DNA of 64,000 bases from Flavobacteriales bacterium (GTDB lineage Bacteria; Bacteroidota; Bacteroidia; Palsa-965). Shown in pieces: positions 1 to 64,000 of the stretch; within the stretch, counting starts at the first letter, position 1; each line of letters begins with the position of its first letter. The DNA is taken from NCBI GenBank assembly GCA_040377305.1, contig JBEIPA010000012.1, positions 1 through 64,000 of the forward strand, written 5' to 3'. The notes beneath the pieces are model-generated. The model searched no databases. It saw only the letters and a list, made by a program, of their open reading frames with translations, and was not told the origin of the DNA. Both the position numbers and the translations under genes were made by a program.

Positions 1-135
1 AAACCCGGGTGGTGGTTGTCGCCCCCCCCCCCCCCCGCCTGGGGCGGCCCTACCCCCACACCCCCCCCCCCCCCCCCCCCCCCCCCCCTTTTTTTGCCCC
101 CCCCACCGGGCCCCCAAAAAAACGGGCGGGGGGGA
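1..135. other. Low-complexity poly-C/poly-G tract, probably a sequencing or assembly artefact at a contig edge
   Basis: Long homopolymer C and G runs unlike the rest of the window. Confidence 0.7.
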
Positions 136-223
136 GACTCCCTGTAGGTTACTTGTTAGGAATATGCGACGCCACAGCGTCGTTTGTGTAGCATTCACAG
201 TATTGACCCTTGTATTTTACTGT

Positions 224-691
224 CTAATCATCAATCGGGTCTTCGAATAAATAGTCCGGGTTGAATTCCACTTTATACTCCTCAAGGAATTTCAAGTATT
301 CTTCACGAAACGAAACTGAGCGATGATGCTCTTTTTGATTCATGACGTAGTTTGCAATCATTTTTACCTGGTCTTCGTGATAAGAGAATGCGCCATAACC
401 TTCTTGCCACTGAAATCTTCCTTTTACAAAGTTCTTTGCTTTTATAAATTCTGTAGAAGACTTTTTTACTTCCCGAACCAGATCCGAGAGTCCTTCAGTT
501 GGCCGATATCCAATGAAAATGTGAATATGATCAGGCATCCCGTTAATCGCAAGTAATTTGTGTCCACGCTTTTCAATAATTCCGGTAATGTATTTGAACA
601 GTTCATCTTCCCAGGAAGAACTGATTAAACCCTGTCTGTACTTTACACCGAATACAATCTGAACCTGAATTTTCACATAAGTGTTTGCCAT
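224..691 (-). mobile_element. tnpA: IS200/IS605-family Y1 HUH transposase
   Basis: 155 aa; DHIHI HUH motif, WQEGYGAFS and the YVMNQKEHH catalytic Tyr motif; small hairpin cgacgc-caca-gcgtcg at 167-182 downstream. Confidence 0.9.
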
Positions 692-753
692 TTGAGAGTG
701 GTTTAGGTGCTAATCTATTAAAAGTTTATATGGGCTCTCAGCCAATACACAAC

Positions 754-780
754 AAAAAATCCCGGCTCTCACCGGGATTT
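754..780 (-). terminator. Intrinsic terminator of osmC
   Basis: aaatcccgg/ccgggattt stem followed by a T-run on the minus strand. Confidence 0.7.
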
Positions 781-802
781 CAGGATTTTATAATACAATC
801 AA

Positions 803-1228
803 TTACGCCTGTGCAAGCGTTGCGTTATGCGTGATAGTAGTTGAAGATAGTGTCTGTGAAATCGGGCAGGTCTTAGCTGCTGTTTCAACACACTCTTCGA
901 ATTTCGCACTGTCAATGTTTGGAACTTTTGCAGTAACCGTCAGGTTGGAAGCTTCGATCAAACCTTTTTCACGGTTCAATGTTACTTCGCATTGTGTGTC
1001 GATAGAATCGGGAGTAAATCCTGCTGCTCCAAGTACGAAAGTAAGTTTCATCGTGAAGCATCCTGCGTGGGCTGCTGCGATAAGCTCTTCCGGATTTGTT
1101 CCAACACCTTCTTCAAAGCGGGTTGAGAACGAATATTGAGCTTGGTTAAGGACTGTTGATTGAGTAGATACATGGCCTTTTCCTTCTTTGCCTGATCCTT
1201 CCCAGTGTGCTGATGCTTTACGTTTCAT
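803..1228 (-). CDS. osmC: OsmC family peroxiredoxin
   Basis: RFEEGVGTNPEELIAAAHAGCF and CPIS motifs. Confidence 0.92.
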   Translation of the reverse strand: MKRKASAHWEGSGKEGKGHVSTQSTVLNQAQYSFSTRFEEGVGTNPEELIAAAHAGCFTMKLTFVLGAAGFTPDSIDTQCEVTLNREKGLIEASNLTVTAKVPNIDSAKFEECVETAAKTCPISQTLSSTTITHNATLAQA

Positions 1229-1342
1229 AATAATTTTGGTTTTAAGAATTCGGTATTATGGAACCGCTCCGAATAAACCTTTGGAAAAACGGTTTCATAG
1301 TGTGTGTAATTAAGTGGTACTAAGTTAATGCGAATAGCGACT

Positions 1343-1783
1343 TTATTGCATTTTTTTGCTGTTAAGTCCCAGTATTAGTAAAAGGAATGTAGACAATGAA
1401 AGGGATAAAGTTCCGCTATACGTGGTATTCATTATAACAACCACTGTTACCAGAAACATCAGTATGAGAATATACAATCCCCATAGCTGCATTTTCCAAA
1501 TACCAATATATGCAACAAGGTTGGCAGCGGCACCGACAACGAGAAATAGAATATCCCAGGTAACAACTTCTACACGCACAAACTGAACTAAGCCGACCAT
1601 CAAAGAAATCGTCGAGCCAATTAGTCCGAGAATGCAAATAACAGTCACGATTAACGGACGAACTGCAGGTTCTTTTGGCTGTGGAGGGGGTGCTGCGCTA
1701 TACGCAAACATTTCACCTCCAGAATAGTTTGTGGTCGAAAAATATTGTGTTTTTGTTTCTTCGTTGTCGTCCGGGTGTTCCAT
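1343..1783 (-). CDS. Membrane protein, about 4 TM segments
   Basis: Hydrophobic segments after a Pro-rich N-terminus. Confidence 0.65.
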   Translation of the reverse strand: MEHPDDNEETKTQYFSTTNYSGGEMFAYSAAPPPQPKEPAVRPLIVTVICILGLIGSTISLMVGLVQFVRVEVVTWDILFLVVGAAANLVAYIGIWKMQLWGLYILILMFLVTVVVIMNTTYSGTLSLSLSTFLLLILGLNSKKMQ

Positions 1784-1999
1784 TTCTATACAGTCAAGTC
1801 ACGATGCCTATGTCCAATCGCTATTCTGCAAAGTTACGTACAACTTTTTATACGGTGATTTCGATCGTGCAAATGTCGCCGACTTGTTCTGAATCCCCTT
1901 TCCATCCGACGGATATTTGATTAATAATTAAGAGACCCTCATCAGAGGGAAAACGGGAGAAATAAGGAGTTCATGCATGATTGGGTCATGATTGAGCAC

Positions 2000-2040
2000 A
2001 AAAAAAGGAAATCAGGGTGCTGTGCGCGACCCTGATTTCC
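2000..2040 (-). terminator. Intrinsic terminator
   Basis: 12-bp stem ggaaatcagggt/accctgatttcc with a T-run on the minus strand, downstream of the CsbD-like gene. Confidence 0.8.
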
Positions 2041-2061
2041 TCATTTGGATATGTTGCTGTT

Positions 2062-2292
2062 TTACTCCTTTTGACAAGCTTTGAGCAGATTAATCACCTC
2101 GTCCCGGGTTTTCTTAAGACGTTGCTCAAGACGTGCAATTAACTCGTTCTCTTTTCCTGCTTCAAAAGTTAAGTCTTCATCGGTCAGATCAACGTATTTT
2201 AATTGCAGTTCCTTCGTTTGATTCGACCAGTTGCCGAACAGCTTTGGAGTGGTTTCGTTCCTACGTGTCATATTGAGCAGTGTGATGTTCAT
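2062..2292 (-). CDS. CsbD-like general stress protein
   Basis: GNW..LTDEDLTFEAGKENELIARLEQRLKKTRDEV pattern. Confidence 0.75.
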   Translation of the reverse strand: MNITLLNMTRRNETTPKLFGNWSNQTKELQLKYVDLTDEDLTFEAGKENELIARLEQRLKKTRDEVINLLKACQKE

Positions 2293-2295
2293 GTA

Positions 2296-2856
2296 TTAAA
2301 AATGGAAGGCTATACCAATCATAGATTGTCCTGTAGACAAGTCAAGGTAGATTCCTACGTTTTCTGATGCATGGAATTCTGTTCCAATGTGACCGTCCAG
2401 GTAAAGCCCGCTTGAGCTATGTGAGATATTGGTTTCCCCGCTGTAACCATCTTCCCAAACTGTTTTACGGATAGCAAAACCAAGTGATGCTGCCAGATAG
2501 AAATCCCAACGAGAGTTGGCTCCGAGCAGTTGGTCAAAGTAATAGGTGCCTTTAACTCCAACAGGAATTACAGTTGTACGGTAATAGTAGTCTCTGTATG
2601 GATGGTTCGGGCTTCCCCAGTGGTGATACTTGCGGTACGAGTACACCGTAATGAATGGCGCAAGTGTGAAGTTTCGTGCAACGTTCAACTCGTAGTCGGC
2701 GTGAACAACGGGCATTGTTTGTCCTACGTAGCCGTAGTAACCAATACCAAGTCCAATGTTCAACGTGTTACCGTATGATTCTCCGGTATTTTCCTGCGCT
2801 TCTGCGACAGTAAACAAGGAGAGACAAAGTGCAATTGTAAGCGTAATATTTTTCAT
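2296..2856 (-). CDS. Outer-membrane beta-barrel protein
   Basis: Signal peptide, alternating beta-strands, C-terminal Phe. Confidence 0.75.
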   Translation of the reverse strand: MKNITLTIALCLSLFTVAEAQENTGESYGNTLNIGLGIGYYGYVGQTMPVVHADYELNVARNFTLAPFITVYSYRKYHHWGSPNHPYRDYYYRTTVIPVGVKGTYYFDQLLGANSRWDFYLAASLGFAIRKTVWEDGYSGETNISHSSSGLYLDGHIGTEFHASENVGIYLDLSTGQSMIGIAFHF

Positions 2857-2892
2857 TTGAGGGTAGATTGATTGTGGTTAAAATAGTATTTG

Positions 2893-3537
2893 TTAGATCT
2901 GGAATCCAACTGTGAATTGAATCCATTTGTTCTTGTAGCGTGGAGTAGATGAACTTCCGTCGCCATGGTTCGTCTGGAAATCCCAACCCATGCGACCTGA
3001 TATAACTACTTGTTTGATGATAATGTCGCCACCGGTTACGAAGCCGAGCACATTTTTACGCACGTTGTCGTTATTAAACTCCTGCTCGTGTGCAGTTGTG
3101 TTAGATCCCGACGTGAATGTGTTTTTCTGGTGAATGAGGTAGGAGTACTGCGGTCCTGCAACAACTGTAAAAAATTCAGTGGGCTTAATTTGAAATTGCA
3201 ACGGAATATCAAGATGCGTTGTTGTTTTCGTGTATGAGTATGGAGTTCCGAACATAGTTCCTCCACCTTGAAAACCTTTTTGTGAGACGAGTAGTTCGGG
3301 TTGAATACCCATGAATCGTCCAACCGGAATTCCGAAGTAAACTCCGCCGGCGAAACCAACGCGTGCGTCAGCTTCAAAATCCTCTCCTTGTTCATCCCAT
3401 ACATTGGAATAGTTAATGCCGGCTTTAACGCCGAAGCGGAATTGTTCACGCGGATCATCCGTGTCCTGTGCTATTGTTACTGATGACATTGTGCACGTAA
3501 CAAACAGTGTTGCTATGATTAGATTGAAATGTTTCAT
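2893..3537 (-). CDS. Porin-family / OMP beta-barrel protein
   Basis: Signal peptide; FGVKAGINYS, IQPELL.SQKG, LDIPL and VAGPQ motifs. Confidence 0.8.
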   Translation of the reverse strand: MKHFNLIIATLFVTCTMSSVTIAQDTDDPREQFRFGVKAGINYSNVWDEQGEDFEADARVGFAGGVYFGIPVGRFMGIQPELLVSQKGFQGGGTMFGTPYSYTKTTTHLDIPLQFQIKPTEFFTVVAGPQYSYLIHQKNTFTSGSNTTAHEQEFNNDNVRKNVLGFVTGGDIIIKQVVISGRMGWDFQTNHGDGSSSTPRYKNKWIQFTVGFQI

Positions 3538-3572
3538 GATTGGGTAGTATTAGTCTGTGTATTTCTTTAACG

Positions 3573-3605
3573 CAACAAAGGTGACTCATCTGGTCACCTT
3601 TGTTG
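3573..3605. promoter_or_regulatory. Perfect 13-bp inverted repeat overlapping a -7-like promoter element
   Basis: caacaaaggtgac-N7-gtcacctttgttg; contains CACCTTTG on the minus strand. Confidence 0.5.
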
Positions 3606-3658
3606 TTGCGTAAAAAAAGTGTTTGTTTGTGAGATTCACACTCACCATTTACCTGTGA

Positions 3659-3874
3659 TTACAGACCGGTTTTGTCAATTGTAAATTTTCTAAGCATTGT
3701 CTGAAGTGACTGATAATGCTTCTGAAGTTTGAGTATGTCCGAGACCGAGTTAGGTTCATCTGATTTCGTAACTGGATTAACAGCGAGGTAAGCAGAGAGT
3801 TGGGGGAAATCTTTGTGAATTCTTGTAGTGATTGCTACAATCTTATCATTGATAACTGATTCGCTTTCCATCAA
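3659..3874 (-). CDS. Small hypothetical protein
   Basis: 71-aa ORF co-oriented within the cluster. Confidence 0.55.
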   Translation of the reverse strand: MMESESVINDKIVAITTRIHKDFPQLSAYLAVNPVTKSDEPNSVSDILKLQKHYQSLQTMLRKFTIDKTGL

Positions 3875-3881
3875 CGGGAAT

Positions 3882-4187
3882 TTACAACAGAATGATCAGA
3901 AGCAGGATAATAATGATGAGCGCACCAACCGAAATGTAAATTCCGCCACTGCCATCGCGCAGGCTTGTCTTGATGGTACGGGATTCTTCGCGTAGGTCTT
4001 TTTTCTCCTGGAATGTCATGGTTGACTTATCCATTGTTTCAATTTCGTGTAGCCTTTGAACCTGCAAAACGTTTTCAGAATTCGACGGTAGCACGGTGGT
4101 CGGATTAGCTGTTGCTGCACTTAGTTGATTGGTAGTGACTGAAACGATAACTAAGCTTGCAAAAGTATATAATAGAAATTTTTTCAT
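3882..4187 (-). CDS. Secreted or membrane protein with a C-terminal TM helix; start reassigned to ATG 4187
   Basis: MKKFLL signal peptide; C-terminal GGIYISVGALIIIILLLIILL. Confidence 0.75.
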   Translation of the reverse strand: MKKFLLYTFASLVIVSVTTNQLSAATANPTTVLPSNSENVLQVQRLHEIETMDKSTMTFQEKKDLREESRTIKTSLRDGSGGIYISVGALIIIILLLIILL

Positions 4188-4254
4188 AGTTTGAGTTTTT
4201 TGAATTTGGGTAAACGTATAGAAGTTTTTTTGTTTTGATTTTGGCACTGAAAAA

Positions 4255-4443
4255 TTATGGAGCTGCAATAATAGCAGCCAGTTCTTCTTTCGTTTTGCCA
4301 AGCTTATTCTGGAGTTTCGTAAGTATTTCCTCGCTGTCGATTTTCGCTGACAGGGGCATGTTTGTGGTTAGGAGTACAAACTGTTGTTTCAGCTTTCCTT
4401 TCGTCTCATTCCATTTGCTGTTTGAATCGCTTGGGTTCTTCAT
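4255..4443 (-). CDS. CsbD-like protein, possibly degenerate
   Basis: WNETKGKLKQQF..LT and KLQNKLGKTKEEL. Confidence 0.65.
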   Translation of the reverse strand: MKNPSDSNSKWNETKGKLKQQFVLLTTNMPLSAKIDSEEILTKLQNKLGKTKEELAAIIAAP

Positions 4444-4695
4444 CTTAAATTGTTTTTGTTTTTACTACGTAATCTGTTCTGGTCAATGAGATGTGTGGCA
4501 AAAGTCATTGGCAATGGGAACTTTTTTGGTTGTATGTTGGTTAAAGCAACAGTACCCTACGAATTTCGGGGGATGCGACCCATAGCGTGTTGCGTAACTT
4601 CTTAGATTGCTTGCAAGATTAACTGAAACGCAAGTTGGGTAAAACCAAAAGGAGGAGGGCAATTATCACGCTCCTTTGGATGGTGGTCATCCTGT

Positions 4696-5433
4696 TTAGT
4701 TTCTGACGATAGTGTTGCCAGCCATTGTAACGTTACCGGAACGTGCCAATGCCCGTCCATCCAGTCTGGCACCTGTATTGAAGGTGATTGACTGCATGGC
4801 CATTATCGTGCCTTTGAATACGCTGGTCGTCCCGAATGTTGCCGAGCTTCCAACTTGCCAGAAGATATTTGAGGCGAGGGCACCATTGGCAAGGATGACT
4901 TTACGGCCAGAGGTAACGGTAAGCGAAGACGCAATCTGAATTATGAAGACTGCGTTTGCATCGCCACGTGCATCAAATGTCAAATCTCCTGAGGAAAGCG
5001 ACAAAGATGACGTTGACTTATACAATCCTGGGGTGAGTCTTAGGCCTCCGATATTTCCGGATAGAGTGACCATATCTGTTGCGGTTCGGCCTGCGGCATC
5101 ATTGTAAGCAGCAGTCAGATCAAGTTTTGCCTGATTTGCAATTGCATCATTGATGTGAAGCGTGCCAACGAGAATTCCGGGAGGAAATCCGCCCACAGAT
5201 GTTCCGGGACTCAGGCCCATATCACCTGTAACAGTGGTTGAGCCGGTATTGGTAATAGAAGAACCGGCAAGTATTGCAAGCGATGACGCGCCTGCGAGCG
5301 GAACCGTTGAGTGAACAGTGGTTTGTAGTGTGACTGAATTCGTTCCTGCAGGCGTTGGGTCGTCTTTCTTACAGGCAACGGATAATACAACTGCTGCGAT
5401 TGCCAGAGTTGAAATGAGTTTCGATGTTTTCAT
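4696..5433 (-). CDS. Ice-binding-family (DUF3494) lipoprotein
   Basis: Lipobox SVAC; AILAGSSITNTG, LTPGLYKSTSSL, FIIQI and NIFWQVGSSAT motifs. Confidence 0.9.
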   Translation of the reverse strand: MKTSKLISTLAIAAVVLSVACKKDDPTPAGTNSVTLQTTVHSTVPLAGASSLAILAGSSITNTGSTTVTGDMGLSPGTSVGGFPPGILVGTLHINDAIANQAKLDLTAAYNDAAGRTATDMVTLSGNIGGLRLTPGLYKSTSSLSLSSGDLTFDARGDANAVFIIQIASSLTVTSGRKVILANGALASNIFWQVGSSATFGTTSVFKGTIMAMQSITFNTGARLDGRALARSGNVTMAGNTIVRN

Positions 5434-5560
5434 GTTTTCTTTGTTAAGCAGTATCGGATTTTGCCGGATGTCCGGAGATACTGAAACAAAGATGTGCGTG
5501 ATCCAGCGGTTAAATGTTATGTATAAACATGGTTGACTTACGTAATTAAATCGTCCCTGT

Positions 5561-5995
5561 TCACATACGGTCTACATACCACTTCAGGTTTTTCTCCATC
5601 GCCTGGAATTCGAAAGCGGAGGTGATAATTTTGTCGAGACGAATAAAAGCAGTTTCATTTTTCACCACATAATCGTGTGCTTTATGGTGCATACAATCAA
5701 CGGCAACCTGAATCTGATCCTGTGCGGAAAGTATGATCACCGGAATGCCCGGGTTTACTGCTTTGATTGCAGCCAGCGTTTGCATTCCGTTACGTGCAGT
5801 CGGATCAACATTGTCAAGATGGTAATCCAGAACAATAATATCAGGTAGGGTATGTAATTCTGCCAGACACAATTCTCCGGTAGCAAACAGCCTTATCTTG
5901 TATTCCGGACGTTGTAAAAAATCAATTTCAAGCGAAGCAAGATAAAGTGCATCGTCATCAACAAGAAAAATTGTTCTGCTTTTTGGAGTGTTCAT
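5561..5995 (-). CDS. Single-domain response regulator
   Basis: LVDDD, IVLDY, ILSA and YVVK receiver motifs. Confidence 0.88.
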   Translation of the reverse strand: MNTPKSRTIFLVDDDALYLASLEIDFLQRPEYKIRLFATGELCLAELHTLPDIIVLDYHLDNVDPTARNGMQTLAAIKAVNPGIPVIILSAQDQIQVAVDCMHHKAHDYVVKNETAFIRLDKIITSAFEFQAMEKNLKWYVDRM

Positions 5996-7988
5996 GATTC
6001 ACGGTTTTCATTTGATTGTATTCCTGTTCGAGTTCGCGGCACGCCTGTGCACAGGTACTTTCGAGCTGCACAATCATGGTATGTACTTCTGGTGCGAATA
6101 AAGAATTTCCGGCATAGTGCTGAATGCGTTTCGCCATTTGTTCGTATTCGTTATTCATTCCTACTATTGAAAATGAAGGAATCATTTTGTGTGCAGCAGA
6201 TTGTAAAGCGGTCCAGTTTTCATCCTGGAAACTTTGTTTCAGTTGTTTTATTAAAGGCGGAGTTTGTTCAAGGAATAAACTAATCATTTTCATCGCAAGA
6301 TCTTGTCTGCCTTTGGTACGCTGCATCAAATAATTCAGATTAGTGCAACGATTTATTTTGAGGGATGCAGACAGGCCTTCGTTTGTATTTTTTGGAGCGG
6401 ATTTCTGCGCGTAGCTGACAAGCTTTGCAAGTAGTAAGCGTTCATTAACGGGTTTGGCGATATAGTCATTCATTCCAACTTCCGTACATTTTGCAAGATC
6501 GGCAGTTGTAACATCAGCCGTTAAAGCGATAATAGGTAAGTTCAGCTTTAAGGTATTCCGGATGTACTCGGTTGCTTTGAATCCATCCAATTCCGGCATC
6601 TGCAAATCCATTAAAATGATATCGTACGCTTTGTGCGCAAGTTTCTCAATAGCGATTTTACCATTCTCCGCTATTTCACAAGTGAATCCAAATTCATCAA
6701 GCAATGTTTGCATGAGAAGCTGATTCAGTGCAATGTCTTCCACAACCAACACCGACAAGTTCTTGTTATAAACCTCTGGTGTAGTTGTTTCATCTTCTGG
6801 TACAAGCGTTTCAGTGCTGATAGGAAAATGCAATATGAAACTGAATGTAGAGCCGCGATCGGGTGTGCTTGTAACGCTTACTGTGCCTCCCTGACCTTCG
6901 ACGAGTTGCTTTACGATTGCAAGTCCAAGTCCCGTTCCTCCGTATAAGCGGGAGGTACCACTTGAAGCCTGCTGGAAATTTTCGAAGATGGCTCCGATTT
7001 TATTCGGTTCAATTCCTATACCCGTATCGGCTACTGCAAATTCAATGGTAACTGAATCTGCACTTTGACTGAGGAGTTTGGTGCTAACAATGATAGTTCC
7101 AGCCGATGTAAATTTAGCTGCATTGCTAACGAGATTCAGTACGATTTGATGTAACCGTACAGGATCGCCCATGAGTACAGGGGGAATTCTGTAATCGAAT
7201 TTCTTGATCAACCGAAGATTCTTCTCTTCGATTTTGAGATCGAACAGATGTAACATCGCGGATACGGATTCTGAAATTCTAAAGGGGACATTCTCAAACG
7301 ACATTTTACCGGAATCAACTTTCGCAAGATCCAGAATGTCGTTGATGAGGACTATCAAAGCATCGCCGCTGGTTTTAATTGCGTCGAGGTATTCTTTTTG
7401 CTTAAATGACAACGGAGTTTTGAGAAGCACTTTCGTAAAACCCAGAATTGCATTCATAGGTGTGCGGATTTCATGACTCATATTCGATAGAAACTGCTGT
7501 TTTGATTTTACAGCATCCTCCGCAATATGTTTCGCCTGTTCCGCTTTATCTTTTGCTTCTTCTGCAATTGAAGTTGCCAATTCAGCAAATACTCTGGCTT
7601 CTGTAAGATCGTTTTCTGTCTTTCTCTGCTCAGTGACATCGCGTCCTATTACTACAGCACCTACTACAACGCCGTTTTCGTCTTTGTATGTTGATCCATT
7701 GAATAGAAGTTCGGTACAGTCGGGATTGCAAATAGCGAGCAGATGATGAACAACCGATCCGTTTGAAAATATTTTTCCGTAAACCTCTTTTGCATCTTCT
7801 GGTTCGGTAAAATGTGAATAATAGAAAGTGCCTTGTAATTCCTCACGCGTTTTTTCAGTGATGCGGGTGAACGCTTCATTCATATCGATAATCTTGCCTT
7901 CCGGGCAAATAGTAGCTAAGGGATCGAGTATGGCTTCGATCAGGCAGCGGTCGTATTGAAACTGTTGATTGGCTGGTTTTTGCATCAA
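5958..7988 (-). CDS. PAS hybrid histidine kinase with REC and HPt domains
   Basis: SHEIRTPMN H-box, NAAKF, DTGIG, GGTGLGL, ILMDLQMP and AHKMIPS. Confidence 0.93.
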   Translation of the reverse strand: MMQKPANQQFQYDRCLIEAILDPLATICPEGKIIDMNEAFTRITEKTREELQGTFYYSHFTEPEDAKEVYGKIFSNGSVVHHLLAICNPDCTELLFNGSTYKDENGVVVGAVVIGRDVTEQRKTENDLTEARVFAELATSIAEEAKDKAEQAKHIAEDAVKSKQQFLSNMSHEIRTPMNAILGFTKVLLKTPLSFKQKEYLDAIKTSGDALIVLINDILDLAKVDSGKMSFENVPFRISESVSAMLHLFDLKIEEKNLRLIKKFDYRIPPVLMGDPVRLHQIVLNLVSNAAKFTSAGTIIVSTKLLSQSADSVTIEFAVADTGIGIEPNKIGAIFENFQQASSGTSRLYGGTGLGLAIVKQLVEGQGGTVSVTSTPDRGSTFSFILHFPISTETLVPEDETTTPEVYNKNLSVLVVEDIALNQLLMQTLLDEFGFTCEIAENGKIAIEKLAHKAYDIILMDLQMPELDGFKATEYIRNTLKLNLPIIALTADVTTADLAKCTEVGMNDYIAKPVNERLLLAKLVSYAQKSAPKNTNEGLSASLKINRCTNLNYLMQRTKGRQDLAMKMISLFLEQTPPLIKQLKQSFQDENWTALQSAAHKMIPSFSIVGMNNEYEQMAKRIQHYAGNSLFAPEVHTMIVQLESTCAQACRELEQEYNQMKTVNHEHSKKQNNFSC

Positions 7989-7997
7989 GGTGTTGAA

Positions 7998-8630
7998 CTA
8001 TGTTCCGATTTCTTCAATAGGACGCCGACGTCTTTCCTTCATGTTTTTGAAGTGCGTAGGAGAAAGTCCTGTTACTTTTTTAAATTGATTCGAAAGGTGT
8101 GCGACACTGCTGTAATTCATTTTCCAGGCGATTTCGGTAATGGAAAGTTCGCCGTAGATGATCAGCTCTTTGATACGCTCCACTTTATGTTGAATTACAA
8201 ATTGTTCGATCGTAGACCCTTGAATTTCTGAGAAGAGGTTAGAGAGATACGTGTAATCGTGGTTCAGCTTCTCAGCGAGGTAATCCGAAAAATTTACTTT
8301 CAGTACTTCGTCGCTATGATGCACCATTTCGATAATGGAGACCTTGATTTTTTCAACCAAAACAGCCCGTTTGTCATCCAGAAGTTCGAGACCAGTAGCG
8401 AGCAGTGCGGTGTTGAGTTGTACTCTTTGTTCAGCAGTAAGCTCTTCCATGACTTCAACTTCACCCAGATCAACAATAATAAAATGGAGACCAAGTTGGT
8501 GCAAGGTTTCTTTGACCGAAGCTTTGCAGCGCGAACTGACCATGTATTTGATAAAAAGTTTCAGTGGGAAGTTAGGATTCGTGTGGTGAGTACGTGAAAG
8601 TACCGAATCGCAACCTCGTTCGACTTGCAC
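7998..8630 (-). CDS. AraC-family transcriptional regulator; true start probably near 8564
   Basis: YMVS.RC N-terminus; YSSVAHLSNQFKKVTGLSP HTH; paralog of 10064-10624. Confidence 0.88.
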   Translation of the reverse strand: MQVERGCDSVLSRTHHTNPNFPLKLFIKYMVSSRCKASVKETLHQLGLHFIIVDLGEVEVMEELTAEQRVQLNTALLATGLELLDDKRAVLVEKIKVSIIEMVHHSDEVLKVNFSDYLAEKLNHDYTYLSNLFSEIQGSTIEQFVIQHKVERIKELIIYGELSITEIAWKMNYSSVAHLSNQFKKVTGLSPTHFKNMKERRRRPIEEIGT

Positions 8631-8713
8631 AATGCTCGCTCAATGTTGCACAAATCACAGATTGTTTATCTCTAACTCAAAGAAAACCCTGAAATTCCGA
8701 ACGAAATAGTGAT

Positions 8714-8884
8714 CTAAGCAGGTTCTGCCTTCAATTCTCTTTCGAAGTATACACGCTCTTTGAGTTCAGGCTGATCTTTCACCTGGCAGTAATAAACACG
8801 CTCTACATACCTGCGAATTATAAGTGCTGTTGTTGGAGCTTCCTGCGCGTAAACCAGTGACCCTTCTTTGAATTTGTTCTCCAT
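8714..8884 (-). CDS. Small 56-aa protein not in the ORF track
   Basis: ATG..TAG translating to MENKFKEGSLVYAQEAPTTALIIRRYVERVYYCQVKDQPELKERVYFERELKAEPA; fills the gap after the cupin gene. Confidence 0.7.
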   Translation of the reverse strand: MENKFKEGSLVYAQEAPTTALIIRRYVERVYYCQVKDQPELKERVYFERELKAEPA

Positions 8885-8908
8885 GATACATTGTTTAAGT
8901 AGTTGTGT

Positions 8909-9262
8909 TTATATCACCTTTTCGTAACCGCTCTTGATGGTGAGATGCAAAAGTTTGGTTGGAAGCATTGCCTGTGTCGTATTCCTCGTATGTCCGGGAA
9001 TGATCAGAAATTCATCCGAATTTACATAGAGCGAAGATCCGTCGATGATGGTTTCAAGTTTTCCTTCGATCACGTGAACAAAAAGGTCGAAAGGCGAAAG
9101 CCGGGCATCAATAAACTGATGTGTATCCATTGCGAGCGCGTTGAGTATTCCGGTAGGTTTTTGGATGATGGTCTGCAAATCAACTGATCCCGGAGAGTAA
9201 TGACACACATGATCAAGCTTGTATACAATTCCTTTTTTGAATGGTGAATCCTCGTTTGCCAT
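8909..9262 (-). CDS. Cupin-fold protein
   Basis: FVHVIEGKL..IDG and FLIIPG cupin pattern. Confidence 0.7.
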   Translation of the reverse strand: MANEDSPFKKGIVYKLDHVCHYSPGSVDLQTIIQKPTGILNALAMDTHQFIDARLSPFDLFVHVIEGKLETIIDGSSLYVNSDEFLIIPGHTRNTTQAMLPTKLLHLTIKSGYEKVI

Positions 9263-9334
9263 GATTGCGGTATTTATAGCGTTACACTAACAGTGTTATG
9301 AGCTGCATTTCAGAACCAGAGGTATTGTCCGTTG

Positions 9335-9586
9335 TTACAAGACTGGTGTATCTCCGTTGGATGGAAATATGTTCAGTTTGCTGCTGATTTTTGGTCGGCG
9401 AAATGCGGGTGAGTTAATGTCGTTCTTAGCGTTAAGCAGCCAGTCACTTTTACGGGATAGTGACTTCCGTAAATTATCTAATTGCTTTTCGGCTTTCTTG
9501 CCTTTCATTATTTCCAGTGAACTGAAGAAGTAGGCAATCGCTATCAATAACACTATTCCAACTACACTTAGGATAATCGTTTCCAT
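9335..9586 (-). CDS. Small membrane-anchored protein; start reassigned to ATG 9586
   Basis: METIILSVVGIVLL TM segment; promoter-like motif at 9619-9682. Confidence 0.55.
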   Translation of the reverse strand: METIILSVVGIVLLIAIAYFFSSLEIMKGKKAEKQLDNLRKSLSRKSDWLLNAKNDINSPAFRRPKISSKLNIFPSNGDTPVL

Positions 9587-10063
9587 GACCGACTGTATTT
9601 CACGCTGTAACTCTTGTATAAAGTTCAGTATAGCGTGTGCCGATCGTGTTACAAAGAGAAGAGGGAATGTTACAACTATCACAGTAAATAGAGTCTGACA
9701 TGCGGCCGGACCTTATTACAATAGAGGGGAAAACGTAGCCTAAGTCAAGCGAAACAGATCAGGCATACAACTACAACAAGGTTGCTGCTTACAGAACTGA
9801 AGGATATACGGTGAGATACTGATTGATTTTCAACTCCGAATTAAGGGGCTGCATGCAAGAACGCATGAGTGTTTTTACGGGCAGCAGTTTTACTTTACGA
9901 ACGGGAGCAAGGTTATGAATTTGTTCGTGGGCACAATAGAGAAGGGGAGCGGAAGGTTGCATTTGAAGATGTTTTAAGTGATAATTATCTCGGGTGGCCA
10001 CTACAAATATGACTCAGCGGCACACCGCTTCGCTTACACCATACCACAAGGCTGTTACACATA

Positions 10064-10624
10064 TCACAGGTCTTCCAGGTTACCCGTGCGCTTCTTTTTC
10101 ATCTGCTTGAAGAATGTGGGTGACAAACCGGTAATCTTTTTGAACTGATTAGAGAGATGGGCCACGCTGCTGTAGTGCAGTTTGTAAGCGATTTCGGTCA
10201 GTGTAAGTTCATCGTAAAGCAACAGCTCCTTCACGCGTTCAATCTTATTGATGATGATGAATTGCTGTATAGTAATCCCTTTCACCTCAGAAAAAATGTT
10301 TGAAAGGTAGGTGTAATCCAATCCCAGTTTTTCGCTGATGTAGTCTGAAAAATTTGTAGTTGGAATTTCATCCGAATAGTGGATCATTTCGGTAATGGCA
10401 ATTTTTATGCGCTCTACAAGTATGCTTCGGTGATCGTCGAGCAGTTCAAGGCCGGATTTTTTAAGGTTAACCTTCAACTGCTCACGAAGCGCCTCATCAA
10501 CATCTTCCAGCATTTCAACCATGCCGAGATCTACGATTGCATACTTGATGCCCAAATTTGTCAGTTCCTGCTTAACGAACATTTTGCATCGCAAGCTGAC
10601 CATGTATTTGATGTAGAGCTTCAT
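10064..10624 (-). CDS. AraC-family transcriptional regulator
   Basis: MKLYIKYMVSLRC; C-terminal HTH YSSVAHLSNQFKKITGLSP. Confidence 0.9.
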   Translation of the reverse strand: MKLYIKYMVSLRCKMFVKQELTNLGIKYAIVDLGMVEMLEDVDEALREQLKVNLKKSGLELLDDHRSILVERIKIAITEMIHYSDEIPTTNFSDYISEKLGLDYTYLSNIFSEVKGITIQQFIIINKIERVKELLLYDELTLTEIAYKLHYSSVAHLSNQFKKITGLSPTFFKQMKKKRTGNLEDL

Positions 10625-10861
10625 TGAAGAATACGTGTGATGATAACTCCTTGTACGATGAAATCTGAAAAATCAGCTGCCTAAGACGGGCAGCGATAAC
10701 CTGTACTGCTTTTATGAAAGGACTACTCAAATGTTCAACCGGATATTGAACACATTTTCGCTGTGCAGGTGTACTCTAAAGATAGTTCAAATGCAGACGG
10801 GAATAACGTGGAATTTGACCGTGTTTGCACCATAATTCGCTACAGGAATTTGAAAAGGCCT

Positions 10862-11767
10862 TTAGTTCCAGTAGGTGAATTTTCTTTCCTTCACATAAAT
10901 GAGTTTTCCGTTTCTGTATTCTGTTCGTTGAATCCAGTTTCCAATCTTGTCATACTCATACTTGTATGTCCACGATTCGCAACTGATGCTGTTTTCCTGA
11001 CAGATTTCGTAACGAACAGCATCGTGTGTCCCTTCAAATTTATACACGTAGTTCAGGTAATTGAATTCTGATTTATCGAATAGTTCCTCCTTTACTTTAT
11101 TCCCAAGACTATCGTAGCTCAAAAGTACGTAGCCTATCAGTTTGCCGTTTTGTGTGTACGACCAGTATTTGGTGACGTTTCCGGTCGAATCAAACTCCCG
11201 TGATGGTAATTGTGTATGCGGAAATCCATTCTTTGGAAGAAAATATTCGTAGGCTTTCCCATTAAGTGCGTACGAATACGTATAGGCAACAGAATTTGTT
11301 TGATCACTGTAGTCTACGTATCGTGCAAGTAATCGACCGGAACTATCGAGTGTATTCCAGTAATGAGTGGATGAAATCAGTCCTCCAAACTTGCTCACAA
11401 TTCTTACTTGCGCAAGCTGGTTGTAGCCGTCGTATGTGTAGTAATGTTTGCGCTTGATAGATTCACCATCAATATCGAATTCAATCTTGAGAAGCTTTTT
11501 GCCGAGAGAGTCATATTGAATCTCGAAATCATTGCCCGTGTTCGGTGGACGCTTGTGAACGGTTTTGTCGATATATCCTTCCCGACCTTTTGCACGATAG
11601 CATTGCTCATTGCAGGATTTCACCCGGCCTTTGAAGAATCTGTAATTGGGTTCTTCTTGCGCGCTTAATGAAACGCTTTCCATTATAACTATCGCAGTCA
11701 GAATCAACTGAAGTCTCATTGAGCTTAATGTAATGGTACGCTGAAAGGACGGAAAATGCTGACTCAA
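10862..11767 (-). CDS. Secreted protein with YD-like repeats
   Basis: KGRVKS N-terminus, repeated YD..G units, YEYDKIGNWIQR..ERKFTY C-terminus. Confidence 0.7.
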   Translation of the reverse strand: MSQHFPSFQRTITLSSMRLQLILTAIVIMESVSLSAQEEPNYRFFKGRVKSCNEQCYRAKGREGYIDKTVHKRPPNTGNDFEIQYDSLGKKLLKIEFDIDGESIKRKHYYTYDGYNQLAQVRIVSKFGGLISSTHYWNTLDSSGRLLARYVDYSDQTNSVAYTYSYALNGKAYEYFLPKNGFPHTQLPSREFDSTGNVTKYWSYTQNGKLIGYVLLSYDSLGNKVKEELFDKSEFNYLNYVYKFEGTHDAVRYEICQENSISCESWTYKYEYDKIGNWIQRTEYRNGKLIYVKERKFTYWN

Positions 11768-11824
11768 ACGGATTACTTGCTCTGTATTAAGATCGGATCA
11801 TTATATCATTGAATCATCCTATCA

Positions 11825-12277
11825 TCATTCAATATTCTTCAGCTCTTCCCAGTGGTAACCTTCGTCTTCCTGCATTTCATCGAGCCATCCGTGGAAAATC
11901 TTGATGCCTTTGTCGGAGCGGGCAATGTAGAAGTAATCTCCACCACCGGCATACCAACAGCCGCAGGAAGCAATTGCATCCTTGGGAACTTCCATTTCCT
12001 CATTTCCGCCGAGCTGAACTTCTGCAACACCAATTATCTCATTGAGGAATGTTCTCGATTCATTGTACTCCACAGATACTTTTGAGTGAGGAATTTCCAT
12101 AGAGTCTTCATACGTATCAACAATGAAACGTGCGTTGTCTTGCTTTTCCTGTAACGTGGGTTCAGAATTAGCGAGGGGCATAATTGCAGAATCATCATTC
12201 GGTGATTTTGCTTCCGGCGTACCACAACTAACAGCAATTAATGCGATTCCGGAAATCAGGAGGCTAAAAGTTTTCAT
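11825..12277 (-). CDS. Hypothetical lipoprotein
   Basis: Lipobox AVSC. Confidence 0.7.
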   Translation of the reverse strand: MKTFSLLISGIALIAVSCGTPEAKSPNDDSAIMPLANSEPTLQEKQDNARFIVDTYEDSMEIPHSKVSVEYNESRTFLNEIIGVAEVQLGGNEEMEVPKDAIASCGCWYAGGGDYFYIARSDKGIKIFHGWLDEMQEDEGYHWEELKNIE

Positions 12278-12330
12278 AATCAGCGATTAAAATGAGAAAA
12301 TACAGAGTAAGATAGCGAAGATCAGGATTA

Positions 12331-12792
12331 TTACCAACGAACTTCCTTGATCATGTAAATCACGACAACCGCAAGCGTAAATACGATTGAGAAAGTGAAA
12401 TTGAATGACGTAGAAAGTATTTTCTTCCAGTGCAGCAGGAATACCGTAAGTGGCGCGACAATGAATCCAATGTAATTACCCAGGATTAATCCGTCGTAGT
12501 ATGGACTGCAACCGACGCAATCAGAAATTCCGAGATATTGCACGTCGCAGATGATGAACGCCCAATAAACCATCTGCTGAACATTCAGGAAAATGACGAG
12601 CGCAAATATTACATAGAAGAATCCCAGCGTCGTCGCACGATGCTTTATCAGGAACGTTGCAAGTGTAAGTAACCCGGCGACTATCATTGCGATTTGAGGA
12701 ATCTTTTTCAGATGTAGCTGAAGGCTGACTGGAAGGACCATCAGCGTAGCTGCAATGATTATGATCAGGACTATGCGGAACGTTGAATTCAA
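12331..12792 (-). CDS. Membrane protein
   Basis: Multiple TM segments. Confidence 0.6.
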   Translation of the reverse strand: MNSTFRIVLIIIIAATLMVLPVSLQLHLKKIPQIAMIVAGLLTLATFLIKHRATTLGFFYVIFALVIFLNVQQMVYWAFIICDVQYLGISDCVGCSPYYDGLILGNYIGFIVAPLTVFLLHWKKILSTSFNFTFSIVFTLAVVVIYMIKEVRW

Positions 12793-12806
12793 ATGGAAAC
12801 GAGTGA

Positions 12807-14315
12807 TTATCGGATTACGCTAACTCGAATAGTAACTTCTGACCTTTCACTTTGAACTCTCAGTAAATACATTCCTTCTGCGAATTCCGAAACATCGATC
12901 GAGCGTTCACCAGCGGAAAGTGTCTTCGTAAGAACAACCTCTCCCGAAATTGAAAGTATAGTGACCGTTGTGCCCGGGGTTACGCCAGTGAGAAAAATAA
13001 TATCACGCACCGGATTCGGGTATGCAGAAATTTTCGGCTGCGTATTTACCATCGACAAGCCGAGCGTGTTTCCATCCTGATATGCCCAAATTGTATCGCG
13101 GAAAACGCCACCAGTAATAGCAACGTAACCTAAACGAGGAGATGAAGATGGATTCAACGCAGCAGTAATGAGTGGATTTCCATTTCCTGTGCCGCTCGTG
13201 GGTGAGATGCTAATCCACGAATCAGGAGTCGTTGCATTCCATGTTGCCCAACTGTAATACGTGAGTGCCGCGTTTTGCCCGCCACCAACTTCTGCGTAGT
13301 ATAAAGTGTCAGGAGTTACACCGAGCGGAGAAGCTTCCTGTAGCACAACAATGGTGTCAACATCATTCGCGTTCTGAACGTAAATGTATCCGTAACGAAC
13401 AGGTCCATTGTTCACCGGTGTTGTGAATGTGGCTCCGTCTGCGTAAGCGAAATAGCCTGGTGCTCCAGTTGAGAGATTGGGTGTAATCCAGGTGTCGGGA
13501 CTTGAAGCCGTCCAATTGAGCGTTGATGTGAATTCGAATGCGGTTACGGAACTTCCGGCTGCACCAACAACAATTGTATCAACGCTGGTTTCAAGATCAC
13601 CGGCAAGCGGACGAATCATGAACATGAAATTTCCGGGTGTGAATGTTCCAGCAGGATTTACAACACTGTTGATTGCATAATAATTGTTGTAAGTGCCGCT
13701 CCACCCGAAGTTCATGTGAAAGTTGTCGGATGTATCGTAGCCATCAATGAGGTAGAAGTGATTTCCTCCTTTGGCAAAAACCGGACGACCCGCATCGAGC
13801 TCGAATTTAATTGCATCAATGAGTTCCTGTGTTGTAGAGAACAGGAATGTTGCGGTAGAATAGATTCGTGGGGAATACCAGTAGTACCGTTTGAGAACTT
13901 CGGAACTGAAAAACGAATTCGAGCTGGTACCGCTGTACATCATATCGCAGGCTGCACCTAAATGCCACATCAGTTTTGCAACTTCTACATTCGCCGAGGT
14001 AACGTTGGTCGGCATGGCAGCGTAGTTGTATGTCTGGGCAGAATAGTTGATACACTGCGTTGGTAAATTCGTATTGCAATGACTTCCGGTTCCTGATGCA
14101 GGCCATGAATAATATTTGCAGATCATCGCCATTGCAGTAGCGTTGCATCCTGTGTACGCGCGACCGCATGAGCCACCTACACCAACAACAGGACAAGAGT
14201 CGTTATAGTAGCAGGTTTGATTCCACGTTGTAGTAATGAACGGTGCAACTTGTGCTCTAGCAGTAAGCGAGAAGAAGAATGCGAAAAAGCAAGCGAGCAG
14301 GGTAGAGGTGCGCAT
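12807..14315 (-). CDS. C10 (streptopain-like) cysteine peptidase with BACON-like domains and a T9SS CTD
   Basis: TTWNQ, TGCNATAMA (Cys), NHFYLIDGY (His), FHMNFGWSG; YPNP..GMYLL CTD. Confidence 0.88.
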   Translation of the reverse strand: MRTSTLLACFFAFFFSLTARAQVAPFITTTWNQTCYYNDSCPVVGVGGSCGRAYTGCNATAMAMICKYYSWPASGTGSHCNTNLPTQCINYSAQTYNYAAMPTNVTSANVEVAKLMWHLGAACDMMYSGTSSNSFFSSEVLKRYYWYSPRIYSTATFLFSTTQELIDAIKFELDAGRPVFAKGGNHFYLIDGYDTSDNFHMNFGWSGTYNNYYAINSVVNPAGTFTPGNFMFMIRPLAGDLETSVDTIVVGAAGSSVTAFEFTSTLNWTASSPDTWITPNLSTGAPGYFAYADGATFTTPVNNGPVRYGYIYVQNANDVDTIVVLQEASPLGVTPDTLYYAEVGGGQNAALTYYSWATWNATTPDSWISISPTSGTGNGNPLITAALNPSSSPRLGYVAITGGVFRDTIWAYQDGNTLGLSMVNTQPKISAYPNPVRDIIFLTGVTPGTTVTILSISGEVVLTKTLSAGERSIDVSEFAEGMYLLRVQSERSEVTIRVSVIR

Positions 14316-14545
14316 GAAACGGGGGTAATGGTTTGCAACTGAAAGTTAGGGAAAAGTTCAGAGACATGCGCTCCTTCCGTTTACCCGATTTTCTGTGCGT
14401 TTCCGATTCCGTTATTGATTATTTTCCGCTCATTACGCGGTTGACTCGAATCCTTTTATTGTGGGGAAAGTGCTGCAGAAGCAGACGCGAGGAAAAAAAG
14501 AGTCGATTTCCTGTGGACTCTACTCTAAGAAAGCAGTGTGTTGTA

Positions 14546-15733
14546 TTATTTGGGAAGCCGAATAATAAACTCCGTGCCCTTGCCAACTTCGCTTTCGACT
14601 TCAATGAAACCTTCGAGCGCATCAACGTGTGTCTTTACCATATAAAGACCAAGTCCTTTTCCTTCTGCCTGGTCGGTAAAGCGTTTGTACAATCCAAAGA
14701 TATTCGCTCCGTGTTTACGTAGATCGATTCCAATGCCATTGTCGGATACCCGGATTACCGTATAATTTCCTTCGATGTAAGATTGAATTTTCACCATCGG
14801 TATTTCACCGGGTTTTGAATACTTCAATGCATTGGTCAGTAGATTCTGAAAAATGCTCTGCATATAAGATCGAACGCTATGTATAACCGGCGCATCGTCA
14901 AATTCATACATGATCATTGCGCCTTTCTCAGCGATCATTCCGGAGATACTGGATTCGATATCCTGTATGAGTTTTTCGAGATTGATTTCATCGCGTGAGC
15001 CGGCGTCAGCTTTTCGGATTTGCAGCACGTCATTCAGATCGCGGATTACGTTCTCGAGTTTTTCTGCTGAGGTGTTAATGCCACGCAATGCGGTTGTTCT
15101 GTCTGTTTCGCTGAGATCAAGACTCAAAAGCCTATTCAAACCCATGATATTTGCCAGCGGAGAACGGATATTATGCGCTACAATATTCGCAAACTGTTCA
15201 AGATCGCGATTGCGGCGAAGCAGGTTAGCTACTACTTCATCTTCACCTTCTGGTCGAACCGCGGTTAATACTGTTCCGCTCGGCAATCGCGTTCCAATGC
15301 AAAGCGCAAGAGCTTCGTCACTTGATTCCGGATGAGATGCCGGGGTAAGTTCCCACAATGTATTTTGTATGGGATTACCCGACCTGGCTTGCATGCCCAA
15401 TTGTAAGCTGCTGATTGTTTTTCCGATCAAACAAAGCGTCAGTGCATCGCGCAAACGTTCGAGATCTTCCTGAACGATAATGTCTATATAGTGTAACGGA
15501 CGATCGGGCGCCTGTTCGCCAAACATTTCGAGCAATGATTCTGTATAATACAGCACATTGCCTTTGCTATCGAGGACCGCAGCAACAAACAATCTGGATT
15601 GCTGTATTTCCTTTGGAACGAGAGAAGCAAATTTTTGAGCCTGAATCATGAAAGGGGATGCGCGGACAGCATCCAAATGTAAGCAATCCTCATGGGTTAC
15701 ATTGTTACGTATAGAAAATGCGAGACTTAACAT
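14546..15733 (-). CDS. Sensor histidine kinase with a PAS-like N-terminus
   Basis: AHNIRSPL, NALKY, DNGIG and GKGLGL. Confidence 0.88.
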   Translation of the reverse strand: MLSLAFSIRNNVTHEDCLHLDAVRASPFMIQAQKFASLVPKEIQQSRLFVAAVLDSKGNVLYYTESLLEMFGEQAPDRPLHYIDIIVQEDLERLRDALTLCLIGKTISSLQLGMQARSGNPIQNTLWELTPASHPESSDEALALCIGTRLPSGTVLTAVRPEGEDEVVANLLRRNRDLEQFANIVAHNIRSPLANIMGLNRLLSLDLSETDRTTALRGINTSAEKLENVIRDLNDVLQIRKADAGSRDEINLEKLIQDIESSISGMIAEKGAMIMYEFDDAPVIHSVRSYMQSIFQNLLTNALKYSKPGEIPMVKIQSYIEGNYTVIRVSDNGIGIDLRKHGANIFGLYKRFTDQAEGKGLGLYMVKTHVDALEGFIEVESEVGKGTEFIIRLPK

Positions 15734-16758
15734 GAAAGAGACCCGGGCTTGATTCCAAGGATCAGCACATCATCAGTTTGTTCATTCTGATTCTTCCAGT
15801 CCTGAAAGAAGGTTTCCGTGCGCTTCTTTTGATCCGAAGTCGTGAAAAAACGTAGAGCGCTTAAGAACTGTTCGAAATTGCGAGAACCGATTTTTTTGTT
15901 CTGGGGACCACCGAATTGATCGGCAAATCCATCAGAACCGAGGTAAAACATATCATTTACGCCGTATTTAATGCGGTGTTGCTTGAATTCTGCAGAAATT
16001 GGAGAGTGAATGCCGATTGAATATAAATCGCCTTTTACTTTCATAAACTCACCATTCACAAATCCACATAAAGGACGACGTGCTCCTGCAAAATCAATTG
16101 TTCCTGCAGCAGGATCAATGCTGATTACTGCGATATCCATACCGTCTTTAATTGCATCAGCACCATCAATATTGTTTTCGAACATGCGGTGAATACGCAG
16201 ATTTACATGTTTGAGGATCTCAGCAGGTTCTGTAATGTTCTTCTCATTCACGACACTATTAAGAATGTCGTTGCCAATGATTGATAACAATGCAGCCGGA
16301 ACACCATGACCCGTACAGTCAGCCACCGCCAGAATAACACGGTTGAAGCGAACAGAGTACCAGAAAAAGTCGCCGCTTACAATATCTTTCGGAGCGCTGT
16401 AAACGAAACAATCCATTACTCGCTTTAAAGAGTGTTCTCCGGGTAACAGGGCTTTCTGAATCTGACTTGCATAACGGATGCTGCTGCACATTTCTGTAGT
16501 ATATTCTTTCAGCGCACCGAACACTTCATTTACTGCGCTTGCAACTTTCTTCGTGTTGTTTTGAGAATCGCTACCGTACGCTTCACCTAGTTTTTCTTTC
16601 AGCAAGTGCGCTTCAGACGTTTTGATGATTTCAAATTGTGTAAGCTCTGATGTGGTTGCCGGAAAGTTGATCAGGCCATTATCAGAATCAGTAAACAAGT
16701 TGGTTTGTTTGTTGTTTTTATCGGGAGTTGTATTCTGGAGAAATTCTAGAGTATTCAT
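15727..16758 (-). CDS. SpoIIE/PP2C-family phosphatase
   Basis: VSGDFFW, ADCTGHGVPAA, DGMD, SDGFADQFGG and QTDDVL. Confidence 0.9.
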   Translation of the reverse strand: MNTLEFLQNTTPDKNNKQTNLFTDSDNGLINFPATTSELTQFEIIKTSEAHLLKEKLGEAYGSDSQNNTKKVASAVNEVFGALKEYTTEMCSSIRYASQIQKALLPGEHSLKRVMDCFVYSAPKDIVSGDFFWYSVRFNRVILAVADCTGHGVPAALLSIIGNDILNSVVNEKNITEPAEILKHVNLRIHRMFENNIDGADAIKDGMDIAVISIDPAAGTIDFAGARRPLCGFVNGEFMKVKGDLYSIGIHSPISAEFKQHRIKYGVNDMFYLGSDGFADQFGGPQNKKIGSRNFEQFLSALRFFTTSDQKKRTETFFQDWKNQNEQTDDVLILGIKPGSLSC

Positions 16759-16795
16759 GGGATTTGGGTTTAGAGGTTTGGGTTTGTTCGGTAAA

Positions 16796-18115
16796 TTACT
16801 GAGCGATGATTGTTGTGCTGTTTGCAGTTCCGTTTGCGTACACCACGGTTACGATGTAAGCTCCGGGAGCAGGCAACTCGTATGTTGCAACTGAATCGTT
16901 TTGTCTCTCGTTTGCAACAACAGTTCCATTAACAGAAACGATGGTTACAGTTGAAGAAGTTGCTTCAGATAAGTCAACCATTAATCGCGAATTACTTACA
17001 GTGAATCGTGTTGTGTTGCGGAATGATTCAAGCGCATTTCCAAGGTTTGGATTACCGTTTCCTACTTCGCCCATTGGACCGTGACCGTGACCTGAACCGT
17101 TACCCGATGCAGTTGAAGAAGATGCAACGTCGATGTAATCGTAATTGCTTGCTGTGCATCCGTTCTCATCTGAGATCGTAAGAGTTGCCATGTAGATGCC
17201 AGGTGTGTTGTACTGGTGAATCACATCGCCGCCCATGTTCGTGCTGTCTCCATCACCAAAATGCCAAGAGTAGTTGTATGCGTTTGTAGTAACATCGAAG
17301 AATGTAACTGTGTCGCCTTCAACAATTGAGTTGTAATCTGCGTAGAAGTCTGCGATCAAAGGTGTTCCGCCTGCGATTGTGATATCAGAAGAGTCAACCG
17401 GAATTCCATTGATGCGAACTACAGAAACATAATTTCCTGCTGCGAGGCCAGTTACCAGTGTGTCGGTTCCGGTTACAATCGAGTTGTAAAGCGGAGTACC
17501 ATTCAACGTAAGTTCATGGGTGAATCCTGGCGTGTTAGCTTGTACATAAAGACCGCCATCGTATGCTTCGTAACACGTTTCATCAGTTACCGTGTTTGAA
17601 ACCGGAAGGCCGATATGAATAAGGTAGTTAGCCGCGAAGTTGATGTTCTCGCTTACGTCAAGCTTAACAGTGTCAAGCAGATTGAAGTGCTCGCCAGTCA
17701 GAATATTTTCGATCCACGCATATCCGGGAGTTGCAACTGCGGGACTGCTTGAGGTCAGGACCACGTAGATTTTTACATCACCGGTATCTTTTGTAAGGAC
17801 ACCAAATGGAACTGTTACGTGTGTAGTAAGTGCTGGACGGCAGTCGTATGAAGTGAGTTCGAAACCATCTGATGTAAGTGTGAAGGGATACATCTCCGTA
17901 TTATAGTTGCCGATTGTGCTTGCATTGCCGGCATCAGGGTATGAAAGGGCATTATCACCATTTGGGTCAAACCCGATTACGATAGGTGAATGTGCTTGTG
18001 CCGGATTGTTCGAGTTTTCTGTAAGGTAAATCTTTACAGTAGAGGTTTGCGCTTGTGCAACCAGTGTAGAGAGTACCAGTGTTAAGATTGCGAGGGTAGA
18101 AGTAAGCGTTTTCAT
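16796..18115 (-). CDS. Secreted PKD-domain protein with a T9SS-like CTD
   Basis: Signal peptide; YSWHFGDG PKD motif; PGAYIV C-terminus. Confidence 0.8.
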   Translation of the reverse strand: MKTLTSTLAILTLVLSTLVAQAQTSTVKIYLTENSNNPAQAHSPIVIGFDPNGDNALSYPDAGNASTIGNYNTEMYPFTLTSDGFELTSYDCRPALTTHVTVPFGVLTKDTGDVKIYVVLTSSSPAVATPGYAWIENILTGEHFNLLDTVKLDVSENINFAANYLIHIGLPVSNTVTDETCYEAYDGGLYVQANTPGFTHELTLNGTPLYNSIVTGTDTLVTGLAAGNYVSVVRINGIPVDSSDITIAGGTPLIADFYADYNSIVEGDTVTFFDVTTNAYNYSWHFGDGDSTNMGGDVIHQYNTPGIYMATLTISDENGCTASNYDYIDVASSSTASGNGSGHGHGPMGEVGNGNPNLGNALESFRNTTRFTVSNSRLMVDLSEATSSTVTIVSVNGTVVANERQNDSVATYELPAPGAYIVTVVYANGTANSTTIIAQ

Positions 18116-18394
18116 ATAGGGTTATTGTTAGGGTTACTTTGTTTTTGTTTACTGAAGCAAACCTACGGCGATGGCATGCGGAGGGTAAACCACATTAAAC
18201 CATGTCCTTGCCTGTGTAAGATTTTGAAGGTTTTTGTAGCAGGAAATGAGGGTGTATGGCGCGATTCACTGAGTGAACGGTAGAAATCCCCATTGGGAAT
18301 CGCATAGTATCGAATTCACTGTCTGATTATCGAAGTTTCCTTGCTGGTTATCTGGAAGTTGTATCTTTGCCCTTCATCAAATCCGGGGGGATAT

Positions 18395-18826
18395 ATGCTG
18401 AACAAACCGAAAACTACCGAGCCGGTAGTACTATTAATAGACGATAACGATATCGACAACTTCATCAACGAACGTATGGTGAAGGGATGTGGTTACGCAG
18501 ACGTTGTCTATATTAACACGAGTACACGAAGTGCTCTTGAATTTCTGAAGAACTTATCGGTGAATCCTACGGCAACAGCTGAGATGTTTCCTTCGGTAAT
18601 ATTTCTCGATATCAACATGCCGATACTGGATGGATTTCAGTTTCTCGCAGAACTTGAGAAGTTTGATTACGATTTCGTGAAAAAAGTTCGTGTGGTCATG
18701 CTTACGAGTTCTATCAATCCTGCTGATCAGGAGAAGGCGTTGAAATCAAAACTCGTTTGCGGATTCCTGCACAAACCACTCACACAGGATGCGTTGAAGC
18801 AAATCGCTTCTGCTCAAATTGCGTAA
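18395..18826 (+). CDS. Single-domain response regulator
   Basis: LLIDDN, IFLDINMP, MLTSS and KPL; TATCTTTG at 18362 supports the ATG at 18395. Confidence 0.88.
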   Translation: MLNKPKTTEPVVLLIDDNDIDNFINERMVKGCGYADVVYINTSTRSALEFLKNLSVNPTATAEMFPSVIFLDINMPILDGFQFLAELEKFDYDFVKKVRVVMLTSSINPADQEKALKSKLVCGFLHKPLTQDALKQIASAQIA

Positions 18827-18846
18827 ATAATTAACCCCTTACGTTT

Positions 18847-20274
18847 GTGTTGCACAAAGTCGTTATTCAGCTTGAAGCGGGTATCTACGGAAAGCTCAAA
18901 GAAGATTTCACTGCGAATCGCGGAGAGAAGATGCTTCAGCTCATGGAGCTTTATCGGAGTTCAGAGCCCGACACTGAAATCACAGCGAAACAGCTGGATA
19001 TAAATTCTACTTCCTTCTATACGCTTAAATCCAGACTGCAGGATAAAGTACAACGTGCTCTATTTGAGAATGCGTCTGACGTGTATGCCGATCTCCTGAA
19101 AAATCTAGCATCGATTCCTTATCTCGTTAACAACACACCGCGTGAAAGCGCCATTTTGTTGCTGGAATACCTCGCAGACGAACTGAAGAAAGCTGATCAG
19201 CCTGCAGAGCTTGCACAAGTGTATGCAGCGATGAAGGAAATGCACTCGTGGAGCCAGGATTATTACCATTATCAGCAACTCTATAATAAGTGTATTGCTT
19301 ACGCACTCGCCATTGAAAAAGCTCAGGAAACACGCACCCATTTTACACGCGAGTGCGCAATCTTTTGTTTAACGCATGCGCCGACCAATGATGTACTGCG
19401 TTTATATGTGAAGGAACTGAATAACACCAGCCGGGTTTATGAATCGCACCGGATTGGCTTGTACCGTCATACTGCAGAAGTTACGTACGCTTTGTTCGTA
19501 GATGAGAATCGCGACATTCCGGGAACTGATCTCACCGTTGAAGAAACCCTTGCAAGACTGAAGGAGATTATTGACGAGCACGGAGATGACCGGAATTACC
19601 GTTACGCGGCTGATATCTGGCAGTTCCTGAATTATGAATATTACACGTCGCTCGGACTTCATAAAAACGCAAATACATTTTTCGACGCATTGGTGAAGAA
19701 TGAGTTTCGATTGCTGTACCGCAGTCATCGTTCCCTCACCAGCCATATTCTGATTTCTGCCTTTGAACGTATTGCAAACGACAGCGCACTTACCGACAAA
19801 GTACTATCATGGATTCCGGAGGCGGACAATTATAATGTCTTTGTTCGTGTGAACTACATTCTGTTCCGTGCAGGTATTGCTATGCATCGCGGCGAATATG
19901 CAGAAGCTTCTGCTATGCTGAATGATTTCCTGAACGAGGTTTCTCTGAAAAACTATTTCGTGGCGGAATACAATATCAAGTTCCTGCACGTACTCGCTCT
20001 TTTGTGTGCAGAGAAAACAGAGCAAGCCGAAATTCAACTCAGAAGCATTTCACGCAAACTTGCTTCCACCGAAGGAAAAGAAGCCTTGCACAGTGGCGTC
20101 AATGAATTTCTCAATCTGTTCAAGGTTGCGATGTCGAACAAAGGCGGCGATCGCAAAGTGAAACTCACCGAAGCAGCCGACGCATTGAACAAAGTGCGCA
20201 AGCAAGGGAAAGTTTGTTTACCGCATATCAAGATCACAGAGAATGTGGTTGCTGCGTTGACGAAGCTGCTTTAA
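18847..20274 (+). CDS. Large all-helical, TPR-like hypothetical protein
   Basis: 475-aa ORF; N-terminal FYTLKSRL segment; resembles 43397-44866. Confidence 0.75.
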   Translation: MLHKVVIQLEAGIYGKLKEDFTANRGEKMLQLMELYRSSEPDTEITAKQLDINSTSFYTLKSRLQDKVQRALFENASDVYADLLKNLASIPYLVNNTPRESAILLLEYLADELKKADQPAELAQVYAAMKEMHSWSQDYYHYQQLYNKCIAYALAIEKAQETRTHFTRECAIFCLTHAPTNDVLRLYVKELNNTSRVYESHRIGLYRHTAEVTYALFVDENRDIPGTDLTVEETLARLKEIIDEHGDDRNYRYAADIWQFLNYEYYTSLGLHKNANTFFDALVKNEFRLLYRSHRSLTSHILISAFERIANDSALTDKVLSWIPEADNYNVFVRVNYILFRAGIAMHRGEYAEASAMLNDFLNEVSLKNYFVAEYNIKFLHVLALLCAEKTEQAEIQLRSISRKLASTEGKEALHSGVNEFLNLFKVAMSNKGGDRKVKLTEAADALNKVRKQGKVCLPHIKITENVVAALTKLL

Positions 20275-20379
20275 AGCGATTTGCTGATTTCCGATTTTCG
20301 ATTGTGTTTATTATTAGCTGCGTGCTTACATCAGCTTTAAGAAACCAAAAATCAGCTAACCAAATAGCACATTAGCAGT

Positions 20380-20838
20380 TCAATCAAATCGCTTGCTGCG
20401 AATTCTGTTTCCCTTCACATCATAGTAATACCAGATTCCAGTTTGAACAGACGTCTTGTGTTTGCTCAATCGAATGCGCTCAATCTTGTAATCGCCCTCG
20501 TTGAATTTTCTGCCTTTCTGATCGTAGGTTATCACATGACCATCGGCATAACGGTCGAAGAAATTTCCCTCCAGCATTTTTCTGCCTAATGAATCCGTAA
20601 CGATGAGGTAGTAACGTTGGTTCGATTTATTGATGATGATATTGCAAACGCGGATTGAATCCAGGTATTTGTATGATGAATCAGCCACACCGGGGATGGG
20701 TTTTGAAGTTGAGGCTATCCAATAGCGATTGGGCATGTAGTCATGACAGACGTTTACGTTCACCTGCACCCGCACCGTATCCTGCGCTGAACAAATTCCA
20801 CCTAGTAACAGGAGAACCAGGATTAGTGTTGCCTTCAT
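20380..20838 (-). CDS. Secreted hypothetical protein with MORN-variant-like repeats
   Basis: Signal peptide; EG.F/Y and TGIWYYYD..G. Confidence 0.6.
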   Translation of the reverse strand: MKATLILVLLLLGGICSAQDTVRVQVNVNVCHDYMPNRYWIASTSKPIPGVADSSYKYLDSIRVCNIIINKSNQRYYLIVTDSLGRKMLEGNFFDRYADGHVITYDQKGRKFNEGDYKIERIRLSKHKTSVQTGIWYYYDVKGNRIRSKRFD

Positions 20839-20939
20839 ACACTACTATAACGACAAAATTGCCATTTGATACTCCTTTGTAACTAACTGATCGGCAAAAT
20901 GTTACGAGCTATTTCAACGCAACTTCACAACTCACTTTC

Positions 20940-20974
20940 GACTGCCTCCTGCCAGACTGCCCAACTGCCTACTG
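20940..20974 (+). repeat. Degenerate 7-8-mer tandem array (actgcct)
   Basis: actgcct cctgccag actgccca actgcct actg. Confidence 0.6.
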
Positions 20975-20981
20975 AAATCGC

Positions 20982-20989
20982 TATCTTTG
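20982..20989 (+). promoter_or_regulatory. Bacteroidota -7 promoter element upstream of guaB
   Basis: TATCTTTG matches TAnnTTTG, about 38 bp before the ATG. Confidence 0.65.
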
Positions 20990-21026
20990 CCCGAATTTTA
21001 ACGGTTACTAAAATTCACTCGTTCTT

Positions 21027-22496
21027 ATGGCATCTGCCAATTCAAAGTTCCTCGCTGAAGGACTCACATACGATGACGTCCTACTTGTTCCTGCCTATTC
21101 AGAAATACTTCCGCGCGAAGTAAGTATTGCCACGAAATTTTCCCGAAACATTACCATCAACACGCCCATTGTTACGGCTGCTATGGATACTGTAACCGAA
21201 TATGCCATGGCGATTGCAATTGCACGTGAAGGCGGAATCGGAGTGATTCACAAAAACATGTCGATCGATGCGCAAGCCGAACAGGTTCGCAAAGTGAAGC
21301 GTTCTGAAAGCGGAATGATTCTCGATCCGGTAACTGTGATGGGTGATGCAACGGTTGGACAAGCGCTCGCGTTGATGAAAGAACACAAGATCGGCGGCAT
21401 TCCTGTTATCGATAAGTCGGGGAAACTCGTTGGAATTGTAACCAACCGCGATTTACGTTTCGAGAAAAGCATGAAACGCCTGGTGAAGGATGTAATGACT
21501 TCAGAGAATATCATTACCATTCTCAAAGGATTTGATCCGAAGAAAGCCGAAGAAACTTTGCAGAAGTATAAGATTGAAAAGTTGCCTGTGCTCGACAAGA
21601 AAGGAAATCTGTTGGGACTTGTAACGTATCGCGATATCATTAAGATTAAGGAACGTCCGAATGCATCGAAAGATAATCTTGGTCGCTTGCGTTGTGCCGC
21701 CGGTGTTGGTGTAACTGCCGACACAATTGAACGTGTTCAGGCACTTGTGAATGCAAACGTAGATGCGATTATCATTGATACGGCACATGGTCATTCGAAA
21801 GGTGTAATCGAGATGCTGAAGAAAGTGAAGAAGCAGTTTCCGGATACGGATATTATTGTTGGTAACGTTGCAACAGCAGAAGCAGGACAAGCACTTGTGA
21901 AAGCAGGAGCAGATGGAATCAAGGTCGGAATCGGACCGGGATCAATTTGCACAACACGTGTTGTTGCAGGAGTTGGTGTTCCTCAGTTCACCGCGGTGAT
22001 GATGGTTGCAGAAGGCGTGAAGAAATCGGGAGTTCCGATTATTGCTGATGGCGGTATTCGTTACACCGGAGATATTCCGAAAGCACTCGCAGCAGGAGCA
22101 AGCACAATCATGGCCGGCGGATTATTCGCAGGTTGTGAAGAGTCACCAGGCGAGACGATCATCTTCGAAGGAAGAAAGTTCAAGTCGTATCGCGGAATGG
22201 GATCGCTTGAAGCCATGCAGCAAGGATCGAAGGACCGTTACTTCCAGGATGTGGAAGACGATATCAAGAAATTAGTTCCGGAAGGAATTTCAGGACGTGT
22301 TCCATACAAAGGTTCGCTTGCAGAAATTATCTATCAGCTTGTTGGCGGAATTCGTGCCGGCATGGGTTACTGCGGTGCGAAGAATATCGAGCAGCTTCAG
22401 AATGCGAAGTTCATTCGGATTACTTCTTCGGGTATTCGTGAGTCACATCCGCATGATGTGGTGATTACGCGTGAAGCGCCGAACTACTCGAGATAG
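21027..22496 (+). CDS. guaB: IMP dehydrogenase
   Basis: [13 protein letters not shown] pair, [11 protein letters not shown] and YRGMGS. Confidence 0.97.
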
Positions 22497-22527
22497 TAGG
22501 CAGTAAGCAGTAGGGCAGTAGGCAGTC
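22495..22527 (+). repeat. Degenerate 7-8-mer tandem array (aggcagt), the inverse of 20940-20974
   Basis: agt aggcagt aagcagt agggcagt aggcagtc. Confidence 0.6.
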
Positions 22528-23085
22528 ATGACGAAGAAATCTGTAGTCAAGAAAGAAGTTGTTACCCGCATTAACGATCTGCGCGTGGAAGGCAAGGGCA
22601 ATCAGGAGATTTACGCGATTCTTTCACCTGAGTACTTCGATCGGAAGGAAATTGCTAAAATAATTACCGCAACTGTAACTTTCGAAAGGAAGGAGCAATA
22701 CAAAGTAGCGCAGTATGCACTCCTGGTACTGATTGGAATTACAATTTTGTTCAAGGTGATGTTCGGATTTGCTTTTGCACTGGCCCTGCAGAGTAAAGTG
22801 GCGCTCATAACAGTCCTGATATTTCCCGCCCTCAACATCTTCTTTTTCGTGCAGGTATACAGATACGAAGCAGCAATTTATCGACTCTGTGGAATTTTTG
22901 CGCTCATTGGTCTGACTCGTTCGTTCACAAACAAAATAGACGCTCCAGACTGGACGATGGCAGTTGATGTAATAATCGCGTTGTCAATGGTAGCGCTTTG
23001 CTTTTTCCTGGATTCGAAGCTCTTTCCGAATTTTACGCCGAACAACATGAAGCCCGACAAAAACGGTGACTTCCGTGTGGAATAA
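22528..23085 (+). CDS. Membrane protein
   Basis: About 4 TM segments. Confidence 0.7.
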   Translation: MTKKSVVKKEVVTRINDLRVEGKGNQEIYAILSPEYFDRKEIAKIITATVTFERKEQYKVAQYALLVLIGITILFKVMFGFAFALALQSKVALITVLIFPALNIFFFVQVYRYEAAIYRLCGIFALIGLTRSFTNKIDAPDWTMAVDVIIALSMVALCFFLDSKLFPNFTPNNMKPDKNGDFRVE

Positions 23086-23096
23086 CTGACAACGGC

Positions 23097-23606
23097 CTAT
23101 TTGTTGTACTGTGGTCGTGTGCGCGTCCAATTCCCACTCGAATCAGGTTTCTCATTCGCTGCACGAAATTTAGTTTCGTAATTCAGGACATCCGGATTTT
23201 GCCGGTTCTGTTCCCGAAGAATCCACTTGATGGAATTGTTCAGCACGACTCCTTTCAAAGTGATACGCCGATAGTTATTTGTGTTCTGCTCAAAATTGAA
23301 ACGCTCAAGCACAATGGTGTCTCCATCAATTTTGTAATTGCCCCACGATGCTGGAGTGGTGTGCGGAATTCCTGAGGTTGCAGTTGAATCCCATCCGATT
23401 TCGTACACAAAAGCGGATCCATCCCTATAGAAATAAATCGGTTTTACCATGTTCGCACTTGCGGGTTGAAGATAATACCCATCAAATCGCAACAACGCAT
23501 GCGTTCCCGGCACATAATTCTTCTTGTACATCAACGGCACATCATACGTTACGCTGCACGCAACAAGCGAAATGGAGAGTAGCCAAATAGAACCGCGCAT
23601 TTTCAT
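23097..23606 (-). CDS. Hypothetical lipoprotein
   Basis: Lipobox LVAC. Confidence 0.7.
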   Translation of the reverse strand: MKMRGSIWLLSISLVACSVTYDVPLMYKKNYVPGTHALLRFDGYYLQPASANMVKPIYFYRDGSAFVYEIGWDSTATSGIPHTTPASWGNYKIDGDTIVLERFNFEQNTNNYRRITLKGVVLNNSIKWILREQNRQNPDVLNYETKFRAANEKPDSSGNWTRTRPQYNK

Positions 23607-23640
23607 GTTACCAATTTTCTGAAATACGAATCCTCAAATT

Positions 23641-24369
23641 TCAAATCTTCGAATCTGTAATCATACCACCGCCCATCACCTTAATTTCCGATCCTTCCGC
23701 CAACATTACCGAGAACGGTTTCAGGTGATTCAGAAACTCGAATTCGCTTCCGTAAAGTAAGGCAAAATCGAAGTTGCACGAGAACTCCTTCACCGGATAT
23801 GTTTTCCATCGTGGGTGCCACACTTCGTACTCAGAGGTTTCGTGATTTCCTTTCTTTGTGTAGCCCCAATAATGTTCCGTGATGAATTCTGCTTCACATG
23901 CGAGTGGAATTTCTGAAGCGTCCTTCTCAGCGACAACTTTCATATAAAAAGGGAGTTCCTTCACGAGACGATATTCAATTTCCAGTGTATCCACTTTCTC
24001 CTCCCAGCTGTGATCCATATCAAGCGTTTCGTAATGTTCCCCGTAGAGATTATTCGCAACAAAACTCACCATCATCTTCGGCACAAATTCTTTGATAAAC
24101 ACCACGCCTCGACGCCATGCTCCATTTTTCGTTTGGTGCTTCACATAAAAGCGAAGATTGATTTCCGGAAACTCCGTGTGAAACGGAATCGGAATGCCTT
24201 TGATTTTCACATCGTCGAATAAAAATCCAACCAGACTGACATAACAAATGCCGTTGTATGTGTCGAGCTCCGTGTTGTAAGGAATGAGATGCGAAAGATG
24301 ATGCGCCTCAATTGCGTAGTTCGCGAGGATAAGTTTACGCCAGCCGGCTGTGAGGAAGGGAGTGGACAC
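23641..24369 (-). CDS. DUF2071 (YqjF-like) protein
   Basis: FLTAGWRKL, F.EINLRFYV, RRGVVFIKE and FITEHYWGY. Confidence 0.85.
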   Translation of the reverse strand: MSTPFLTAGWRKLILANYAIEAHHLSHLIPYNTELDTYNGICYVSLVGFLFDDVKIKGIPIPFHTEFPEINLRFYVKHQTKNGAWRRGVVFIKEFVPKMMVSFVANNLYGEHYETLDMDHSWEEKVDTLEIEYRLVKELPFYMKVVAEKDASEIPLACEAEFITEHYWGYTKKGNHETSEYEVWHPRWKTYPVKEFSCNFDFALLYGSEFEFLNHLKPFSVMLAEGSEIKVMGGGMITDSKI

Positions 24370-24493
24370 ACGTAAATTTACGAAACAGTCCTGACGTGGA
24401 AGTCAGGATCCTGATCGCGCACTGTGCATCAGGATGCGCAGTTTTCAGTACGCAGTGCGCAGTACAATTTTACTGCGAATAGCGCACTGCGTA

Positions 24494-25288
24494 CTACTTT
24501 TCATTGCGCACCGACACCAAATACCATCCCGCTGTCACAAAGAAATTTCTTACGAATGGAATTGCACCAAGCCATCCCCAAACAACTTTCGGAGTCATCT
24601 TAAACTTCGCTTCGTAGTTCGGATTGATGAAGTACAGAACTTTCTTGTCGATCTGGTAATTGCGCTTGTTCAGAATGCGCTGCAGACGATCAATGCTGAT
24701 TCCGGTTACCTTAATTTCTACAAGCGCTTCAATTGTTTCTTTGCTTTCGCCGAACAATTTCAGAATGCCCTTGTAAATGAAGGTTGGCCAAATATGAAAG
24801 TAGGGGAGTTTCGATAAAAATTTACTCTTACAAATCTGCTGGTGTCCGCCAAAAGGCATATACCAGGGTGGAAAAGCTGCGAAGAAATGTCCGCCCGGTT
24901 TGAGATAGCCTTTCAACACTTCGAAGAAACGATCCTGGTCGTGAATGTGCTCAACTACATCGCGCGTGATGATGAAGTCGAACTGTCCAATCGTATTCGT
25001 ATCGTAAATGTTTTCAGCGATGAGCTCGAGGTGCGCTTTGCGCGGGTGATTCTCGAAATACTTCTTACCGTTTTCGATTTTGCCTTTGGAAAGGTCAACA
25101 CCTACAACGCGCTCGCATCCCATGTCGAGAAAGGGTCCGAGATTTCCGCCTTCACCGCAACCGATTTCCAGAACAGAAACAGAACCGTCGAGTTTACGGA
25201 TTTCGCGTACGAACGGAATCACGTACTTCTCAGTCGTGTAAACCTGTTCTTTAAAGTATTGTTCGCGATTGGTGTGGCGGCCCTGCAT
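24494..25288 (-). CDS. Class I SAM-dependent methyltransferase
   Basis: VLEIGCGEGG, GVDLS, DVVEHI and LKPGG. Confidence 0.88.
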   Translation of the reverse strand: MQGRHTNREQYFKEQVYTTEKYVIPFVREIRKLDGSVSVLEIGCGEGGNLGPFLDMGCERVVGVDLSKGKIENGKKYFENHPRKAHLELIAENIYDTNTIGQFDFIITRDVVEHIHDQDRFFEVLKGYLKPGGHFFAAFPPWYMPFGGHQQICKSKFLSKLPYFHIWPTFIYKGILKLFGESKETIEALVEIKVTGISIDRLQRILNKRNYQIDKKVLYFINPNYEAKFKMTPKVVWGWLGAIPFVRNFFVTAGWYLVSVRNEK

Positions 25289-25469
25289 TCTTTTGCAAAT
25301 ATAAGCATTAGGCTGTCTGCGACGCTCACCACGGCGAAACAGCGAGCACGGCGGCAATCTTTGTGTTTCTCATTCTAAGCCCAGCCGGCGACACGGGGCT
25401 GGAAGCTGCCAGTTTATAAGCAGAAAGTTTTCTGGTTTATTGAGTTTAATTGAACTAATTAACCAGAAA

Positions 25470-26009
25470 CTAGAAACTGAACCGCGCGCCTGATTTCACC
25501 ACTCTTTTGTACACGGGACAGTCTTTCGAGTGTGCGCCATCGAGATATCCTGTGCTCATCAAAAACTCATTCACAATCTCACCACCCGTGAACTTAAACG
25601 TCTTTTTGAAAAGTTTCACCCATTCCTCTTTCGTAAGTGGATGATTCACATCAATCCATTGTTTGAAGCTGCCATGCGACTTCTGAATTGCGAGAATCAT
25701 GTTGGCATTGTGAATCGCAGCATCTACTTTTAAGCGGTTGCGGATGATGCCGGCGTCGTTGAGCAGACGAGTGCGGTCTTTCTCCTTGTACTTCGCCACT
25801 TTTTTGATGTCGAAGCCGCTGTATGCTTTACGAAAATTCTCTTCTTTCTTGAGAATGGTGTCCCAACTCAAGCCGGCCTGGTTGATTTCAAGCACAAGAC
25901 GACAGAACAATTCATTATCGTCGTGAATCGGAAATCCATACGCGTTGTCGTGGTATTTCTTGTGGACGTTGTCTTTATCGACGGTGGAAACGAAATTACA
26001 GTATGACAT
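25470..26009 (-). CDS. tag: DNA-3-methyladenine glycosylase I
   Basis: YHD..YG, LEINQAGLSW.TILKK, GIIRNRLK, H...C zinc site. Confidence 0.9.
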   Translation of the reverse strand: MSYCNFVSTVDKDNVHKKYHDNAYGFPIHDDNELFCRLVLEINQAGLSWDTILKKEENFRKAYSGFDIKKVAKYKEKDRTRLLNDAGIIRNRLKVDAAIHNANMILAIQKSHGSFKQWIDVNHPLTKEEWVKLFKKTFKFTGGEIVNEFLMSTGYLDGAHSKDCPVYKRVVKSGARFSF

Positions 26010-26020
26010 ATAAAAGGTTT

Positions 26021-26211
26021 TTACCACAAAGTTCACAAAGACACGAAGAAAATGCTGGACTTTGTGTCAGTGTGTTCTTTGTGTTCGGTTTATGGAAGTG
26101 ATTTCAGCCAGCCTCATAATTTGCAGTAGGAAATAAAAAAGGTTATTACCACGAAGTTCACAAAGACACGAAGAAAATGTGCAGACTTTGTGCCTTGGTG
26201 TTCTTTGTGGT
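26021..26211. repeat. Two copies of a ~63-bp palindromic REP-like unit (26021-26083 and 26146-26211)
   Basis: ttaccacRaagttcacaaagacacgaagaaaatg...ctttgtg...gtgttctttgtg in both copies. Confidence 0.75.
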
Positions 26212-26237
26212 CAATTTTTATTGAAGAATAGCAAACC

Positions 26238-26918
26238 TCAATACATCTGAACCCGACTAGAGAAAAAAGCAAAGTATACATATAACGTCAATGAATGCGT
26301 CGGCATCACCGTTTCAGTTTTCTCCGTGAAGAAGGTGTAACCGTAGTTCAGCTGCATCTTCGGAAAACCTATTCCTGCTTCCGGACGAACGCCAAAGACC
26401 TGCGTTGCTCTGTTCACGTAGTAAACTCCTTTGAGTGCAACTTGTCCACCGAATTTTCTGCGAAAGAAACCGGCCCATGCGCCGAAGCCCGCAACAGAAA
26501 TCTGGTGATCGGTGTCGTACGAGTAACCAACGTAGTATCCCGTTCCTGCCATTGCGTTTTGTGTGCCGCGAATAAATTTTCCGCGCGCAAGACTGATTCC
26601 CATTCCTCCGTTGACGAAATCAATTTCAGGAACAACAGCGACCGATTTTTCTGTGCGCAACCAACGTAGCGGTTCGTTCTTCTCTTCCGGTGAGCCGAAA
26701 AGAATTCCGCGGATGCGTTGCGCATTTACATCAGAGACGAGTGCTAAAAAGAAAACAGCGATCACGAATGACCGCTGTTTCCAATGTGCCGATATGCCGA
26801 TGTGCCAGTGTGCCGATTTCATGAACTGATGAATCAAACAGTTACATATTAACTTCTTTTTACCTTCTGCTAACACACCCAACAATTGGCATATCGGCAT
26901 ATTGGCACATCGGCACAT
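26238..26918 (-). CDS. Probable outer-membrane protein; the N-terminal part of the ORF is spurious repeat translation and the start is uncertain
   Basis: Signal-like FVIAVFFLALVSDVNAQ followed by beta-strand pattern RPEAGIGF..LNYGY. Confidence 0.55.
   Translation of the reverse strand: MCRCANMPICQLLGVLAEGKKKLICNCLIHQFMKSAHWHIGISAHWKQRSFVIAVFFLALVSDVNAQRIRGILFGSPEEKNEPLRWLRTEKSVAVVPEIDFVNGGMGISLARGKFIRGTQNAMAGTGYYVGYSYDTDHQISVAGFGAWAGFFRRKFGGQVALKGVYYVNRATQVFGVRPEAGIGFPKMQLNYGYTFFTEKTETVMPTHSLTLYVYFAFFSSRVQMY
26785..26917. repeat. Inverted pair of 4x8-bp tandem arrays (tgtgccga / tcggcaca)
   Basis: 26785-26816 versus 26886-26917; the same octamer occurs again at 33295-33326. Confidence 0.75.
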
Positions 26919-26924
26919 CGAGTG

Positions 26925-28544
26925 CTAAGCACTCACGGTATTCAACTGTGGAGCAGCAGCCAAAATTTCTGCACTCACACCAGAAGCATACTGTTCGAAG
27001 TTCTTCGTGAACTGTTCTGCAAGTTTCATCGCAGTTGCATCAAACGCTTCTTTGTCTTTCCATGCGTTGCGCGGCTCGAGAATTTCTGTAGGAACCCCAG
27101 GAACAGCTTTCGGGAAACGCATTTTGAAGAATGGCGTTTGTCCGTACTCCACGTTGTTCAGTTTTCCTTCGAGAGCTGCCGTGATCAATGCACGTGTGTA
27201 AGAAAGCTTAATGCGGCTTCCAACTCCGTACGATCCGCCAACCCATCCTGTGTTCACCAACCATACGTTGATGTCCGGATTTGCTTTGAGTTTCTTTCCG
27301 AGAAGCTCAGCGTATTTTCCAGGGTGGAGTGGGAGGAATGCTTTTCCGAAGCAAGCAGAGAATGTTGTTTGCGGCTCGGTGATTCCCATTTCAGTTCCTG
27401 CAACTTTCGCTGTGTAACCGGAGATGAAGTGATACATCGCCTGCTCGGTTGTCAGTTTTGAAATCGGAGGCAATACACCAAATGCATCTGCAGTGAGGAA
27501 GAAAATATTTTTCGGTGCACCACCAACTGATACAGGCAACGCATTGCTGATGTGATCAATCGGATATGCAACGCGTGTGTTCTCGGTTTTCGAAGTGCTC
27601 GTGTAATCTACTGTACGTTTTCCGTCAACCAAATCGCAGTTCTCAACGAGTGCACCAAATTTAATTGCGTCCCAGATCTGTGGTTCTTTCTCGCGTGTGA
27701 GGTCGATGCATTTCGCATAGCAACCACCTTCGAAGTTGAACACAGAATCGTCTGACCAGCCGTGCTCGTCGTCGCCGATAAGCGCGCGGTTCGGATCAGC
27801 AGACAATGTTGTTTTGCCGGTTCCGGAGAGTCCGAAGAACACTGCAGTGTCTCCGTCTTTTCCCTGGTTCGCCGAGCAGTGCATTGACAATACACCTTTC
27901 TCGTGCGGCAGAATATAATTCAGGAGGGTGAAAATTCCTTTTTTGATTTCGCCGGTGTAACCCGTTCCGCCAATGATGATCACTTTCTTCGTGAGGTTCA
28001 TCACCGCGAAATTGTGCTGACGCGTTCCATCAGTTGCCGGATTTGCTTTGAATCCCGGTGCACAGATGATGTGCCACTCCGGTGCAAAGTTTTCAATCTC
28101 GTCACGTGTAGGGCGCAGGAACAAGTTGTTCGCGAAAAGATTTGACCAAGGGAACTCAGTCACAACACGAAGATTCAGACGGTACTTCGGATCTGCACAC
28201 GCATACGCATCGCGCACGTAAACTTCTTTCCCACTGAGATAAGCAGTAACGCGATTGTACAGTGCATCGAATTTCGCAGCATCAAATTTGATATTGATAT
28301 CGCCCCACCAGATGGCGTCTTTGCTGATATCATCGTACACCATGAATTTATCTTTTGGTGAACGACCCGTAAATTCTCCGGTATCGATTGCGAGTGCACC
28401 TGTATCGGTTAGTTCGCCTTCGCCTCTCATCAACGTCTCTTCAACAAGTTCAGCGGGAGTTAGATTCCACCAGGCAGCTGCAACGTTTCCCAGTCCAAGT
28501 GGTTCAATAGAGGCATTCTTGCCTTTCAACCCAAATTCGTTCAT
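26925..28544 (-). CDS. pckA: Phosphoenolpyruvate carboxykinase (ATP)
   Basis: TGRSPKDK, FFGLSGTGKTTLS, LIGDDEHGW and NFEGGCYAK; TACCTTTG at 28622-28629. Confidence 0.97.
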   Translation of the reverse strand: MNEFGLKGKNASIEPLGLGNVAAAWWNLTPAELVEETLMRGEGELTDTGALAIDTGEFTGRSPKDKFMVYDDISKDAIWWGDINIKFDAAKFDALYNRVTAYLSGKEVYVRDAYACADPKYRLNLRVVTEFPWSNLFANNLFLRPTRDEIENFAPEWHIICAPGFKANPATDGTRQHNFAVMNLTKKVIIIGGTGYTGEIKKGIFTLLNYILPHEKGVLSMHCSANQGKDGDTAVFFGLSGTGKTTLSADPNRALIGDDEHGWSDDSVFNFEGGCYAKCIDLTREKEPQIWDAIKFGALVENCDLVDGKRTVDYTSTSKTENTRVAYPIDHISNALPVSVGGAPKNIFFLTADAFGVLPPISKLTTEQAMYHFISGYTAKVAGTEMGITEPQTTFSACFGKAFLPLHPGKYAELLGKKLKANPDINVWLVNTGWVGGSYGVGSRIKLSYTRALITAALEGKLNNVEYGQTPFFKMRFPKAVPGVPTEILEPRNAWKDKEAFDATAMKLAEQFTKNFEQYASGVSAEILAAAPQLNTVSA

Positions 28545-28976
28545 TCTTTAAGTCTTTTTGCGGAAAAATCACCCAAAGGCCCGATTTTCCGTGGTTAAAT
28601 AATGATGAAAAAAACAGGTCACAAAGGTACGGAATCCTTCAAAAACCGAGGCTTGTGTAATGCTCCTTTTCACACAAGTTGAGGTTCATGACCCTGATTG
28701 TAATTAACTGTATAATAGCTTGTTATGTAGAATCATGACGACGATCAGGTTGAATGGTGTTGATAAATCGATCAGTGGAAATTGGAACGCGGATTTTGAA
28801 GTTCGTTGTTTTCTGTTCACTTAATTCGGATCACCCTTCTCAATTTCAAGGGTCGATTTTGGATTTTATGAGATAAACTCAAGCTACACTCATAAGATCC
28901 CGGTACCCGCATTTTCTGTTTAAATCACTCATCCAGACGAAAGAACTAACACCAAAAGCACATCAAAATCCGCGAT

Positions 28977-29465
28977 CTATTTATCGCATGCAACATTCTC
29001 GTAGAAGTAAACCAAGTCCCGTTTCGTAATCTGACTTTTCAGATCGTTGATGAATTTTTGCTGATCACCGGCGGAAGTATTTTTCAACGGAAAGCAGTAA
29101 TTCATTTCACCTTCACGTCCCCAGGGAGAAACGTTGTACTGAACTCCATTCTGCTTCGCGAGCCATGCATCCAGTTTTGCTTTTTGTGTATCGTCAATGC
29201 CCATGCCTTGGCTGATAAATGCCACCATGAAGCGAACGGTGTCTGCATTCTGTGGAGAACTTTTCTCAGTTGACGCATCGTTCGGATTGAGATCGAGCGT
29301 GTCGGTGATGGTGACGCGGCTGGGAGAAGTTGTTGGAATCAGGGTTGTATCCTGCGGGATTGAGTCGTTTTCGCTGGTGTTGTTATTCACGCAAGAGAAC
29401 AACAGAATTGCAATTGTCAAAAAGCAGCTTATTCGTAGCATATTAATTCGCGTTTTTTCACTCAA
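28977..29465 (-). CDS. Lipoprotein with one copy of the F.S.G.GID...WGREGE..YC domain
   Basis: Lipobox LFSC; shares the domain with the neighbouring gene. Confidence 0.75.
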   Translation of the reverse strand: MSEKTRINMLRISCFLTIAILLFSCVNNNTSENDSIPQDTTLIPTTSPSRVTITDTLDLNPNDASTEKSSPQNADTVRFMVAFISQGMGIDDTQKAKLDAWLAKQNGVQYNVSPWGREGEMNYCFPLKNTSAGDQQKFINDLKSQITKRDLVYFYENVACDK

Positions 29466-29509
29466 CTGCTGCCTTAATCATGCCATGCTCGTTGCGCGCA
29501 AGTGCGCTT

Positions 29510-29584
29510 GCCACAGATGCGCAGATTTCTCAGATTTCGCAAATTGAAATTGTATTTAATCTGTGTAATCTGCGCATCTGCGGC
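29510..29584. repeat. Palindromic REP-like element
   Basis: gccacagatgcgcagatt ... aatctgcgcatctgcggc. Confidence 0.7.
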
Positions 29585-29642
29585 GAAAGAAAAAGCCGAT
29601 ATCTAAATTGACACTGGCTTTTCAAATCTTCAAATTTTCAAA

Positions 29643-30815
29643 TCATTTCCTCTTATCACACTTCCCCCATTCCTCAACCACCACCAACTCATTCTCTCCA
29701 ATAAAAGTTCTTAAATCTCTCACGAAAATATCCTGCTGACGATTGGTTTTACCTTTCAGCGCGATGCAGATATTTGTTTCGCCTTCGCGTCCCCAGTTTT
29801 TGTCTTCATACTCCACGTTCTGTTCTTTCAGCCAGTTCTCGAGACGTTCTTTTGCTTTCATGTCGATTCCTTCACCGTGACTGACGAATGAAACGACCAC
29901 ACGAGCCATGTTTGATGAATCGGTTTTCGGAGCATCGGGTGCTTCTGCAATAACCTGACTGCTGATTTCGTTGTGCGCGTGCGAATGTGTACACTCCTTG
30001 TTTTCGGTGACAAATGTCTTCGAGTTCGTTCCAACTGCAGCGCGGATATCATTCACAATGCGGGTTTGATCTGCTTTGCTTTTATCAGAGAGCTTGAAGC
30101 AATACGTCAATTCACCTTCACGTCCTTCCGGAGATTTTGAATATTTCACATCGGGATGTTTCGATAAATATTTTTCCAGATTCGCATGACCAACCTGATC
30201 AATTCCGTCTCCCGGACTTAGAAAAGAAACAACGAGTCGTGTTACGCTTGCCGAATCTGTTTTCGGAAGATATGGTGCTTCTTCAACGTCGGGCATTGTA
30301 ACAACATGCAATTCGTGTTTGTGTGTACAGACTTTATTTTCCTTCATCAACACTTTCGCATTCGAGCCCACCAACGTTTTTACGTCACTCACGGCTTTGT
30401 TCTGTGCTTCGGCTGTTGTTCCCAAAGAAATGAAACAATAGTCCACTTCACCTTCACGTCCCCATTGGTTCTGCGCGTATTTTATTTCCGGATGTTTCGA
30501 CAACCACTTGTCTAAGTTCGTTTGTGCTGCAATATCAATTCCACCACCGGTGCTGATGAAAGAAACAACCAGTCGCGTGCGAATGGAATCGGGTTTGCTA
30601 CCAACAATAATCATTGTATCCGGTGAATTCGTATTTCCGGTCGTCACGGTGCTGCCATTGCTGTTACTACCCGAAGAGTTGCCGTTGTTATTCGTGTTCG
30701 AATACCCATTCGGATCGGGCTGAGCAGGAGTATCACTCGACGTAGTGTGTTTCTGCGGACAAGCCATCAGGAATAAAGCGAGTGCGGGAATGAGAAGGAG
30801 TAGAGAGCGTTTCAT
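29643..30815 (-). CDS. Lipoprotein with three tandem copies of the GID...GREGE domain
   Basis: Lipobox LMAC; Asn/Ser-rich linker; three ~90-aa repeats. Confidence 0.8.
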   Translation of the reverse strand: MKRSLLLLIPALALFLMACPQKHTTSSDTPAQPDPNGYSNTNNNGNSSGSNSNGSTVTTGNTNSPDTMIIVGSKPDSIRTRLVVSFISTGGGIDIAAQTNLDKWLSKHPEIKYAQNQWGREGEVDYCFISLGTTAEAQNKAVSDVKTLVGSNAKVLMKENKVCTHKHELHVVTMPDVEEAPYLPKTDSASVTRLVVSFLSPGDGIDQVGHANLEKYLSKHPDVKYSKSPEGREGELTYCFKLSDKSKADQTRIVNDIRAAVGTNSKTFVTENKECTHSHAHNEISSQVIAEAPDAPKTDSSNMARVVVSFVSHGEGIDMKAKERLENWLKEQNVEYEDKNWGREGETNICIALKGKTNRQQDIFVRDLRTFIGENELVVVEEWGKCDKRK

Positions 30816-31068
30816 AGGGTAAATGTATTGGTTACGGGAGATATTGCCTAAAGTGTGCCAGAAGAGTTGGGAGTCCGGAGATGGGAGACGGGAGTAGGTA
30901 GGTGGTGTGATCAGTCAAACAAGTGGAAATTTGAATATTCGAAAATTTGAAGATTCGATAAAGACTTTAACGTTTACACTTTAAATAGTAGAATTATTCG
31001 TAGTAGTTTCAATTCCACTTAATCCAAATTCTCATGGTCCGGAATTGTATCGCTATCATCGGAAAATA

Positions 31069-31914
31069 ATGCAAACAACTGAATTCAGAACCCTCCGCGG
31101 AATTGACGAGAACGAACTGCTTCGTGCGTTCAACGAATCGTTTGCGAACTATTTCGTGACTGTCCAACTCACGCTTCAAGACCTGCGTGAAATGATCTCC
31201 GCCGATCACATCGATTTGGAATTATCGGCAGGCGCTTTTGCAGATAACAAGCTCGTCGGATTTATTCTTCACGCGTTTGATTGCATAGACGGAAAGAATA
31301 CCGCTTACAATGCAGGCACCGGTGTTATTCCCGATCAGCGCGGAAAAGGAATTACGAAGCAGATGTACGATTTCATTCTGCCCGCACTACAAGAACGAAA
31401 GATCGACGTCGTTCAGCTCGAAGTAATTGCTCAGAACGCACCCGCAATAAAAATTTACGAATCAATTGGTTTCACTGCCGAACGTCGTTTGCCTTGTTAC
31501 CGCGGAAAAATTACTGCGCAAGCAAACAGCGAAGTGACCATCAATGAGCTTTCGCATTACGATTGGCCTCTGCTTAGATCGTTCTGGAATTTCTCTCCCA
31601 CCTGGCAGAATTCTGTGCTCGTACTGAATGAGCTGAAGTCAACCAACAAATTGTTTGGTGCATTTCTCGCTGAGGAATTAGTTGGTTATCTCGTTTACAA
31701 TCCGCACAGCAAACGCATACAGCAGTTCGCAGTTCATCCGGATTTTCGAAGGAGGAAAGTCGCTTCTACTTTGTTCGCGCACGTGAGCACAAAGCAGGAA
31801 GAAGCGTTTAAGGTGATTAATGTTGATGGAGGAGATGAGGGAGTGAATGCGTTTTTGAGGAGAGTGGGGATGGAGGGGTATGTGGAGCAGGTGGGGATGC
31901 AATTAAAAATTTGA
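31069..31914 (+). CDS. Tandem-GNAT acetyltransferase
   Basis: TGVIPDQRGKGI, N.PAIKIYESIGF and AVHPDFRRRKVAS. Confidence 0.88.
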   Translation: MQTTEFRTLRGIDENELLRAFNESFANYFVTVQLTLQDLREMISADHIDLELSAGAFADNKLVGFILHAFDCIDGKNTAYNAGTGVIPDQRGKGITKQMYDFILPALQERKIDVVQLEVIAQNAPAIKIYESIGFTAERRLPCYRGKITAQANSEVTINELSHYDWPLLRSFWNFSPTWQNSVLVLNELKSTNKLFGAFLAEELVGYLVYNPHSKRIQQFAVHPDFRRRKVASTLFAHVSTKQEEAFKVINVDGGDEGVNAFLRRVGMEGYVEQVGMQLKI

Positions 31915-32307
31915 GATTTAAGGATTCGAGGATTTGAAGATTCGATATGCACCGGATGTCTGGCCAGAAATTGGAACAACGCTGCAAGAGTTAAACGCTT
32001 GCAGGGTTATGCGCGCGCGAGGATATGAAAGCTTCCTATAAGCTTCAGCTATTGAAAGAACAAATACCGCTTACTCCACTATGGACGCGAAGAACCGTCG
32101 ATGGCATACATTCTTCCGTAAATCTGAATACGTAAGATCCACTTAAAATCTCAACCCCTTTTTAGTCTTCACGTCTGCTTGTACGGTAACATGAGAGTTC
32201 ACGAAGCATCCATGTAACCAACGGTCGTATTGGCGTAAGGAGTGGAGTGAGAACACGAGGAATAGCGGTGTGCAGGGACTATTTTTATTCTGATAAAACC
32301 CCGCACC

Positions 32308-33225
32308 ATGAAGCTCATTAAATTCACAGGCCTCGTCCTCTGCGCGATTGTTGCGTTGGTAGTTGTGTTCTTCTCTTCACAAGCATTCGAAGAACCCAGG
32401 TTGAATAAGAGATTTCAGGCGTTTGATGTTCCTCCAATCTTTCTTCGCAATGTGTCGTACGGCAGCGATCCGTCACAAACAATGGATATTTATCTGCCGA
32501 AACAGTGGGACACAACCACTCCGGTGATTTTGGTAATTCATGGAGGTGGATGGGTGAGCGGAGATAAAGACGATGCGCACGGATTGTTAGTCATGTTTGC
32601 ACAGCAATATCCGGAATGTGCGGTTGTAAATCTGAATTATCGTCTGTCGATGGAAGGCAGTCCCGCGTTTCCTAAGCAGCCCCAGGATATCGCAGCTGCG
32701 GTGAAGAAGTTGCGGGCAGAGTACAACTTATCTCAGAAGTACTTCGTGTTTGGTTCATCAGCAGGAGGATTTCTGGCAATGATGTACGCGTATGCTTTCG
32801 ACAGCACGAATCTTGTTCAGGGCGTATTCAGCAGTGTAGGCTTGTGCGATTTGACTGATTCTAAATTTCAGAGTGGATCGAGTCGTATGTATGCGGAAGT
32901 AATCGTTGGTCCCGGATCTTTTACAAAAGACACTGCGAAGTACATTGAAGCCAGTCCGGTGAATTACATCGATGAAGAAACACCACCTACGATTGCATTT
33001 TACGGTGAAGATGACTCGCTCGTTCCGGTTTCTCAAAAGGAGATTCTCGAAGAAGAATTGGAAACACATGGAGTGCCGAATGTGGTTGTTTCTTACAAAG
33101 GTGCTGGTCACCGCTGGAATCAGGAAGCTCTGGAAGACTGCAAAATGCGCTTGTTCAAGTTCGTTGAGAAGAGTCTTTATCTGAAGAAAGTTTCTCAGAG
33201 TGCGCAGGATTTGAAACGAAGGTAA
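32308..33225 (+). CDS. Alpha/beta hydrolase (esterase/lipase)
   Basis: IHGGGW, NYRL, GSSAGG, catalytic D and H. Confidence 0.88.
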   Translation: MKLIKFTGLVLCAIVALVVVFFSSQAFEEPRLNKRFQAFDVPPIFLRNVSYGSDPSQTMDIYLPKQWDTTTPVILVIHGGGWVSGDKDDAHGLLVMFAQQYPECAVVNLNYRLSMEGSPAFPKQPQDIAAAVKKLRAEYNLSQKYFVFGSSAGGFLAMMYAYAFDSTNLVQGVFSSVGLCDLTDSKFQSGSSRMYAEVIVGPGSFTKDTAKYIEASPVNYIDEETPPTIAFYGEDDSLVPVSQKEILEEELETHGVPNVVVSYKGAGHRWNQEALEDCKMRLFKFVEKSLYLKKVSQSAQDLKRR

Positions 33226-33409
33226 TATCAACTATAGCGTGTACGTTGAAAATGAAATGAGGGTCAACATGCTTGCCACGTGACTCCGAAATGATGTGCC
33301 GATATGCTGATATGCCGATTTGCAGACGGTAGGTGTGAGCAGCGGATGGTCAAAAAGACTTCACATTTTTTAGGTTGCCTTGGAATTTGTTTCCTGATAC
33401 CTTGCTGCA

Positions 33410-33865
33410 ATGAATGTTTGGAAAGTAATCAGGTGGACACTATTCTGGATCGGAATGTTTGTCGGATTCATAGTACTTTTCACATACACTTTCGGACAGT
33501 GGCTGCCTGTTGAATTTGTTGATTGGAAGCCCAAAAGAATATACTACGACACGTTAACAGATTTAACTCCGTTCGTTGTGTTGTCAATTCTGTTGGTCAC
33601 GCTGAAAAAGGAACAAACTGGTGGATTTAAGATCGGACTTGTTACTGCGATTGTTGCAGCTGCTCCAGTCGTAATGTTCATTGTTGGAGCAATGAATTTT
33701 GGTCACAATTTCTGTGGGTGGGCAGATTCTGAGGTCATTGAAAGTGGCTCGGATTACAGAATTGTAGAGCAGTATGAAGATTGTGGAATAGCATCCGGAG
33801 GAAGTCGCACAGTAAGAATTGAGCCCTTGTTCGGTTATTGGCAAATTGTCGCTGAAGTTCGTTAG
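33410..33865 (+). CDS. Membrane protein
   Basis: Three TM segments. Confidence 0.6.
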   Translation: MNVWKVIRWTLFWIGMFVGFIVLFTYTFGQWLPVEFVDWKPKRIYYDTLTDLTPFVVLSILLVTLKKEQTGGFKIGLVTAIVAAAPVVMFIVGAMNFGHNFCGWADSEVIESGSDYRIVEQYEDCGIASGGSRTVRIEPLFGYWQIVAEVR

Positions 33866-33895
33866 TGTGAATATGATATTTCATAACTTCATTCG

Positions 33896-34273
33896 ATGAA
33901 CACAATCGGCTATTTTGAAATTCAATCCTCTTTTCCTTCCCGCGAAGTTGCTTTCTATTCTGCAGTATTCGGATGGAAATTCACGCGCGATGAAAATATT
34001 GCACTGGAATATTTTCGCATTGAAACGAAAACGATCAATGGCGGTTTATTGAAAAGACCAGCTCCGATTCCAAAAGAAGGAATGGGAACAAATGCATTTG
34101 TAAATTCTGTACAGGTAGAAAATTTCGATCTTACATTTAACCTGATTCTCGGTAACGGCGGATCCATCGCAATGCCGAAGTTTGCTATCCCGGGAAAATG
34201 CTGGCAAGGCTATTTTATGGATGCGGATAATAATACGTTCGGGATTTTTGAGGTGGATGAGAATGCGAAGTAA
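33896..34273 (+). CDS. VOC/glyoxalase family protein
   Basis: YFEI, FYSAVFGWKF, INGGL and F.D.DNN.FG. Confidence 0.88.
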   Translation: MNTIGYFEIQSSFPSREVAFYSAVFGWKFTRDENIALEYFRIETKTINGGLLKRPAPIPKEGMGTNAFVNSVQVENFDLTFNLILGNGGSIAMPKFAIPGKCWQGYFMDADNNTFGIFEVDENAK

Positions 34274-34294
34274 CTTGGATTTATATTTTTCAAT

Positions 34295-35419
34295 ATGAAG
34301 AAATTACTATTCCTCGCCCTTGTTTCGTTATTGTATGAACCAGTAATTGCGCAGTGCGTTCCATCTTTCTCTTATTCAGGTTCAACAGACACTATTTCAT
34401 TTATGAATAGTTCTGTAGTGTCTGATGCGCATTATTATTGGGACTTCGGTGATGGCTCCGGATCCACAGTAGTTAGTCCCCTTCATATTTTTCCCGATGA
34501 TGGAGAGTATCTCGTCACGCTTTATGTTCTTGATACGATTACCGGGTGTTCCGATTATTCTCAAAGCCGAATCAGTGTTGTCAAGCCGGACACGAGCACG
34601 TGTGATTTGCAGTTCAGCTATGTTATACAATCGTGCATTACGGATAGCTGCTTGTACATGACGGATTCATCTACGAATTGTGGTTGGACTTATAGAAATT
34701 TTGATGGAGGACCAGGACTGAATCACAATAACGTCTGGCTAGGAGGTGGTTGGGTGTCGGCTGTATTCCTAGCTCGGGAACAAGCGTACGTTATAGACAC
34801 AGCGAGCAATAGTTACCTATTGAAAGAATATTATCAGACGGTTCCCTTTGCTTTCAGTCCCACAGTGAATTACCAGCCTTGTTCAGCGAACTTCGAAATT
34901 GAACTGACTTACTTGTGGAACGGTGCAATAGCAACTTTCACCGCTATGAACCGGTTTGCCACATCTTATCAGTGGGAAGTAATAGGTTTTGGAAATCCGA
35001 TTTATTCAAGCACTAATGTCATTTCACAATTTTATCCCTACCAACCGGGCGAGCAAGCGTTTCCGTGGCTCGTGGTCTTAAGAACAAATGACACTATCAA
35101 CGACTGCGGCGAAACTTTCACGAGACATGTTCTCATCCGGGATCCGTATTTCAATATTTCTACGGGAATTGAGGAAAGAACATCACCAGGACTAAACTGT
35201 TATCCAAACCCAACAACAGACATCTTAAATGTCAGTTTGCCTGGATCAAGTGGAATTAAAACCATCACCGTGATTGACGTGGTTGGTCATGAAGTGCATG
35301 GAACGACAACTGTACAGAACGAATTTAAACTTGATGTGAATGCACTGGCTCCTGGTTTATATTTGATTCAGGTAATTGATGGAGATAAAATTTACCATTC
35401 CCAATTCATTCGGCAATAG
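34295..35419 (+). CDS. PKD-domain T9SS-secreted protein
   Basis: YYWDFGDG; YPNPT..LAPGLYLI CTD. Confidence 0.85.
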   Translation: MKKLLFLALVSLLYEPVIAQCVPSFSYSGSTDTISFMNSSVVSDAHYYWDFGDGSGSTVVSPLHIFPDDGEYLVTLYVLDTITGCSDYSQSRISVVKPDTSTCDLQFSYVIQSCITDSCLYMTDSSTNCGWTYRNFDGGPGLNHNNVWLGGGWVSAVFLAREQAYVIDTASNSYLLKEYYQTVPFAFSPTVNYQPCSANFEIELTYLWNGAIATFTAMNRFATSYQWEVIGFGNPIYSSTNVISQFYPYQPGEQAFPWLVVLRTNDTINDCGETFTRHVLIRDPYFNISTGIEERTSPGLNCYPNPTTDILNVSLPGSSGIKTITVIDVVGHEVHGTTTVQNEFKLDVNALAPGLYLIQVIDGDKIYHSQFIRQ

Positions 35420-35469
35420 CCCCTATACGACCATCGTCCGAAGAAATTATTTGAAGGCTAACTTACATT

Positions 35470-35931
35470 ATGAAAAAATCCATCCTCCTTTATTCTTCCC
35501 TGATCCTCCTCTCAACTTCCTGCGGAGAAACCTATCAACCCAATGCAGACTCTGTACCAGTTGCAAAAGAAGTCACTGCAAATGATCAACCTTCGGAACC
35601 CGTAGCTATGAGCGATCCCAAAGTATTCTACTACGACTATGTCGGACAACGCGGTGCAGAGGAAGCACTCGTGATGAGCAAAGAAGATGCGCTTACTGAA
35701 ATGAAAAATCTGCCGGAAGAAGATGGTAACTTTTTTGGTCTCGAATTGAGCGACGGCAAAATCGTTCAGTTCATGTACGATGAAAAGAAAGCAACCTGGT
35801 TCCTCGATATTCCAAATCCGGTGACGCAGGATTCGTACAATGCAGATGTAACACGTGACGATGTGCTAAAAATCATCAGCGATGTTTATGACGGGAAGAA
35901 TGCTGATGATGTAACGGCAGCTTATAAATAA
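35470..35931 (+). CDS. Hypothetical lipoprotein
   Basis: Lipobox STSC. Confidence 0.7.
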   Translation: MKKSILLYSSLILLSTSCGETYQPNADSVPVAKEVTANDQPSEPVAMSDPKVFYYDYVGQRGAEEALVMSKEDALTEMKNLPEEDGNFFGLELSDGKIVQFMYDEKKATWFLDIPNPVTQDSYNADVTRDDVLKIISDVYDGKNADDVTAAYK

Positions 35932-36204
35932 GCTTTGCGTTCCTTTGCGGCTTGGCGCCTTTGTAGTTAAATGTCAACTGTTTTTTAGGGCAGGTACCGC
36001 AGTAACATACACACAGTCGTCGGCAACTTACTGCAACGGCTCCGGAAATATCTTTGGGGCATTATGATGATACTCGTGCCCACATTTGCTCTTCTGGGCA
36101 AAACTGTGTCATTCTCTCCACGATAAATCTTTACTTAGCAAAAAATAGTTCTTCACGGTTTCACAACATGGGTATAATTTTGTCGGATAAACAAAAACAA
36201 ACCC

Positions 36205-36726
36205 ATGAAGGCAATAATTTTCACGATCTGTTGTTCCGCTGTGCTGATTGCATGCAACAACAAGAAAGATTACGGTAGGTATAATACTGCAGTCGATAAT
36301 GCAAGAACGTACTTCAACACGGAGCGCGGTGATGATGCTGAGTACGAAGAAATATCATGGAGCGCACCGGAACCACGCAAAGTCGAGTGGAAGACATCGG
36401 ATCGCTACAAATTGTATCAGGATACAATCGTGATGATGCAGGAACAGTTGCGCATCATGAACGACAGCCTTGAGATCGAAATGCAAATGAACGGGGCAGA
36501 AACACCGTATTATAATTCCCTGCGGATGCGTCGCGATGGCTACCAGATGTACTACACCACGTACAACAATGAAGTGGAAAGAATGAAAGCGTATGATAAT
36601 AATCCGGAGTATCGCGGCTATTCAATCTATCACGAATACAATATGGATGGATCGCCGAAACACGTGCGCATCATTTTCGATGACACCACCACATGGCATG
36701 CGACTGAAGTTATCTACGAAGAATAA
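36205..36726 (+). CDS. Hypothetical lipoprotein
   Basis: Lipobox LIAC. Confidence 0.7.
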   Translation: MKAIIFTICCSAVLIACNNKKDYGRYNTAVDNARTYFNTERGDDAEYEEISWSAPEPRKVEWKTSDRYKLYQDTIVMMQEQLRIMNDSLEIEMQMNGAETPYYNSLRMRRDGYQMYYTTYNNEVERMKAYDNNPEYRGYSIYHEYNMDGSPKHVRIIFDDTTTWHATEVIYEE

Positions 36727-36727
36727 A

Positions 36728-36869
36728 CACATAGTAACATAGACCGTCGTTTTCTGGTTGGGCGAAAGGAATACATAGTCCACAGGAGGATATCGCTTTA
36801 CGCGATATTCTCTTGTGAACTATGATCGCGTAGCGCCTTAGCACTCAACGAAAACTATGTTCCTATGTG
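36728..36869. repeat. ~140-bp nested palindrome (REP/MITE-like) between convergent genes
   Basis: cacatagtaacatag...ctatgttcctatgtg ends; inner catagtccacaggaggatatcgc / gcgatattctcttgtgaactatg. Confidence 0.7.
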
Positions 36870-36870
36870 G

Positions 36871-37680
36871 TTACGGTTCGAAGTCGACATGAAAATGATC
36901 ATCATGTTGCTTGTCCGTGAGCTCAGGTAAATTCATTGCAAAGTATATTCCTTTTGCTTTTACTTTCTTGCCGGTTTTGGTTGCATAAAATTCCGGCTTG
37001 AGTGAAAGCATGAGGATTACTTTTTTTACACGTAACCCTTGCGTGCGCGCGTGCTTCTCCAGAGAAAGTATCTGCTGGCCCAGAAGCGTGAAATCAATTT
37101 CAATGGTGGAGTCTGTTTTTAATCGACCCTTGTCATCAAACTGCAGGCGATAGTGCATTCCACCAATTGTATCGAGACCATAATACGGAACGGAATCTTT
37201 CAGAAGCGGAACCATCAGATCAATACTTCTTCCATTCTGATGTGTGCGGTGACCGGGAATTGGTCCGCCGGTTTTTAATCCGGTTTCCATGTACGTAAAT
37301 ATTCTTCCCGGCGCAGTCGTTTCTAATTCTGCATACGACAGTTCGAGCGTGTTTCGCATCTTGTCGCTCATGTACGCGTGTCCCCACACATAACTCATCG
37401 TGTCGAAGTAGCGATAGTTTTTTCCGGAGAAGGGTAGAAGCTTCGCATGTTCGAGCGTTCCACCTGCTTCTGTACCTGTACACACGCTGGGGAGCGAATC
37501 GCCTTTGTGATTGTTGTAGTAAATCTCGACGGGAGAAAGTCCTGGTTGTTGTGTCGTGGTCTCTGTCCCGGCATGCGTCAGTTCTGCGACTACGAGACCA
37601 CAACCAGAGAGTGTTTCCGGATTATTCGTGAACAACAAGAATCCACTGGCGAAAAAGAGGGCGAGCTTGGTCATCATCAA
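36871..37680 (-). CDS. MepA-like (penicillin-insensitive) murein endopeptidase
   Basis: GHRTHQNGRSIDL and HDDHFHVDF zinc-ligand motifs. Confidence 0.75.
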   Translation of the reverse strand: MMMTKLALFFASGFLLFTNNPETLSGCGLVVAELTHAGTETTTQQPGLSPVEIYYNNHKGDSLPSVCTGTEAGGTLEHAKLLPFSGKNYRYFDTMSYVWGHAYMSDKMRNTLELSYAELETTAPGRIFTYMETGLKTGGPIPGHRTHQNGRSIDLMVPLLKDSVPYYGLDTIGGMHYRLQFDDKGRLKTDSTIEIDFTLLGQQILSLEKHARTQGLRVKKVILMLSLKPEFYATKTGKKVKAKGIYFAMNLPELTDKQHDDHFHVDFEP

Positions 37681-37841
37681 AGAGGTTTTGAAAATGAAAG
37701 CTAGTGCGGGAAGTGCGTGAAGAAATGTTAAATGGAACTATCCGTTAATTAGAACTTTCAAGTGGTTGCTTCGACACCACAATTGGAAATCAAGGAAGTT
37801 CAACGCACGTGTTAAAAGCAGGATCGCACCAGAATCGTGAT

Positions 37842-39401
37842 CTAGTACTTCACCCAGCGTACACAGCTAGTACTGAAACCCGATGTTACATTGATGAAAT
37901 ACACGCCAGCTGGCCATGCAGAAGCGTCGTATACAATTGTATTCTGATTGCCTCCGGTGTATTCAATCGTGAAACAATCGACTTGCTGACCGAACGCATT
38001 GTAAATTTCAATACTGCTTGTCGCGTTAGTCTCTGTCGTGTATTGAATGTTCAGTACATCACTTCCGGGATTTGGAAAAAGTGTACAATTCAAATCTCCG
38101 GATGATGGGCTCTGAACTGTCAGCAGATTCTCCGACGCTTCCAGATACAATCCCATCGTGTACACATCGAGATAATCGCCACTGCTGGAAACAACGTTGT
38201 TGATGTATTGACCAATCAGATTCGTTAGTGAATCATGCAAAGTCTGAGGAACAATACTCGTGTCGAGACGCCATGCCCGCAACAATCCATCGAAACCGGT
38301 TGATGCATCGCAAGCACTTTCATAAACAATGAAATTGCGTAATGCGGAACACAACATATGAGTAAGCGTATCCTGCCATTGATTGTTCGGATCGGCGTAC
38401 ATCAGTGTTGCAGAAACGTTGTGGATAATGATGCTGTGATAAACCGAACGTGCATTGTGACCATCCATCCAACGTCCGTTAACGAGTTGTCCGGGAAGTA
38501 CGGAATATCTCAGAATTGTATCGGCATTCATCGTCCAGTCGGAATTGCCGGGTGCCAATGCATATCCAAACGCCAATCCGTAAGTCTGAAACGAATTGTA
38601 ATTGTAGTTGGTGTTCATGCGCAGTGTGTCCATGTACGCAGCAGTTTTCAGTGCAGCATTACGGTAGTTCGTATCGCCGGTGAACAGAAATGCTTCTGCG
38701 AATGCACCGCCGATCACTCCTGCATCGAATTTAAATTCACCGGTACCCGAATCATCAATGATCCATCCGTTAACGAGTACATTCACCGAATCACTTCCCA
38801 GACTCTGCATGTAATTGTTGATGATGGGCGTGTACACCGGATCGTTGTAGGTGCGCAAATCCGGAAACGGAAAAGCACCATTGGCAAGCTGCAAGGTTAG
38901 AAGAGAATCGAGTCCATCGGTTGCCCACTGCAGGTATAAATTCCGACGCGCCAAATCTGTTTCTGCAAGTGCAATGCGGATTAACCCAATACTTATCTCA
39001 GCACCCGCACGTAGAGGAACTGAATGAGGAAGATATGCTGGCGGTAATTCGCCCTTGCAGATTCTCCACGTTTGCGTGTATGCAAGGCTGTCGGCCGAAA
39101 TAAGGGCGCGTGAAACCAGCAGCGCATTTGACAATGGCAACCAGGTTGTATTGGTATTGAGCGGCGAATAATTTTCCGCAGCTTCCGGTTGACCCGCTTC
39201 AGTACCTAATACAATTCTGGCCTGATTACTCAACGAATCAATCTGCACCAGATTCTTGTTGTAGAGTGCTGTTTGAATTGCAGCAGTCAACATAGACATT
39301 TGTGAATTCTGCGTGCTGTTCAGAACCTGAACTTCGTTGCATTGCGCACACAGTTGAACTGAAAGTGCGAGTCCGAGAATGGTGAATAGGGTTTGTTTCA
39401 T
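37842..39401 (-). CDS. T9SS-secreted protein with a helical (alpha/alpha-barrel-like) domain
   Basis: Signal peptide; LQLANGAF and GQLVNGRW repeats; FPNP..AGVYFI CTD. Confidence 0.75.
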   Translation of the reverse strand: MKQTLFTILGLALSVQLCAQCNEVQVLNSTQNSQMSMLTAAIQTALYNKNLVQIDSLSNQARIVLGTEAGQPEAAENYSPLNTNTTWLPLSNALLVSRALISADSLAYTQTWRICKGELPPAYLPHSVPLRAGAEISIGLIRIALAETDLARRNLYLQWATDGLDSLLTLQLANGAFPFPDLRTYNDPVYTPIINNYMQSLGSDSVNVLVNGWIIDDSGTGEFKFDAGVIGGAFAEAFLFTGDTNYRNAALKTAAYMDTLRMNTNYNYNSFQTYGLAFGYALAPGNSDWTMNADTILRYSVLPGQLVNGRWMDGHNARSVYHSIIIHNVSATLMYADPNNQWQDTLTHMLCSALRNFIVYESACDASTGFDGLLRAWRLDTSIVPQTLHDSLTNLIGQYINNVVSSSGDYLDVYTMGLYLEASENLLTVQSPSSGDLNCTLFPNPGSDVLNIQYTTETNATSSIEIYNAFGQQVDCFTIEYTGGNQNTIVYDASAWPAGVYFINVTSGFSTSCVRWVKY

Positions 39402-39441
39402 GTGCAGCGACTGAATAACAAGATTAACAATGTACTCGCTT

Positions 39442-39855
39442 CTAATCCTTCTTCCTTAAAAACGAAACGAAGACACAAAGCCAACCCGCAATAAACAACA
39501 ACCCACCAAGCGGTGTAATCGGTCCAAGAAAACCTGCATTAAATCCGGTAATGTTTCTCGTTGAAAGAAAATAGATTGATCCGGAAAAGAACAGAACGCC
39601 AATAATGAACAACCACATGGCTGACTTTAAGAGTTTCGTTTCACCAAATACTTTTGCGAGAATCCCGATTGCAATCAGCGCGAAGGCATGATACATCTGG
39701 TAACGCGATCCGGTATCCCAGGAGTTCAGTTGCACATCAGTCAGTTGTCCGCCTTCTTTCAAGGCATGTGCGCCCATTGCACCGAGTATAACAGCGAGTG
39801 CGGCGAAGATGGAACCGGTGAGAATAGATTTTCTGATCATGAGATAAAGGTACAA
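39442..39855 (-). CDS. DUF423 membrane protein
   Basis: GAMGAHAL, YQMYHA, LFFSGSIY and GPITPLGG. Confidence 0.9.
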   Translation of the reverse strand: MYLYLMIRKSILTGSIFAALAVILGAMGAHALKEGGQLTDVQLNSWDTGSRYQMYHAFALIAIGILAKVFGETKLLKSAMWLFIIGVLFFSGSIYFLSTRNITGFNAGFLGPITPLGGLLFIAGWLCVFVSFLRKKD

Positions 39856-39997
39856 TTGTCAGCCCTCGGTACGTCCGGGATGTATCTGAAAATTCAATGG
39901 AGGCGACTACTCGGCCTGACAATTGAGTTCTTGTCAGACCGAGTAACCTCCACCATCTTGCGTGCATGAATTTTTTAGGTGTACCGAGGGATGGCAG
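39856..39997. repeat. ~140-bp rod-like imperfect palindrome in a divergent intergenic region
   Basis: Nested stems ccctcggtac/gtaccgaggg, tggagg/cctcca and tactcggcctgacaa/ttgtcagaccgagta. Confidence 0.7.
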
Positions 39998-40073
39998 GAA
40001 CATTCTCCGCAAAAGGAGCGACATTCACCGATTTCGAGGCAACCATTGACACCGAAAGTCTATCTTGTGAATA

Positions 40074-40772
40074 GTGAAATCCGCTGTTAGCATTCTACTT
40101 TTTCCTGTGCTGTTGATCATATTCACCGTCAACACATCATTCGTTGATCCGGCGAAGAAAGAGTTCACATTCACCGGCTACTTCGGTATAGACAAGCTTG
40201 TGCAGGACAAAAAGTACTGGTGTGCAGCAAAAGGCGATTCCATCAGCCTTAGCATGTGCCGCTTTTATGTGTCGAACATGAAACTGTTGAAGGATGATGT
40301 AGAGTGGGGGAGAATGGAATACAAACTCATTGATTTGTTCGACAGTACCACAACCAGGATGGACATTCCACATTACTCACGGAATGGAGTAAATGCGGTT
40401 CGGTTTTATCTCGGTATTGACAGCGTAAGGAATGTGGCAGGTGTAGGTTCTGGTGATCTCGATCCAACAAAGGGAATGTATTGGTCGTGGCAAAGTGGTT
40501 ACATCAACATGAAACTGGAAGGAAACAGTAAACTCTGTTCGAAATCGAAAAATGAATTTCAATATCACCTCGGAGGTTATGCCTCACCAAACAATGCGTT
40601 GCAGTTGGTGGAACTGAAACTTGAAAAAGGCGAATCGTACAATATCAAGGTTGACGTCGAACAGTTTTTCTCCCGAACCGATATGAGAGAAACAGCCCAC
40701 GTGATGTCTCCAGCGCTTAAGGCAGTCGAGCTTTCTGTTAACGCTTCGAAAATGTTTTCCATCGCCGAATGA
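40074..40772 (+). CDS. mbnP: MbnP-family copper-binding protein
   Basis: RFYVSN, LGID, GDLDP..GMYWSWQSGYI..KLEG (WxW motif) and YHLGG. Confidence 0.8.
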   Translation: MKSAVSILLFPVLLIIFTVNTSFVDPAKKEFTFTGYFGIDKLVQDKKYWCAAKGDSISLSMCRFYVSNMKLLKDDVEWGRMEYKLIDLFDSTTTRMDIPHYSRNGVNAVRFYLGIDSVRNVAGVGSGDLDPTKGMYWSWQSGYINMKLEGNSKLCSKSKNEFQYHLGGYASPNNALQLVELKLEKGESYNIKVDVEQFFSRTDMRETAHVMSPALKAVELSVNASKMFSIAE

Positions 40773-41791
40773 AGAACAGACTTTCTGTATTGATCGTATT
40801 AGCGTTACTACTGTTTGGTTTCCGATCGGTTCCTGCTCTCTTTTCATATCCGGAGTATTTTCCAAAACCGGTTTACGATGTAAAGAAACATGCGTTGACC
40901 GCAGAAAAAATTGAACTGGGAAGAAAACTCTTCTACGATCCGATATTGTCGCTCGATAGTTCCACCTCATGTGCATCCTGTCATTCTCCGTACAACGCTT
41001 TCGCACACATCGACCACAAACTAAGTCATGGCATAAACGACAGCATTGGAACGAGAAATGCTCCTGCTTTGTTTAACCTTGCGTGGCAATCGCAATTCAT
41101 GTGGGATGGCGCTGTGAATAATATCGAAGTTCAGCCTCTTGCTCCAATTGCGAATCCGATTGAAATGCACGAAGACATTGCGCATGTAGTTTTCAAATTG
41201 CAGCGTTCGAAAATTTATCCCACTTTTTTCCGCAATGCATTTGGCGATTCGGTCATCACCGGCCAACATGTTTTGCTCGCCCTCACACAGTTTCAGTTGA
41301 CGCTAGTTTCCTGTAATTCGAAATACGATAGCGTGATGAATCATACAGCGACTTTCACGAAGCAGGAACAGAATGGCCACGATTTGTTTCAGAAACATTG
41401 CAACTCGTGTCATACAGCACCGCTGTTTTCAACATACGCGTATGCAAGCAACGGGTTGCCGGTCGACACATTTCTGAACGACATTGGACGCGCGGGCATC
41501 ACACACATCGCGAGCGATTCCTTCCTGTTCAAGATTCCTTCTTTGCGCAATGTAGCGTACACGTTCCCATACATGCACGATGGCCGGTATGCGAAGTTGT
41601 ATGATGTAGTTAACTATTATTCAACGACCGGAAACAAGTCGCGATTTGTTTCACCTCAGCTTTCGCAACCAATCCTATTATCGTCCGACGAAAAAGTTGA
41701 TCTCGTCGCATTTATGTTGACGTTGAGTGACAAAAGTTTCATTTTTAATAAAAATATCGGACCTCCACCGCTGGAGCAGAAGAAGCCCTGA
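40769..41791 (+). CDS. mbnH: MbnH/MauG-like di-heme cytochrome c peroxidase
   Basis: LGRKLFYDP.LS, CASCH, CNSCH, FKIPSLRNV and PYMHDGR; overlaps the mbnP stop codon. Confidence 0.85.
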   Translation: MKNRLSVLIVLALLLFGFRSVPALFSYPEYFPKPVYDVKKHALTAEKIELGRKLFYDPILSLDSSTSCASCHSPYNAFAHIDHKLSHGINDSIGTRNAPALFNLAWQSQFMWDGAVNNIEVQPLAPIANPIEMHEDIAHVVFKLQRSKIYPTFFRNAFGDSVITGQHVLLALTQFQLTLVSCNSKYDSVMNHTATFTKQEQNGHDLFQKHCNSCHTAPLFSTYAYASNGLPVDTFLNDIGRAGITHIASDSFLFKIPSLRNVAYTFPYMHDGRYAKLYDVVNYYSTTGNKSRFVSPQLSQPILLSSDEKVDLVAFMLTLSDKSFIFNKNIGPPPLEQKKP

Positions 41792-41805
41792 TCAAAACCT
41801 AAGCT

Positions 41806-43161
41806 ATGAAGAAGACTCTTTCCATTGTTGCACTCCTTGGATCTGCAATTGCACTGCAAGCACAAACAAATCCGGTAATTCTAAACTGGTTGCAGAACAC
41901 GTCCATTTATGGATCGCATTACATTCAGAATAACTTCACACCAATTCCGGAAAATGTTCTGGCGAATTGTCAAACCGTACAATATTCTACGAACTGGGTT
42001 TACGTGAGTACACATGGTATTCCAACATACACAACCGGTCCTTTCCTCGATGGAAATCCATCACTGGCGAGCGATCAGAATGCAATCTTCCGGTTTCCTT
42101 TGAACCCAACACAGAACACAGGCAATCCAACTTCGACAACGATGGGGAACATTGGTGTGTTCATCAATGGTGTTGCTTTGTTTGATTACCGCGATGGTGT
42201 GTCGTGGAATAATGCACAACAACAGGAACGCGGTGGTCCATTGGGCGGAAGTGGCGACGGAGTTTGGAATCGCGATGCAGTTCCTGCAGAAATGCTTGGC
42301 TTCGATTGCGCGAAAGGTCATCCTGCAATGGGAAATTATCACCATCACCAAAATCCTTCTGCATTTGATCTGGATCTCGTGCAGGTTTCAACCGTGTGCA
42401 ATTTGTACGACGCCGATGGACTTTATGTAATTGACAGCGCAGTACATTCTCCGCTCATCGGTTTTGCTTACGATGGATTTCCGATCTACGGCGCTTACGG
42501 TTACGCAAACGCAAACGGAACTGGTGGAATTGTTCGCATCGAATCCGGTTACCAGTTGCGTAGCATTTCTGCCCGCACACATTATGCCGATGGAAGTGAT
42601 GTTACTGATGGACCAGCAATCAATTCAACGTATCCGCTTGGTCGTTACCGCGAAGATTACGAATGGATTTCACATCCGGGCAACGAATGGTATCTCGACG
42701 AACACAATGGTCGCTTCTGCGTAACACCGGAATATCCGAATGGTATCTATTGCTACTTCGCTACGGTTGATGCAAACTGGAATTCCGCTTATCCGTATGC
42801 AGTTGGTCCAACATTCTATGGCAACAAAGTAGCGCAGGAGGTGACACAGATTACGGAAACAACTACAACGTATGTTCCTACTTCGGGAGTAATATCTCAG
42901 GCGGAAATGGATGCTATGCAATTCACTGTGTATCCGAATCCCGCGCAGGATTTTATTGCTGTTCAGGTTGGCGATTTGGTCACAACAGTAATCAAAGCAA
43001 CGATGTACGATATGGCAGGTCGCGTGATTCAGGAAACGATGATTAATCCGGGAAGCACGATTGCGTATTTCGACACGCGTACTATTTACGACGGACAATA
43101 CATCATTCAGATTCAAAGTGGAGAAAGTGTAAGAACAAGCAAAGTAGTTTTGCAGCACTAG
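41806..43161 (+). CDS. YHYH-family protein with a T9SS CTD
   Basis: IGVFINGV, GHP..GNYHHH, HSPLIGFAYDGFPIYG, LDEHNGR..TPEYP.G.Y.Y; YPNP CTD. Confidence 0.85.
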   Translation: MKKTLSIVALLGSAIALQAQTNPVILNWLQNTSIYGSHYIQNNFTPIPENVLANCQTVQYSTNWVYVSTHGIPTYTTGPFLDGNPSLASDQNAIFRFPLNPTQNTGNPTSTTMGNIGVFINGVALFDYRDGVSWNNAQQQERGGPLGGSGDGVWNRDAVPAEMLGFDCAKGHPAMGNYHHHQNPSAFDLDLVQVSTVCNLYDADGLYVIDSAVHSPLIGFAYDGFPIYGAYGYANANGTGGIVRIESGYQLRSISARTHYADGSDVTDGPAINSTYPLGRYREDYEWISHPGNEWYLDEHNGRFCVTPEYPNGIYCYFATVDANWNSAYPYAVGPTFYGNKVAQEVTQITETTTTYVPTSGVISQAEMDAMQFTVYPNPAQDFIAVQVGDLVTTVIKATMYDMAGRVIQETMINPGSTIAYFDTRTIYDGQYIIQIQSGESVRTSKVVLQH

Positions 43162-43182
43162 CTCGGTTTGGATTAACCAGGT

Positions 43183-43221
43183 AAAGGCGTCCCGGCGGTA
43201 ATTCGTCGGGACGCCTTTTTT
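43183..43221 (+). terminator. Intrinsic terminator
   Basis: aaaggcgtcccg/cgggacgccttt followed by a T-run. Confidence 0.85.
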
Positions 43222-43270
43222 GTTGCTTTTCGCGAAAATTGTACCTTGTGAGTTCACACATTAGTGCTTT

Positions 43271-43372
43271 TTGTCAGACTGAGCCTCGCTGAAGGGCGAC
43301 AACTGGCACGAATGATGAAATAGTGAGTTCACAATGTTATCCTTGTCAGACTGAGCGTAGCCGAAGGGTGAC
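43271..43372 (+). repeat. Two REP-like units, ttgtcagactgagcNNNgcNgaagggNgac
   Basis: 43271-43302 and 43343-43372; same family as 56796-57043. Confidence 0.7.
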
Positions 43373-43396
43373 GAGGATGAAGACACAATCTCAACT

Positions 43397-44866
43397 ATGA
43401 ACAACGTATTACAATCTGGTTACGATTCACTCCACTCAGAAGAGAAGCGCAATTTGCGTCAACGGCTTTCTGATTCACCGCGTGCTATTCTGCTTTTGGA
43501 TTTTCTGGAAGAGAGAAGAGGGAAGAAGTTCAATACTGTGGATGCGGTGAACACTGTATATAGTGATGAATCGGACGAAGAGTTTACAACACTGCGCAAT
43601 CGTTTCTTCAAGCTTCGCAAGCACATCATTGAAACGCTTGATGAGAATACGGTGAATACGGGAACAGGAGTTTCGCTGCTACCCTTGGAGGAAGAGTTGT
43701 TTCGTTGCCGTCAAATGATCGGACAAAATCACTTTCAGCAAGCAGACAAACAGTTGAAAGCGCTGATCGCAGAATGCAAGCGACTCAATGTGTTTGAATT
43801 GCTGCCTGATGCTTACAACCAGATTGTTTATGCGAATCTCGCGCTGAACAATTTCAAAGAGCACGAACGTAATTTGCGCGACCTTGAGGAATCGAGCAAG
43901 GTGCTGGACGATTTACGTACCATGCAGGTATTGTCGCGACGAATTTATGTGGGCGCAATTACCCGTAATACCAAGGAAGTGGTGAAGCAATTGCAGGCAA
44001 TGCGCAGAATTGTTCTTCGTCGCAGTGCATTTCCACGCTTCGAATTGATTTATCATTTCGTAGTAGTAACGAATGCGCCTTCTGTTCCCGGTTACAGCGG
44101 AAAAGGACACGCGCGACATTTGGCTTCGCTCAAGAAAATATCAGCGAAGCATCCCGGAATGCCTGCTGCGAATTTCGAACCCAATGGAGCCGCGTTGATG
44201 CAATACTATCTGCTTGTCGCCGATGGATCACACCACTTCATGCGTGGTGATGTGCAAACCTGTTACAACCTCTTCAAAGAATCCTGGGATATCATGGAAC
44301 GCATTCCGAATCTCAAGCTGAGAAAGTCGGAAAGCAATTTCAAGAACAGGATTGCGATTGAAGTCGCAACGAATCGTTTCCGGGATGCTGTAAAGACTGC
44401 ACATGATCTCATCGAATTTCAGAAGGAGAACAAGAATGAAGAGAAGCGCCTGAACGGTTTTGCAGAGCTTGCAGTTATTTACAGTTATGCATATCCTGCG
44501 CTGAAATGTCCCGATCCTGAATTTCTGTCGCGGCAGCTCAAAGTATTCACATCCTTGCTCAAACGGGAAAAATCTGTTCTCCTCGGCGACGGGCAATCAA
44601 CACAAGCCATTTTTGCTTTCATGAACAAAGACTGGAAGCTTGCAAACACGATCATGCAGAATAAAGCTGCTCAGGATGTTTTCACTTCCATGGATCTTGA
44701 AATTTACAACGAAGTGCTGCTGATGTCGCCCGCAATGCCCGTTGAGAAAATCAAAGAGGTGAAGAAGCGTGCACAGACTATGCTCGACAAGTCGTTTTCT
44801 TCAGATCGGGTTTATTCGTTGAAGCGGGTGGTGAATTTGATCGGGATATTGGAGAATTCGCTGTGA
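43397..44866 (+). CDS. Large all-helical, TPR-like hypothetical protein
   Basis: 489-aa ORF; N-terminal FTTLRNRFFKL segment resembles 18847-20274. Confidence 0.75.
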   Translation: MNNVLQSGYDSLHSEEKRNLRQRLSDSPRAILLLDFLEERRGKKFNTVDAVNTVYSDESDEEFTTLRNRFFKLRKHIIETLDENTVNTGTGVSLLPLEEELFRCRQMIGQNHFQQADKQLKALIAECKRLNVFELLPDAYNQIVYANLALNNFKEHERNLRDLEESSKVLDDLRTMQVLSRRIYVGAITRNTKEVVKQLQAMRRIVLRRSAFPRFELIYHFVVVTNAPSVPGYSGKGHARHLASLKKISAKHPGMPAANFEPNGAALMQYYLLVADGSHHFMRGDVQTCYNLFKESWDIMERIPNLKLRKSESNFKNRIAIEVATNRFRDAVKTAHDLIEFQKENKNEEKRLNGFAELAVIYSYAYPALKCPDPEFLSRQLKVFTSLLKREKSVLLGDGQSTQAIFAFMNKDWKLANTIMQNKAAQDVFTSMDLEIYNEVLLMSPAMPVEKIKEVKKRAQTMLDKSFSSDRVYSLKRVVNLIGILENSL

Positions 44867-44923
44867 GAACACGATAGTAAATTAAGTGTTCTGTGCACTT
44901 AGTTGTTGTCCATGATAGCGTTG

Positions 44924-45520
44924 TCAAGTATACGACCTGGTGTTTTTGTAATCATCAGTTAAAATGGTCGGTATTGCTGAAGTGGTATACTTTCTAAAAT
45001 CCTTGACGGTTGTTTCATACTGCACATTGAGTGCCTGAAAAGCGTCAAATTGGATTTTGGAATAAATGTTGAATTTGAAGACGTGCATCTGACCATCTAC
45101 GGTCTTAAGATAAACAAGTGCATTACCGTTACGTTCTATATCACGATGGTTGTTTCTAAAACCACAATAATGGTCATAGAATAGGAGGAAGGTGTTGATA
45201 TGTGTTAGTGCTATAGCAAGTCGCTCATCCGGTTTTGTTATCGTGATTTCGTCCAACGTAAACGTAATTGTGCCGGCATAATTGCTGGGCTTGGGCCAGT
45301 CTGGATACAACCTCCGGATGTATTTATCAGTTACGAACAACAAACTCAAGAGTAATACGACAAATACAATTCCACGAGCCTCCCTTGAAACGGGAAGTGA
45401 TTGAACGACGAGCAGCGTAATGATTGCAACAACAACTGATCGTGCGATTCGCGCTAAGCAGCCGTGGTCTGAAAGAACATTGATGTCATCACGGTACAAA
45501 TTCAACTCAACGCTATTCAT
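44924..45520 (-). CDS. Membrane protein; distal putative cassette gene
   Basis: Two TM segments; ATG about 10 bp from the eroded repeat. Confidence 0.65.
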   Translation of the reverse strand: MNSVELNLYRDDINVLSDHGCLARIARSVVVAIITLLVVQSLPVSREARGIVFVVLLLSLLFVTDKYIRRLYPDWPKPSNYAGTITFTLDEITITKPDERLAIALTHINTFLLFYDHYCGFRNNHRDIERNGNALVYLKTVDGQMHVFKFNIYSKIQFDAFQALNVQYETTVKDFRKYTTSAIPTILTDDYKNTRSYT

Positions 45521-45527
45521 TTATTGT

Positions 45528-45614
45528 TGCTTATGGTTTTCGGATTGACATCATTAGCGTTTCCTTCAAATAACTATAACTGAAAAGTGGTTGGCAACAA
45601 TTACACTCTTATGC
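45528..45614 (-). repeat. Heavily eroded copy of the attC-like repeat
   Basis: ttatggttttcggattgacatcattagcgtttccttcaaataactataactgaaaagtggttggcaacaat aligns without gaps to the consensus; upstream gene's TAA sits at its end. Confidence 0.7.
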
Positions 45615-46046
45615 ATCAGTTTTCGCAAGGGCAGCTACTAACTCATCAGGCCTCTTTGTGGTCAATACAACTTTTGTTAGGCTGCCTGCTTCCGAAGTAA
45701 ATTCGATTGCAACTGTTTCTTTGACCCGTTCAACGTTAACTATGTTTTTGAGCGGAACGCGGTGAAGCATCTCATACTGTTGTAGAAAACTGGCAAAAAG
45801 CAAAGGACATTTAAGCCAAAGTTCGCTGTCTGTCACAACAATGTCCAGTCCGCGACTTGTTCCGCCCAGTCTGGTCATAAGAGTCCGAGTAGAGTGTCCA
45901 GACGCAGAACGATCCCGATATTTCACCAGTACCGTTTCGATATCTGGAAATATCGCAATTGCTTTTTTTCCTCGTGTATAAGCGAGATAAAACATAGTTA
46001 GCATCACGACACACCAACAAAGAAATAATACTGTTTGACCGTTCAT
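45609..46046 (-). CDS. Membrane-anchored hypothetical protein; putative cassette gene
   Basis: N-terminal TM segment; stop codon inside the eroded repeat. Confidence 0.65.
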   Translation of the reverse strand: MNGQTVLFLCWCVVMLTMFYLAYTRGKKAIAIFPDIETVLVKYRDRSASGHSTRTLMTRLGGTSRGLDIVVTDSELWLKCPLLFASFLQQYEMLHRVPLKNIVNVERVKETVAIEFTSEAGSLTKVVLTTKRPDELVAALAKTDA

Positions 46047-46104
46047 TTAATCGATTTTCCAAGCATTTATATTTCACGGTGATTTTTAGAAATTCCGGAA
46101 GCAG

Positions 46105-46563
46105 TTATTTCTCACAAATTTCCTTCAGCTTCTCCAATGCTTTTGGATATTTCTCGTTCATATAACCAACAAAATCTTCTGTGGTGTCTAAGTCAACAGT
46201 AACGGTCGTGGTTCCGTTGTTTTCTTCGAACGAATAGTTTTCAAATCCGTTTGCCCACTTTTCCACCTCAGGTCCGTCTGTAATTTCCTTGTCGCCTTGT
46301 ACAAGGCCATAATGTTGGATCGAAACAAATTTGCCGGGAGTGTTTTCCGCTATCCTGGAAACCATGCCTCCCTTTTCTCCGTTCTCCGAAACTCCGACAA
46401 AAAGAATTTTGCTTCCCTTGTCCCAGCTTCCTTCGAATGTCGAGGTTGCGTTAAACAGAGCAGTCCACTGCTCATACGTTGATTTATTGCTGATGCCAAG
46501 CATCACATCGTAAACCTTAGTTGCAGTTGCATTGATGTTTACTGTGAACTGGAGTTTTTTCAT
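46105..46563 (-). CDS. SRPBCC/AHSA1-like domain protein
   Basis: I.A...KVYD.M, YEQWT..F..S.FEGSW.KGSKI.F and ALEKLKEICE. Confidence 0.85.
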   Translation of the reverse strand: MKKLQFTVNINATATKVYDVMLGISNKSTYEQWTALFNATSTFEGSWDKGSKILFVGVSENGEKGGMVSRIAENTPGKFVSIQHYGLVQGDKEITDGPEVEKWANGFENYSFEENNGTTTVTVDLDTTEDFVGYMNEKYPKALEKLKEICEK

Positions 46564-46673
46564 GGTATTGAGTTTGTTTAGATTATACAGATTGTAATTG
46601 GAATGTTATTTCAATTCATATCTCGTGATACGAAACTTCAAATGAGCATAGACTGACTTGTTTCTGCATGCAG

Positions 46674-47927
46674 TTAATATTTTATCAGTTTCGTCGTATA
46701 AGTTTTATTGGAGTCAAGTTCCCCGATGGTTAGAAAATATATTCCCGGTTGTAAACTAATTTGAACCTCTCCATTGTGTATTTCATCCGCATAAACTAAT
46801 TGACCGACGGAGTTGTAAATGCTCAGATTTATGAGTCCGGTAACTCCAATAATTTTGAATGAATTATCAATTGGATTTGGAAATATACTGATGACTGAAC
46901 CAGAATAAAGTTCGTCATACCCCACAGACGAGGAGCAGTTTGATGGAATTGAATCGGTCGAGTAAAAGTCAGTGCAATTATTACAGAATACACTCTTCAT
47001 GAAGCAACTTGCTCTTTTAGCTCTAAACACACTACTTGCGTTTCGATAAATTCCATGTCCACCTGTGGTATCGATTGTTACTTCGCTGCAAATATTATTC
47101 GCAACCAAGTCATTATGTATTGCTCTGGAACCATTGAGTGTGTAGTGCAAAAATGAATTGTCCGAATCAATCTGAACTAATGTGTCAAGTTCCCCATGAA
47201 AAGCAATGGTTGGTAGCATTTCTACACTATCAATTTCGGATTCAGTTACGCCTCCCCAATTATTAAAAATGCCTTTGAATGAATAACTGTTTGATAAATT
47301 ATTTCCTGAAGTATAAAGGTTCCCTAATTCAACACTCGTAGCATTTGCGCTATACAACAACGAGATGCTGTCAAGTTCTGATTGGTCGGCATACACCATA
47401 CCTAATGCAAGTAATGAGCCTGCACTCTGACCTCCAACAAAAATCCAATTCGTATCTATTCTAACGGCATTTGCGTTGTTAACAACAAATCTCATTGCAG
47501 CGTGTCCGTCCTGAATGGCTCTGTATCTCGCCTTATATTGCCCGTATTCAGAAAAATCATGTCCAAGTCTGTAATTGACCGATGCACATACAAAACCTCT
47601 CAATGCCAAATGAACGCATAAGTCAGCGATGTCTCCGGATTGCTTGTCTCCTGAAGAGAAACCACCACCATGAAACAACATAATAAATGGACGTTTAGGC
47701 GACGAATCAATACCAAGATTTGGATAGTAGAGATCCAGAAGCAACGTGTCTGGATTTCCTAAATAATCTTGGGCGATACCATATTGAATATTTGTTCCAA
47801 TCGTAATTTCGGTTGAATCAAAGTATTGGACTTCGGTATATCTCGTATCGCTGGTGCAATACTGTCCATAAGTTTCTCCAATCAAAAGAAATATGGCCGA
47901 TGCAAGGACTAAAAATTTGGGTGTCAT
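46674..47927 (-). CDS. Secreted alpha/beta hydrolase with a T9SS CTD
   Basis: HGGGF, NYRLG, GQSAG and FHGELD; FPNP..PGIYFL. Confidence 0.85.
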   Translation of the reverse strand: MTPKFLVLASAIFLLIGETYGQYCTSDTRYTEVQYFDSTEITIGTNIQYGIAQDYLGNPDTLLLDLYYPNLGIDSSPKRPFIMLFHGGGFSSGDKQSGDIADLCVHLALRGFVCASVNYRLGHDFSEYGQYKARYRAIQDGHAAMRFVVNNANAVRIDTNWIFVGGQSAGSLLALGMVYADQSELDSISLLYSANATSVELGNLYTSGNNLSNSYSFKGIFNNWGGVTESEIDSVEMLPTIAFHGELDTLVQIDSDNSFLHYTLNGSRAIHNDLVANNICSEVTIDTTGGHGIYRNASSVFRAKRASCFMKSVFCNNCTDFYSTDSIPSNCSSSVGYDELYSGSVISIFPNPIDNSFKIIGVTGLINLSIYNSVGQLVYADEIHNGEVQISLQPGIYFLTIGELDSNKTYTTKLIKY

Positions 47928-47986
47928 TGATGTTTACTTTGAATAGATGTATTAACCTCTTGTTTTATTATTTATTTGTGAGTCCT

Positions 47987-48544
47987 TCACATAGAATTTC
48001 CATCAAAGTCAATTTTATACTTTGTGCCATCGAGATTAGTAAGTTCGATCCAGTCGCTTTCAATTTTGAACACTTCTTCTCCGTCAAGTGACATTAAAAT
48101 ACCAACCTCCTTAAATTCCCAATTTATATATCCATCGCGGTCAAGTTGGGTGACTTGCAATTCTCCGTGAACCAAATAATTGTCCTTGTGTTTGAATATT
48201 TGGAAACAAGAAGCAAAGTCTGCCTCGGTTTTCCATACGAGTTCCAGTTCAGTAAGTGTTAAGCAAAAAACGGAATTGCAGCAGCAGATTAGCAGTACAT
48301 CGTCGTCAATCAATGCTGAGTTTTGAGAAACATCTGTCTTGCCACCATAGCCGATAATTATACAGTCGCTGATTAGCTTTCCATCCTGGAAGATCTTGAC
48401 ACCGTGTTTTGACGTCGGAAAGTCGTATGCCATGGATGCGAAATGCTCTTTGGAATAATTGAAGGCATTATTGTCAACGCCAGATTCGTAACCCGGTTCG
48501 TTTAACACTTCAACTATTAAGTCCTTGTATTGATATTGGCTCAT
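47987..48544 (-). CDS. Hypothetical protein, beta-rich
   Basis: 185-aa ORF co-oriented in the array. Confidence 0.7.
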   Translation of the reverse strand: MSQYQYKDLIVEVLNEPGYESGVDNNAFNYSKEHFASMAYDFPTSKHGVKIFQDGKLISDCIIIGYGGKTDVSQNSALIDDDVLLICCCNSVFCLTLTELELVWKTEADFASCFQIFKHKDNYLVHGELQVTQLDRDGYINWEFKEVGILMSLDGEEVFKIESDWIELTNLDGTKYKIDFDGNSM

Positions 48545-48661
48545 TCTATTGTGTTCTTATAGTCCAATGATTAGGTTAAATATCGAAATTATCTAAACAG
48601 AACATTCTTTTACTAACTATTCGATGAACACGTATTAAACTACATCCGTCCGCACCACCAT

Positions 48662-49444
48662 TTACACATTCTGATTATGAAACTTCAAAACCTTAAATCG
48701 TTCTTTTGTCCAGAGAATGGTCATTATTGAAACGGGAATAGCGAGCATGTTGAAGAACACAAAATTTTCATAAAATTTCGGGAATTCTCCAAAAACAGTT
48801 TTCACAGGTTCATTCAACGACTCATCATTTAAGAACATAATGTTTACAAGCACGGTAACCACCAGCGCAATCACCATTGGCCAGATAGAAAACAAGCCAT
48901 GTACTTTTCCGGTCTGCGTATTCTTCAACATCTCCAGGTAGCCGTATTGATTGGTAACGCCGGTCATCTGATCGCCTGTTTTTACTTTACTGTATGAACT
49001 GCTTCCTTCCAGAGTTCGGCCGGAAATAGTTATAAAATACGTAGTACGTTTTTCAAATGTACTGCTACGCGTTCCGGACCGCGGCAGGTGTGTATTCACA
49101 GTCTCTGTCTTCGATCGTTTATCGGTAACAGTGCCTGAAACAAACTGGTAATTGAGCTTGGGCTTTTTTGATCCTGGGAGCGTTTCAATTAGTTTTTGAT
49201 TTCCCCATTTCAAATCTTGCAGCGGAGAACTGAATGCAACGATTTCCTTGTCCGGATTGATTTCAAAAATGAATTCAAATTTTTGCGTGAAGTCAATTCC
49301 TGACGGGAGACTTTTACCCCGTGTTTGTAACTTAAACTTTTCTCCGTTGATCATGAGTTCGTAAACGGGGTGAGGATCTCCGTATTCATCAAAATCACGA
49401 CTGCTGTAACGTTGAATATTGGAACGTACTACTTTATTGCTCAT
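48662..49444 (-). CDS. Membrane protein with C-terminal TM segments
   Basis: 260-aa ORF. Confidence 0.7.
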   Translation of the reverse strand: MSNKVVRSNIQRYSSRDFDEYGDPHPVYELMINGEKFKLQTRGKSLPSGIDFTQKFEFIFEINPDKEIVAFSSPLQDLKWGNQKLIETLPGSKKPKLNYQFVSGTVTDKRSKTETVNTHLPRSGTRSSTFEKRTTYFITISGRTLEGSSSYSKVKTGDQMTGVTNQYGYLEMLKNTQTGKVHGLFSIWPMVIALVVTVLVNIMFLNDESLNEPVKTVFGEFPKFYENFVFFNMLAIPVSIMTILWTKERFKVLKFHNQNV

Positions 49445-49498
49445 GAGGTGGGTGTTGTTCGCTGGTCTATTTGGAATATGTGCTGTTAGCGGCTGATT

Positions 49499-50563
49499 TC
49501 ATATTTTTAGTTTAAACTTTTCAAACTTATTTCCATTTTGTTTGTAAACTCCGTCATTGTCAGTTCCAAGCCAAATTATTCCGCTGCTGTCTTGGTAGAT
49601 AGATACTAGCAAGACATTTTCTGTACCCTTTTTTACTTCAAGGTTGGTGAGCGTTTTACCGTCATATTTCCAAACTCCACCACCATAAGTAGTCATGAAT
49701 AAATTACCATCTTGATCTACAATTCCTGAGTTGAAATAATGGGGTTTTTCTTTTCGAACACCCTTTATTATTTCATATTGTAAATTGTTCGATTCAATTT
49801 TATACTTGCTTATAAAATTGCTCAACCAAAAATATCCGTCTTTGTCTTGAATGATTGAACGAACACCGCCAGCAGTGCCATCTGGGAGAATTGAAAGTTC
49901 TTTTTCATCAAACCACATAAACGATTTTCCATCGTATCGGAACGCACCTGCTACAAAAGTTCCAAACCAAATATTTCCGTCTTTGTCTTTATTTATGCCA
50001 TAAACTGAATAAGGGTTATTGCTATTAAAAGGGCTGATTAGCGTGTCAATTCCAAACGCTTTATTTAAATCTTTCCGTGGCAATTTTAATTCAAAAAGAG
50101 AATCGCCACTATAACGGAATAAATCATTTGCATTGTAGCCAAACCATAAGTCATTCGGTAAAAGTTTCCATTGGTTATGTGACGATTTTATTGGCTTTAA
50201 AGTGGTAAATTGATTTCCGTCAAATTTGCTTATTCCTTTGTGTGTTTCGATGTATATGTTTCCGTCAGTATCTTCTTGAATACCACGGATTGAATCGTTC
50301 ACTAATCCGTCTACTGTTGTAAATTGTTTTAACTCGTTTCCATCTAAAGAATAGATACCGTTTCCATTGCTACCAAACCAATATTTTCCTTTTGAGTCTT
50401 GAAATATTCTCCAAATTTGATTATCCAGTTCAGAAATCACTTTGCCAATTTGTACAGTTTCTGTTTCAGTCTTTTTGTGTTCAGATTGCATCTGTCCTTT
50501 GCATGAGAGGAAACTAATCGAAACAAAAACTATTGAGATTGTTTTTATAGTGGTAATTGTCAT
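49499..50563 (-). CDS. Beta-propeller (Reg_prop-repeat) lipoprotein; cassette gene
   Basis: Lipobox FLSC; repeated I.QD..G.IWFG; flanked by GTTAGCGGC (49485) and GCCGCTAAC (50593). Confidence 0.85.
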   Translation of the reverse strand: MTITTIKTISIVFVSISFLSCKGQMQSEHKKTETETVQIGKVISELDNQIWRIFQDSKGKYWFGSNGNGIYSLDGNELKQFTTVDGLVNDSIRGIQEDTDGNIYIETHKGISKFDGNQFTTLKPIKSSHNQWKLLPNDLWFGYNANDLFRYSGDSLFELKLPRKDLNKAFGIDTLISPFNSNNPYSVYGINKDKDGNIWFGTFVAGAFRYDGKSFMWFDEKELSILPDGTAGGVRSIIQDKDGYFWLSNFISKYKIESNNLQYEIIKGVRKEKPHYFNSGIVDQDGNLFMTTYGGGVWKYDGKTLTNLEVKKGTENVLLVSIYQDSSGIIWLGTDNDGVYKQNGNKFEKFKLKI

Positions 50564-50594
50564 TTCAATATTAATATGGCTGGTTTAAAGTTGC

Positions 50595-50680
50595 CGCTAA
50601 CATTTCGCGGATTGGCGTCGCGCGCTTTTCCTTCTAATAAATATACGTGAAAAGCGCAAAGTGCCAATGCGCGATTAGGG
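50595..50680 (-). repeat. attC-like site, short class, with a mutated gene-proximal core
   Basis: cgctaacatttcgcggattggcgtcgcgcgcttttc...gaaaagcgcaaagtgccaatgcgcgatta. Confidence 0.85.
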
Positions 50681-51121
50681 GCTGATAGCTCTTATCGGTT
50701 TCCAAACGAAATAGAACGCTCCAATAAGTATGTTCACAAGCGAAATAATATAAACTGAATTATACGTTTCAGACCTATAATAACTCAATCCGGCTTCTGT
50801 GTGCATATTCACTCCGGGATGAGAATTGTCGACGATGCAAAATGCGAAAATTAGAATTCCGATAGCTTGTAATATAAAAATGGATCCTTTAGCCAATCTA
50901 CTCTTTACTTTTCGTGTCTGTCGAATAAAAACAAAGTAACAGACTGGAAAGACAACAAATAAGAAAAAGTAATTGTACATGATTGAAGTCACGTGCATAC
51001 CAAAAGTCACACCATCATGAATGTCCTTGGTCTGGATTCCAACGGAAGGGATAATCAGTGAAGAAGTCAACACGATCAGAAATGCCGATCCTAATTTATT
51101 GAGATTAGTGAAGTCTGTCAA
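50675..51121 (-). CDS. Membrane protein; cassette gene
   Basis: Four TM segments; stop codon in the repeat end. Confidence 0.65.
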   Translation of the reverse strand: MTDFTNLNKLGSAFLIVLTSSLIIPSVGIQTKDIHDGVTFGMHVTSIMYNYFFLFVVFPVCYFVFIRQTRKVKSRLAKGSIFILQAIGILIFAFCIVDNSHPGVNMHTEAGLSYYRSETYNSVYIISLVNILIGAFYFVWKPIRAISP

Positions 51122-51163
51122 CGTTCTTATGTTTGGAGTCGCTCAGTGCTTTTAGCAGTAGGG

Positions 51164-51694
51164 TCACACTTCGGCTTGAAGCAGTTTGTCAATACCTCGA
51201 ATTATCAAATCGCGATGGGCATAAAATGATTTCGGAAAATCTTCGGTACCAACATGTGGGCGCTTTTCCAATGCAAACCAATTGCGGAGACCTATCAGGT
51301 TCTCTTTTTTACGTGCCAATAGATACCGTGAATCAACCGCAACCTTATAGAAATATAGTTCATCAGTGAGTGTAGCTTTCTGAATCGAACCGCATTCTAG
51401 ACATTTTATAAGGCCGATCTTTTTGTCCAGTTCATCTGTTTCGGAAAACATTAGCGGATACAGATTCATTAGCCACGTTGGATCTTTCATCCAAACTTTA
51501 CCTCCGAAAAGTTCATTTACAATTATTCCATTGTCAGGCTTATAGCACGCGGAAATTTCAGAGAAAGTCGCGTTAGTATATCGATCCTTAATTACAGCTA
51601 TGTGCTCTTCATAAATCCGACGGAATGGGAAGGTGAACTGAGCTTTAGCAGAACAGGTAGGGCAAACCACATCAATGTCATAATTAATCGTCAT
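51164..51694 (-). CDS. Hypothetical protein with two CxxC motifs; cassette gene
   Basis: CPTC and CLEC. Confidence 0.7.
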   Translation of the reverse strand: MTINYDIDVVCPTCSAKAQFTFPFRRIYEEHIAVIKDRYTNATFSEISACYKPDNGIIVNELFGGKVWMKDPTWLMNLYPLMFSETDELDKKIGLIKCLECGSIQKATLTDELYFYKVAVDSRYLLARKKENLIGLRNWFALEKRPHVGTEDFPKSFYAHRDLIIRGIDKLLQAEV

Positions 51695-51706
51695 GTGGAC
51701 AATTAC

Positions 51707-51790
51707 GCTTAACGTTTATGGATTGGCGCCGCGCTTTTTCCTTCTAATAAATATACGTGAAAAGTGGAGGGTGACAATACGCTGTTACCC
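51707..51790 (-). repeat. attC-like site, short class
   Basis: gcttaacgtttatggattggcgccgcgc...aatacgctgttaccc. Confidence 0.85.
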
Positions 51791-51807
51791 GTAGCAGTTG
51801 TATCAAA

Positions 51808-52170
51808 CTACTGCTTATCTGTCTCATTTTTGAACTCCTCGAGCATGCGATAAAACATATCTATTGATTCCAAATGCTGCTGTTTCGATGGTATCGTTTC
51901 CAGCATAACGTTCCAATCGATTTCTCTCGGTTCGAAGCCCATGCATTTGGCAAGAATCATATTGGCCCAACCTGCTGTGGATTCGTAATAGTCAAGTTTG
52001 CTAGCAACCCAGTCGTGAAATGGGTCTGATTGTAATTCAAATTTGTCTTCAACCAGCGCATGATGGTAACCAGAAATGTAAATGTGTATACTTTTTAAGG
52101 TGAGTTCTCCAGTGAACATTGCTGGTCGACCTTCTATTTGCTTCAACACCGGATAACAGTTCAGTATCAT
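51808..52170 (-). CDS. Hypothetical protein; cassette gene
   Basis: 120 aa; RPAMF..., F.DWVA..L..YES..GW. Confidence 0.7.
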   Translation of the reverse strand: MILNCYPVLKQIEGRPAMFTGELTLKSIHIYISGYHHALVEDKFELQSDPFHDWVASKLDYYESTAGWANMILAKCMGFEPREIDWNVMLETIPSKQQHLESIDMFYRMLEEFKNETDKQ

Positions 52171-52176
52171 ATTTTG

Positions 52177-52260
52177 CGATTAGGGGTTTGGGGAATTGCG
52201 ACTCTCTTGTCCTTCTAATCAATATACATAAAAGCGCGTGGAGCCAATGCGCTGTTAGCA
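52177..52260 (-). repeat. attC-like site with the left arm degenerate
   Basis: Right half ccttctaatcaatatacataaaagcgcgtggagccaatgcgctgttagca is intact. Confidence 0.75.
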
Positions 52261-52264
52261 CCAG

Positions 52265-52765
52265 TTATTGTTTGCTCCGCTCTTCCCACCACTTTTTTAT
52301 TTCCTGTACTCTTGTCGAATCAGTGATAGAACAGTCGACAAAGAAATTTGGGTACGGCTCATTTTTTCGATACGAATCAATTATATTCATCACCTGCCCT
52401 CCCAATGTAGAAAAATCATCACTGCCTGGCTTCCAATCGGATGAAATTGATTCCTTGACGCATTTAGCACGCCGCTTGGATTCTATTAATGTCATCAAAT
52501 AATTTAAGTCAGATTCCTTAATCCAATCCGATTTGGCTCTGTTTCCAGTTGTCAGGCGATAAATGGTATATATTCCCCTTTCTTCGAATTTGAGCAGTTC
52601 AACATAATCTACCACTGTAATTCTGTGAAAAAAAATCCAATCGTATTTATGGCGTTTTTGCTTATAGCGGTGGGTCGCTTCATTTAAATTAGCTCTTTCC
52701 ATTGAGTCTGCATGGTCCGAACATGCTGCCAGACTAATTGCAAATATTAAGAGCAGTCTGATCAT
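52265..52765 (-). CDS. Hypothetical lipoprotein; cassette gene
   Basis: Lipobox LAAC. Confidence 0.72.
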   Translation of the reverse strand: MIRLLLIFAISLAACSDHADSMERANLNEATHRYKQKRHKYDWIFFHRITVVDYVELLKFEERGIYTIYRLTTGNRAKSDWIKESDLNYLMTLIESKRRAKCVKESISSDWKPGSDDFSTLGGQVMNIIDSYRKNEPYPNFFVDCSITDSTRVQEIKKWWEERSKQ

Positions 52766-52776
52766 ATTAAAATTGG

Positions 52777-52856
52777 TGGTAACGTTTTTCGGATTGGCGC
52801 CGCGCGCTTTTCATTCTAATAAATATACGTGAAAAGAGCCCTTGAGCTGGTTAAGA
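52777..52856 (-). repeat. attC-like site with the right arm degenerate
   Basis: tggtaacgtttttcggattggcgccgcgcgcttttcattctaataaatatacgtgaaaag. Confidence 0.8.
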
Positions 52857-53258
52857 ATTGGTGTTTTCCCGATGTGCCACTTTGAACAGCATTGCGATTT
52901 GAATAAGCCCAAGAACCAGGAATGGAATTGCTGTCCACAAGTAAATGTCAGTCCCTCGCCAATAGCAATCAGGAATGATGAAAAATTGATAATGGACAAT
53001 TTCAATCGTGAGGAGAATGAATCCTGCAGCGAAAAATTTGAGAGACCTTAAGTTCGAAGTTGCAATCGCTAGTATTAAGCAAAGTAGTCCGATGAAATAT
53101 ATTAGTGCTATGAAAAAACTGTCGAGGGTTGTTAGCGACAAGTTAAAAGCCATTAGTCCAATTGTAGGGAATGAGAATTTGTTGCCGCTTCTAAATTGTA
53201 TCAAAGTTAAAACGAGGCAAGCAATTTTCAGAAATAATTGACTTCTTCTGGAGATCAT
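52851..53258 (-). CDS. Membrane protein; cassette gene, start reassigned to ATG 53258
   Basis: MISRRSQLFLK..., four TM segments; the upstream ORF extension is repeat translation. Confidence 0.65.
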   Translation of the reverse strand: MISRRSQLFLKIACLVLTLIQFRSGNKFSFPTIGLMAFNLSLTTLDSFFIALIYFIGLLCLILAIATSNLRSLKFFAAGFILLTIEIVHYQFFIIPDCYWRGTDIYLWTAIPFLVLGLIQIAMLFKVAHRENTNS

Positions 53259-53266
53259 ACGCTTGC

Positions 53267-53352
53267 TGCTAACGTTTTGCGGATTGGCGCCGCGCGCTTT
53301 TCCTTCCAATAAATATACGTGAAAAGCGCATGGTGCCAATGCGCTGTTAGCG
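53267..53352 (-). repeat. attC-like site, short class, intact, 86 bp
   Basis: tgctaacgttttgcggattggcgccgcgcgcttttc...gaaaagcgcatggtgccaatgcgctgttagcg. Confidence 0.9.
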
Positions 53353-53359
53353 TATCGTG

Positions 53360-53842
53360 CTACCGACTTTTGTTCTTCGATTTATTGCGAGCTTCAAATT
53401 CTGCGATCAGGGTGTTCAATTGAATTACCTGTTCAGTATTAATTGAACCTGTTTGTTGTGCTACAACTATATTGTCGATGACATAGTCGTATTCATGAAT
53501 GTTCTTTATTTTATTTCTTCGGAGAGCATCCTGAATCGCATCCTTCTTTTTGAATTGAAGTCCCGCACTTGCAATCAATTGCCAGAATTTGTCACTGTCA
53601 GGCCCCGCAGTTTCATTCCAGTAGATTAGAAAGTCATGTTCAAGATATTTGAGACTGGCGACCTTTCTGAATTGCGGCTCAGGATTTAGTGCCAATTTCC
53701 TAGTATTGGATGAAAAGAACAAAAGTGGCTCCTTGATGGATGCAGGCAAAGTTGACGATTCAGAAACTACCTGTTCGGCAATATCGATTGCTTTAACCAA
53801 TTCATTGGCTCGCTCTTCATAAATCGACTTCTTGGTAGTCAT
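53360..53842 (-). CDS. Hypothetical protein; cassette gene
   Basis: 160 aa between two repeats. Confidence 0.75.
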   Translation of the reverse strand: MTTKKSIYEERANELVKAIDIAEQVVSESSTLPASIKEPLLFFSSNTRKLALNPEPQFRKVASLKYLEHDFLIYWNETAGPDSDKFWQLIASAGLQFKKKDAIQDALRRNKIKNIHEYDYVIDNIVVAQQTGSINTEQVIQLNTLIAEFEARNKSKNKSR

Positions 53843-53852
53843 AGGGCATGTA

Positions 53853-53939
53853 CGCTAACGTTTTGCGGATTGGCGCCGCCCGCTTTTTCCTTCTAATAAA
53901 TATACATGAAAAGCGCGTGGTGCCAATGCGCTGTTATGC
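53853..53939 (-). repeat. attC-like site, short class, intact
   Basis: cgctaacgttttgcggattggcgcc...ggtgccaatgcgctgttatgc. Confidence 0.9.
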
Positions 53940-53944
53940 GGTAG

Positions 53945-54388
53945 TTATTTTATCTCAGAAACGTGAATGTCGCTACATGTTATCACGTTGATGATATGTC
54001 TTGCCGTTACGACAACATAGTGCCGAATTGAACTTTCCGAATTTAATTGGAATCCCAGCGTTTCATTTCTGCAGTATGTGAGGTAAGATGATTTCGTGTA
54101 AACTCTAATGCGATCGCCGTCGTACTCGCCAAATACGCCAGCGTCATAGCTTTCGTTAACAACGTGATATGCGATATAAGACGTAAAATGTAATCGATAT
54201 AATGCGCCGGAGTCGAAATTTACCGGGTAAACCGGACCTATATCGGTTTGTGATATGTTTAAACTCTGGGAAAGTTCGGACACTTCGCCTGCAATCAGAT
54301 CAATTATCAATTCATTCTCGCTGGGTTCAAATAATTTATCAACTAACAGGTTTCGGCAAGCATTAACTATGTCGTATGGTGTTGTCAT
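53945..54388 (-). CDS. Hypothetical protein; cassette gene
   Basis: 147 aa between two repeats. Confidence 0.75.
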   Translation of the reverse strand: MTTPYDIVNACRNLLVDKLFEPSENELIIDLIAGEVSELSQSLNISQTDIGPVYPVNFDSGALYRLHFTSYIAYHVVNESYDAGVFGEYDGDRIRVYTKSSYLTYCRNETLGFQLNSESSIRHYVVVTARHIINVITCSDIHVSEIK

Positions 54389-54395
54389 AAATTAC

Positions 54396-54481
54396 GCATA
54401 ACGTTTTGCGGATTGGCGCCGCGCGCTTTTCCTTCTAACTAATATACATGAAAAGCGCGTGGTGCCAATGCGCTGTTAGGC
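54396..54481 (-). repeat. attC-like site, short class, intact, 86 bp
   Basis: gcataacgttttgcggattggcgccgcgcgcttttc...gaaaagcgcgtggtgccaatgcgctgttaggc. Confidence 0.9.
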
Positions 54482-54904
54482 GTTGGACTTTCCTGAAGTT
54501 CCTTGAAAAACATCTTTATATTCAGGATGCTTCTTTTTGTCACTTGCCGAGAGCACGGTTCGCAATGCATTAGCGAGCACCCACTTCATGGATCGATCTT
54601 CTTCTTTATAGAAATGTTCGAGTAATTTGTCTTTCGCAATCGATCGGGCCGATTTCTCAGTTAGTGCTCTGATAATGCCTTCTCTTATACGCGAATGATG
54701 CGGAAGGTCAAGGTGTTTAACCAGGATTGGGTAGGCCTGTTCGTACGAACCGAGAAACTTGTTTTCTAAATGCTCGACAGCACGATTATTTACTAAATCA
54801 TAAACACTTTCTACAATACATCCTACGGCATTCAGTTCACGAACAAGTGTCTCTTGGTCTTTGAGAAGCATCTGATGAAATTCTTGTTTTTCAAGCTCGT
54901 TCAT
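54476..54904 (-). CDS. Helical, HEAT-like hypothetical protein; cassette gene
   Basis: IREGIIRAL and MKWVLANAL; TAA overlaps the repeat core. Confidence 0.75.
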   Translation of the reverse strand: MNELEKQEFHQMLLKDQETLVRELNAVGCIVESVYDLVNNRAVEHLENKFLGSYEQAYPILVKHLDLPHHSRIREGIIRALTEKSARSIAKDKLLEHFYKEEDRSMKWVLANALRTVLSASDKKKHPEYKDVFQGTSGKSNA

Positions 54905-54917
54905 GTACGTGTCTTGC

Positions 54918-55049
54918 GCCTAACGTTTTGCAGATTTGCGATGGGCGGGCTTTTTAACACAACTGGTCATTCGGAGAACTGAACTTTCGGTAACCACAAA
55001 ACTGTCTGCGGAGAACGAAACCCTGCCTATTGCAAATGTGCTGTTATGC
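54918..55049 (-). repeat. attC-like site, long class, 132 bp
   Basis: gcctaacgttttgcagatttgcgatgggcggg...ccctgcctattgcaaatgtgctgttatgc. Confidence 0.85.
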
Positions 55050-55061
55050 GTTCGCCATTCT

Positions 55062-55673
55062 TTACTCATTGGTGATGTCCTCAATTTTAGTTGCAAATTT
55101 TCTGTTGTCCTTTGAGATATGTTCGTAGTTGTCTTGTCCAACAAAAAAACTCGAAGGTGTCCAACTGTTTGTTAAAGGAGTTTTCAAATTGTCCAAGTAA
55201 TATTGTCCTGAAACTTCAAAGTCAAGAATTGCAAGTTGAAAAGGGTAGATTTTATATAACTGTTTCAATATTGTCGCAAAGAACTTTTTCAACTCGCTAG
55301 GGACTTTTGGGTTTTCAGTCCAAGTTTTGTATTCAGAACCGAACACCTTTTCTATTGCTGCTGTGTAAAAACAAATGTCAAACCAATTAAAGCCAGTTTC
55401 TACTGGCTCGTCTTCTCGTATATTGTATGTCATAAATGGAATTGCATAATTGTCAAGGTGCAAAACTCCAATATGTTGAATATTTACAATGTCAATTGGG
55501 ATTGAATTATTATTTACGTCAAAAGGTCCTTCAACGTTTTTTAAAGACCAAATAAAGTCAGTGTAAAGCCTTATTGGTTCGTTGTCTGCACTGGGACAAA
55601 CTTGAATAGCAAGTTCGTAAAAACCACCTGTTCTTAATTCTTTGTCAAGAAGTATATCGTTACTTTTTGTCAT
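55062..55673 (-). CDS. Hypothetical protein; first, integrase-proximal cassette
   Basis: 203 aa flanked by GTTATGCGT (55043) and ACGCATAAC (55705). Confidence 0.78.
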   Translation of the reverse strand: MTKSNDILLDKELRTGGFYELAIQVCPSADNEPIRLYTDFIWSLKNVEGPFDVNNNSIPIDIVNIQHIGVLHLDNYAIPFMTYNIREDEPVETGFNWFDICFYTAAIEKVFGSEYKTWTENPKVPSELKKFFATILKQLYKIYPFQLAILDFEVSGQYYLDNLKTPLTNSWTPSSFFVGQDNYEHISKDNRKFATKIEDITNE

Positions 55674-55704
55674 TCGTTCTCTAGCGCTGTAGTTTTATAT
55701 GGTG

Positions 55705-55753
55705 ACGCATAACTAGTTTATTTGCGCTACATCGTAGCGCAAATAAACCCTAG
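55705..55753 (-). other. Putative attI-equivalent primary integration site
   Basis: Last TAAC core of the array, abutting a perfect 15-bp inverted repeat gtttatttgcgctac-atc-gtagcgcaaataaac rather than an attC body. Confidence 0.65.
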
Positions 55754-55803
55754 ATGGCTGTATTGGCGCGTAAACATCCGATTTAGCTCATACAATTTAC
55801 AAA

Positions 55804-56685
55804 TTAAAGTGAATCGAAAGGCGAACGTATTTTCCCGATTGCATGGGCGCTTACGTGGGTATAAATCTCTGTCGTTTTGCTGCTCGCATGCCCCAACAAC
55901 TCCTGAATGTATCGAAGATCTGTTCCCGACTCCAGCAGATGAGTGGCAAAACTGTGCCGTAACCAATGAAGTGTGACCGGTTTCGTAATTCCCGCTCGGG
56001 CAACACTTTGCTTCAGCACCTGCTGCAAACTCCGGGCATCGTAGGGTTGACCGCACTCTTGTCCTTCGAATAGATATTTTACAGGACGATACGATTTGAA
56101 ATATTCACGCAACTGCTCGAGAATCTTTTCACTCAACGGAACAATTCTGTCCTTACGGCCTTTCCCATTCTTAATGATGACGAGCATGCGATTCGAATCA
56201 ATATGCTCCGGCAAAAGACCGATCAATTCTCCACTGCGCAATCCGCAACTGTAAATGAGCGATAACATAGCTTTGTGCTTGGTATTTATTGTGCGTGTAA
56301 GCAGAAGCTTTACTTCTTCTTTACTCAGCACATTCGGTAGTGGCTTTCCGCGACGCGGCCGATAGATCAATTCCGGATTCAGAATCTTATTGTGCAGAAT
56401 CCGGAAGTACAACTTTATTGCGTTGATACATTGATTCTGAAAGGACACAGACAATTCCTTCGCAATGATGTATTCCGAATTGAAACGCTGTACATCTGTG
56501 TTTGTAATCACAGAAACATCCTTGTCGCAAAAGGAAATAAATGTCCGTAAGCATTCCGTGTAAACCTTTATCGTACCATTACTATAACGGCGCGACTTCA
56601 GCCAGTCACTGAACTGTTCCATAGATGGAGTGGGTGCTCCCCGTCCGACCGGCTCGTCCGGGCGGGCATAAGTGTTCTCTTTCAT
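55804..56685 (-). CDS. Tyrosine recombinase / integron-like integrase
   Basis: YS..TI..Y N-terminal domain, LPNVLSKEEV, YSCGLRSGE, GKGRKDR, HWLRHSFATHLLESG.DLR.IQELLGH, TTEIYTHV, C-terminal RSPFD. Confidence 0.92.
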   Translation of the reverse strand: MKENTYARPDEPVGRGAPTPSMEQFSDWLKSRRYSNGTIKVYTECLRTFISFCDKDVSVITNTDVQRFNSEYIIAKELSVSFQNQCINAIKLYFRILHNKILNPELIYRPRRGKPLPNVLSKEEVKLLLTRTINTKHKAMLSLIYSCGLRSGELIGLLPEHIDSNRMLVIIKNGKGRKDRIVPLSEKILEQLREYFKSYRPVKYLFEGQECGQPYDARSLQQVLKQSVARAGITKPVTLHWLRHSFATHLLESGTDLRYIQELLGHASSKTTEIYTHVSAHAIGKIRSPFDSL

Positions 56686-56795
56686 ATTTTATCTTTTTCG
56701 TAGCGTACATATAGCTGCAAAGTAAAATGATAAAAATGAAATAGCCGTTTGTAAACGTTTGTAAACGGATAATCTCCGGTATTCGACGAAATTCA

Positions 56796-57043
56796 TTGTC
56801 ATCCCGATAGCTATCGGGATGAGCGTAGCCGAAGGGTGACAAGTGAAGGCCAGACTGAACGTATCCAGATAGCGATCGGGAGACGGGTGATAAGCAGCGT
56901 AGTCGAATTCACTTCTGTTGATCTTGGTACATTGTCAGATTGAGCACTTCGACAGGCTCAGCACAGGCTTCGCCGAAGGTTGACAAGCAGAATTGTGAGA
57001 CTCAGCGCCTGACCGCTGTGGAGCGTAGCTGAAGGTTGACGAA
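56796..57043 (+). repeat. Cluster of REP-like units with nested insertions
   Basis: tgagcgtagccgaagggtgacaa units; perfect palindrome atcccgatagctatcgggat; ttcgacaggctcagc insert. Confidence 0.7.
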
Positions 57044-57046
57044 CAG

Positions 57047-57082
57047 AAAACAAAAGCCCACGAAGTTTAAACTCCGTGGGCT
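57047..57082 (-). terminator. Intrinsic terminator of the large surface-protein gene
   Basis: agcccacg/cgtgggct stem with a T-rich tail on the minus strand. Confidence 0.75.
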
Positions 57083-57101
57083 CCGTGTACTTCGTGATCA
57101 A

Positions 57102-60100
57102 CTACTGACCCCGAATAACTCGTATCGTCTGAACACTGCTACCCACCAACCTCACCGAATAAATTCCATCCGCCCAATCATTCATATCCAACTGCGTAGT
57201 GGTTTTTCCTTCGACGTTCTCGGCATAAACCAGTTTGCCGTTTGCATCAAACACTTCGAGTGTGGAAACGTTTGCATCTGCTGTCCACTGCACCGTTGTG
57301 AAATCAGCAGCTGGATTTGGATAAGCGAGTACTCCATTGCTTTGTGTAACACCATCGATTCCCATGCACAGGTCGACAAACACAATGGCATTCGCGGAGT
57401 TGTAGCAACCGTTTCCATCCGTGTAATCGTAGGTCAAGGTTACGAAACCTGTTCCTGCTGCTCCAGGGAAGAATTGATTTCCGATAATTCCCGGACCGGA
57501 ATACGTTCCGCCTGCTGGTGAACCGCCTGTAAGTACCAGCGGATTACTGAATACACAGAACGAAGTATCGTTGCCCATCGAGAACTGAACATTTGGTAAT
57601 GGATTCACCGTGACATTGATTGCAGTCGATGTAACTCCGCACGATCCGTTGGAAACATCAACCGTGTAACTTCCTGATTGCGTCACCACAATTGAACTTG
57701 TTGTTGCACCTGTACTCCAGAGATACGATGTACCACCACTAGCAGTGAGTGTAACCGCACCGCCTGCGCAGAATGTTGTCGGTCCGCCTGCAGAAATGTT
57801 TGCAGTAGGAGGAGGGACAACCGTTACCGAAATAGAATTGGAGTTTGCAGTACATCCGTTCGCGCCTGTCACCACACAATCGTAAGTTCCGGATGCTGAA
57901 ACAAGAATGGATTGCGTTGTAGCGCCTGTGCTCCACAAATAGCTATTCGCACTTGCTACCGTAAGCGTTACGTTTCCACCTGTACAGAATGTTGTTGGTC
58001 CACCTGCAGAAATGCTTGCAGTAGGAGCCGGATTCACAACAACCGTAATGGTGGAAGTTGTATCGCTGCACATTCCGTTGGAGACGATGCAATAGTACGT
58101 TCCTGCAACACTTACGTTGATTGCAGTAGTTGTTGCACCTGAACTCCACAGGTAATTAGTGCCGCCACCAGCTGTGAGTGTTACAACATCGCCCTGACAA
58201 ATTGTAGTAGATCCGGAAGCAGTGATTGTTGCGCTCGGAGTTGAGTTTACTGTAACCGTTATCGGCGATGAAACTGCGGTGCATCCATTCGCCGAAGAGG
58301 TAGTGACACTATACGTTCCTGAAGTAGAAACTGTAATGGCTTGCGTCGTTGCGCCTGTGCTCCATAAGTAACTATTCGAAGCATCTGCTGTTAGTGTTAC
58401 GTTGTCGCCCGCGCAGAAACTCAGCGGACCTGATGCCGTGATTCCTGCTGTTGGCGCTGGATTAACTACCACAGTTACCAGTGAAGTTGTATCAGTACAA
58501 GTTCCATTGGAAACAACACAGTAGTAATTTCCTGCAGTACTTACGTTGATTGCCGTCGTTGTTGCTCCTGTGCTCCACGTGTAAGTGGTGCCACCACCTG
58601 CAGTTAAGGTTACCACATCTCCCTGACAAATTGTTGTAGGACCAGACGTGCTGATCGTTGCGTTCGGAGTTGTGTTCACGGTAACTGTTACCGGCGATGA
58701 TTGTGCAGTACATCCATTCGCTCCGGTGGTAATTACGTTGTACGAACCGGAAGTTGTGACAACGATTGAAGAAGTTGTTGCACCTGTGTTCCACAAATAA
58801 CCGTTAGCAGCATTGGCAAACAATGTTACGTTATCGCCAGCGCAGAATGTTGTAGGTCCGCCAGCTGTAATGCTCGCTGTTGGTGATGGATTTACCGTAA
58901 CCACTACGGATGAAGTTGTGTCTGTACACGATCCGTTTGATACAACGCAGTAGAAAGTTCCGCTTGTGCTTACGGTGATTGCTGAAGTTGTTGCTCCTGT
59001 ACTCCACAGGTAAGTTCCACCACCGCCTGCAGTGAGTACAACGTTATCTCCCGAACAGAATGTTGTTGGTCCGCCGGTTGAAAGTGTTGCAACTGGTGGC
59101 GCGATTACATTCACATTCACGACCTGTGAATTCGAAACACAACCGTTTGCATTGGTCACGGCTACGGAGTACGCACCGCCCGAAGTCACCAGTATCGTTT
59201 GCGTAGTAGCCCCGTTGCTCCATAAATAAGAAGATGACATCGGAACAGAAAGTGTAACGCTTCCACCCGAACAGAAGGTTGTTGGACCGCTTGGTGTGAT
59301 TGTCGCATTCGGCATTGCAATAACGTTGATGCGTGCTGTATCTGTTACGTTCACGTTTCCGCAACCGGGCTGTGAGATTGTAATCGTAATGACTTGTGTT
59401 CCTGATCCCATTCCGCTTGTGTTAATCGGAATGGTCAATGCAGAACCGGTTCCGTTTGTTGCTGCAGAAACTGGAGTGCTGTTCCAGAATGCCTGATACG
59501 TTACGCCAACCTGACTTGTGTTCAATGTTACGTTTGAAGTTGTAACATCATCGCAAATGGTTGCACCGGAAACTGTCATGGCCTGCGACATTGGATTGTT
59601 GTACACAGCAATGACGGGTGTGCGTGTCGGTGATGGGCAACCGGCAGCAGAAACAATGACAACCCAGAATGTATCTGTTGCTGTAAGATTGGTGAGCGTG
59701 TACGTTCCGGAAGTTTGTCCGTTGATCGGAGTTCCGTTAACTGCAACGCTATACCACTGATAACTTCCACCAACTGGTGCACCACTCGCAGTGAGTACTG
59801 CATTTCCGCTTCCGCAAACGGTATCGTTAACTGTTGTTGCAGCTACAGGAAGCGGATTCACAACCACCGTGTTTGTTTGTGGAGTAGTTACGCATCCGTT
59901 AGGATTTGAAATGACGAGTGTATAAACTCCTGCGTGAATTGCAGCTGCATTGAGAATAGGAGCAGGCACTTGCTGATTCGAAGTGAAACCATTTGGTCCG
60001 TTCCAGGAATAAGTTGCTCCTGCAATCAACGGTGAGCTGAGCTGAATGATATTTCCTTCGCACACGGGTGAATTCGAAAACGCAACCATGTTGTTGTGAT

Positions 60101-63100
60101 ACAACGCGAGTACTTCATCTGAATTCAACGCGCGATTGTACACGCGACCATCGTCGTAAATTCCTTCGAAGATTGCATTGCCCAATCCGTTCGCCTGTCT
60201 GCCAATCTGGAAATTCGTGATCGTGTTTGTAATAACACCGGTGTACGCCAAATCTCCGGTCTGCACACCGTTCTGATAAATTTTCAGTCGCGAACCATTG
60301 TACGTTACAACAATATGATGCCAGGTGTTGTACGGAACGTTTTGTGAACTGTTCACATACGTTGCACCGTTGATTCTCCAACGAACACGATTCATTTGCT
60401 GGCCTTGACCAACGTCATAATAATTGTCGAGTCCCATGTACAATCCGTTGTTCTGCCACTTGTTCATGAGTGGACTGAAGAATCCGTAGTTGGGATTTGT
60501 TTCGTAAATCCACAACGACATCGTGATCTGCGTGGTGAGCGCCTGAAAATCTCCTGGGTTACCTGCGTCGACGTACGCGTTTACCACGGGTTGAAGCGCG
60601 TGTGCAGCCTGACCGAGTCGATCGTTAACGTAAGCGCCGTTCCAGTTCAGTGTTGCGTGATTATTTCGTCCGCTCGAATCGGCCGTGTTGCCATCGAACA
60701 TCCAGTGTGCAATTAATCCTGTGTAAAGATCAACTGCAGGTGCTGTCGCGAGATTGATAGTCGCGGTTACTGCTGTGCGTCCTGTTTCGCATCCGTTAAA
60801 CAAAATGGATACGTAGTATGTTGTGGTCGTACTCAACGTTGGAGTAGAATAGGTGGCTCCAACGTGGAATGGACTTCCGCCCACTGCAGCCGTGTACCAA
60901 TTGTATGTTGCACCAACCGGCGCACCGCTTGCACTTAGTGAAACACTTCCAGGTTCGCATCGTGATGCTCCGACCGTAGTTGGTAATGCGGGAAGAACAA
61001 TTACGGTAACTGTCACCGAACTGATGATGACTGAACAGCCGTTCGGGCCTGTAGCCACAACCTGGAAAGTAGTATTTGCTGTTAAGTTTCCTGTTGCGAA
61101 TGAAAGTGTATCGCAGTTTCCTGCTTGTGCCGCTCCGATGTTTGCACTCGTTGCTGCATTCTGTAATTGATATGTAACGCCTTTTTGTGTGCCGATTACT
61201 TTAATTGAGCTCGCTGTGTTCGGACAAACCTGGGTTGGAACAGCAACCAGATTCATTGCATCCGGTTGTTCCATCATCAGTGAAATCATTTCCTGTTGTG
61301 AAATTGCCCGGTTGTAAATCCGGAAATCATCGAACGCGGCATTCGCATACGCATCTCCGGCCCACTGACTTCTTCCGATGTAACACATGGTGCGGAGAAC
61401 GTTTTGCGGAGTCGTGTGCGTACCGGCTGCAATCTGGGTACCGTTCATGTAAACCCGCGCCGCATTTCCGGTAAGCGTGTAGGTGAGTAACTGCCACGTG
61501 TTCGTGCCGGTTGCTGTTGCACTCGATGCAACACCACCAGACACAGTACCGTTATAAACTTCTCCATGCGGACGACCATTTGTACCCTGAGACAGACACA
61601 GCAACACGTTGTTGTTGGCAGGACCGTTCGCAAAATCGAATACCCGACTCCAACTGGTGTACGTGTTTACTTTCACCCAACAGCTTACTGTGAAATCTCC
61701 ATTGAAGTAAACACCGTCTGGTGCATCAACATATCCATTTGTTCCGTTGAACTGAAGCGCTCCACCTGGATTTCCAAAACGATCGTTCACCGCCGTTACA
61801 CCACCGATCATAGTTCCGTTCAATCCGTTTCCACTCGCATCGTTTGCATTCGCGTTAAACGGATAGTGCAATATCAATCCTGTTGTAAGCGACGACACCA
61901 GTGAAGATGTCTGTGTCATGTTGTTAGGTCCTTGAACAACACTTACAACGGTTGTAACTGTTGCCGAGCAACCTGCTTTTGTAATGGTGAGCGTATACGT
62001 GCCTGCATCAGACAAACCAGCATTCGGAATAACCGGATTTTGTTGTGTGGAAGAGAATCCGTTCGGTCCATTCCACTGGTAAGTTGCTCCACCGGTAACG
62101 TTCGCTCCAAAAAGTGTAAGTGCAGTTCCGCTGCAAACAGGAGAATTCGCACTTGCTGCATTGAGCTGATAGAAAATGTAGCGACTGACTGTTCCATTCA
62201 CATCGTTCCAATGACCGTGTGTGAGCATGTGACCAAAATCCTCATTACTCGCATTGTTCGGTTCGCCGGGATACCATGTTGTGTAACCATTGGGATAGCC
62301 GCCTTCCCATGCAAACGCTCCTTCTGTGACTTGATCAGTGTATCCGATGAACGCACCTGTAGAAACGTGAAGTGCAAGCATATTGTTTGTGGTGTAATCA
62401 GGAATGTATGCGAGATTTCCTCCATTAGAAATGCATGTAGTTCTTGCTGTTGCCCACGTTTGCTGCACATTACTCACAAAATAGTTTCTTCCGTTTGTCG
62501 ATCCAACAAAGCGAAAAAGTGAAGCCGATGGAATGTCTCCCAATACTCCGTTGACTGTAAATGTTGCTGTGCTTGCTGCGCCAATGGAAACGGGCGTGTT
62601 TGTGATTACTCGAAGCTTGTATCCTGTTCCCGATGGCATTGCTTCCGGAACTGTACACGTAATAGTTGCTGTTGCCGCATTCGAAACGAGTGATCCTATT
62701 TCAACCGGATTCGTGAATGCACCATTCGCATCCGAAATCTGAACACTGTATGTGTTTCCGTTTGCAATTGCACCTGTTGATGAAATGTCGACCGTGATTT
62801 GTTGTCCGGCACACAGCACAGAAGGAGAAATATTCGTCACTGTTCCGGAAACTACCCCTACTGTTGACAGCGTTGTCACTTCGTCTGGTGTGAGCGCGCG
62901 ATTGTACACACGGAATTCATCAATAGCGCCATTCATCGGATACCAGTCTGATGCATAGCGAGCGAGCATGAGATTTTTTGTGTTCATCGTTGCGAAATTC
63001 GGCGCGCCCGGAGTTGTCTGAACAAGAGTTCCGTTGATGTACATTCTCTGTTCAGTGGCATCCATAATGTACACGAAGTGTTGCCACTGGGCTGTGGAAA

Positions 63101-63593
63101 TTCCAGACTGAACAAATTGGCATGTAGTCATACTCACATTGCCAATGCGGTTGTTCATTGCACCTGCTCCCGTGAGTGAAGTGTTGAACCAAAGTCCGCC
63201 ACCTGCATCACCATCTTTCGCAAATACACAATGATCGCCGCCTGCAACGACATTGCCCGTGCCATTTGTTCCGGTAACACTATTTAGTTTCAGCCAGAAT
63301 GAAAATGAACATGCAGTTGTAAACTGAAGTGTGGGGCTGTTTGGAATTGTTACTTCACCCCAACCGGTTGTACCGTTGAAGTTGTAAGCCGAGTTTGCAT
63401 TTCCCCACTGATCCGTAGTTGGAGCAGCAGTGCCGCCCGGAATTCCATTGTTTCCATTTCCACTGTAGTCAAGTGCATTTCCGTTGAACGGATAATATCC
63501 TACGAGTCCGTTCGATAAATTCACTTGCGCGAATGATGACATCAGACATGCAAACACAGCAATTCCAGCGAGTAGTTTCTTCTTCAAATTCAT
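57102..63593 (-). CDS. Large T9SS-secreted surface protein: three LamG-like domains, a C-type lectin domain and many Ig-like repeats
   Basis: MNLKKKLL signal peptide (TACTTTTG at 63624-63631); three Y/W.F.GN..D.SG..D..R.YNRAL domains; GEPNN..WND; GPTTFC.G..VTL...YLWSTGATT repeats; YPNP CTD. Confidence 0.9.
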   Translation of the reverse strand: MNLKKKLLAGIAVFACLMSSFAQVNLSNGLVGYYPFNGNALDYSGNGNNGIPGGTAAPTTDQWGNANSAYNFNGTTGWGEVTIPNSPTLQFTTACSFSFWLKLNSVTGTNGTGNVVAGGDHCVFAKDGDAGGGLWFNTSLTGAGAMNNRIGNVSMTTCQFVQSGISTAQWQHFVYIMDATEQRMYINGTLVQTTPGAPNFATMNTKNLMLARYASDWYPMNGAIDEFRVYNRALTPDEVTTLSTVGVVSGTVTNISPSVLCAGQQITVDISSTGAIANGNTYSVQISDANGAFTNPVEIGSLVSNAATATITCTVPEAMPSGTGYKLRVITNTPVSIGAASTATFTVNGVLGDIPSASLFRFVGSTNGRNYFVSNVQQTWATARTTCISNGGNLAYIPDYTTNNMLALHVSTGAFIGYTDQVTEGAFAWEGGYPNGYTTWYPGEPNNASNEDFGHMLTHGHWNDVNGTVSRYIFYQLNAASANSPVCSGTALTLFGANVTGGATYQWNGPNGFSSTQQNPVIPNAGLSDAGTYTLTITKAGCSATVTTVVSVVQGPNNMTQTSSLVSSLTTGLILHYPFNANANDASGNGLNGTMIGGVTAVNDRFGNPGGALQFNGTNGYVDAPDGVYFNGDFTVSCWVKVNTYTSWSRVFDFANGPANNNVLLCLSQGTNGRPHGEVYNGTVSGGVASSATATGTNTWQLLTYTLTGNAARVYMNGTQIAAGTHTTPQNVLRTMCYIGRSQWAGDAYANAAFDDFRIYNRAISQQEMISLMMEQPDAMNLVAVPTQVCPNTASSIKVIGTQKGVTYQLQNAATSANIGAAQAGNCDTLSFATGNLTANTTFQVVATGPNGCSVIISSVTVTVIVLPALPTTVGASRCEPGSVSLSASGAPVGATYNWYTAAVGGSPFHVGATYSTPTLSTTTTYYVSILFNGCETGRTAVTATINLATAPAVDLYTGLIAHWMFDGNTADSSGRNNHATLNWNGAYVNDRLGQAAHALQPVVNAYVDAGNPGDFQALTTQITMSLWIYETNPNYGFFSPLMNKWQNNGLYMGLDNYYDVGQGQQMNRVRWRINGATYVNSSQNVPYNTWHHIVVTYNGSRLKIYQNGVQTGDLAYTGVITNTITNFQIGRQANGLGNAIFEGIYDDGRVYNRALNSDEVLALYHNNMVAFSNSPVCEGNIIQLSSPLIAGATYSWNGPNGFTSNQQVPAPILNAAAIHAGVYTLVISNPNGCVTTPQTNTVVVNPLPVAATTVNDTVCGSGNAVLTASGAPVGGSYQWYSVAVNGTPINGQTSGTYTLTNLTATDTFWVVIVSAAGCPSPTRTPVIAVYNNPMSQAMTVSGATICDDVTTSNVTLNTSQVGVTYQAFWNSTPVSAATNGTGSALTIPINTSGMGSGTQVITITISQPGCGNVNVTDTARINVIAMPNATITPSGPTTFCSGGSVTLSVPMSSSYLWSNGATTQTILVTSGGAYSVAVTNANGCVSNSQVVNVNVIAPPVATLSTGGPTTFCSGDNVVLTAGGGGTYLWSTGATTSAITVSTSGTFYCVVSNGSCTDTTSSVVVTVNPSPTASITAGGPTTFCAGDNVTLFANAANGYLWNTGATTSSIVVTTSGSYNVITTGANGCTAQSSPVTVTVNTTPNATISTSGPTTICQGDVVTLTAGGGTTYTWSTGATTTAINVSTAGNYYCVVSNGTCTDTTSLVTVVVNPAPTAGITASGPLSFCAGDNVTLTADASNSYLWSTGATTQAITVSTSGTYSVTTSSANGCTAVSSPITVTVNSTPSATITASGSTTICQGDVVTLTAGGGTNYLWSSGATTTAINVSVAGTYYCIVSNGMCSDTTSTITVVVNPAPTASISAGGPTTFCTGGNVTLTVASANSYLWSTGATTQSILVSASGTYDCVVTGANGCTANSNSISVTVVPPPTANISAGGPTTFCAGGAVTLTASGGTSYLWSTGATTSSIVVTQSGSYTVDVSNGSCGVTSTAINVTVNPLPNVQFSMGNDTSFCVFSNPLVLTGGSPAGGTYSGPGIIGNQFFPGAAGTGFVTLTYDYTDGNGCYNSANAIVFVDLCMGIDGVTQSNGVLAYPNPAADFTTVQWTADANVSTLEVFDANGKLVYAENVEGKTTTQLDMNDWADGIYSVRLVGSSVQTIRVIRGQ

Positions 63594-63817
63594 GATTTTT
63601 TTGTTTGTTTCACGATCACAATACAAAAGTATTGCCGTGACAGCGGGCAAATTTACCGGACAGAACTCGTAACCGCGATTAAGGACTTACTTTTGGTATT
63701 TCCATGACGTAAGTCGTTGAAAACTAGCAATTAAAGGTACTTGGATGTGAACTCACAGTACCCTTGTGTCAAGGTTTTGTCGATTGACTTATCTTCGCAG
63801 GAACAAACAAAAAACAC

Positions 63818-64000
63818 ATGAAGAAACTTCTACTCATTTTCACCGCGTTCTTGAGCATTTCGGCAATGGCTCAAACGCAGATTCAGATGCCGATTTCAAC
63901 CCAATCCGGAACTTTCTCCGGAAGCGTGCGCGGATATTATTTCGTTGCACCAACCTGTTTCACAATTACAGGGCTAATGGTTCCAACTGATGCCAGTACT
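63818..64000 (+). CDS. Secreted protein, 5' part only (runs off the window)
   Basis: MKKLLLIFTAFLSISAMAQ signal peptide; reading frame open to the window end. Confidence 0.75.
   Translation, partial: MKKLLLIFTAFLSISAMAQTQIQMPISTQSGTFSGSVRGYYFVAPTCFTITGLMVPTDAST

Follow-up and report, generated by a model that had tools for sequence, protein, structure and literature searches.

The window, a stretch of 64,000 nucleotides from a Flavobacteriales contig, carries about 10 small genes in a row on the minus strand, 3' of a tyrosine recombinase gene. This layout raises the question of whether the genes are mobile cassettes and, if so, which enzyme moves them. Matched cassette ends alone are a textbook trait of integrons. 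The whole of the sequence evidence makes us fairly confident that the locus is a cassette array with self-complementary ends and hairpin sites, lying behind a recombinase that lacks the I2 segment and likely acts as an integron integrase does.

Array layout and own-end matching

All features described here lie on the minus strand. The array starts at an attI-like docking site (55703..55750) 90 bases behind the co-oriented recombinase gene, consisting of a palindrome followed by a core with GTT at its end, at 55713. Cassette 1 (54925..55713; gene 55062-55673) has a long hairpin site of the 122-nt class (54921-55046) and ends matching at 9/9. Cassette 2 (54403..54924; gene 54476-54904) has a short site of the 76-nt class (54399-54478), and short sites are also found in cassettes 3 (53860..54402; gene 53945-54388; site 53856-53936) and 4 (53274..53859; gene 53360-53842; site 53270-53349). 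In cassette 5 (52784..53273; gene about 52851-53258), the left end of the site (52780-52839) is gone, so that the 3' end has no match; the profile match is limited to positions 21-80 and the ends agree at 1/5. Cassette 6 (52158..52783; gene 52265-52765) has a site with a decayed right half (52187-52257), and unit 7 (51714..52157; gene 51808-52170; site 51710-51787; ends 3/5) has an uncertain start. Units 8 and 9 (50602..51713; genes 51164-51694 and 50675-51121) have a remnant site between them and a worn site at 50598-50678. Cassette 10 (49470..50601) encodes a beta-propeller protein (49499-50563; Reg_prop repeats, PF07494) between ends matching at 9/9, and its hairpin ends abruptly after about 20 nt. 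Farther along this strand lies a decayed site of the short type (45536..45601; nhmmer E 5e-6), which indicates that the array probably once extended that far. Among 17 non-recombinase proteins, Pfam and NCBIfam searches identified just the propeller and an esterase, apart from two weak matches, while PADLOC matched 0/14 cargo proteins. No relative of cassette 3 was found among the metagenome contigs searched.

A sequence-only reading of this DNA had proposed that the variable bases outside the cores match across each gene and not across each repeat. The six end pairs on which it relied are all present, matching at 9/9, 8/8, 8/8, 9/9, 9/10 and 9/9 positions. Given the minus-strand orientation, each cassette starts at the right-hand word of its pair, and the corresponding GTTA starts lie at 55713, 54924, 54402, 53859, 52783 and 50601. 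Matching ends were thus confirmed for six of 10 units, but four units omitted from that reading (starts 53273, about 52157, 51713 and about 51122) match poorly, at 1, 3, 0 and 0 of 5 variable bases; these are worn. At positions 5-9 the six pairs, which were chosen post hoc, matched at 27/30 versus a null mean of 12.8 (p=0.0028, 720 permutations). All ten units together, with the 3' ends of the two most worn placed by eye, gave 31/50 versus 18.0 (p=0.0015, 200,000 shuffles). Pairing across one repeat reached 17/45 in the window and 152/335 in relatives. When units were circularised and folded in silico, the circle junction was more stable than the array form in 5/5 window units.

Across many arrays, own-cassette pairing likewise exceeded the shuffled level: the ends of 60 units from relatives matched at 256/300 positions (null 115, maximum 151 in 20,000 shuffles), and 42 units of up to 1.5 kb at 198/210 variable positions (null 87.5, maximum 120). 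In the latter, pairing spans positions 1-9 and 12-15, falling to chance level from position 16 on, and position 11 is A.C in 36/42 units (T.G on the bottom strand). The end match is real, but it extends over a stem of 15 bp, not 7 bp, that contains a single fixed mismatch. We give almost no credence to the idea that the repeats are REP-like or terminator hairpins whose ends match by chance. The sites are palindromic and positioned after stop codons, as such elements could be, but the permutation tests and the exact GTT breakpoints between genomes (see below) oppose it, and none of 4227 Rfam families matched at its gathering score, the sub-threshold matches being miRNA hairpins only. On this point, the sequence-only reading was borne out.

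The recombinase and the adjoining hairpin sites

The recombinase (293 aa, 55804..56685; PF00589 and PF13495) has the same orientation as the cassettes and lacks the IntI insertion. It scored 220.9 bits with NF040815 (cut-off 220), 212.2 with TIGR02249, below the curated cut-off of 265, and 196 and 184 with XerC and XerD, whose curated cut-offs (329.6 and 335.15) were not reached. The insertion region, profile positions 248-269 corresponding to IntI4 residues 179-242, comprises 20 residues versus 62 in IntI4, and the predicted structure has no extra (I2) helix at this position (alignment-based fold, pLDDT 83.5, replacing a poor single-sequence fold, pLDDT 41.7). The catalytic residues R150, K175, H240, R243, H266 and Y275 are intact and invariant across 49 sequences. 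Matches at E<=1e-60 occurred in 74/301 sampled genomes of the phylum, and at >=55% identity in about 25/301; presence in all genomes, as for a housekeeping XerC/XerD-like enzyme, was not observed. A promoter scan near the gene gave 5 matches versus 2.6 +- 1.8 by chance.

Hairpin sites are concentrated downstream of the recombinase and on its strand, with 68 in 258 kb versus 3 in 606 kb upstream; the opposite strand has 0 and 1, respectively. The bottom strand is the more stable in 48/68 sites and the less stable in 19/68, the mean bias being small (-21.3 vs -19.8 kcal/mol). The attI-like motif lies behind the recombinase stop codon in 56/73 relatives versus 20/1400 control windows, the motif having been drawn by eye from the same loci as were scored, in relatives that are not independent. 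The same core occurs at three more places in the genome without an adjoining recombinase. We infer the assignment of enzyme to site solely from position. Of 14 more distant recombinases (41-50%), two had downstream hairpins according to the site detector, and about 9 had an attI-like core visible by eye.

An ordinary divergent integron, in which a true IntI elsewhere serves the array and the adjoining recombinase is incidental, would account for the layout, the GTT/AAC cores, the stop codons at the 3' core and the own-end pairing, and TIGR02249 is indeed the second-best family. However, tblastn of the genome detected no recombinase other than this one and three distant ones (25-35%), and the attI-like site accompanies this recombinase family. 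Furthermore, the integron cores RYYYAAC and GTTRRRY (consensus from PMC3053210) each fit in just 4/60 units, the kept part being YAAC/GTTR. The inner stem pairs best in register and without a bulge in 46/62 sites, with an extra base on the expected R''-L'' arm in 4. We consider such an integron very improbable. The recombinase behind which the array lies likely inserts and excises the cassettes, as far as its sequence can tell, though it lacks a segment held essential in integrons.

Movement of cassettes and apparent exchange of hairpins

The gene and its repeat had been proposed to move as a unit with crossover at GTT. Five near-identical cassette pairs (94-99.8% identity) share the downstream hairpin (0.94-0.99 alike), whereas similarity in the upstream flank is no higher than background (0.52-0.53) in the three pairs that allowed its measurement; about half of the 16 locus-cassette matches listed had no recognisable sites and were left out of the pairs. 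In other genomes, where their neighbours differ, the counterparts of window cassettes 1 and 10 start precisely at the G of GTT: cassette 1 was found from the same G in two (G026 and G181), and a homologue of cassette 10 lies directly behind the attI-like site in a third (G027). These comparisons show that the gene moves together with its downstream hairpin as a unit, the exchange point lying within GTT. The contig joints listed for four runs were compatible with other arrays and had short sides or unknown inserts, and none was accepted as a cassette circle.

The single-unit proposal holds for recent transfers; in older copies, however, the gene retains its ends but is followed by a different hairpin. 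Within the cassette-1 family, conservation is higher at the ends (0.81-0.84) than in the gene (0.70), with the downstream hairpin at background (0.54), and in six pairs whose genes are 89-97% identical the hairpins are just 0.47-0.73 alike. In one of these six pairs, the hairpin contains an apparent insertion element. Both sets of values could be expected if the mobile unit consisted of just the gene and the 15-bp inverted ends that flank it, moving like a small transposon between resident hairpins. This is unlikely, since the downstream hairpin was carried in all five of the most recent transfers found, no hairpin precedes the first cassette, and 140 bp of 3' stem-loop co-integrate in Riemerella, as reported in PMC13148043.

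A weightier alternative, which we regard as possible though not probable, is that cassettes move as in our preferred explanation and that hairpins differ through gene conversion or fast compensatory change, with no second crossover. Unrelated genes at one locus do share hairpins (>=0.9 alike in 14/112 pairs vs 1.4% of random pairs), and one of the six pairs has the apparent insertion element noted above. Hairpin identity still rises weakly with gene identity (rho 0.33), as slow turnover by any route would produce. On the other hand, conservation among 26 cassette-family members drops sharply from 0.92-1.0 to 0.38 two bases past AAC, at the recombination core, and the shared sequence is probably too little for homologous recombination. 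The different hairpins on older cassette copies suggest a second crossover point.

Resistance genes are among the cargo elsewhere: tet(X2), erm(F), ere(D), estT and catB are located in such cassettes on Bacteroidota plasmids. Among 13 resistance-gene contexts, six had ends matching at 6/6 and tet(X3) had 3/6 (11/15 overall); no end match was found in four (erm(F) in L230, blaOXA and an IS-cut tet(X) in L231, and estT in L229), nor any candidate end pair in two. On a Riemerella plasmid, sites of this family surround estT, erm(F), ere(D) and catB.

Proposed mechanism and comparison with known systems

In the mechanism that we favour, a cassette would leave as a circle, and its ends and hairpin would fold as a single bottom strand. 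The long folded stem, with a 15-bp outer arm, a 1x5 inner loop and a bulge-free inner arm, would mimic a double-stranded site, and the enzyme would join the folded cassette to the attI-like duplex that lies 3' of the recombinase gene. We propose that this joining selects for own-end pairing. Less certainly, the lack of an extrahelical G and of the I2 helix may loosen strand choice; attC sites without extrahelical bases are reported to lose strand choice and to recombine at R'' (PMC2727003). The top strand may then sometimes be cut at the AAC end, which would release a gene together with the hairpin of its upstream neighbour and so swap hairpins among genes. A broader reading, to which we give slightly less than even credence, is that Bacteroidota capture genes mainly through a second integron class, with an I2-less recombinase and bulge-free hairpins. 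This class would cut both hairpin ends and re-pair genes with hairpins, would have mobilised tet(X), erm(F), ere(D), estT and catB, and would include as its recombinase the TnpF/'xerD' gene before tet(X3). If so, cutting both hairpin ends offers a route to array-wide repeat homogenisation.

Our literature search found no description of this cassette system. In Riemerella anatipestifer, PMC13148043 reports that a resistance gene integrates without homology together with 27 bp before it and a 140 bp stem-loop after it, the genes being aph(3')-IVb, lnu(H) and blaRATA. The short 5' leader, gene and attC-like stem-loop of about 140 bp integrating together are alike here, and the stem-loop appears to belong to this site family, judging from that description; the paper names neither enzyme nor site family. 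The present system is a candidate mechanism for this unexplained uptake and for tet(X) mobility. The integrase-less arrays on contigs C12 and C17 resemble CALINs, attC clusters without an integrase (PMC9024848), but differ in that they begin with the attI-like core also present at the head of the main array; they are presumably served in trans by the one recombinase.

The best sequence and fold matches are Xer-type recombinases, namely archaeal XerA (5hxy/4a8e), NF040815 ('site-specific tyrosine recombinase/integron integrase') and an 'integron-like' subgroup (PMC8138268), for which the accessible text describes no cassette arrays. Here, by contrast, the gene is accessory, patchily present and heads a cassette array; it is not a chromosome-resolution enzyme. 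CTX phage is reported to use XerCD via a single strand whose fold imitates a DNA duplex and which has no extrahelical bases (PMC4792948).

Integrons (IntI/attI/attC), including sedentary chromosomal arrays such as that of Vibrio cholerae (PDB 2a3v), share the tyrosine recombinase beside a docking site, the tandem single-gene cassettes, the GTT/AAC cores, own-end complementarity, hairpin sites, exchange within GTT and, in sedentary arrays, a lineage-typical repeat, here the 76-nt site. However, the enzyme here is about 42 residues short, the I2 region being among those missing, the docking site is 3' of a co-oriented recombinase gene, and the cores are GTTR-N5, not GTTRRRY. The outer stem is 15 bp with a fixed mismatch, the spacers are 5 and 9 nt, and there is no extrahelical G; hairpins reassort among genes, and there are several docking sites per genome. 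Judged from sequence, enzyme, core consensus and hairpin geometry each fall outside the IntI/attC definition. Surveillance tools limited to IntI and attC are hereby supplied with a site definition. PMC9024848 describes integrons as almost absent from Bacteroidetes, and an integron-like cassette system is common in Bacteroidota. According to PMC4792948, the I2 helix and extrahelical bases are held to enable cassette recombination, their origin being a chicken-and-egg problem; a cassette system with neither makes that question testable.

Cassette ends and anatomy of the site

Genes and sites extend leftwards on the minus strand from the tyrosine recombinase gene (56685-55804), in about ten units within 55713-49488. 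Matched ends occur in six units and are worn in four: in one of these the site has lost its left end, in another the unit's start is uncertain, and the other two share just a remnant site. The six end pairs that the sequence-only reading took as the footprint of circular cassette integration are present. Over all ten units, the five variable bases past the core matched the unit's own other end at 31 of 50 positions (18.0 with shuffled partners, p=0.0015) and the other side of one repeat at 17 of 45, which bears out a match across the gene rather than across the repeat. The six units, picked post hoc, gave 27/30 against 12.8 (p=0.0028). In the 122-nt class of sites, the loop (54930-55040) consists of three to four degenerate repeats of about 21 nt. 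Small palindromic REP-like repeats lie within the recombinase gene start (56640-56670) and upstream of the gene (56790-57030), and 57102-63650 encodes a secreted protein of 2182 aa, usual in the phylum, whose repeats are lectin-like and Ig-like and which has a T9SS-type tail. Such T9SS tails and the related loci both point to a Bacteroidota host.

A recombinase search yielded at least 80 related loci. Among those listed, 73 have sufficient sequence, and 56 of these carry a GTT-ending motif 3' of the recombinase stop codon, mostly 90-110 bases on, against 20 of 1400 control windows; the motif was drawn by eye from the same loci. A detector using the hairpin interior alone located 68 same-strand sites in 258 kb downstream of the recombinase and three in 606 kb upstream (other strand, 0 and 1). 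Own-cassette pairing exceeded shuffled pairing in these listed relatives too: in 60 units, 256 of 300 positions matched, against a null of 115 and at most 151 in 20,000 shuffles, p-values being too strong because kin are not independent. The match was 198/210 (null 87.5) in the 42 units of at most 1.5 kb, longer units likely hiding missed sites, and 152/335 across one repeat. In six loci (L002, L009, L034, L045, L049 and L057), a related ORF begins just past the recombinase stop, ahead of any docking site.

The stem is longer than first supposed. Its outer part pairs at positions 1-9 and 12-15 (0.76-1.0), with position 10 paired in half of cases, A opposite C at position 11 in 36 of 42 units and chance level from position 16. 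The interior has 5- and 9-nt spacers in 62 of 68 sites, giving a 1x5 loop; the inner stem is paired in register in 46 of those 62, and its position 10 has A opposite C in 48. Read on the bottom strand, the A.C pairs of both stems become T.G; this strand gives the slightly more stable fold in 48 of 68 sites. The proposed crossover at the GTT core holds as an exchange within GTT, because position 4 travels with the downstream cassette (paired in 41/42 units) and the base preceding G varies among contexts of a single cassette; the exact bond would, by analogy, be G|TT.

Cassette mobility and hairpin turnover

Cassette 1 (54925-55713) recurs in two other genomes (89% and 73%), starting exactly at the G of 55713 and preceded by hairpin sites in place of the docking site (55703-55750). 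Cassette 10 (49470-50601) recurs in a third (84%), immediately 3' of an attI-like site. Five near-identical cassette pairs all retain the downstream hairpin, in agreement with a mobile unit of gene plus own repeat: identity and hairpin likeness were 99.6%/0.96 and 98.4%/0.98 (upstream flanks 0.52 and 0.53), 99.7%/0.99, 94.3%/0.94 and, for tet(X2), 99.8%/0.98 (upstream 0.52).

Older copies were compared in the cassette-1 family: the window, two genome loci and the 23 of 47 metagenome loci with recognisable ends. Over 231 pairs, mean identity was 0.81-0.84 in the 15-nt ends, 0.70 in the body and 0.54 in the hairpin, the value for unrelated cassettes (0.54), and conservation fell to 0.38 two bases past AAC. 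Six pairs at 89-97% had hairpin likeness of just 0.47-0.73, one hairpin being disrupted by an apparent insertion element. If the top strand were cut at the AAC core, the gene would leave as a perfect circle together with its upstream hairpin; attC sites deprived of extrahelical bases shift their recombination to that point (PMC2727003). Conversion instead of such a cut remains a rival explanation of these hairpin differences. Hairpins at least 0.9 alike joined unrelated genes of the same locus in 14 of 112 pairs, and the weak correlation of hairpin with body identity (rho 0.33) counts against full independence. In three cassette-1 homologues (L178, L184 and L198), one end of a common element lies a few bases into the hairpin, as though an insertion sequence targets these sites.

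The recombinase and resistance-gene cassettes

The window recombinase scored narrowly above the NF040815 cut-off and below those of IntI, XerC and XerD. Its catalytic residues are invariant across 49 aligned sequences, about 42 residues are absent relative to V. cholerae IntI4 between two matched blocks, and an alignment-based structure model (pLDDT 83.5) most closely matched XerA and IntI4. At 293 aa, like its closest matches (265-305 aa), it lacks, at 56686-56720 in the window, the N-terminal segment of 50-90 aa carried by most relatives (344-417 aa). At least 7988 database proteins matched at E<=1e-40; in the phylum survey, 74 of 301 genomes reached E<=1e-60, and the close group (>=55%) accounts for 25 of these, the window genome included. 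The window genome has no second close copy and four attI-like cores: the window's, C12 (five units), C17 (two units) and C57 (contig end). Docking cores or sites without an adjoining recombinase gene lie at C12:10967, C17:200492, C57:176, C4:18504 and C49:14805 and 17977. On a Parabacteroides plasmid (L228:9290-13270), a distant homologue precedes immunity-type genes (Tdi1, SMI1/KNR4) separated by far shorter sites ending CATTA, not GTTA.

Plasmid matches include TnpF/'xerD' (43.5%), which in Acinetobacter stands immediately 5' of tet(X3) or tet(X5) (L225:6001-8330; L226:4001-6232); TnpF is a putative recombinase for the resistance-gene cassette sites. There the tet(X) gene starts at a GTT 3' of a small palindrome, resembling a first cassette, and the recombinase ORF as annotated is shorter than the stretch matched. 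The tet(X2) cassette of a Sphingobacterium plasmid (L229:4877-6330) matches at 14 of 15 end positions, with the position-11 mismatch and a full site on either side; tet(X3) has the same starting end, an 11/15 match and half a hairpin after the gene. Three cassettes in a row on a Riemerella plasmid (L231:11662-15346) hold estT, erm(F) and ere(D), and a further one holds catB (2418-3259); erm(F), ere(D) and catB are each antisense within their own cassette. The erm(F) cassette shares identical 15-nt ends with a cassette-1 homologue (L197). Six of the 13 resistance-gene contexts tried match fully at their ends. In an array on a Chryseobacterium plasmid (L227:15490-17350), the TAAC core of one site is interrupted by a group II intron (ltrA) in antisense orientation, and a short palindromic element is present at three GTT points. 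Integron attC sites are targets of class C group II introns.

Relation to integrons

Own-end pairing is a textbook trait of integron cassettes. The integron core consensus (PMC3053210) fits 4 of 60 cores in relatives, and integrons are rare in Bacteroidetes according to PMC9024848. In the open-access literature searched, we found no description of this cassette system. Passages of PMC8693923 name tnpF-ermF-tet(X) without mention of cassettes. According to PMC13148043, a 27-bp leader, its gene and an attC-like tail of 140 bp integrate together without homology, by a mechanism which that paper leaves unexplained. PMC8138268 describes an 'integron-like' recombinase subgroup whose insertion is 'not fully conserved'. 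The array is real and probably integron-like in its working, and it lies outside the integron class by enzyme and by site definition.

Follow-up and report, generated by a model that had tools for sequence, protein, structure and literature searches.

Bulged attC-like hairpins as putative cassette ends beside an Xer-like recombinase without IntI insertions in a Flavobacteriales genome

The intergenic repeats of a short-gene array in a Flavobacteriales bacterium are probably (we put this at roughly 0.7) attC-like cassette ends, of which the non-coding strand would form a bulged hairpin, likely cut by the adjacent Xer-like tyrosine recombinase and joined by it to an attI-like site or to another hairpin. 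The array lies in the window, by which we mean the whole stretch of 64,000 nucleotides analysed (contig JBEIPA010000012.1, positions 1 to 64,000), where 16 short co-oriented genes occupy the minus strand from 44.9 to 55.7 kb. Within a site, k1, k2 and so on denote the bases that follow AAC on the coding ('top') strand, and the folded 'bottom' strand is the plus strand of the window. The features of the locus are listed below.

55804..56685, minus strand: Xer-like tyrosine recombinase, 293 aa, upstream of the array and co-oriented with it
55717..55747, no strand assigned: perfect 14-bp hairpin overlapping the attI-like site
55710..55722, minus strand: attI-like core with predicted crossover G|TTA between 55713 and 55712, placed by the family motif and by a cassette shared with genome G041 that starts exactly at 55713
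55062..55673, minus strand: gene of cassette 1, 203 aa, no Pfam, NCBIfam or PADLOC family
54921..55046, plus strand (the folded strand): long-class attC-like site, 126 nt, with a bulge at 54926-54929, G·G at k5 and G·T at k1, k12 and k15
54476..54904, minus strand: gene of cassette 2, 142 aa, no family
54399..54478, plus strand: short-class attC-like site, 80 nt, bulge at 54404-54407
53945..54388, minus strand: gene of cassette 3, 147 aa, no family
53856..53936, plus strand: short-class attC-like site, 81 nt, bulge at 53861-53864
53360..53842, minus strand: gene of cassette 4, 160 aa, no family
53270..53349, plus strand: short-class attC-like site, 80 nt, with a bulge at 53275-53278, G·G at 53282/53341 and a conserved G·T at 53292/53331
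52851..53258, minus strand: cassette gene 5, 135 aa counted from ATG
52780..52839, plus strand: truncated short-class site, crossover-side half
52206..52259, plus strand: truncated short-class site, gene-side half
51710..51787, plus strand: decayed short-class site
50598..50677, plus strand: decayed short-class site with altered core and k15
45528..45587, plus strand: heavily decayed short-class remnant, the most distal
44924..52765, minus strand: older part of the array, with low-GC co-oriented genes and broken or lost sites

The array genes have a GC content of 34-43%, compared with 45% for the genome. Most cassette genes matched no family in Pfam, NCBIfam or PADLOC, and no immunity family was found among them (16 genes searched against Pfam, 10 against NCBIfam and 14 against PADLOC, the last with zero matches). 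The intact sites are the four closest to the recombinase, and the more distant ones are truncated or decayed; the long class is present as a single copy within the window. Proteins encoded in the window include some with T9SS sorting domains, as expected of a Bacteroidota genome.

The end sequences that a sequence-only reading had quoted for two repeat classes were found at all four intact sites. When both strands were folded, the plus strand of each site gave the same structure, namely a G·T pair beside the AAC/GTT core, a bulge of four T, a 3-bp stem, a G·G mismatch and a long stem, so that the core, the GCG/CGC or GCA/TGC stem and the G·G mismatch read from the letters all appeared in the folded strand. 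The spacer had been described as unpaired, five nucleotides against one; the asymmetry holds, but the spacer itself folds as one G·T pair and a 4-nt T bulge. The plus strand was more stable than the minus strand by 4.5-7.4 kcal/mol at every intact site, with z-scores of -5.2, -4.4, -7.2 and -2.4 for the sites at 53270, 53856, 54399 and 54921. G·T pairs at k12 and k15 are common to the four, and k7-k11 is paired in register in them and family-wide. Most of the other imperfect pairs were G·T on the plus strand, as had been proposed; the exceptions were a pair at 53270 whose wobble falls on the opposite strand and a pair at 53856 that is mismatched on both. The supposed unrelatedness of the two classes applies to their loops (best local match 10 nt) but not to their ends (18/20 and 14/16 identical); since the ends are nearly identical, these two classes alone cannot show selection on structure.

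The same geometry was found across a family of loci. We scanned 261 sequences including the window, made up of loci of homologous recombinases (80 genome, 80 metagenome and 80 phage) plus 20 loci from relatives; the window's own duplicate, one duplicate plasmid and the unpublished genome G012 were left out. The scan fixed YAAC and GTTR, required at least 12 of 16 Watson-Crick pairs and allowed any offset. Downstream of cellular recombinases, offsets 4 and 3 dominated (71 and 16 sites in genome loci, 42 and 11 in metagenome loci), while every other offset gave at most 4 sites and the upstream or reverse-strand controls at most 4. In phage loci, where the arrays lie upstream and divergent, offsets 4 and 3 gave 126 and 147 sites, and offsets 2 and 6 gave 25 and 33. 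Among 417 sites from 125 loci, a set with a few false positives, G·T occurred at k1 in 395 and at k15 in 368, T-A at k7 in 403 and G·G at k5 in 49. Because the sites were chosen by pairing, the share of paired positions is circular, but it was not this selection that set the offset or determined where, and on which strand, the wobbles fall; with k1 and k15 left unscored, G·T was still present there in 235/242 and 219/242 sites. The scan is blind to sites with a 1-nt bulge in k7-k11, and such a minority is compatible with the counts. In addition, 8 further stretches from 6 genomes yielded 51 sites (10 of them from a genome already in the set and one spurious), with G·T at k1 in 50, T-A at k7 in 50, G·T at k15 in 50 and G·G in 10. 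The near-invariant pairs at k7 and k15 had been overlooked in the sequence-only reading.

Structure and strand are under selection across the family, as far as these alignments indicate. In 22 hand-picked sites of 126 nt, 19 of 24 pairs had changed on both sides, and covariation reached 0.685 compared with 0.167 in shuffled alignments, which ignore relatedness, and at most 0.133 in slid ones. This bears out the proposal that structure rather than sequence is selected. In the same alignment, k1 was G·T in 22 sites and k15 in 21, and k5 was unpaired in 5; k2-k6 pair and covary, and the asymmetry amounts to a 3-4-nt bulge. After clustering at 75% into 110 clusters, 188 wobbles favoured the bottom strand versus 29 the top strand, and the bottom strand was the more stable in 87/110 clusters (mean -2.0 kcal/mol) and not in 23/110, which extends the predicted preference for the non-coding strand to a larger set. 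The bottom strand was also the more stable in 36 of the 51 sites from the further stretches. The cluster mean of -2.0 kcal/mol is close to the bottom-strand advantage of 2.12 reported for canonical attC (PMC5027507).

The G·G mismatch fared differently. It had been taken for a conserved functional element, but it was found in only 9/110 clusters and, among 144 cellular sites, only with the left ends AGCAC or AGCGC. G·T at k15 was present in 80 clusters and a top-strand wobble at k6 in 20. We read the G·G as incidental, a mark of a single lineage of ends in which it is tolerated, and take the bulge, k7 and the k15 wobble to be the features that inform. The original proposal, in which unrelated classes converged on a bulge and a G·G that both replace extrahelical bases, is improbable. 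Both window classes do have both features, the bulge is family-wide, and a bottom-strand mismatch occurs at k5 or k6 in 33/110 clusters and never at both; yet 77/110 clusters have no such mismatch, the ends of the classes are nearly identical, and the bulge maps to the spacer of attC and not to the L box.

Comparison of loci suggests that cassettes move as units ending at G|TT. The outer flank of a site matched the previous core at 5 or more of 6 positions in 91/102 cellular and 129/201 phage cassettes, and matched the site's own core that well in only 9/102 and 18/201; for the four window cassettes the match to the previous core was 5, 4, 4 and 5 of 6. In L032, L054 and L087 a 1.4-kb cassette directly follows attI; in L041 it lies inside the array, with 94% identity from the G onward. 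Likewise, three cassettes that stand behind attI in one genome stand behind an attC in a second one, with their start exactly at the G (L049/L116, L060/L133 and L132/L164). Cassette 1 of the window has an 89% DNA match in G041, where it lies behind an attC-like site and the match starts exactly at 55713. In the contigs of three runs, no cassette was cleanly skipped at G|TT, and two joints near 53261-53352 lay inside repeats with unknown letters between them. These findings bear on the possibility that REP- or MITE-like elements, dispersing between genes by themselves, account for the repeats. The repeats are palindromic and intergenic, and the site model matches 34/40 published related genomes (kin and so non-independent, several of them incomplete), which such elements might also do; but they occur in one orientation and one per gene, carry flanks shifted by one site, decay with distance from attI and reached the threshold of no Rfam family (only sub-threshold microRNA-hairpin matches were returned). 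The exact ends of the gene-plus-site units at G|TT largely refute this explanation, which we regard as scarcely credible.

Pairs of cassettes that share a gene end were also compared. Three of 26 differ in the body of the site, and the shared part ends at k4, k4 and k5, while agreement over four or more positions is seen in 9.7% of unlike pairs drawn at random; the remaining 23/26 pairs include repeated rows of one genome. The three pairs with differing bodies are a hint, from three cases only, of exchange inside the overlap stem.

The motif TATAWACDAG|TTR was found about 100 nt behind the recombinase stop in 136/166 loci, and the attI-like core in 120/140 compared with 7/118, 12/152 and 12/140 in control stretches. 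Just upstream of attI lies a strong hairpin or palindromic units, with a z-score below -2 in 104/129 and no strand bias. L005 and L006 are identical up to GTTA and different beyond. The core is compatible with a 6- or 8-bp spacer, versus 7 in attI1. Furthermore, as a candidate trace of a cassette promoter (Pc) upstream of attI, TAnnTTTG, which we take to be the Bacteroidota -7 promoter motif, occurs about 82 nt before the crossover in 60/133 loci versus 5 in controls, and is absent in the window. In cells the recombinase is co-oriented with the array and attI lies at its 3' end; in phage loci the two are divergent.

The 293-aa recombinase has all catalytic residues (R150, K175, H240, R243, H266 and Y275). 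Against IntI1 it shows gaps of 31 and 10 aa, such that both IntI-specific insertions (helix I2 and the beta-4,5 loop) are absent. It scored 212 bits with TIGR02249, against a cut-off of 265, and its match to PDB entry 2a3v (VchIntIA with VCR) was split; the best NCBIfam match was NF040815, the best PDB matches were XerA, and its named relatives are nearly all from Bacteroidota. A quick tree of the recombinases had no branching order at the base and IntI1 on a long branch, so we make no claim on ancestry. A single-sequence AlphaFold model was discarded (pLDDT 41.7). A HARP-like N-terminal domain was present in 141/155 cellular but 1/61 phage homologues and absent from the window enzyme and its genome; since phage sites have the same geometry while the domain is rare there, it was rejected as the general reader of the bulge. 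The HARP label is itself weak (4o66 at E 0.03, Pfam HARP in 8/98, no significant fold match).

Could the array be a CALIN on which a canonical IntI acts in trans, with the neighbouring recombinase a bystander? Sites do occur in recombinase-less arrays on other contigs (C12, C17, C49 and C4), and some attC sites recombine even without extrahelical bases (PMC5027507). However, a tblastn search of the genome with IntI1 found only the window recombinase, two XerC/D-like genes and one phage-type integrase, and the attI-like core keeps its place past the recombinase stop across the family. Sites are present in every one of the 17 published genomes that have the recombinase (mean about 11) and in 17 of the 23 related genomes in which the query found none (mean about 3); these genomes, too, are non-independent kin and several are incomplete. 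We consider service in trans very improbable.

A further explanation is that the recombinase uses ordinary double-stranded Xer/dif-like cores and that the hairpin serves some other purpose, RNA processing, termination or protection of the DNA for instance. The enzyme does resemble XerA/XerD and is without every IntI part known to read single-stranded sites, and the short class carries a promoter-like sequence on its coding strand. But the wobbles favour the non-coding strand and not the mRNA. Read as double-stranded DNA, the conserved pair of boxes beside the crossover is 10-11 bp apart with freely varying sequence between them, too far and too variable for an Xer-type core, whose spacing is 6-8 bp (PMC2727003). 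Moreover, the two ends of a site covary, and its far end agrees with the previous core. Known Xer enzymes (XerA, XerC and XerD) act on single double-stranded dif sites, unlike the cassette arrays found here. This explanation is unlikely, though it is the most plausible of the alternatives.

Compared with canonical integrons, the system agrees in its catalytic residues, an attI of the form G|TTR, flank-matched cores, bottom-strand stability and cassette units, and departs from them at the insertions, the extrahelical G16 and the unpaired central spacer of 5-6 nt per arm. Like integron attC sites, the repeats have AAC/GTT cores, a G|TT crossover, A at k1 opposite C, a T at k7 and a T at helical position 15; as in integrons, the bottom strand is about 2 kcal/mol the more stable, flanks are shifted by one, single promoterless genes make up the cassettes and attI lies beside the recombinase. 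Unlike attC, with its 5x6 unpaired spacer, the sites have a paired 5-bp stem with a 3-4-nt bulge and no extrahelical G, and the last T faces a G in the bulged sites; unlike IntI, the recombinase is without the 31-aa and 10-aa insertions and falls below the TIGR02249 cut-off. A model of the long class also matched the short class and matched nothing in 45 kb of R100. In the aadA1 attC of plasmid R100, k1 is A, a C precedes GTT, k7-8 read TT, and the bases at k9 and k16 are extrahelical; these last two correspond to G16 and T23, with T24 added in sites that have three extrahelical bases (PMC5027507). When k9 is removed, the last extrahelical T of this site falls at helical position 15, the place of the family's wobble T. 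A T is thus conserved at the position equivalent to T23/T24, but opposite G (368/417). In VchIntIA, the two IntI insertions hold G16 and the last T (PMC3053210); loss of G16 from the sites and loss of its pocket, helix I2, from the enzyme would agree with each other.

Judging from position and conservation, on which all the roles assigned here to site features are based, recombination at bulged cassette ends may proceed as follows. The non-coding strand is predicted to fold into the bulged hairpin, which the Xer-like recombinase would cut at AA|C and join to the attI-like site or a second hairpin. Of the two half-sites for the recombinase, one would be the AAC/GTT core and the other the T-A/W pair at k7-k8, at the spacing seen on the uncut arm in canonical attC. 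The bulge lies two bases 3' of the predicted cut and could act as the unpaired central spacer, freeing the exchange strand and making the two strands unequal. The sequence-only reading had the bulge and the G·G replace the extrahelical bases; the rarity of the G·G speaks against this, and the bulge sits at the attC spacer and not at the extrahelical positions, so that it more likely stands in for the unpaired central spacer. The better stand-in for an extrahelical base would be the T of the k15 G·T pair, as a putative counterpart of the last extrahelical T (T23/T24). For G16 there would be no replacement, and its binding pocket is missing too. Several findings weigh against this mechanism. The beta-4,5 loop, which holds the extrahelical T in IntI, is also absent from the recombinase, and the bottom-strand z-score of the long site is just -2.4. 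The clusters that fold no better on the bottom strand, the top-strand wobbles at k6, the spacer of the attI-like core, the non-minimal long hairpin downstream of tet(X3) in L265, the sites in genomes where the query found no recombinase, and the lack of a cleanly skipped cassette in the three runs count against it too.

The closest published system is rAID-1 of gut Bacteroidales, described as integron-like motifs only. In this system (recombinase-associated acquired interbacterial defence), short low-GC genes of one orientation follow an XerD-like recombinase at their 5' side, and the repeated motifs between them are called 'reminiscent of integrons'; it is defined by a recombinase more than 44% identical to BF9343_RS08045 and at least 2 co-directional genes with GC at or below 41% (bioRxiv 10.1101/471110, PMC12247911). 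The accessible portions of these two texts report motif enrichment without fold, geometry, strand bias or recombination test, to which figure S4 may add. About 13 of the 16 genes of the window array fall at or below the 41% GC limit. L275, a rAID-like cluster with Tdi1 and SMI1/KNR4 genes that we used as a stand-in for the reference BF9343_RS08045, has a recombinase 45.8% identical over 271 aa to that of the window. It shares a matching attI-like motif (with A for G) and the same core-proximal 3-nt bulge and 5-bp stem, but its sites are about 48-60 nt long with a C|ATTA core and internal loops and are unmatched by the model of the window family. Furthermore, the cargo of rAID-1 consists of orphan immunity genes; no immunity family was recognised among the window cassette genes, most of which match no family at all. 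The window system therefore appears integron-like in its working while departing from IntI/attC on three defining features, and seems a close relative of rAID-1 and at most a candidate member. In work on an 'integron-like' subgroup of simple tyrosine recombinases, the insertion is described as essential to the function of integrons (PMC8138268).

A link to resistance genes was found on plasmids. The 'xerD/tnpF' beside tet(X3) on Acinetobacter plasmids is a member of the recombinase family (43.5% identical); it is followed by an attI-like G|TTA, and the tet(X3) segment begins at that G. The DNA running from G|TTA into tet(X3) is identical on the Acinetobacter plasmids and on one Empedobacter plasmid, and the tet(X3) cassette starts exactly at the G in L081 and L265. 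On the Empedobacter plasmid a well-folded bulged site precedes tet(X3) and a weaker site follows; in L265 the long hairpin of the downstream site is not the minimum-energy fold. On a second Empedobacter plasmid, sites follow arr, lnu(H) and tet(X2). The Acinetobacter xerD/tnpF-tet(X3)-res module differs in that its recombinase is annotated at 221 aa and its downstream site is incomplete. This module has been treated as an ISVsa3-borne segment, and the accessible portions of the two reports make no mention of integrons for it (PMC7494873, PMC13028724) nor, in PMC7494873, use the word 'cassette'. The literature searched, with subscription papers and the rAID motif figure and tables largely outside it, held no account of the bulged site geometry or of tet(X3) as a cassette, and the parts of PMC4961963, PMC13616975 and PMC8618304 available to us had nothing on a bulged-site system.

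Taken together, these results raise a wider proposal, which we hold tentatively and at slightly less than even odds: Bacteroidota and their phages may harbour a second family of structure-specific single-strand recombination, in which an Xer-like enzyme without the insertions recognises hairpins by a bulge and a G·T wobble and not by extrahelical bases, which includes rAID-1 and which served as the platform for tet(X3) to reach Acinetobacter. With the overlap region paired and the G16/I2 lock lost, a second exchange on the L side may also occur in this family; hairpin bodies would then be swapped between genes, which would account for the ends that different repeat classes have in common. In integron theory, the recombination of single-strand hairpins is bound up with the IntI insertion and the extrahelical bases, and the abundant family described here keeps the cassette logic without either, offering a short list of conserved site features that can be mutated one by one. 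By standard finders, Bacteroidetes have nearly no integrons (IntegronFinder 2.0), yet the site model matches 34/40 of the published related genomes searched, so that a large gene-capture system would be going unnoticed. The sites bounding tet(X3), tet(X2), lnu(H) and arr on Empedobacter plasmids suggest a route for assembling the resistance genes of Bacteroidota and a searchable signature for surveillance, and the proposed mechanism would offer rAID-1 a testable means of gene acquisition.

Differing hairpin bodies were found behind one and the same gene in three pairs, and the part common to both members stops at k4-k5 (fourth and fifth bases after AAC on the coding strand), within the overlap stem.

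Genes joined to differing attC-like hairpin bodies
Window 55038-55046, compared with locus L277
L028, compared with the Empedobacter plasmid tet(X3) locus (L265)
L273

Judged from the sequences, a second, L-side exchange is a possible source of these differing bodies. The short-class sites also bear TTG-N19-TATATTTA on the coding strand (window 53312-53339 and 53899-53926, minus strand), a single-base departure from the Bacteroidota promoter motif. This promoter-like sequence could drive the next cassette.

Resistance genes are bounded by family sites as well. On an Empedobacter brevis plasmid (L266), arr, lnu(H) and tet(X2) each have such a site directly 3'.

Family sites on the Empedobacter brevis plasmid
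L266:11665-11790, adjoining arr
L266:12722-12848, adjoining lnu(H)
L266:19046-19172, adjoining tet(X2)

In both hosts tet(X3) starts at an identical G|TTA, which in Acinetobacter comes after a recombinase and attI-like site, and in Empedobacter after an attC-like site. The ends of tet(X3) resemble the cassette ends of the window's system (L081:3633-5090, L083, L265:515-2030).

In relatives, a strong hairpin of palindromic units precedes the attI-like core by 45-75 nt (window counterpart, 55717-55747); the hairpin showed no strand bias, and its unit sequence varies from one recombinase lineage to another. A perfect palindromic unit adjoins the attI-like core in 71 of 136 cases, compared with about 6 in shuffled sequences. 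These units are possible accessory binding sites.

A weakly HARP-like N-terminal domain of 60 aa was present in 141 of 155 cellular homologues of the recombinase (e.g. L004:9821-10012) but in only 1 of 61 phage homologues. It was not found in the window's recombinase, and the nearest relatives of that enzyme (P0002-P0015) are short as well. Seven homologues (L009, L026, L047, L056, L066, L148 and L160) have an open frame of only 154-155 aa, which suggests that the gene has repeatedly been broken or frameshifted at a single position. Upstream of the window's recombinase, small palindromic REP-like repeats are clustered at 56686-57100, and 57102-63650 encodes a T9SS-secreted protein of 2182 aa that carries lectin, laminin-G and tandem Ig-like repeats, the last with a period of 213-216 bp.

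Elsewhere in the same genome, further arrays or lone sites of both classes were found, all without a recombinase gene of the window's family.

Further arrays and single sites in the genome
C12:7490-10460
C17:200878-201845
C49:14801
C4:18794
C10:180497

On a Chryseobacterium plasmid, a group II intron lies within a cassette array, adjoining a family site (L082:18534-19850). The phage loci (L184-L263) carry arrays of identical site grammar; these lie upstream of short recombinases, in divergent orientation, a layout shared with classical integrons. In the rAID-like cluster (L275:12822-18840), short sites have a C|ATTA core and the attI-like motif has the matching A; this cluster is a sister variant.
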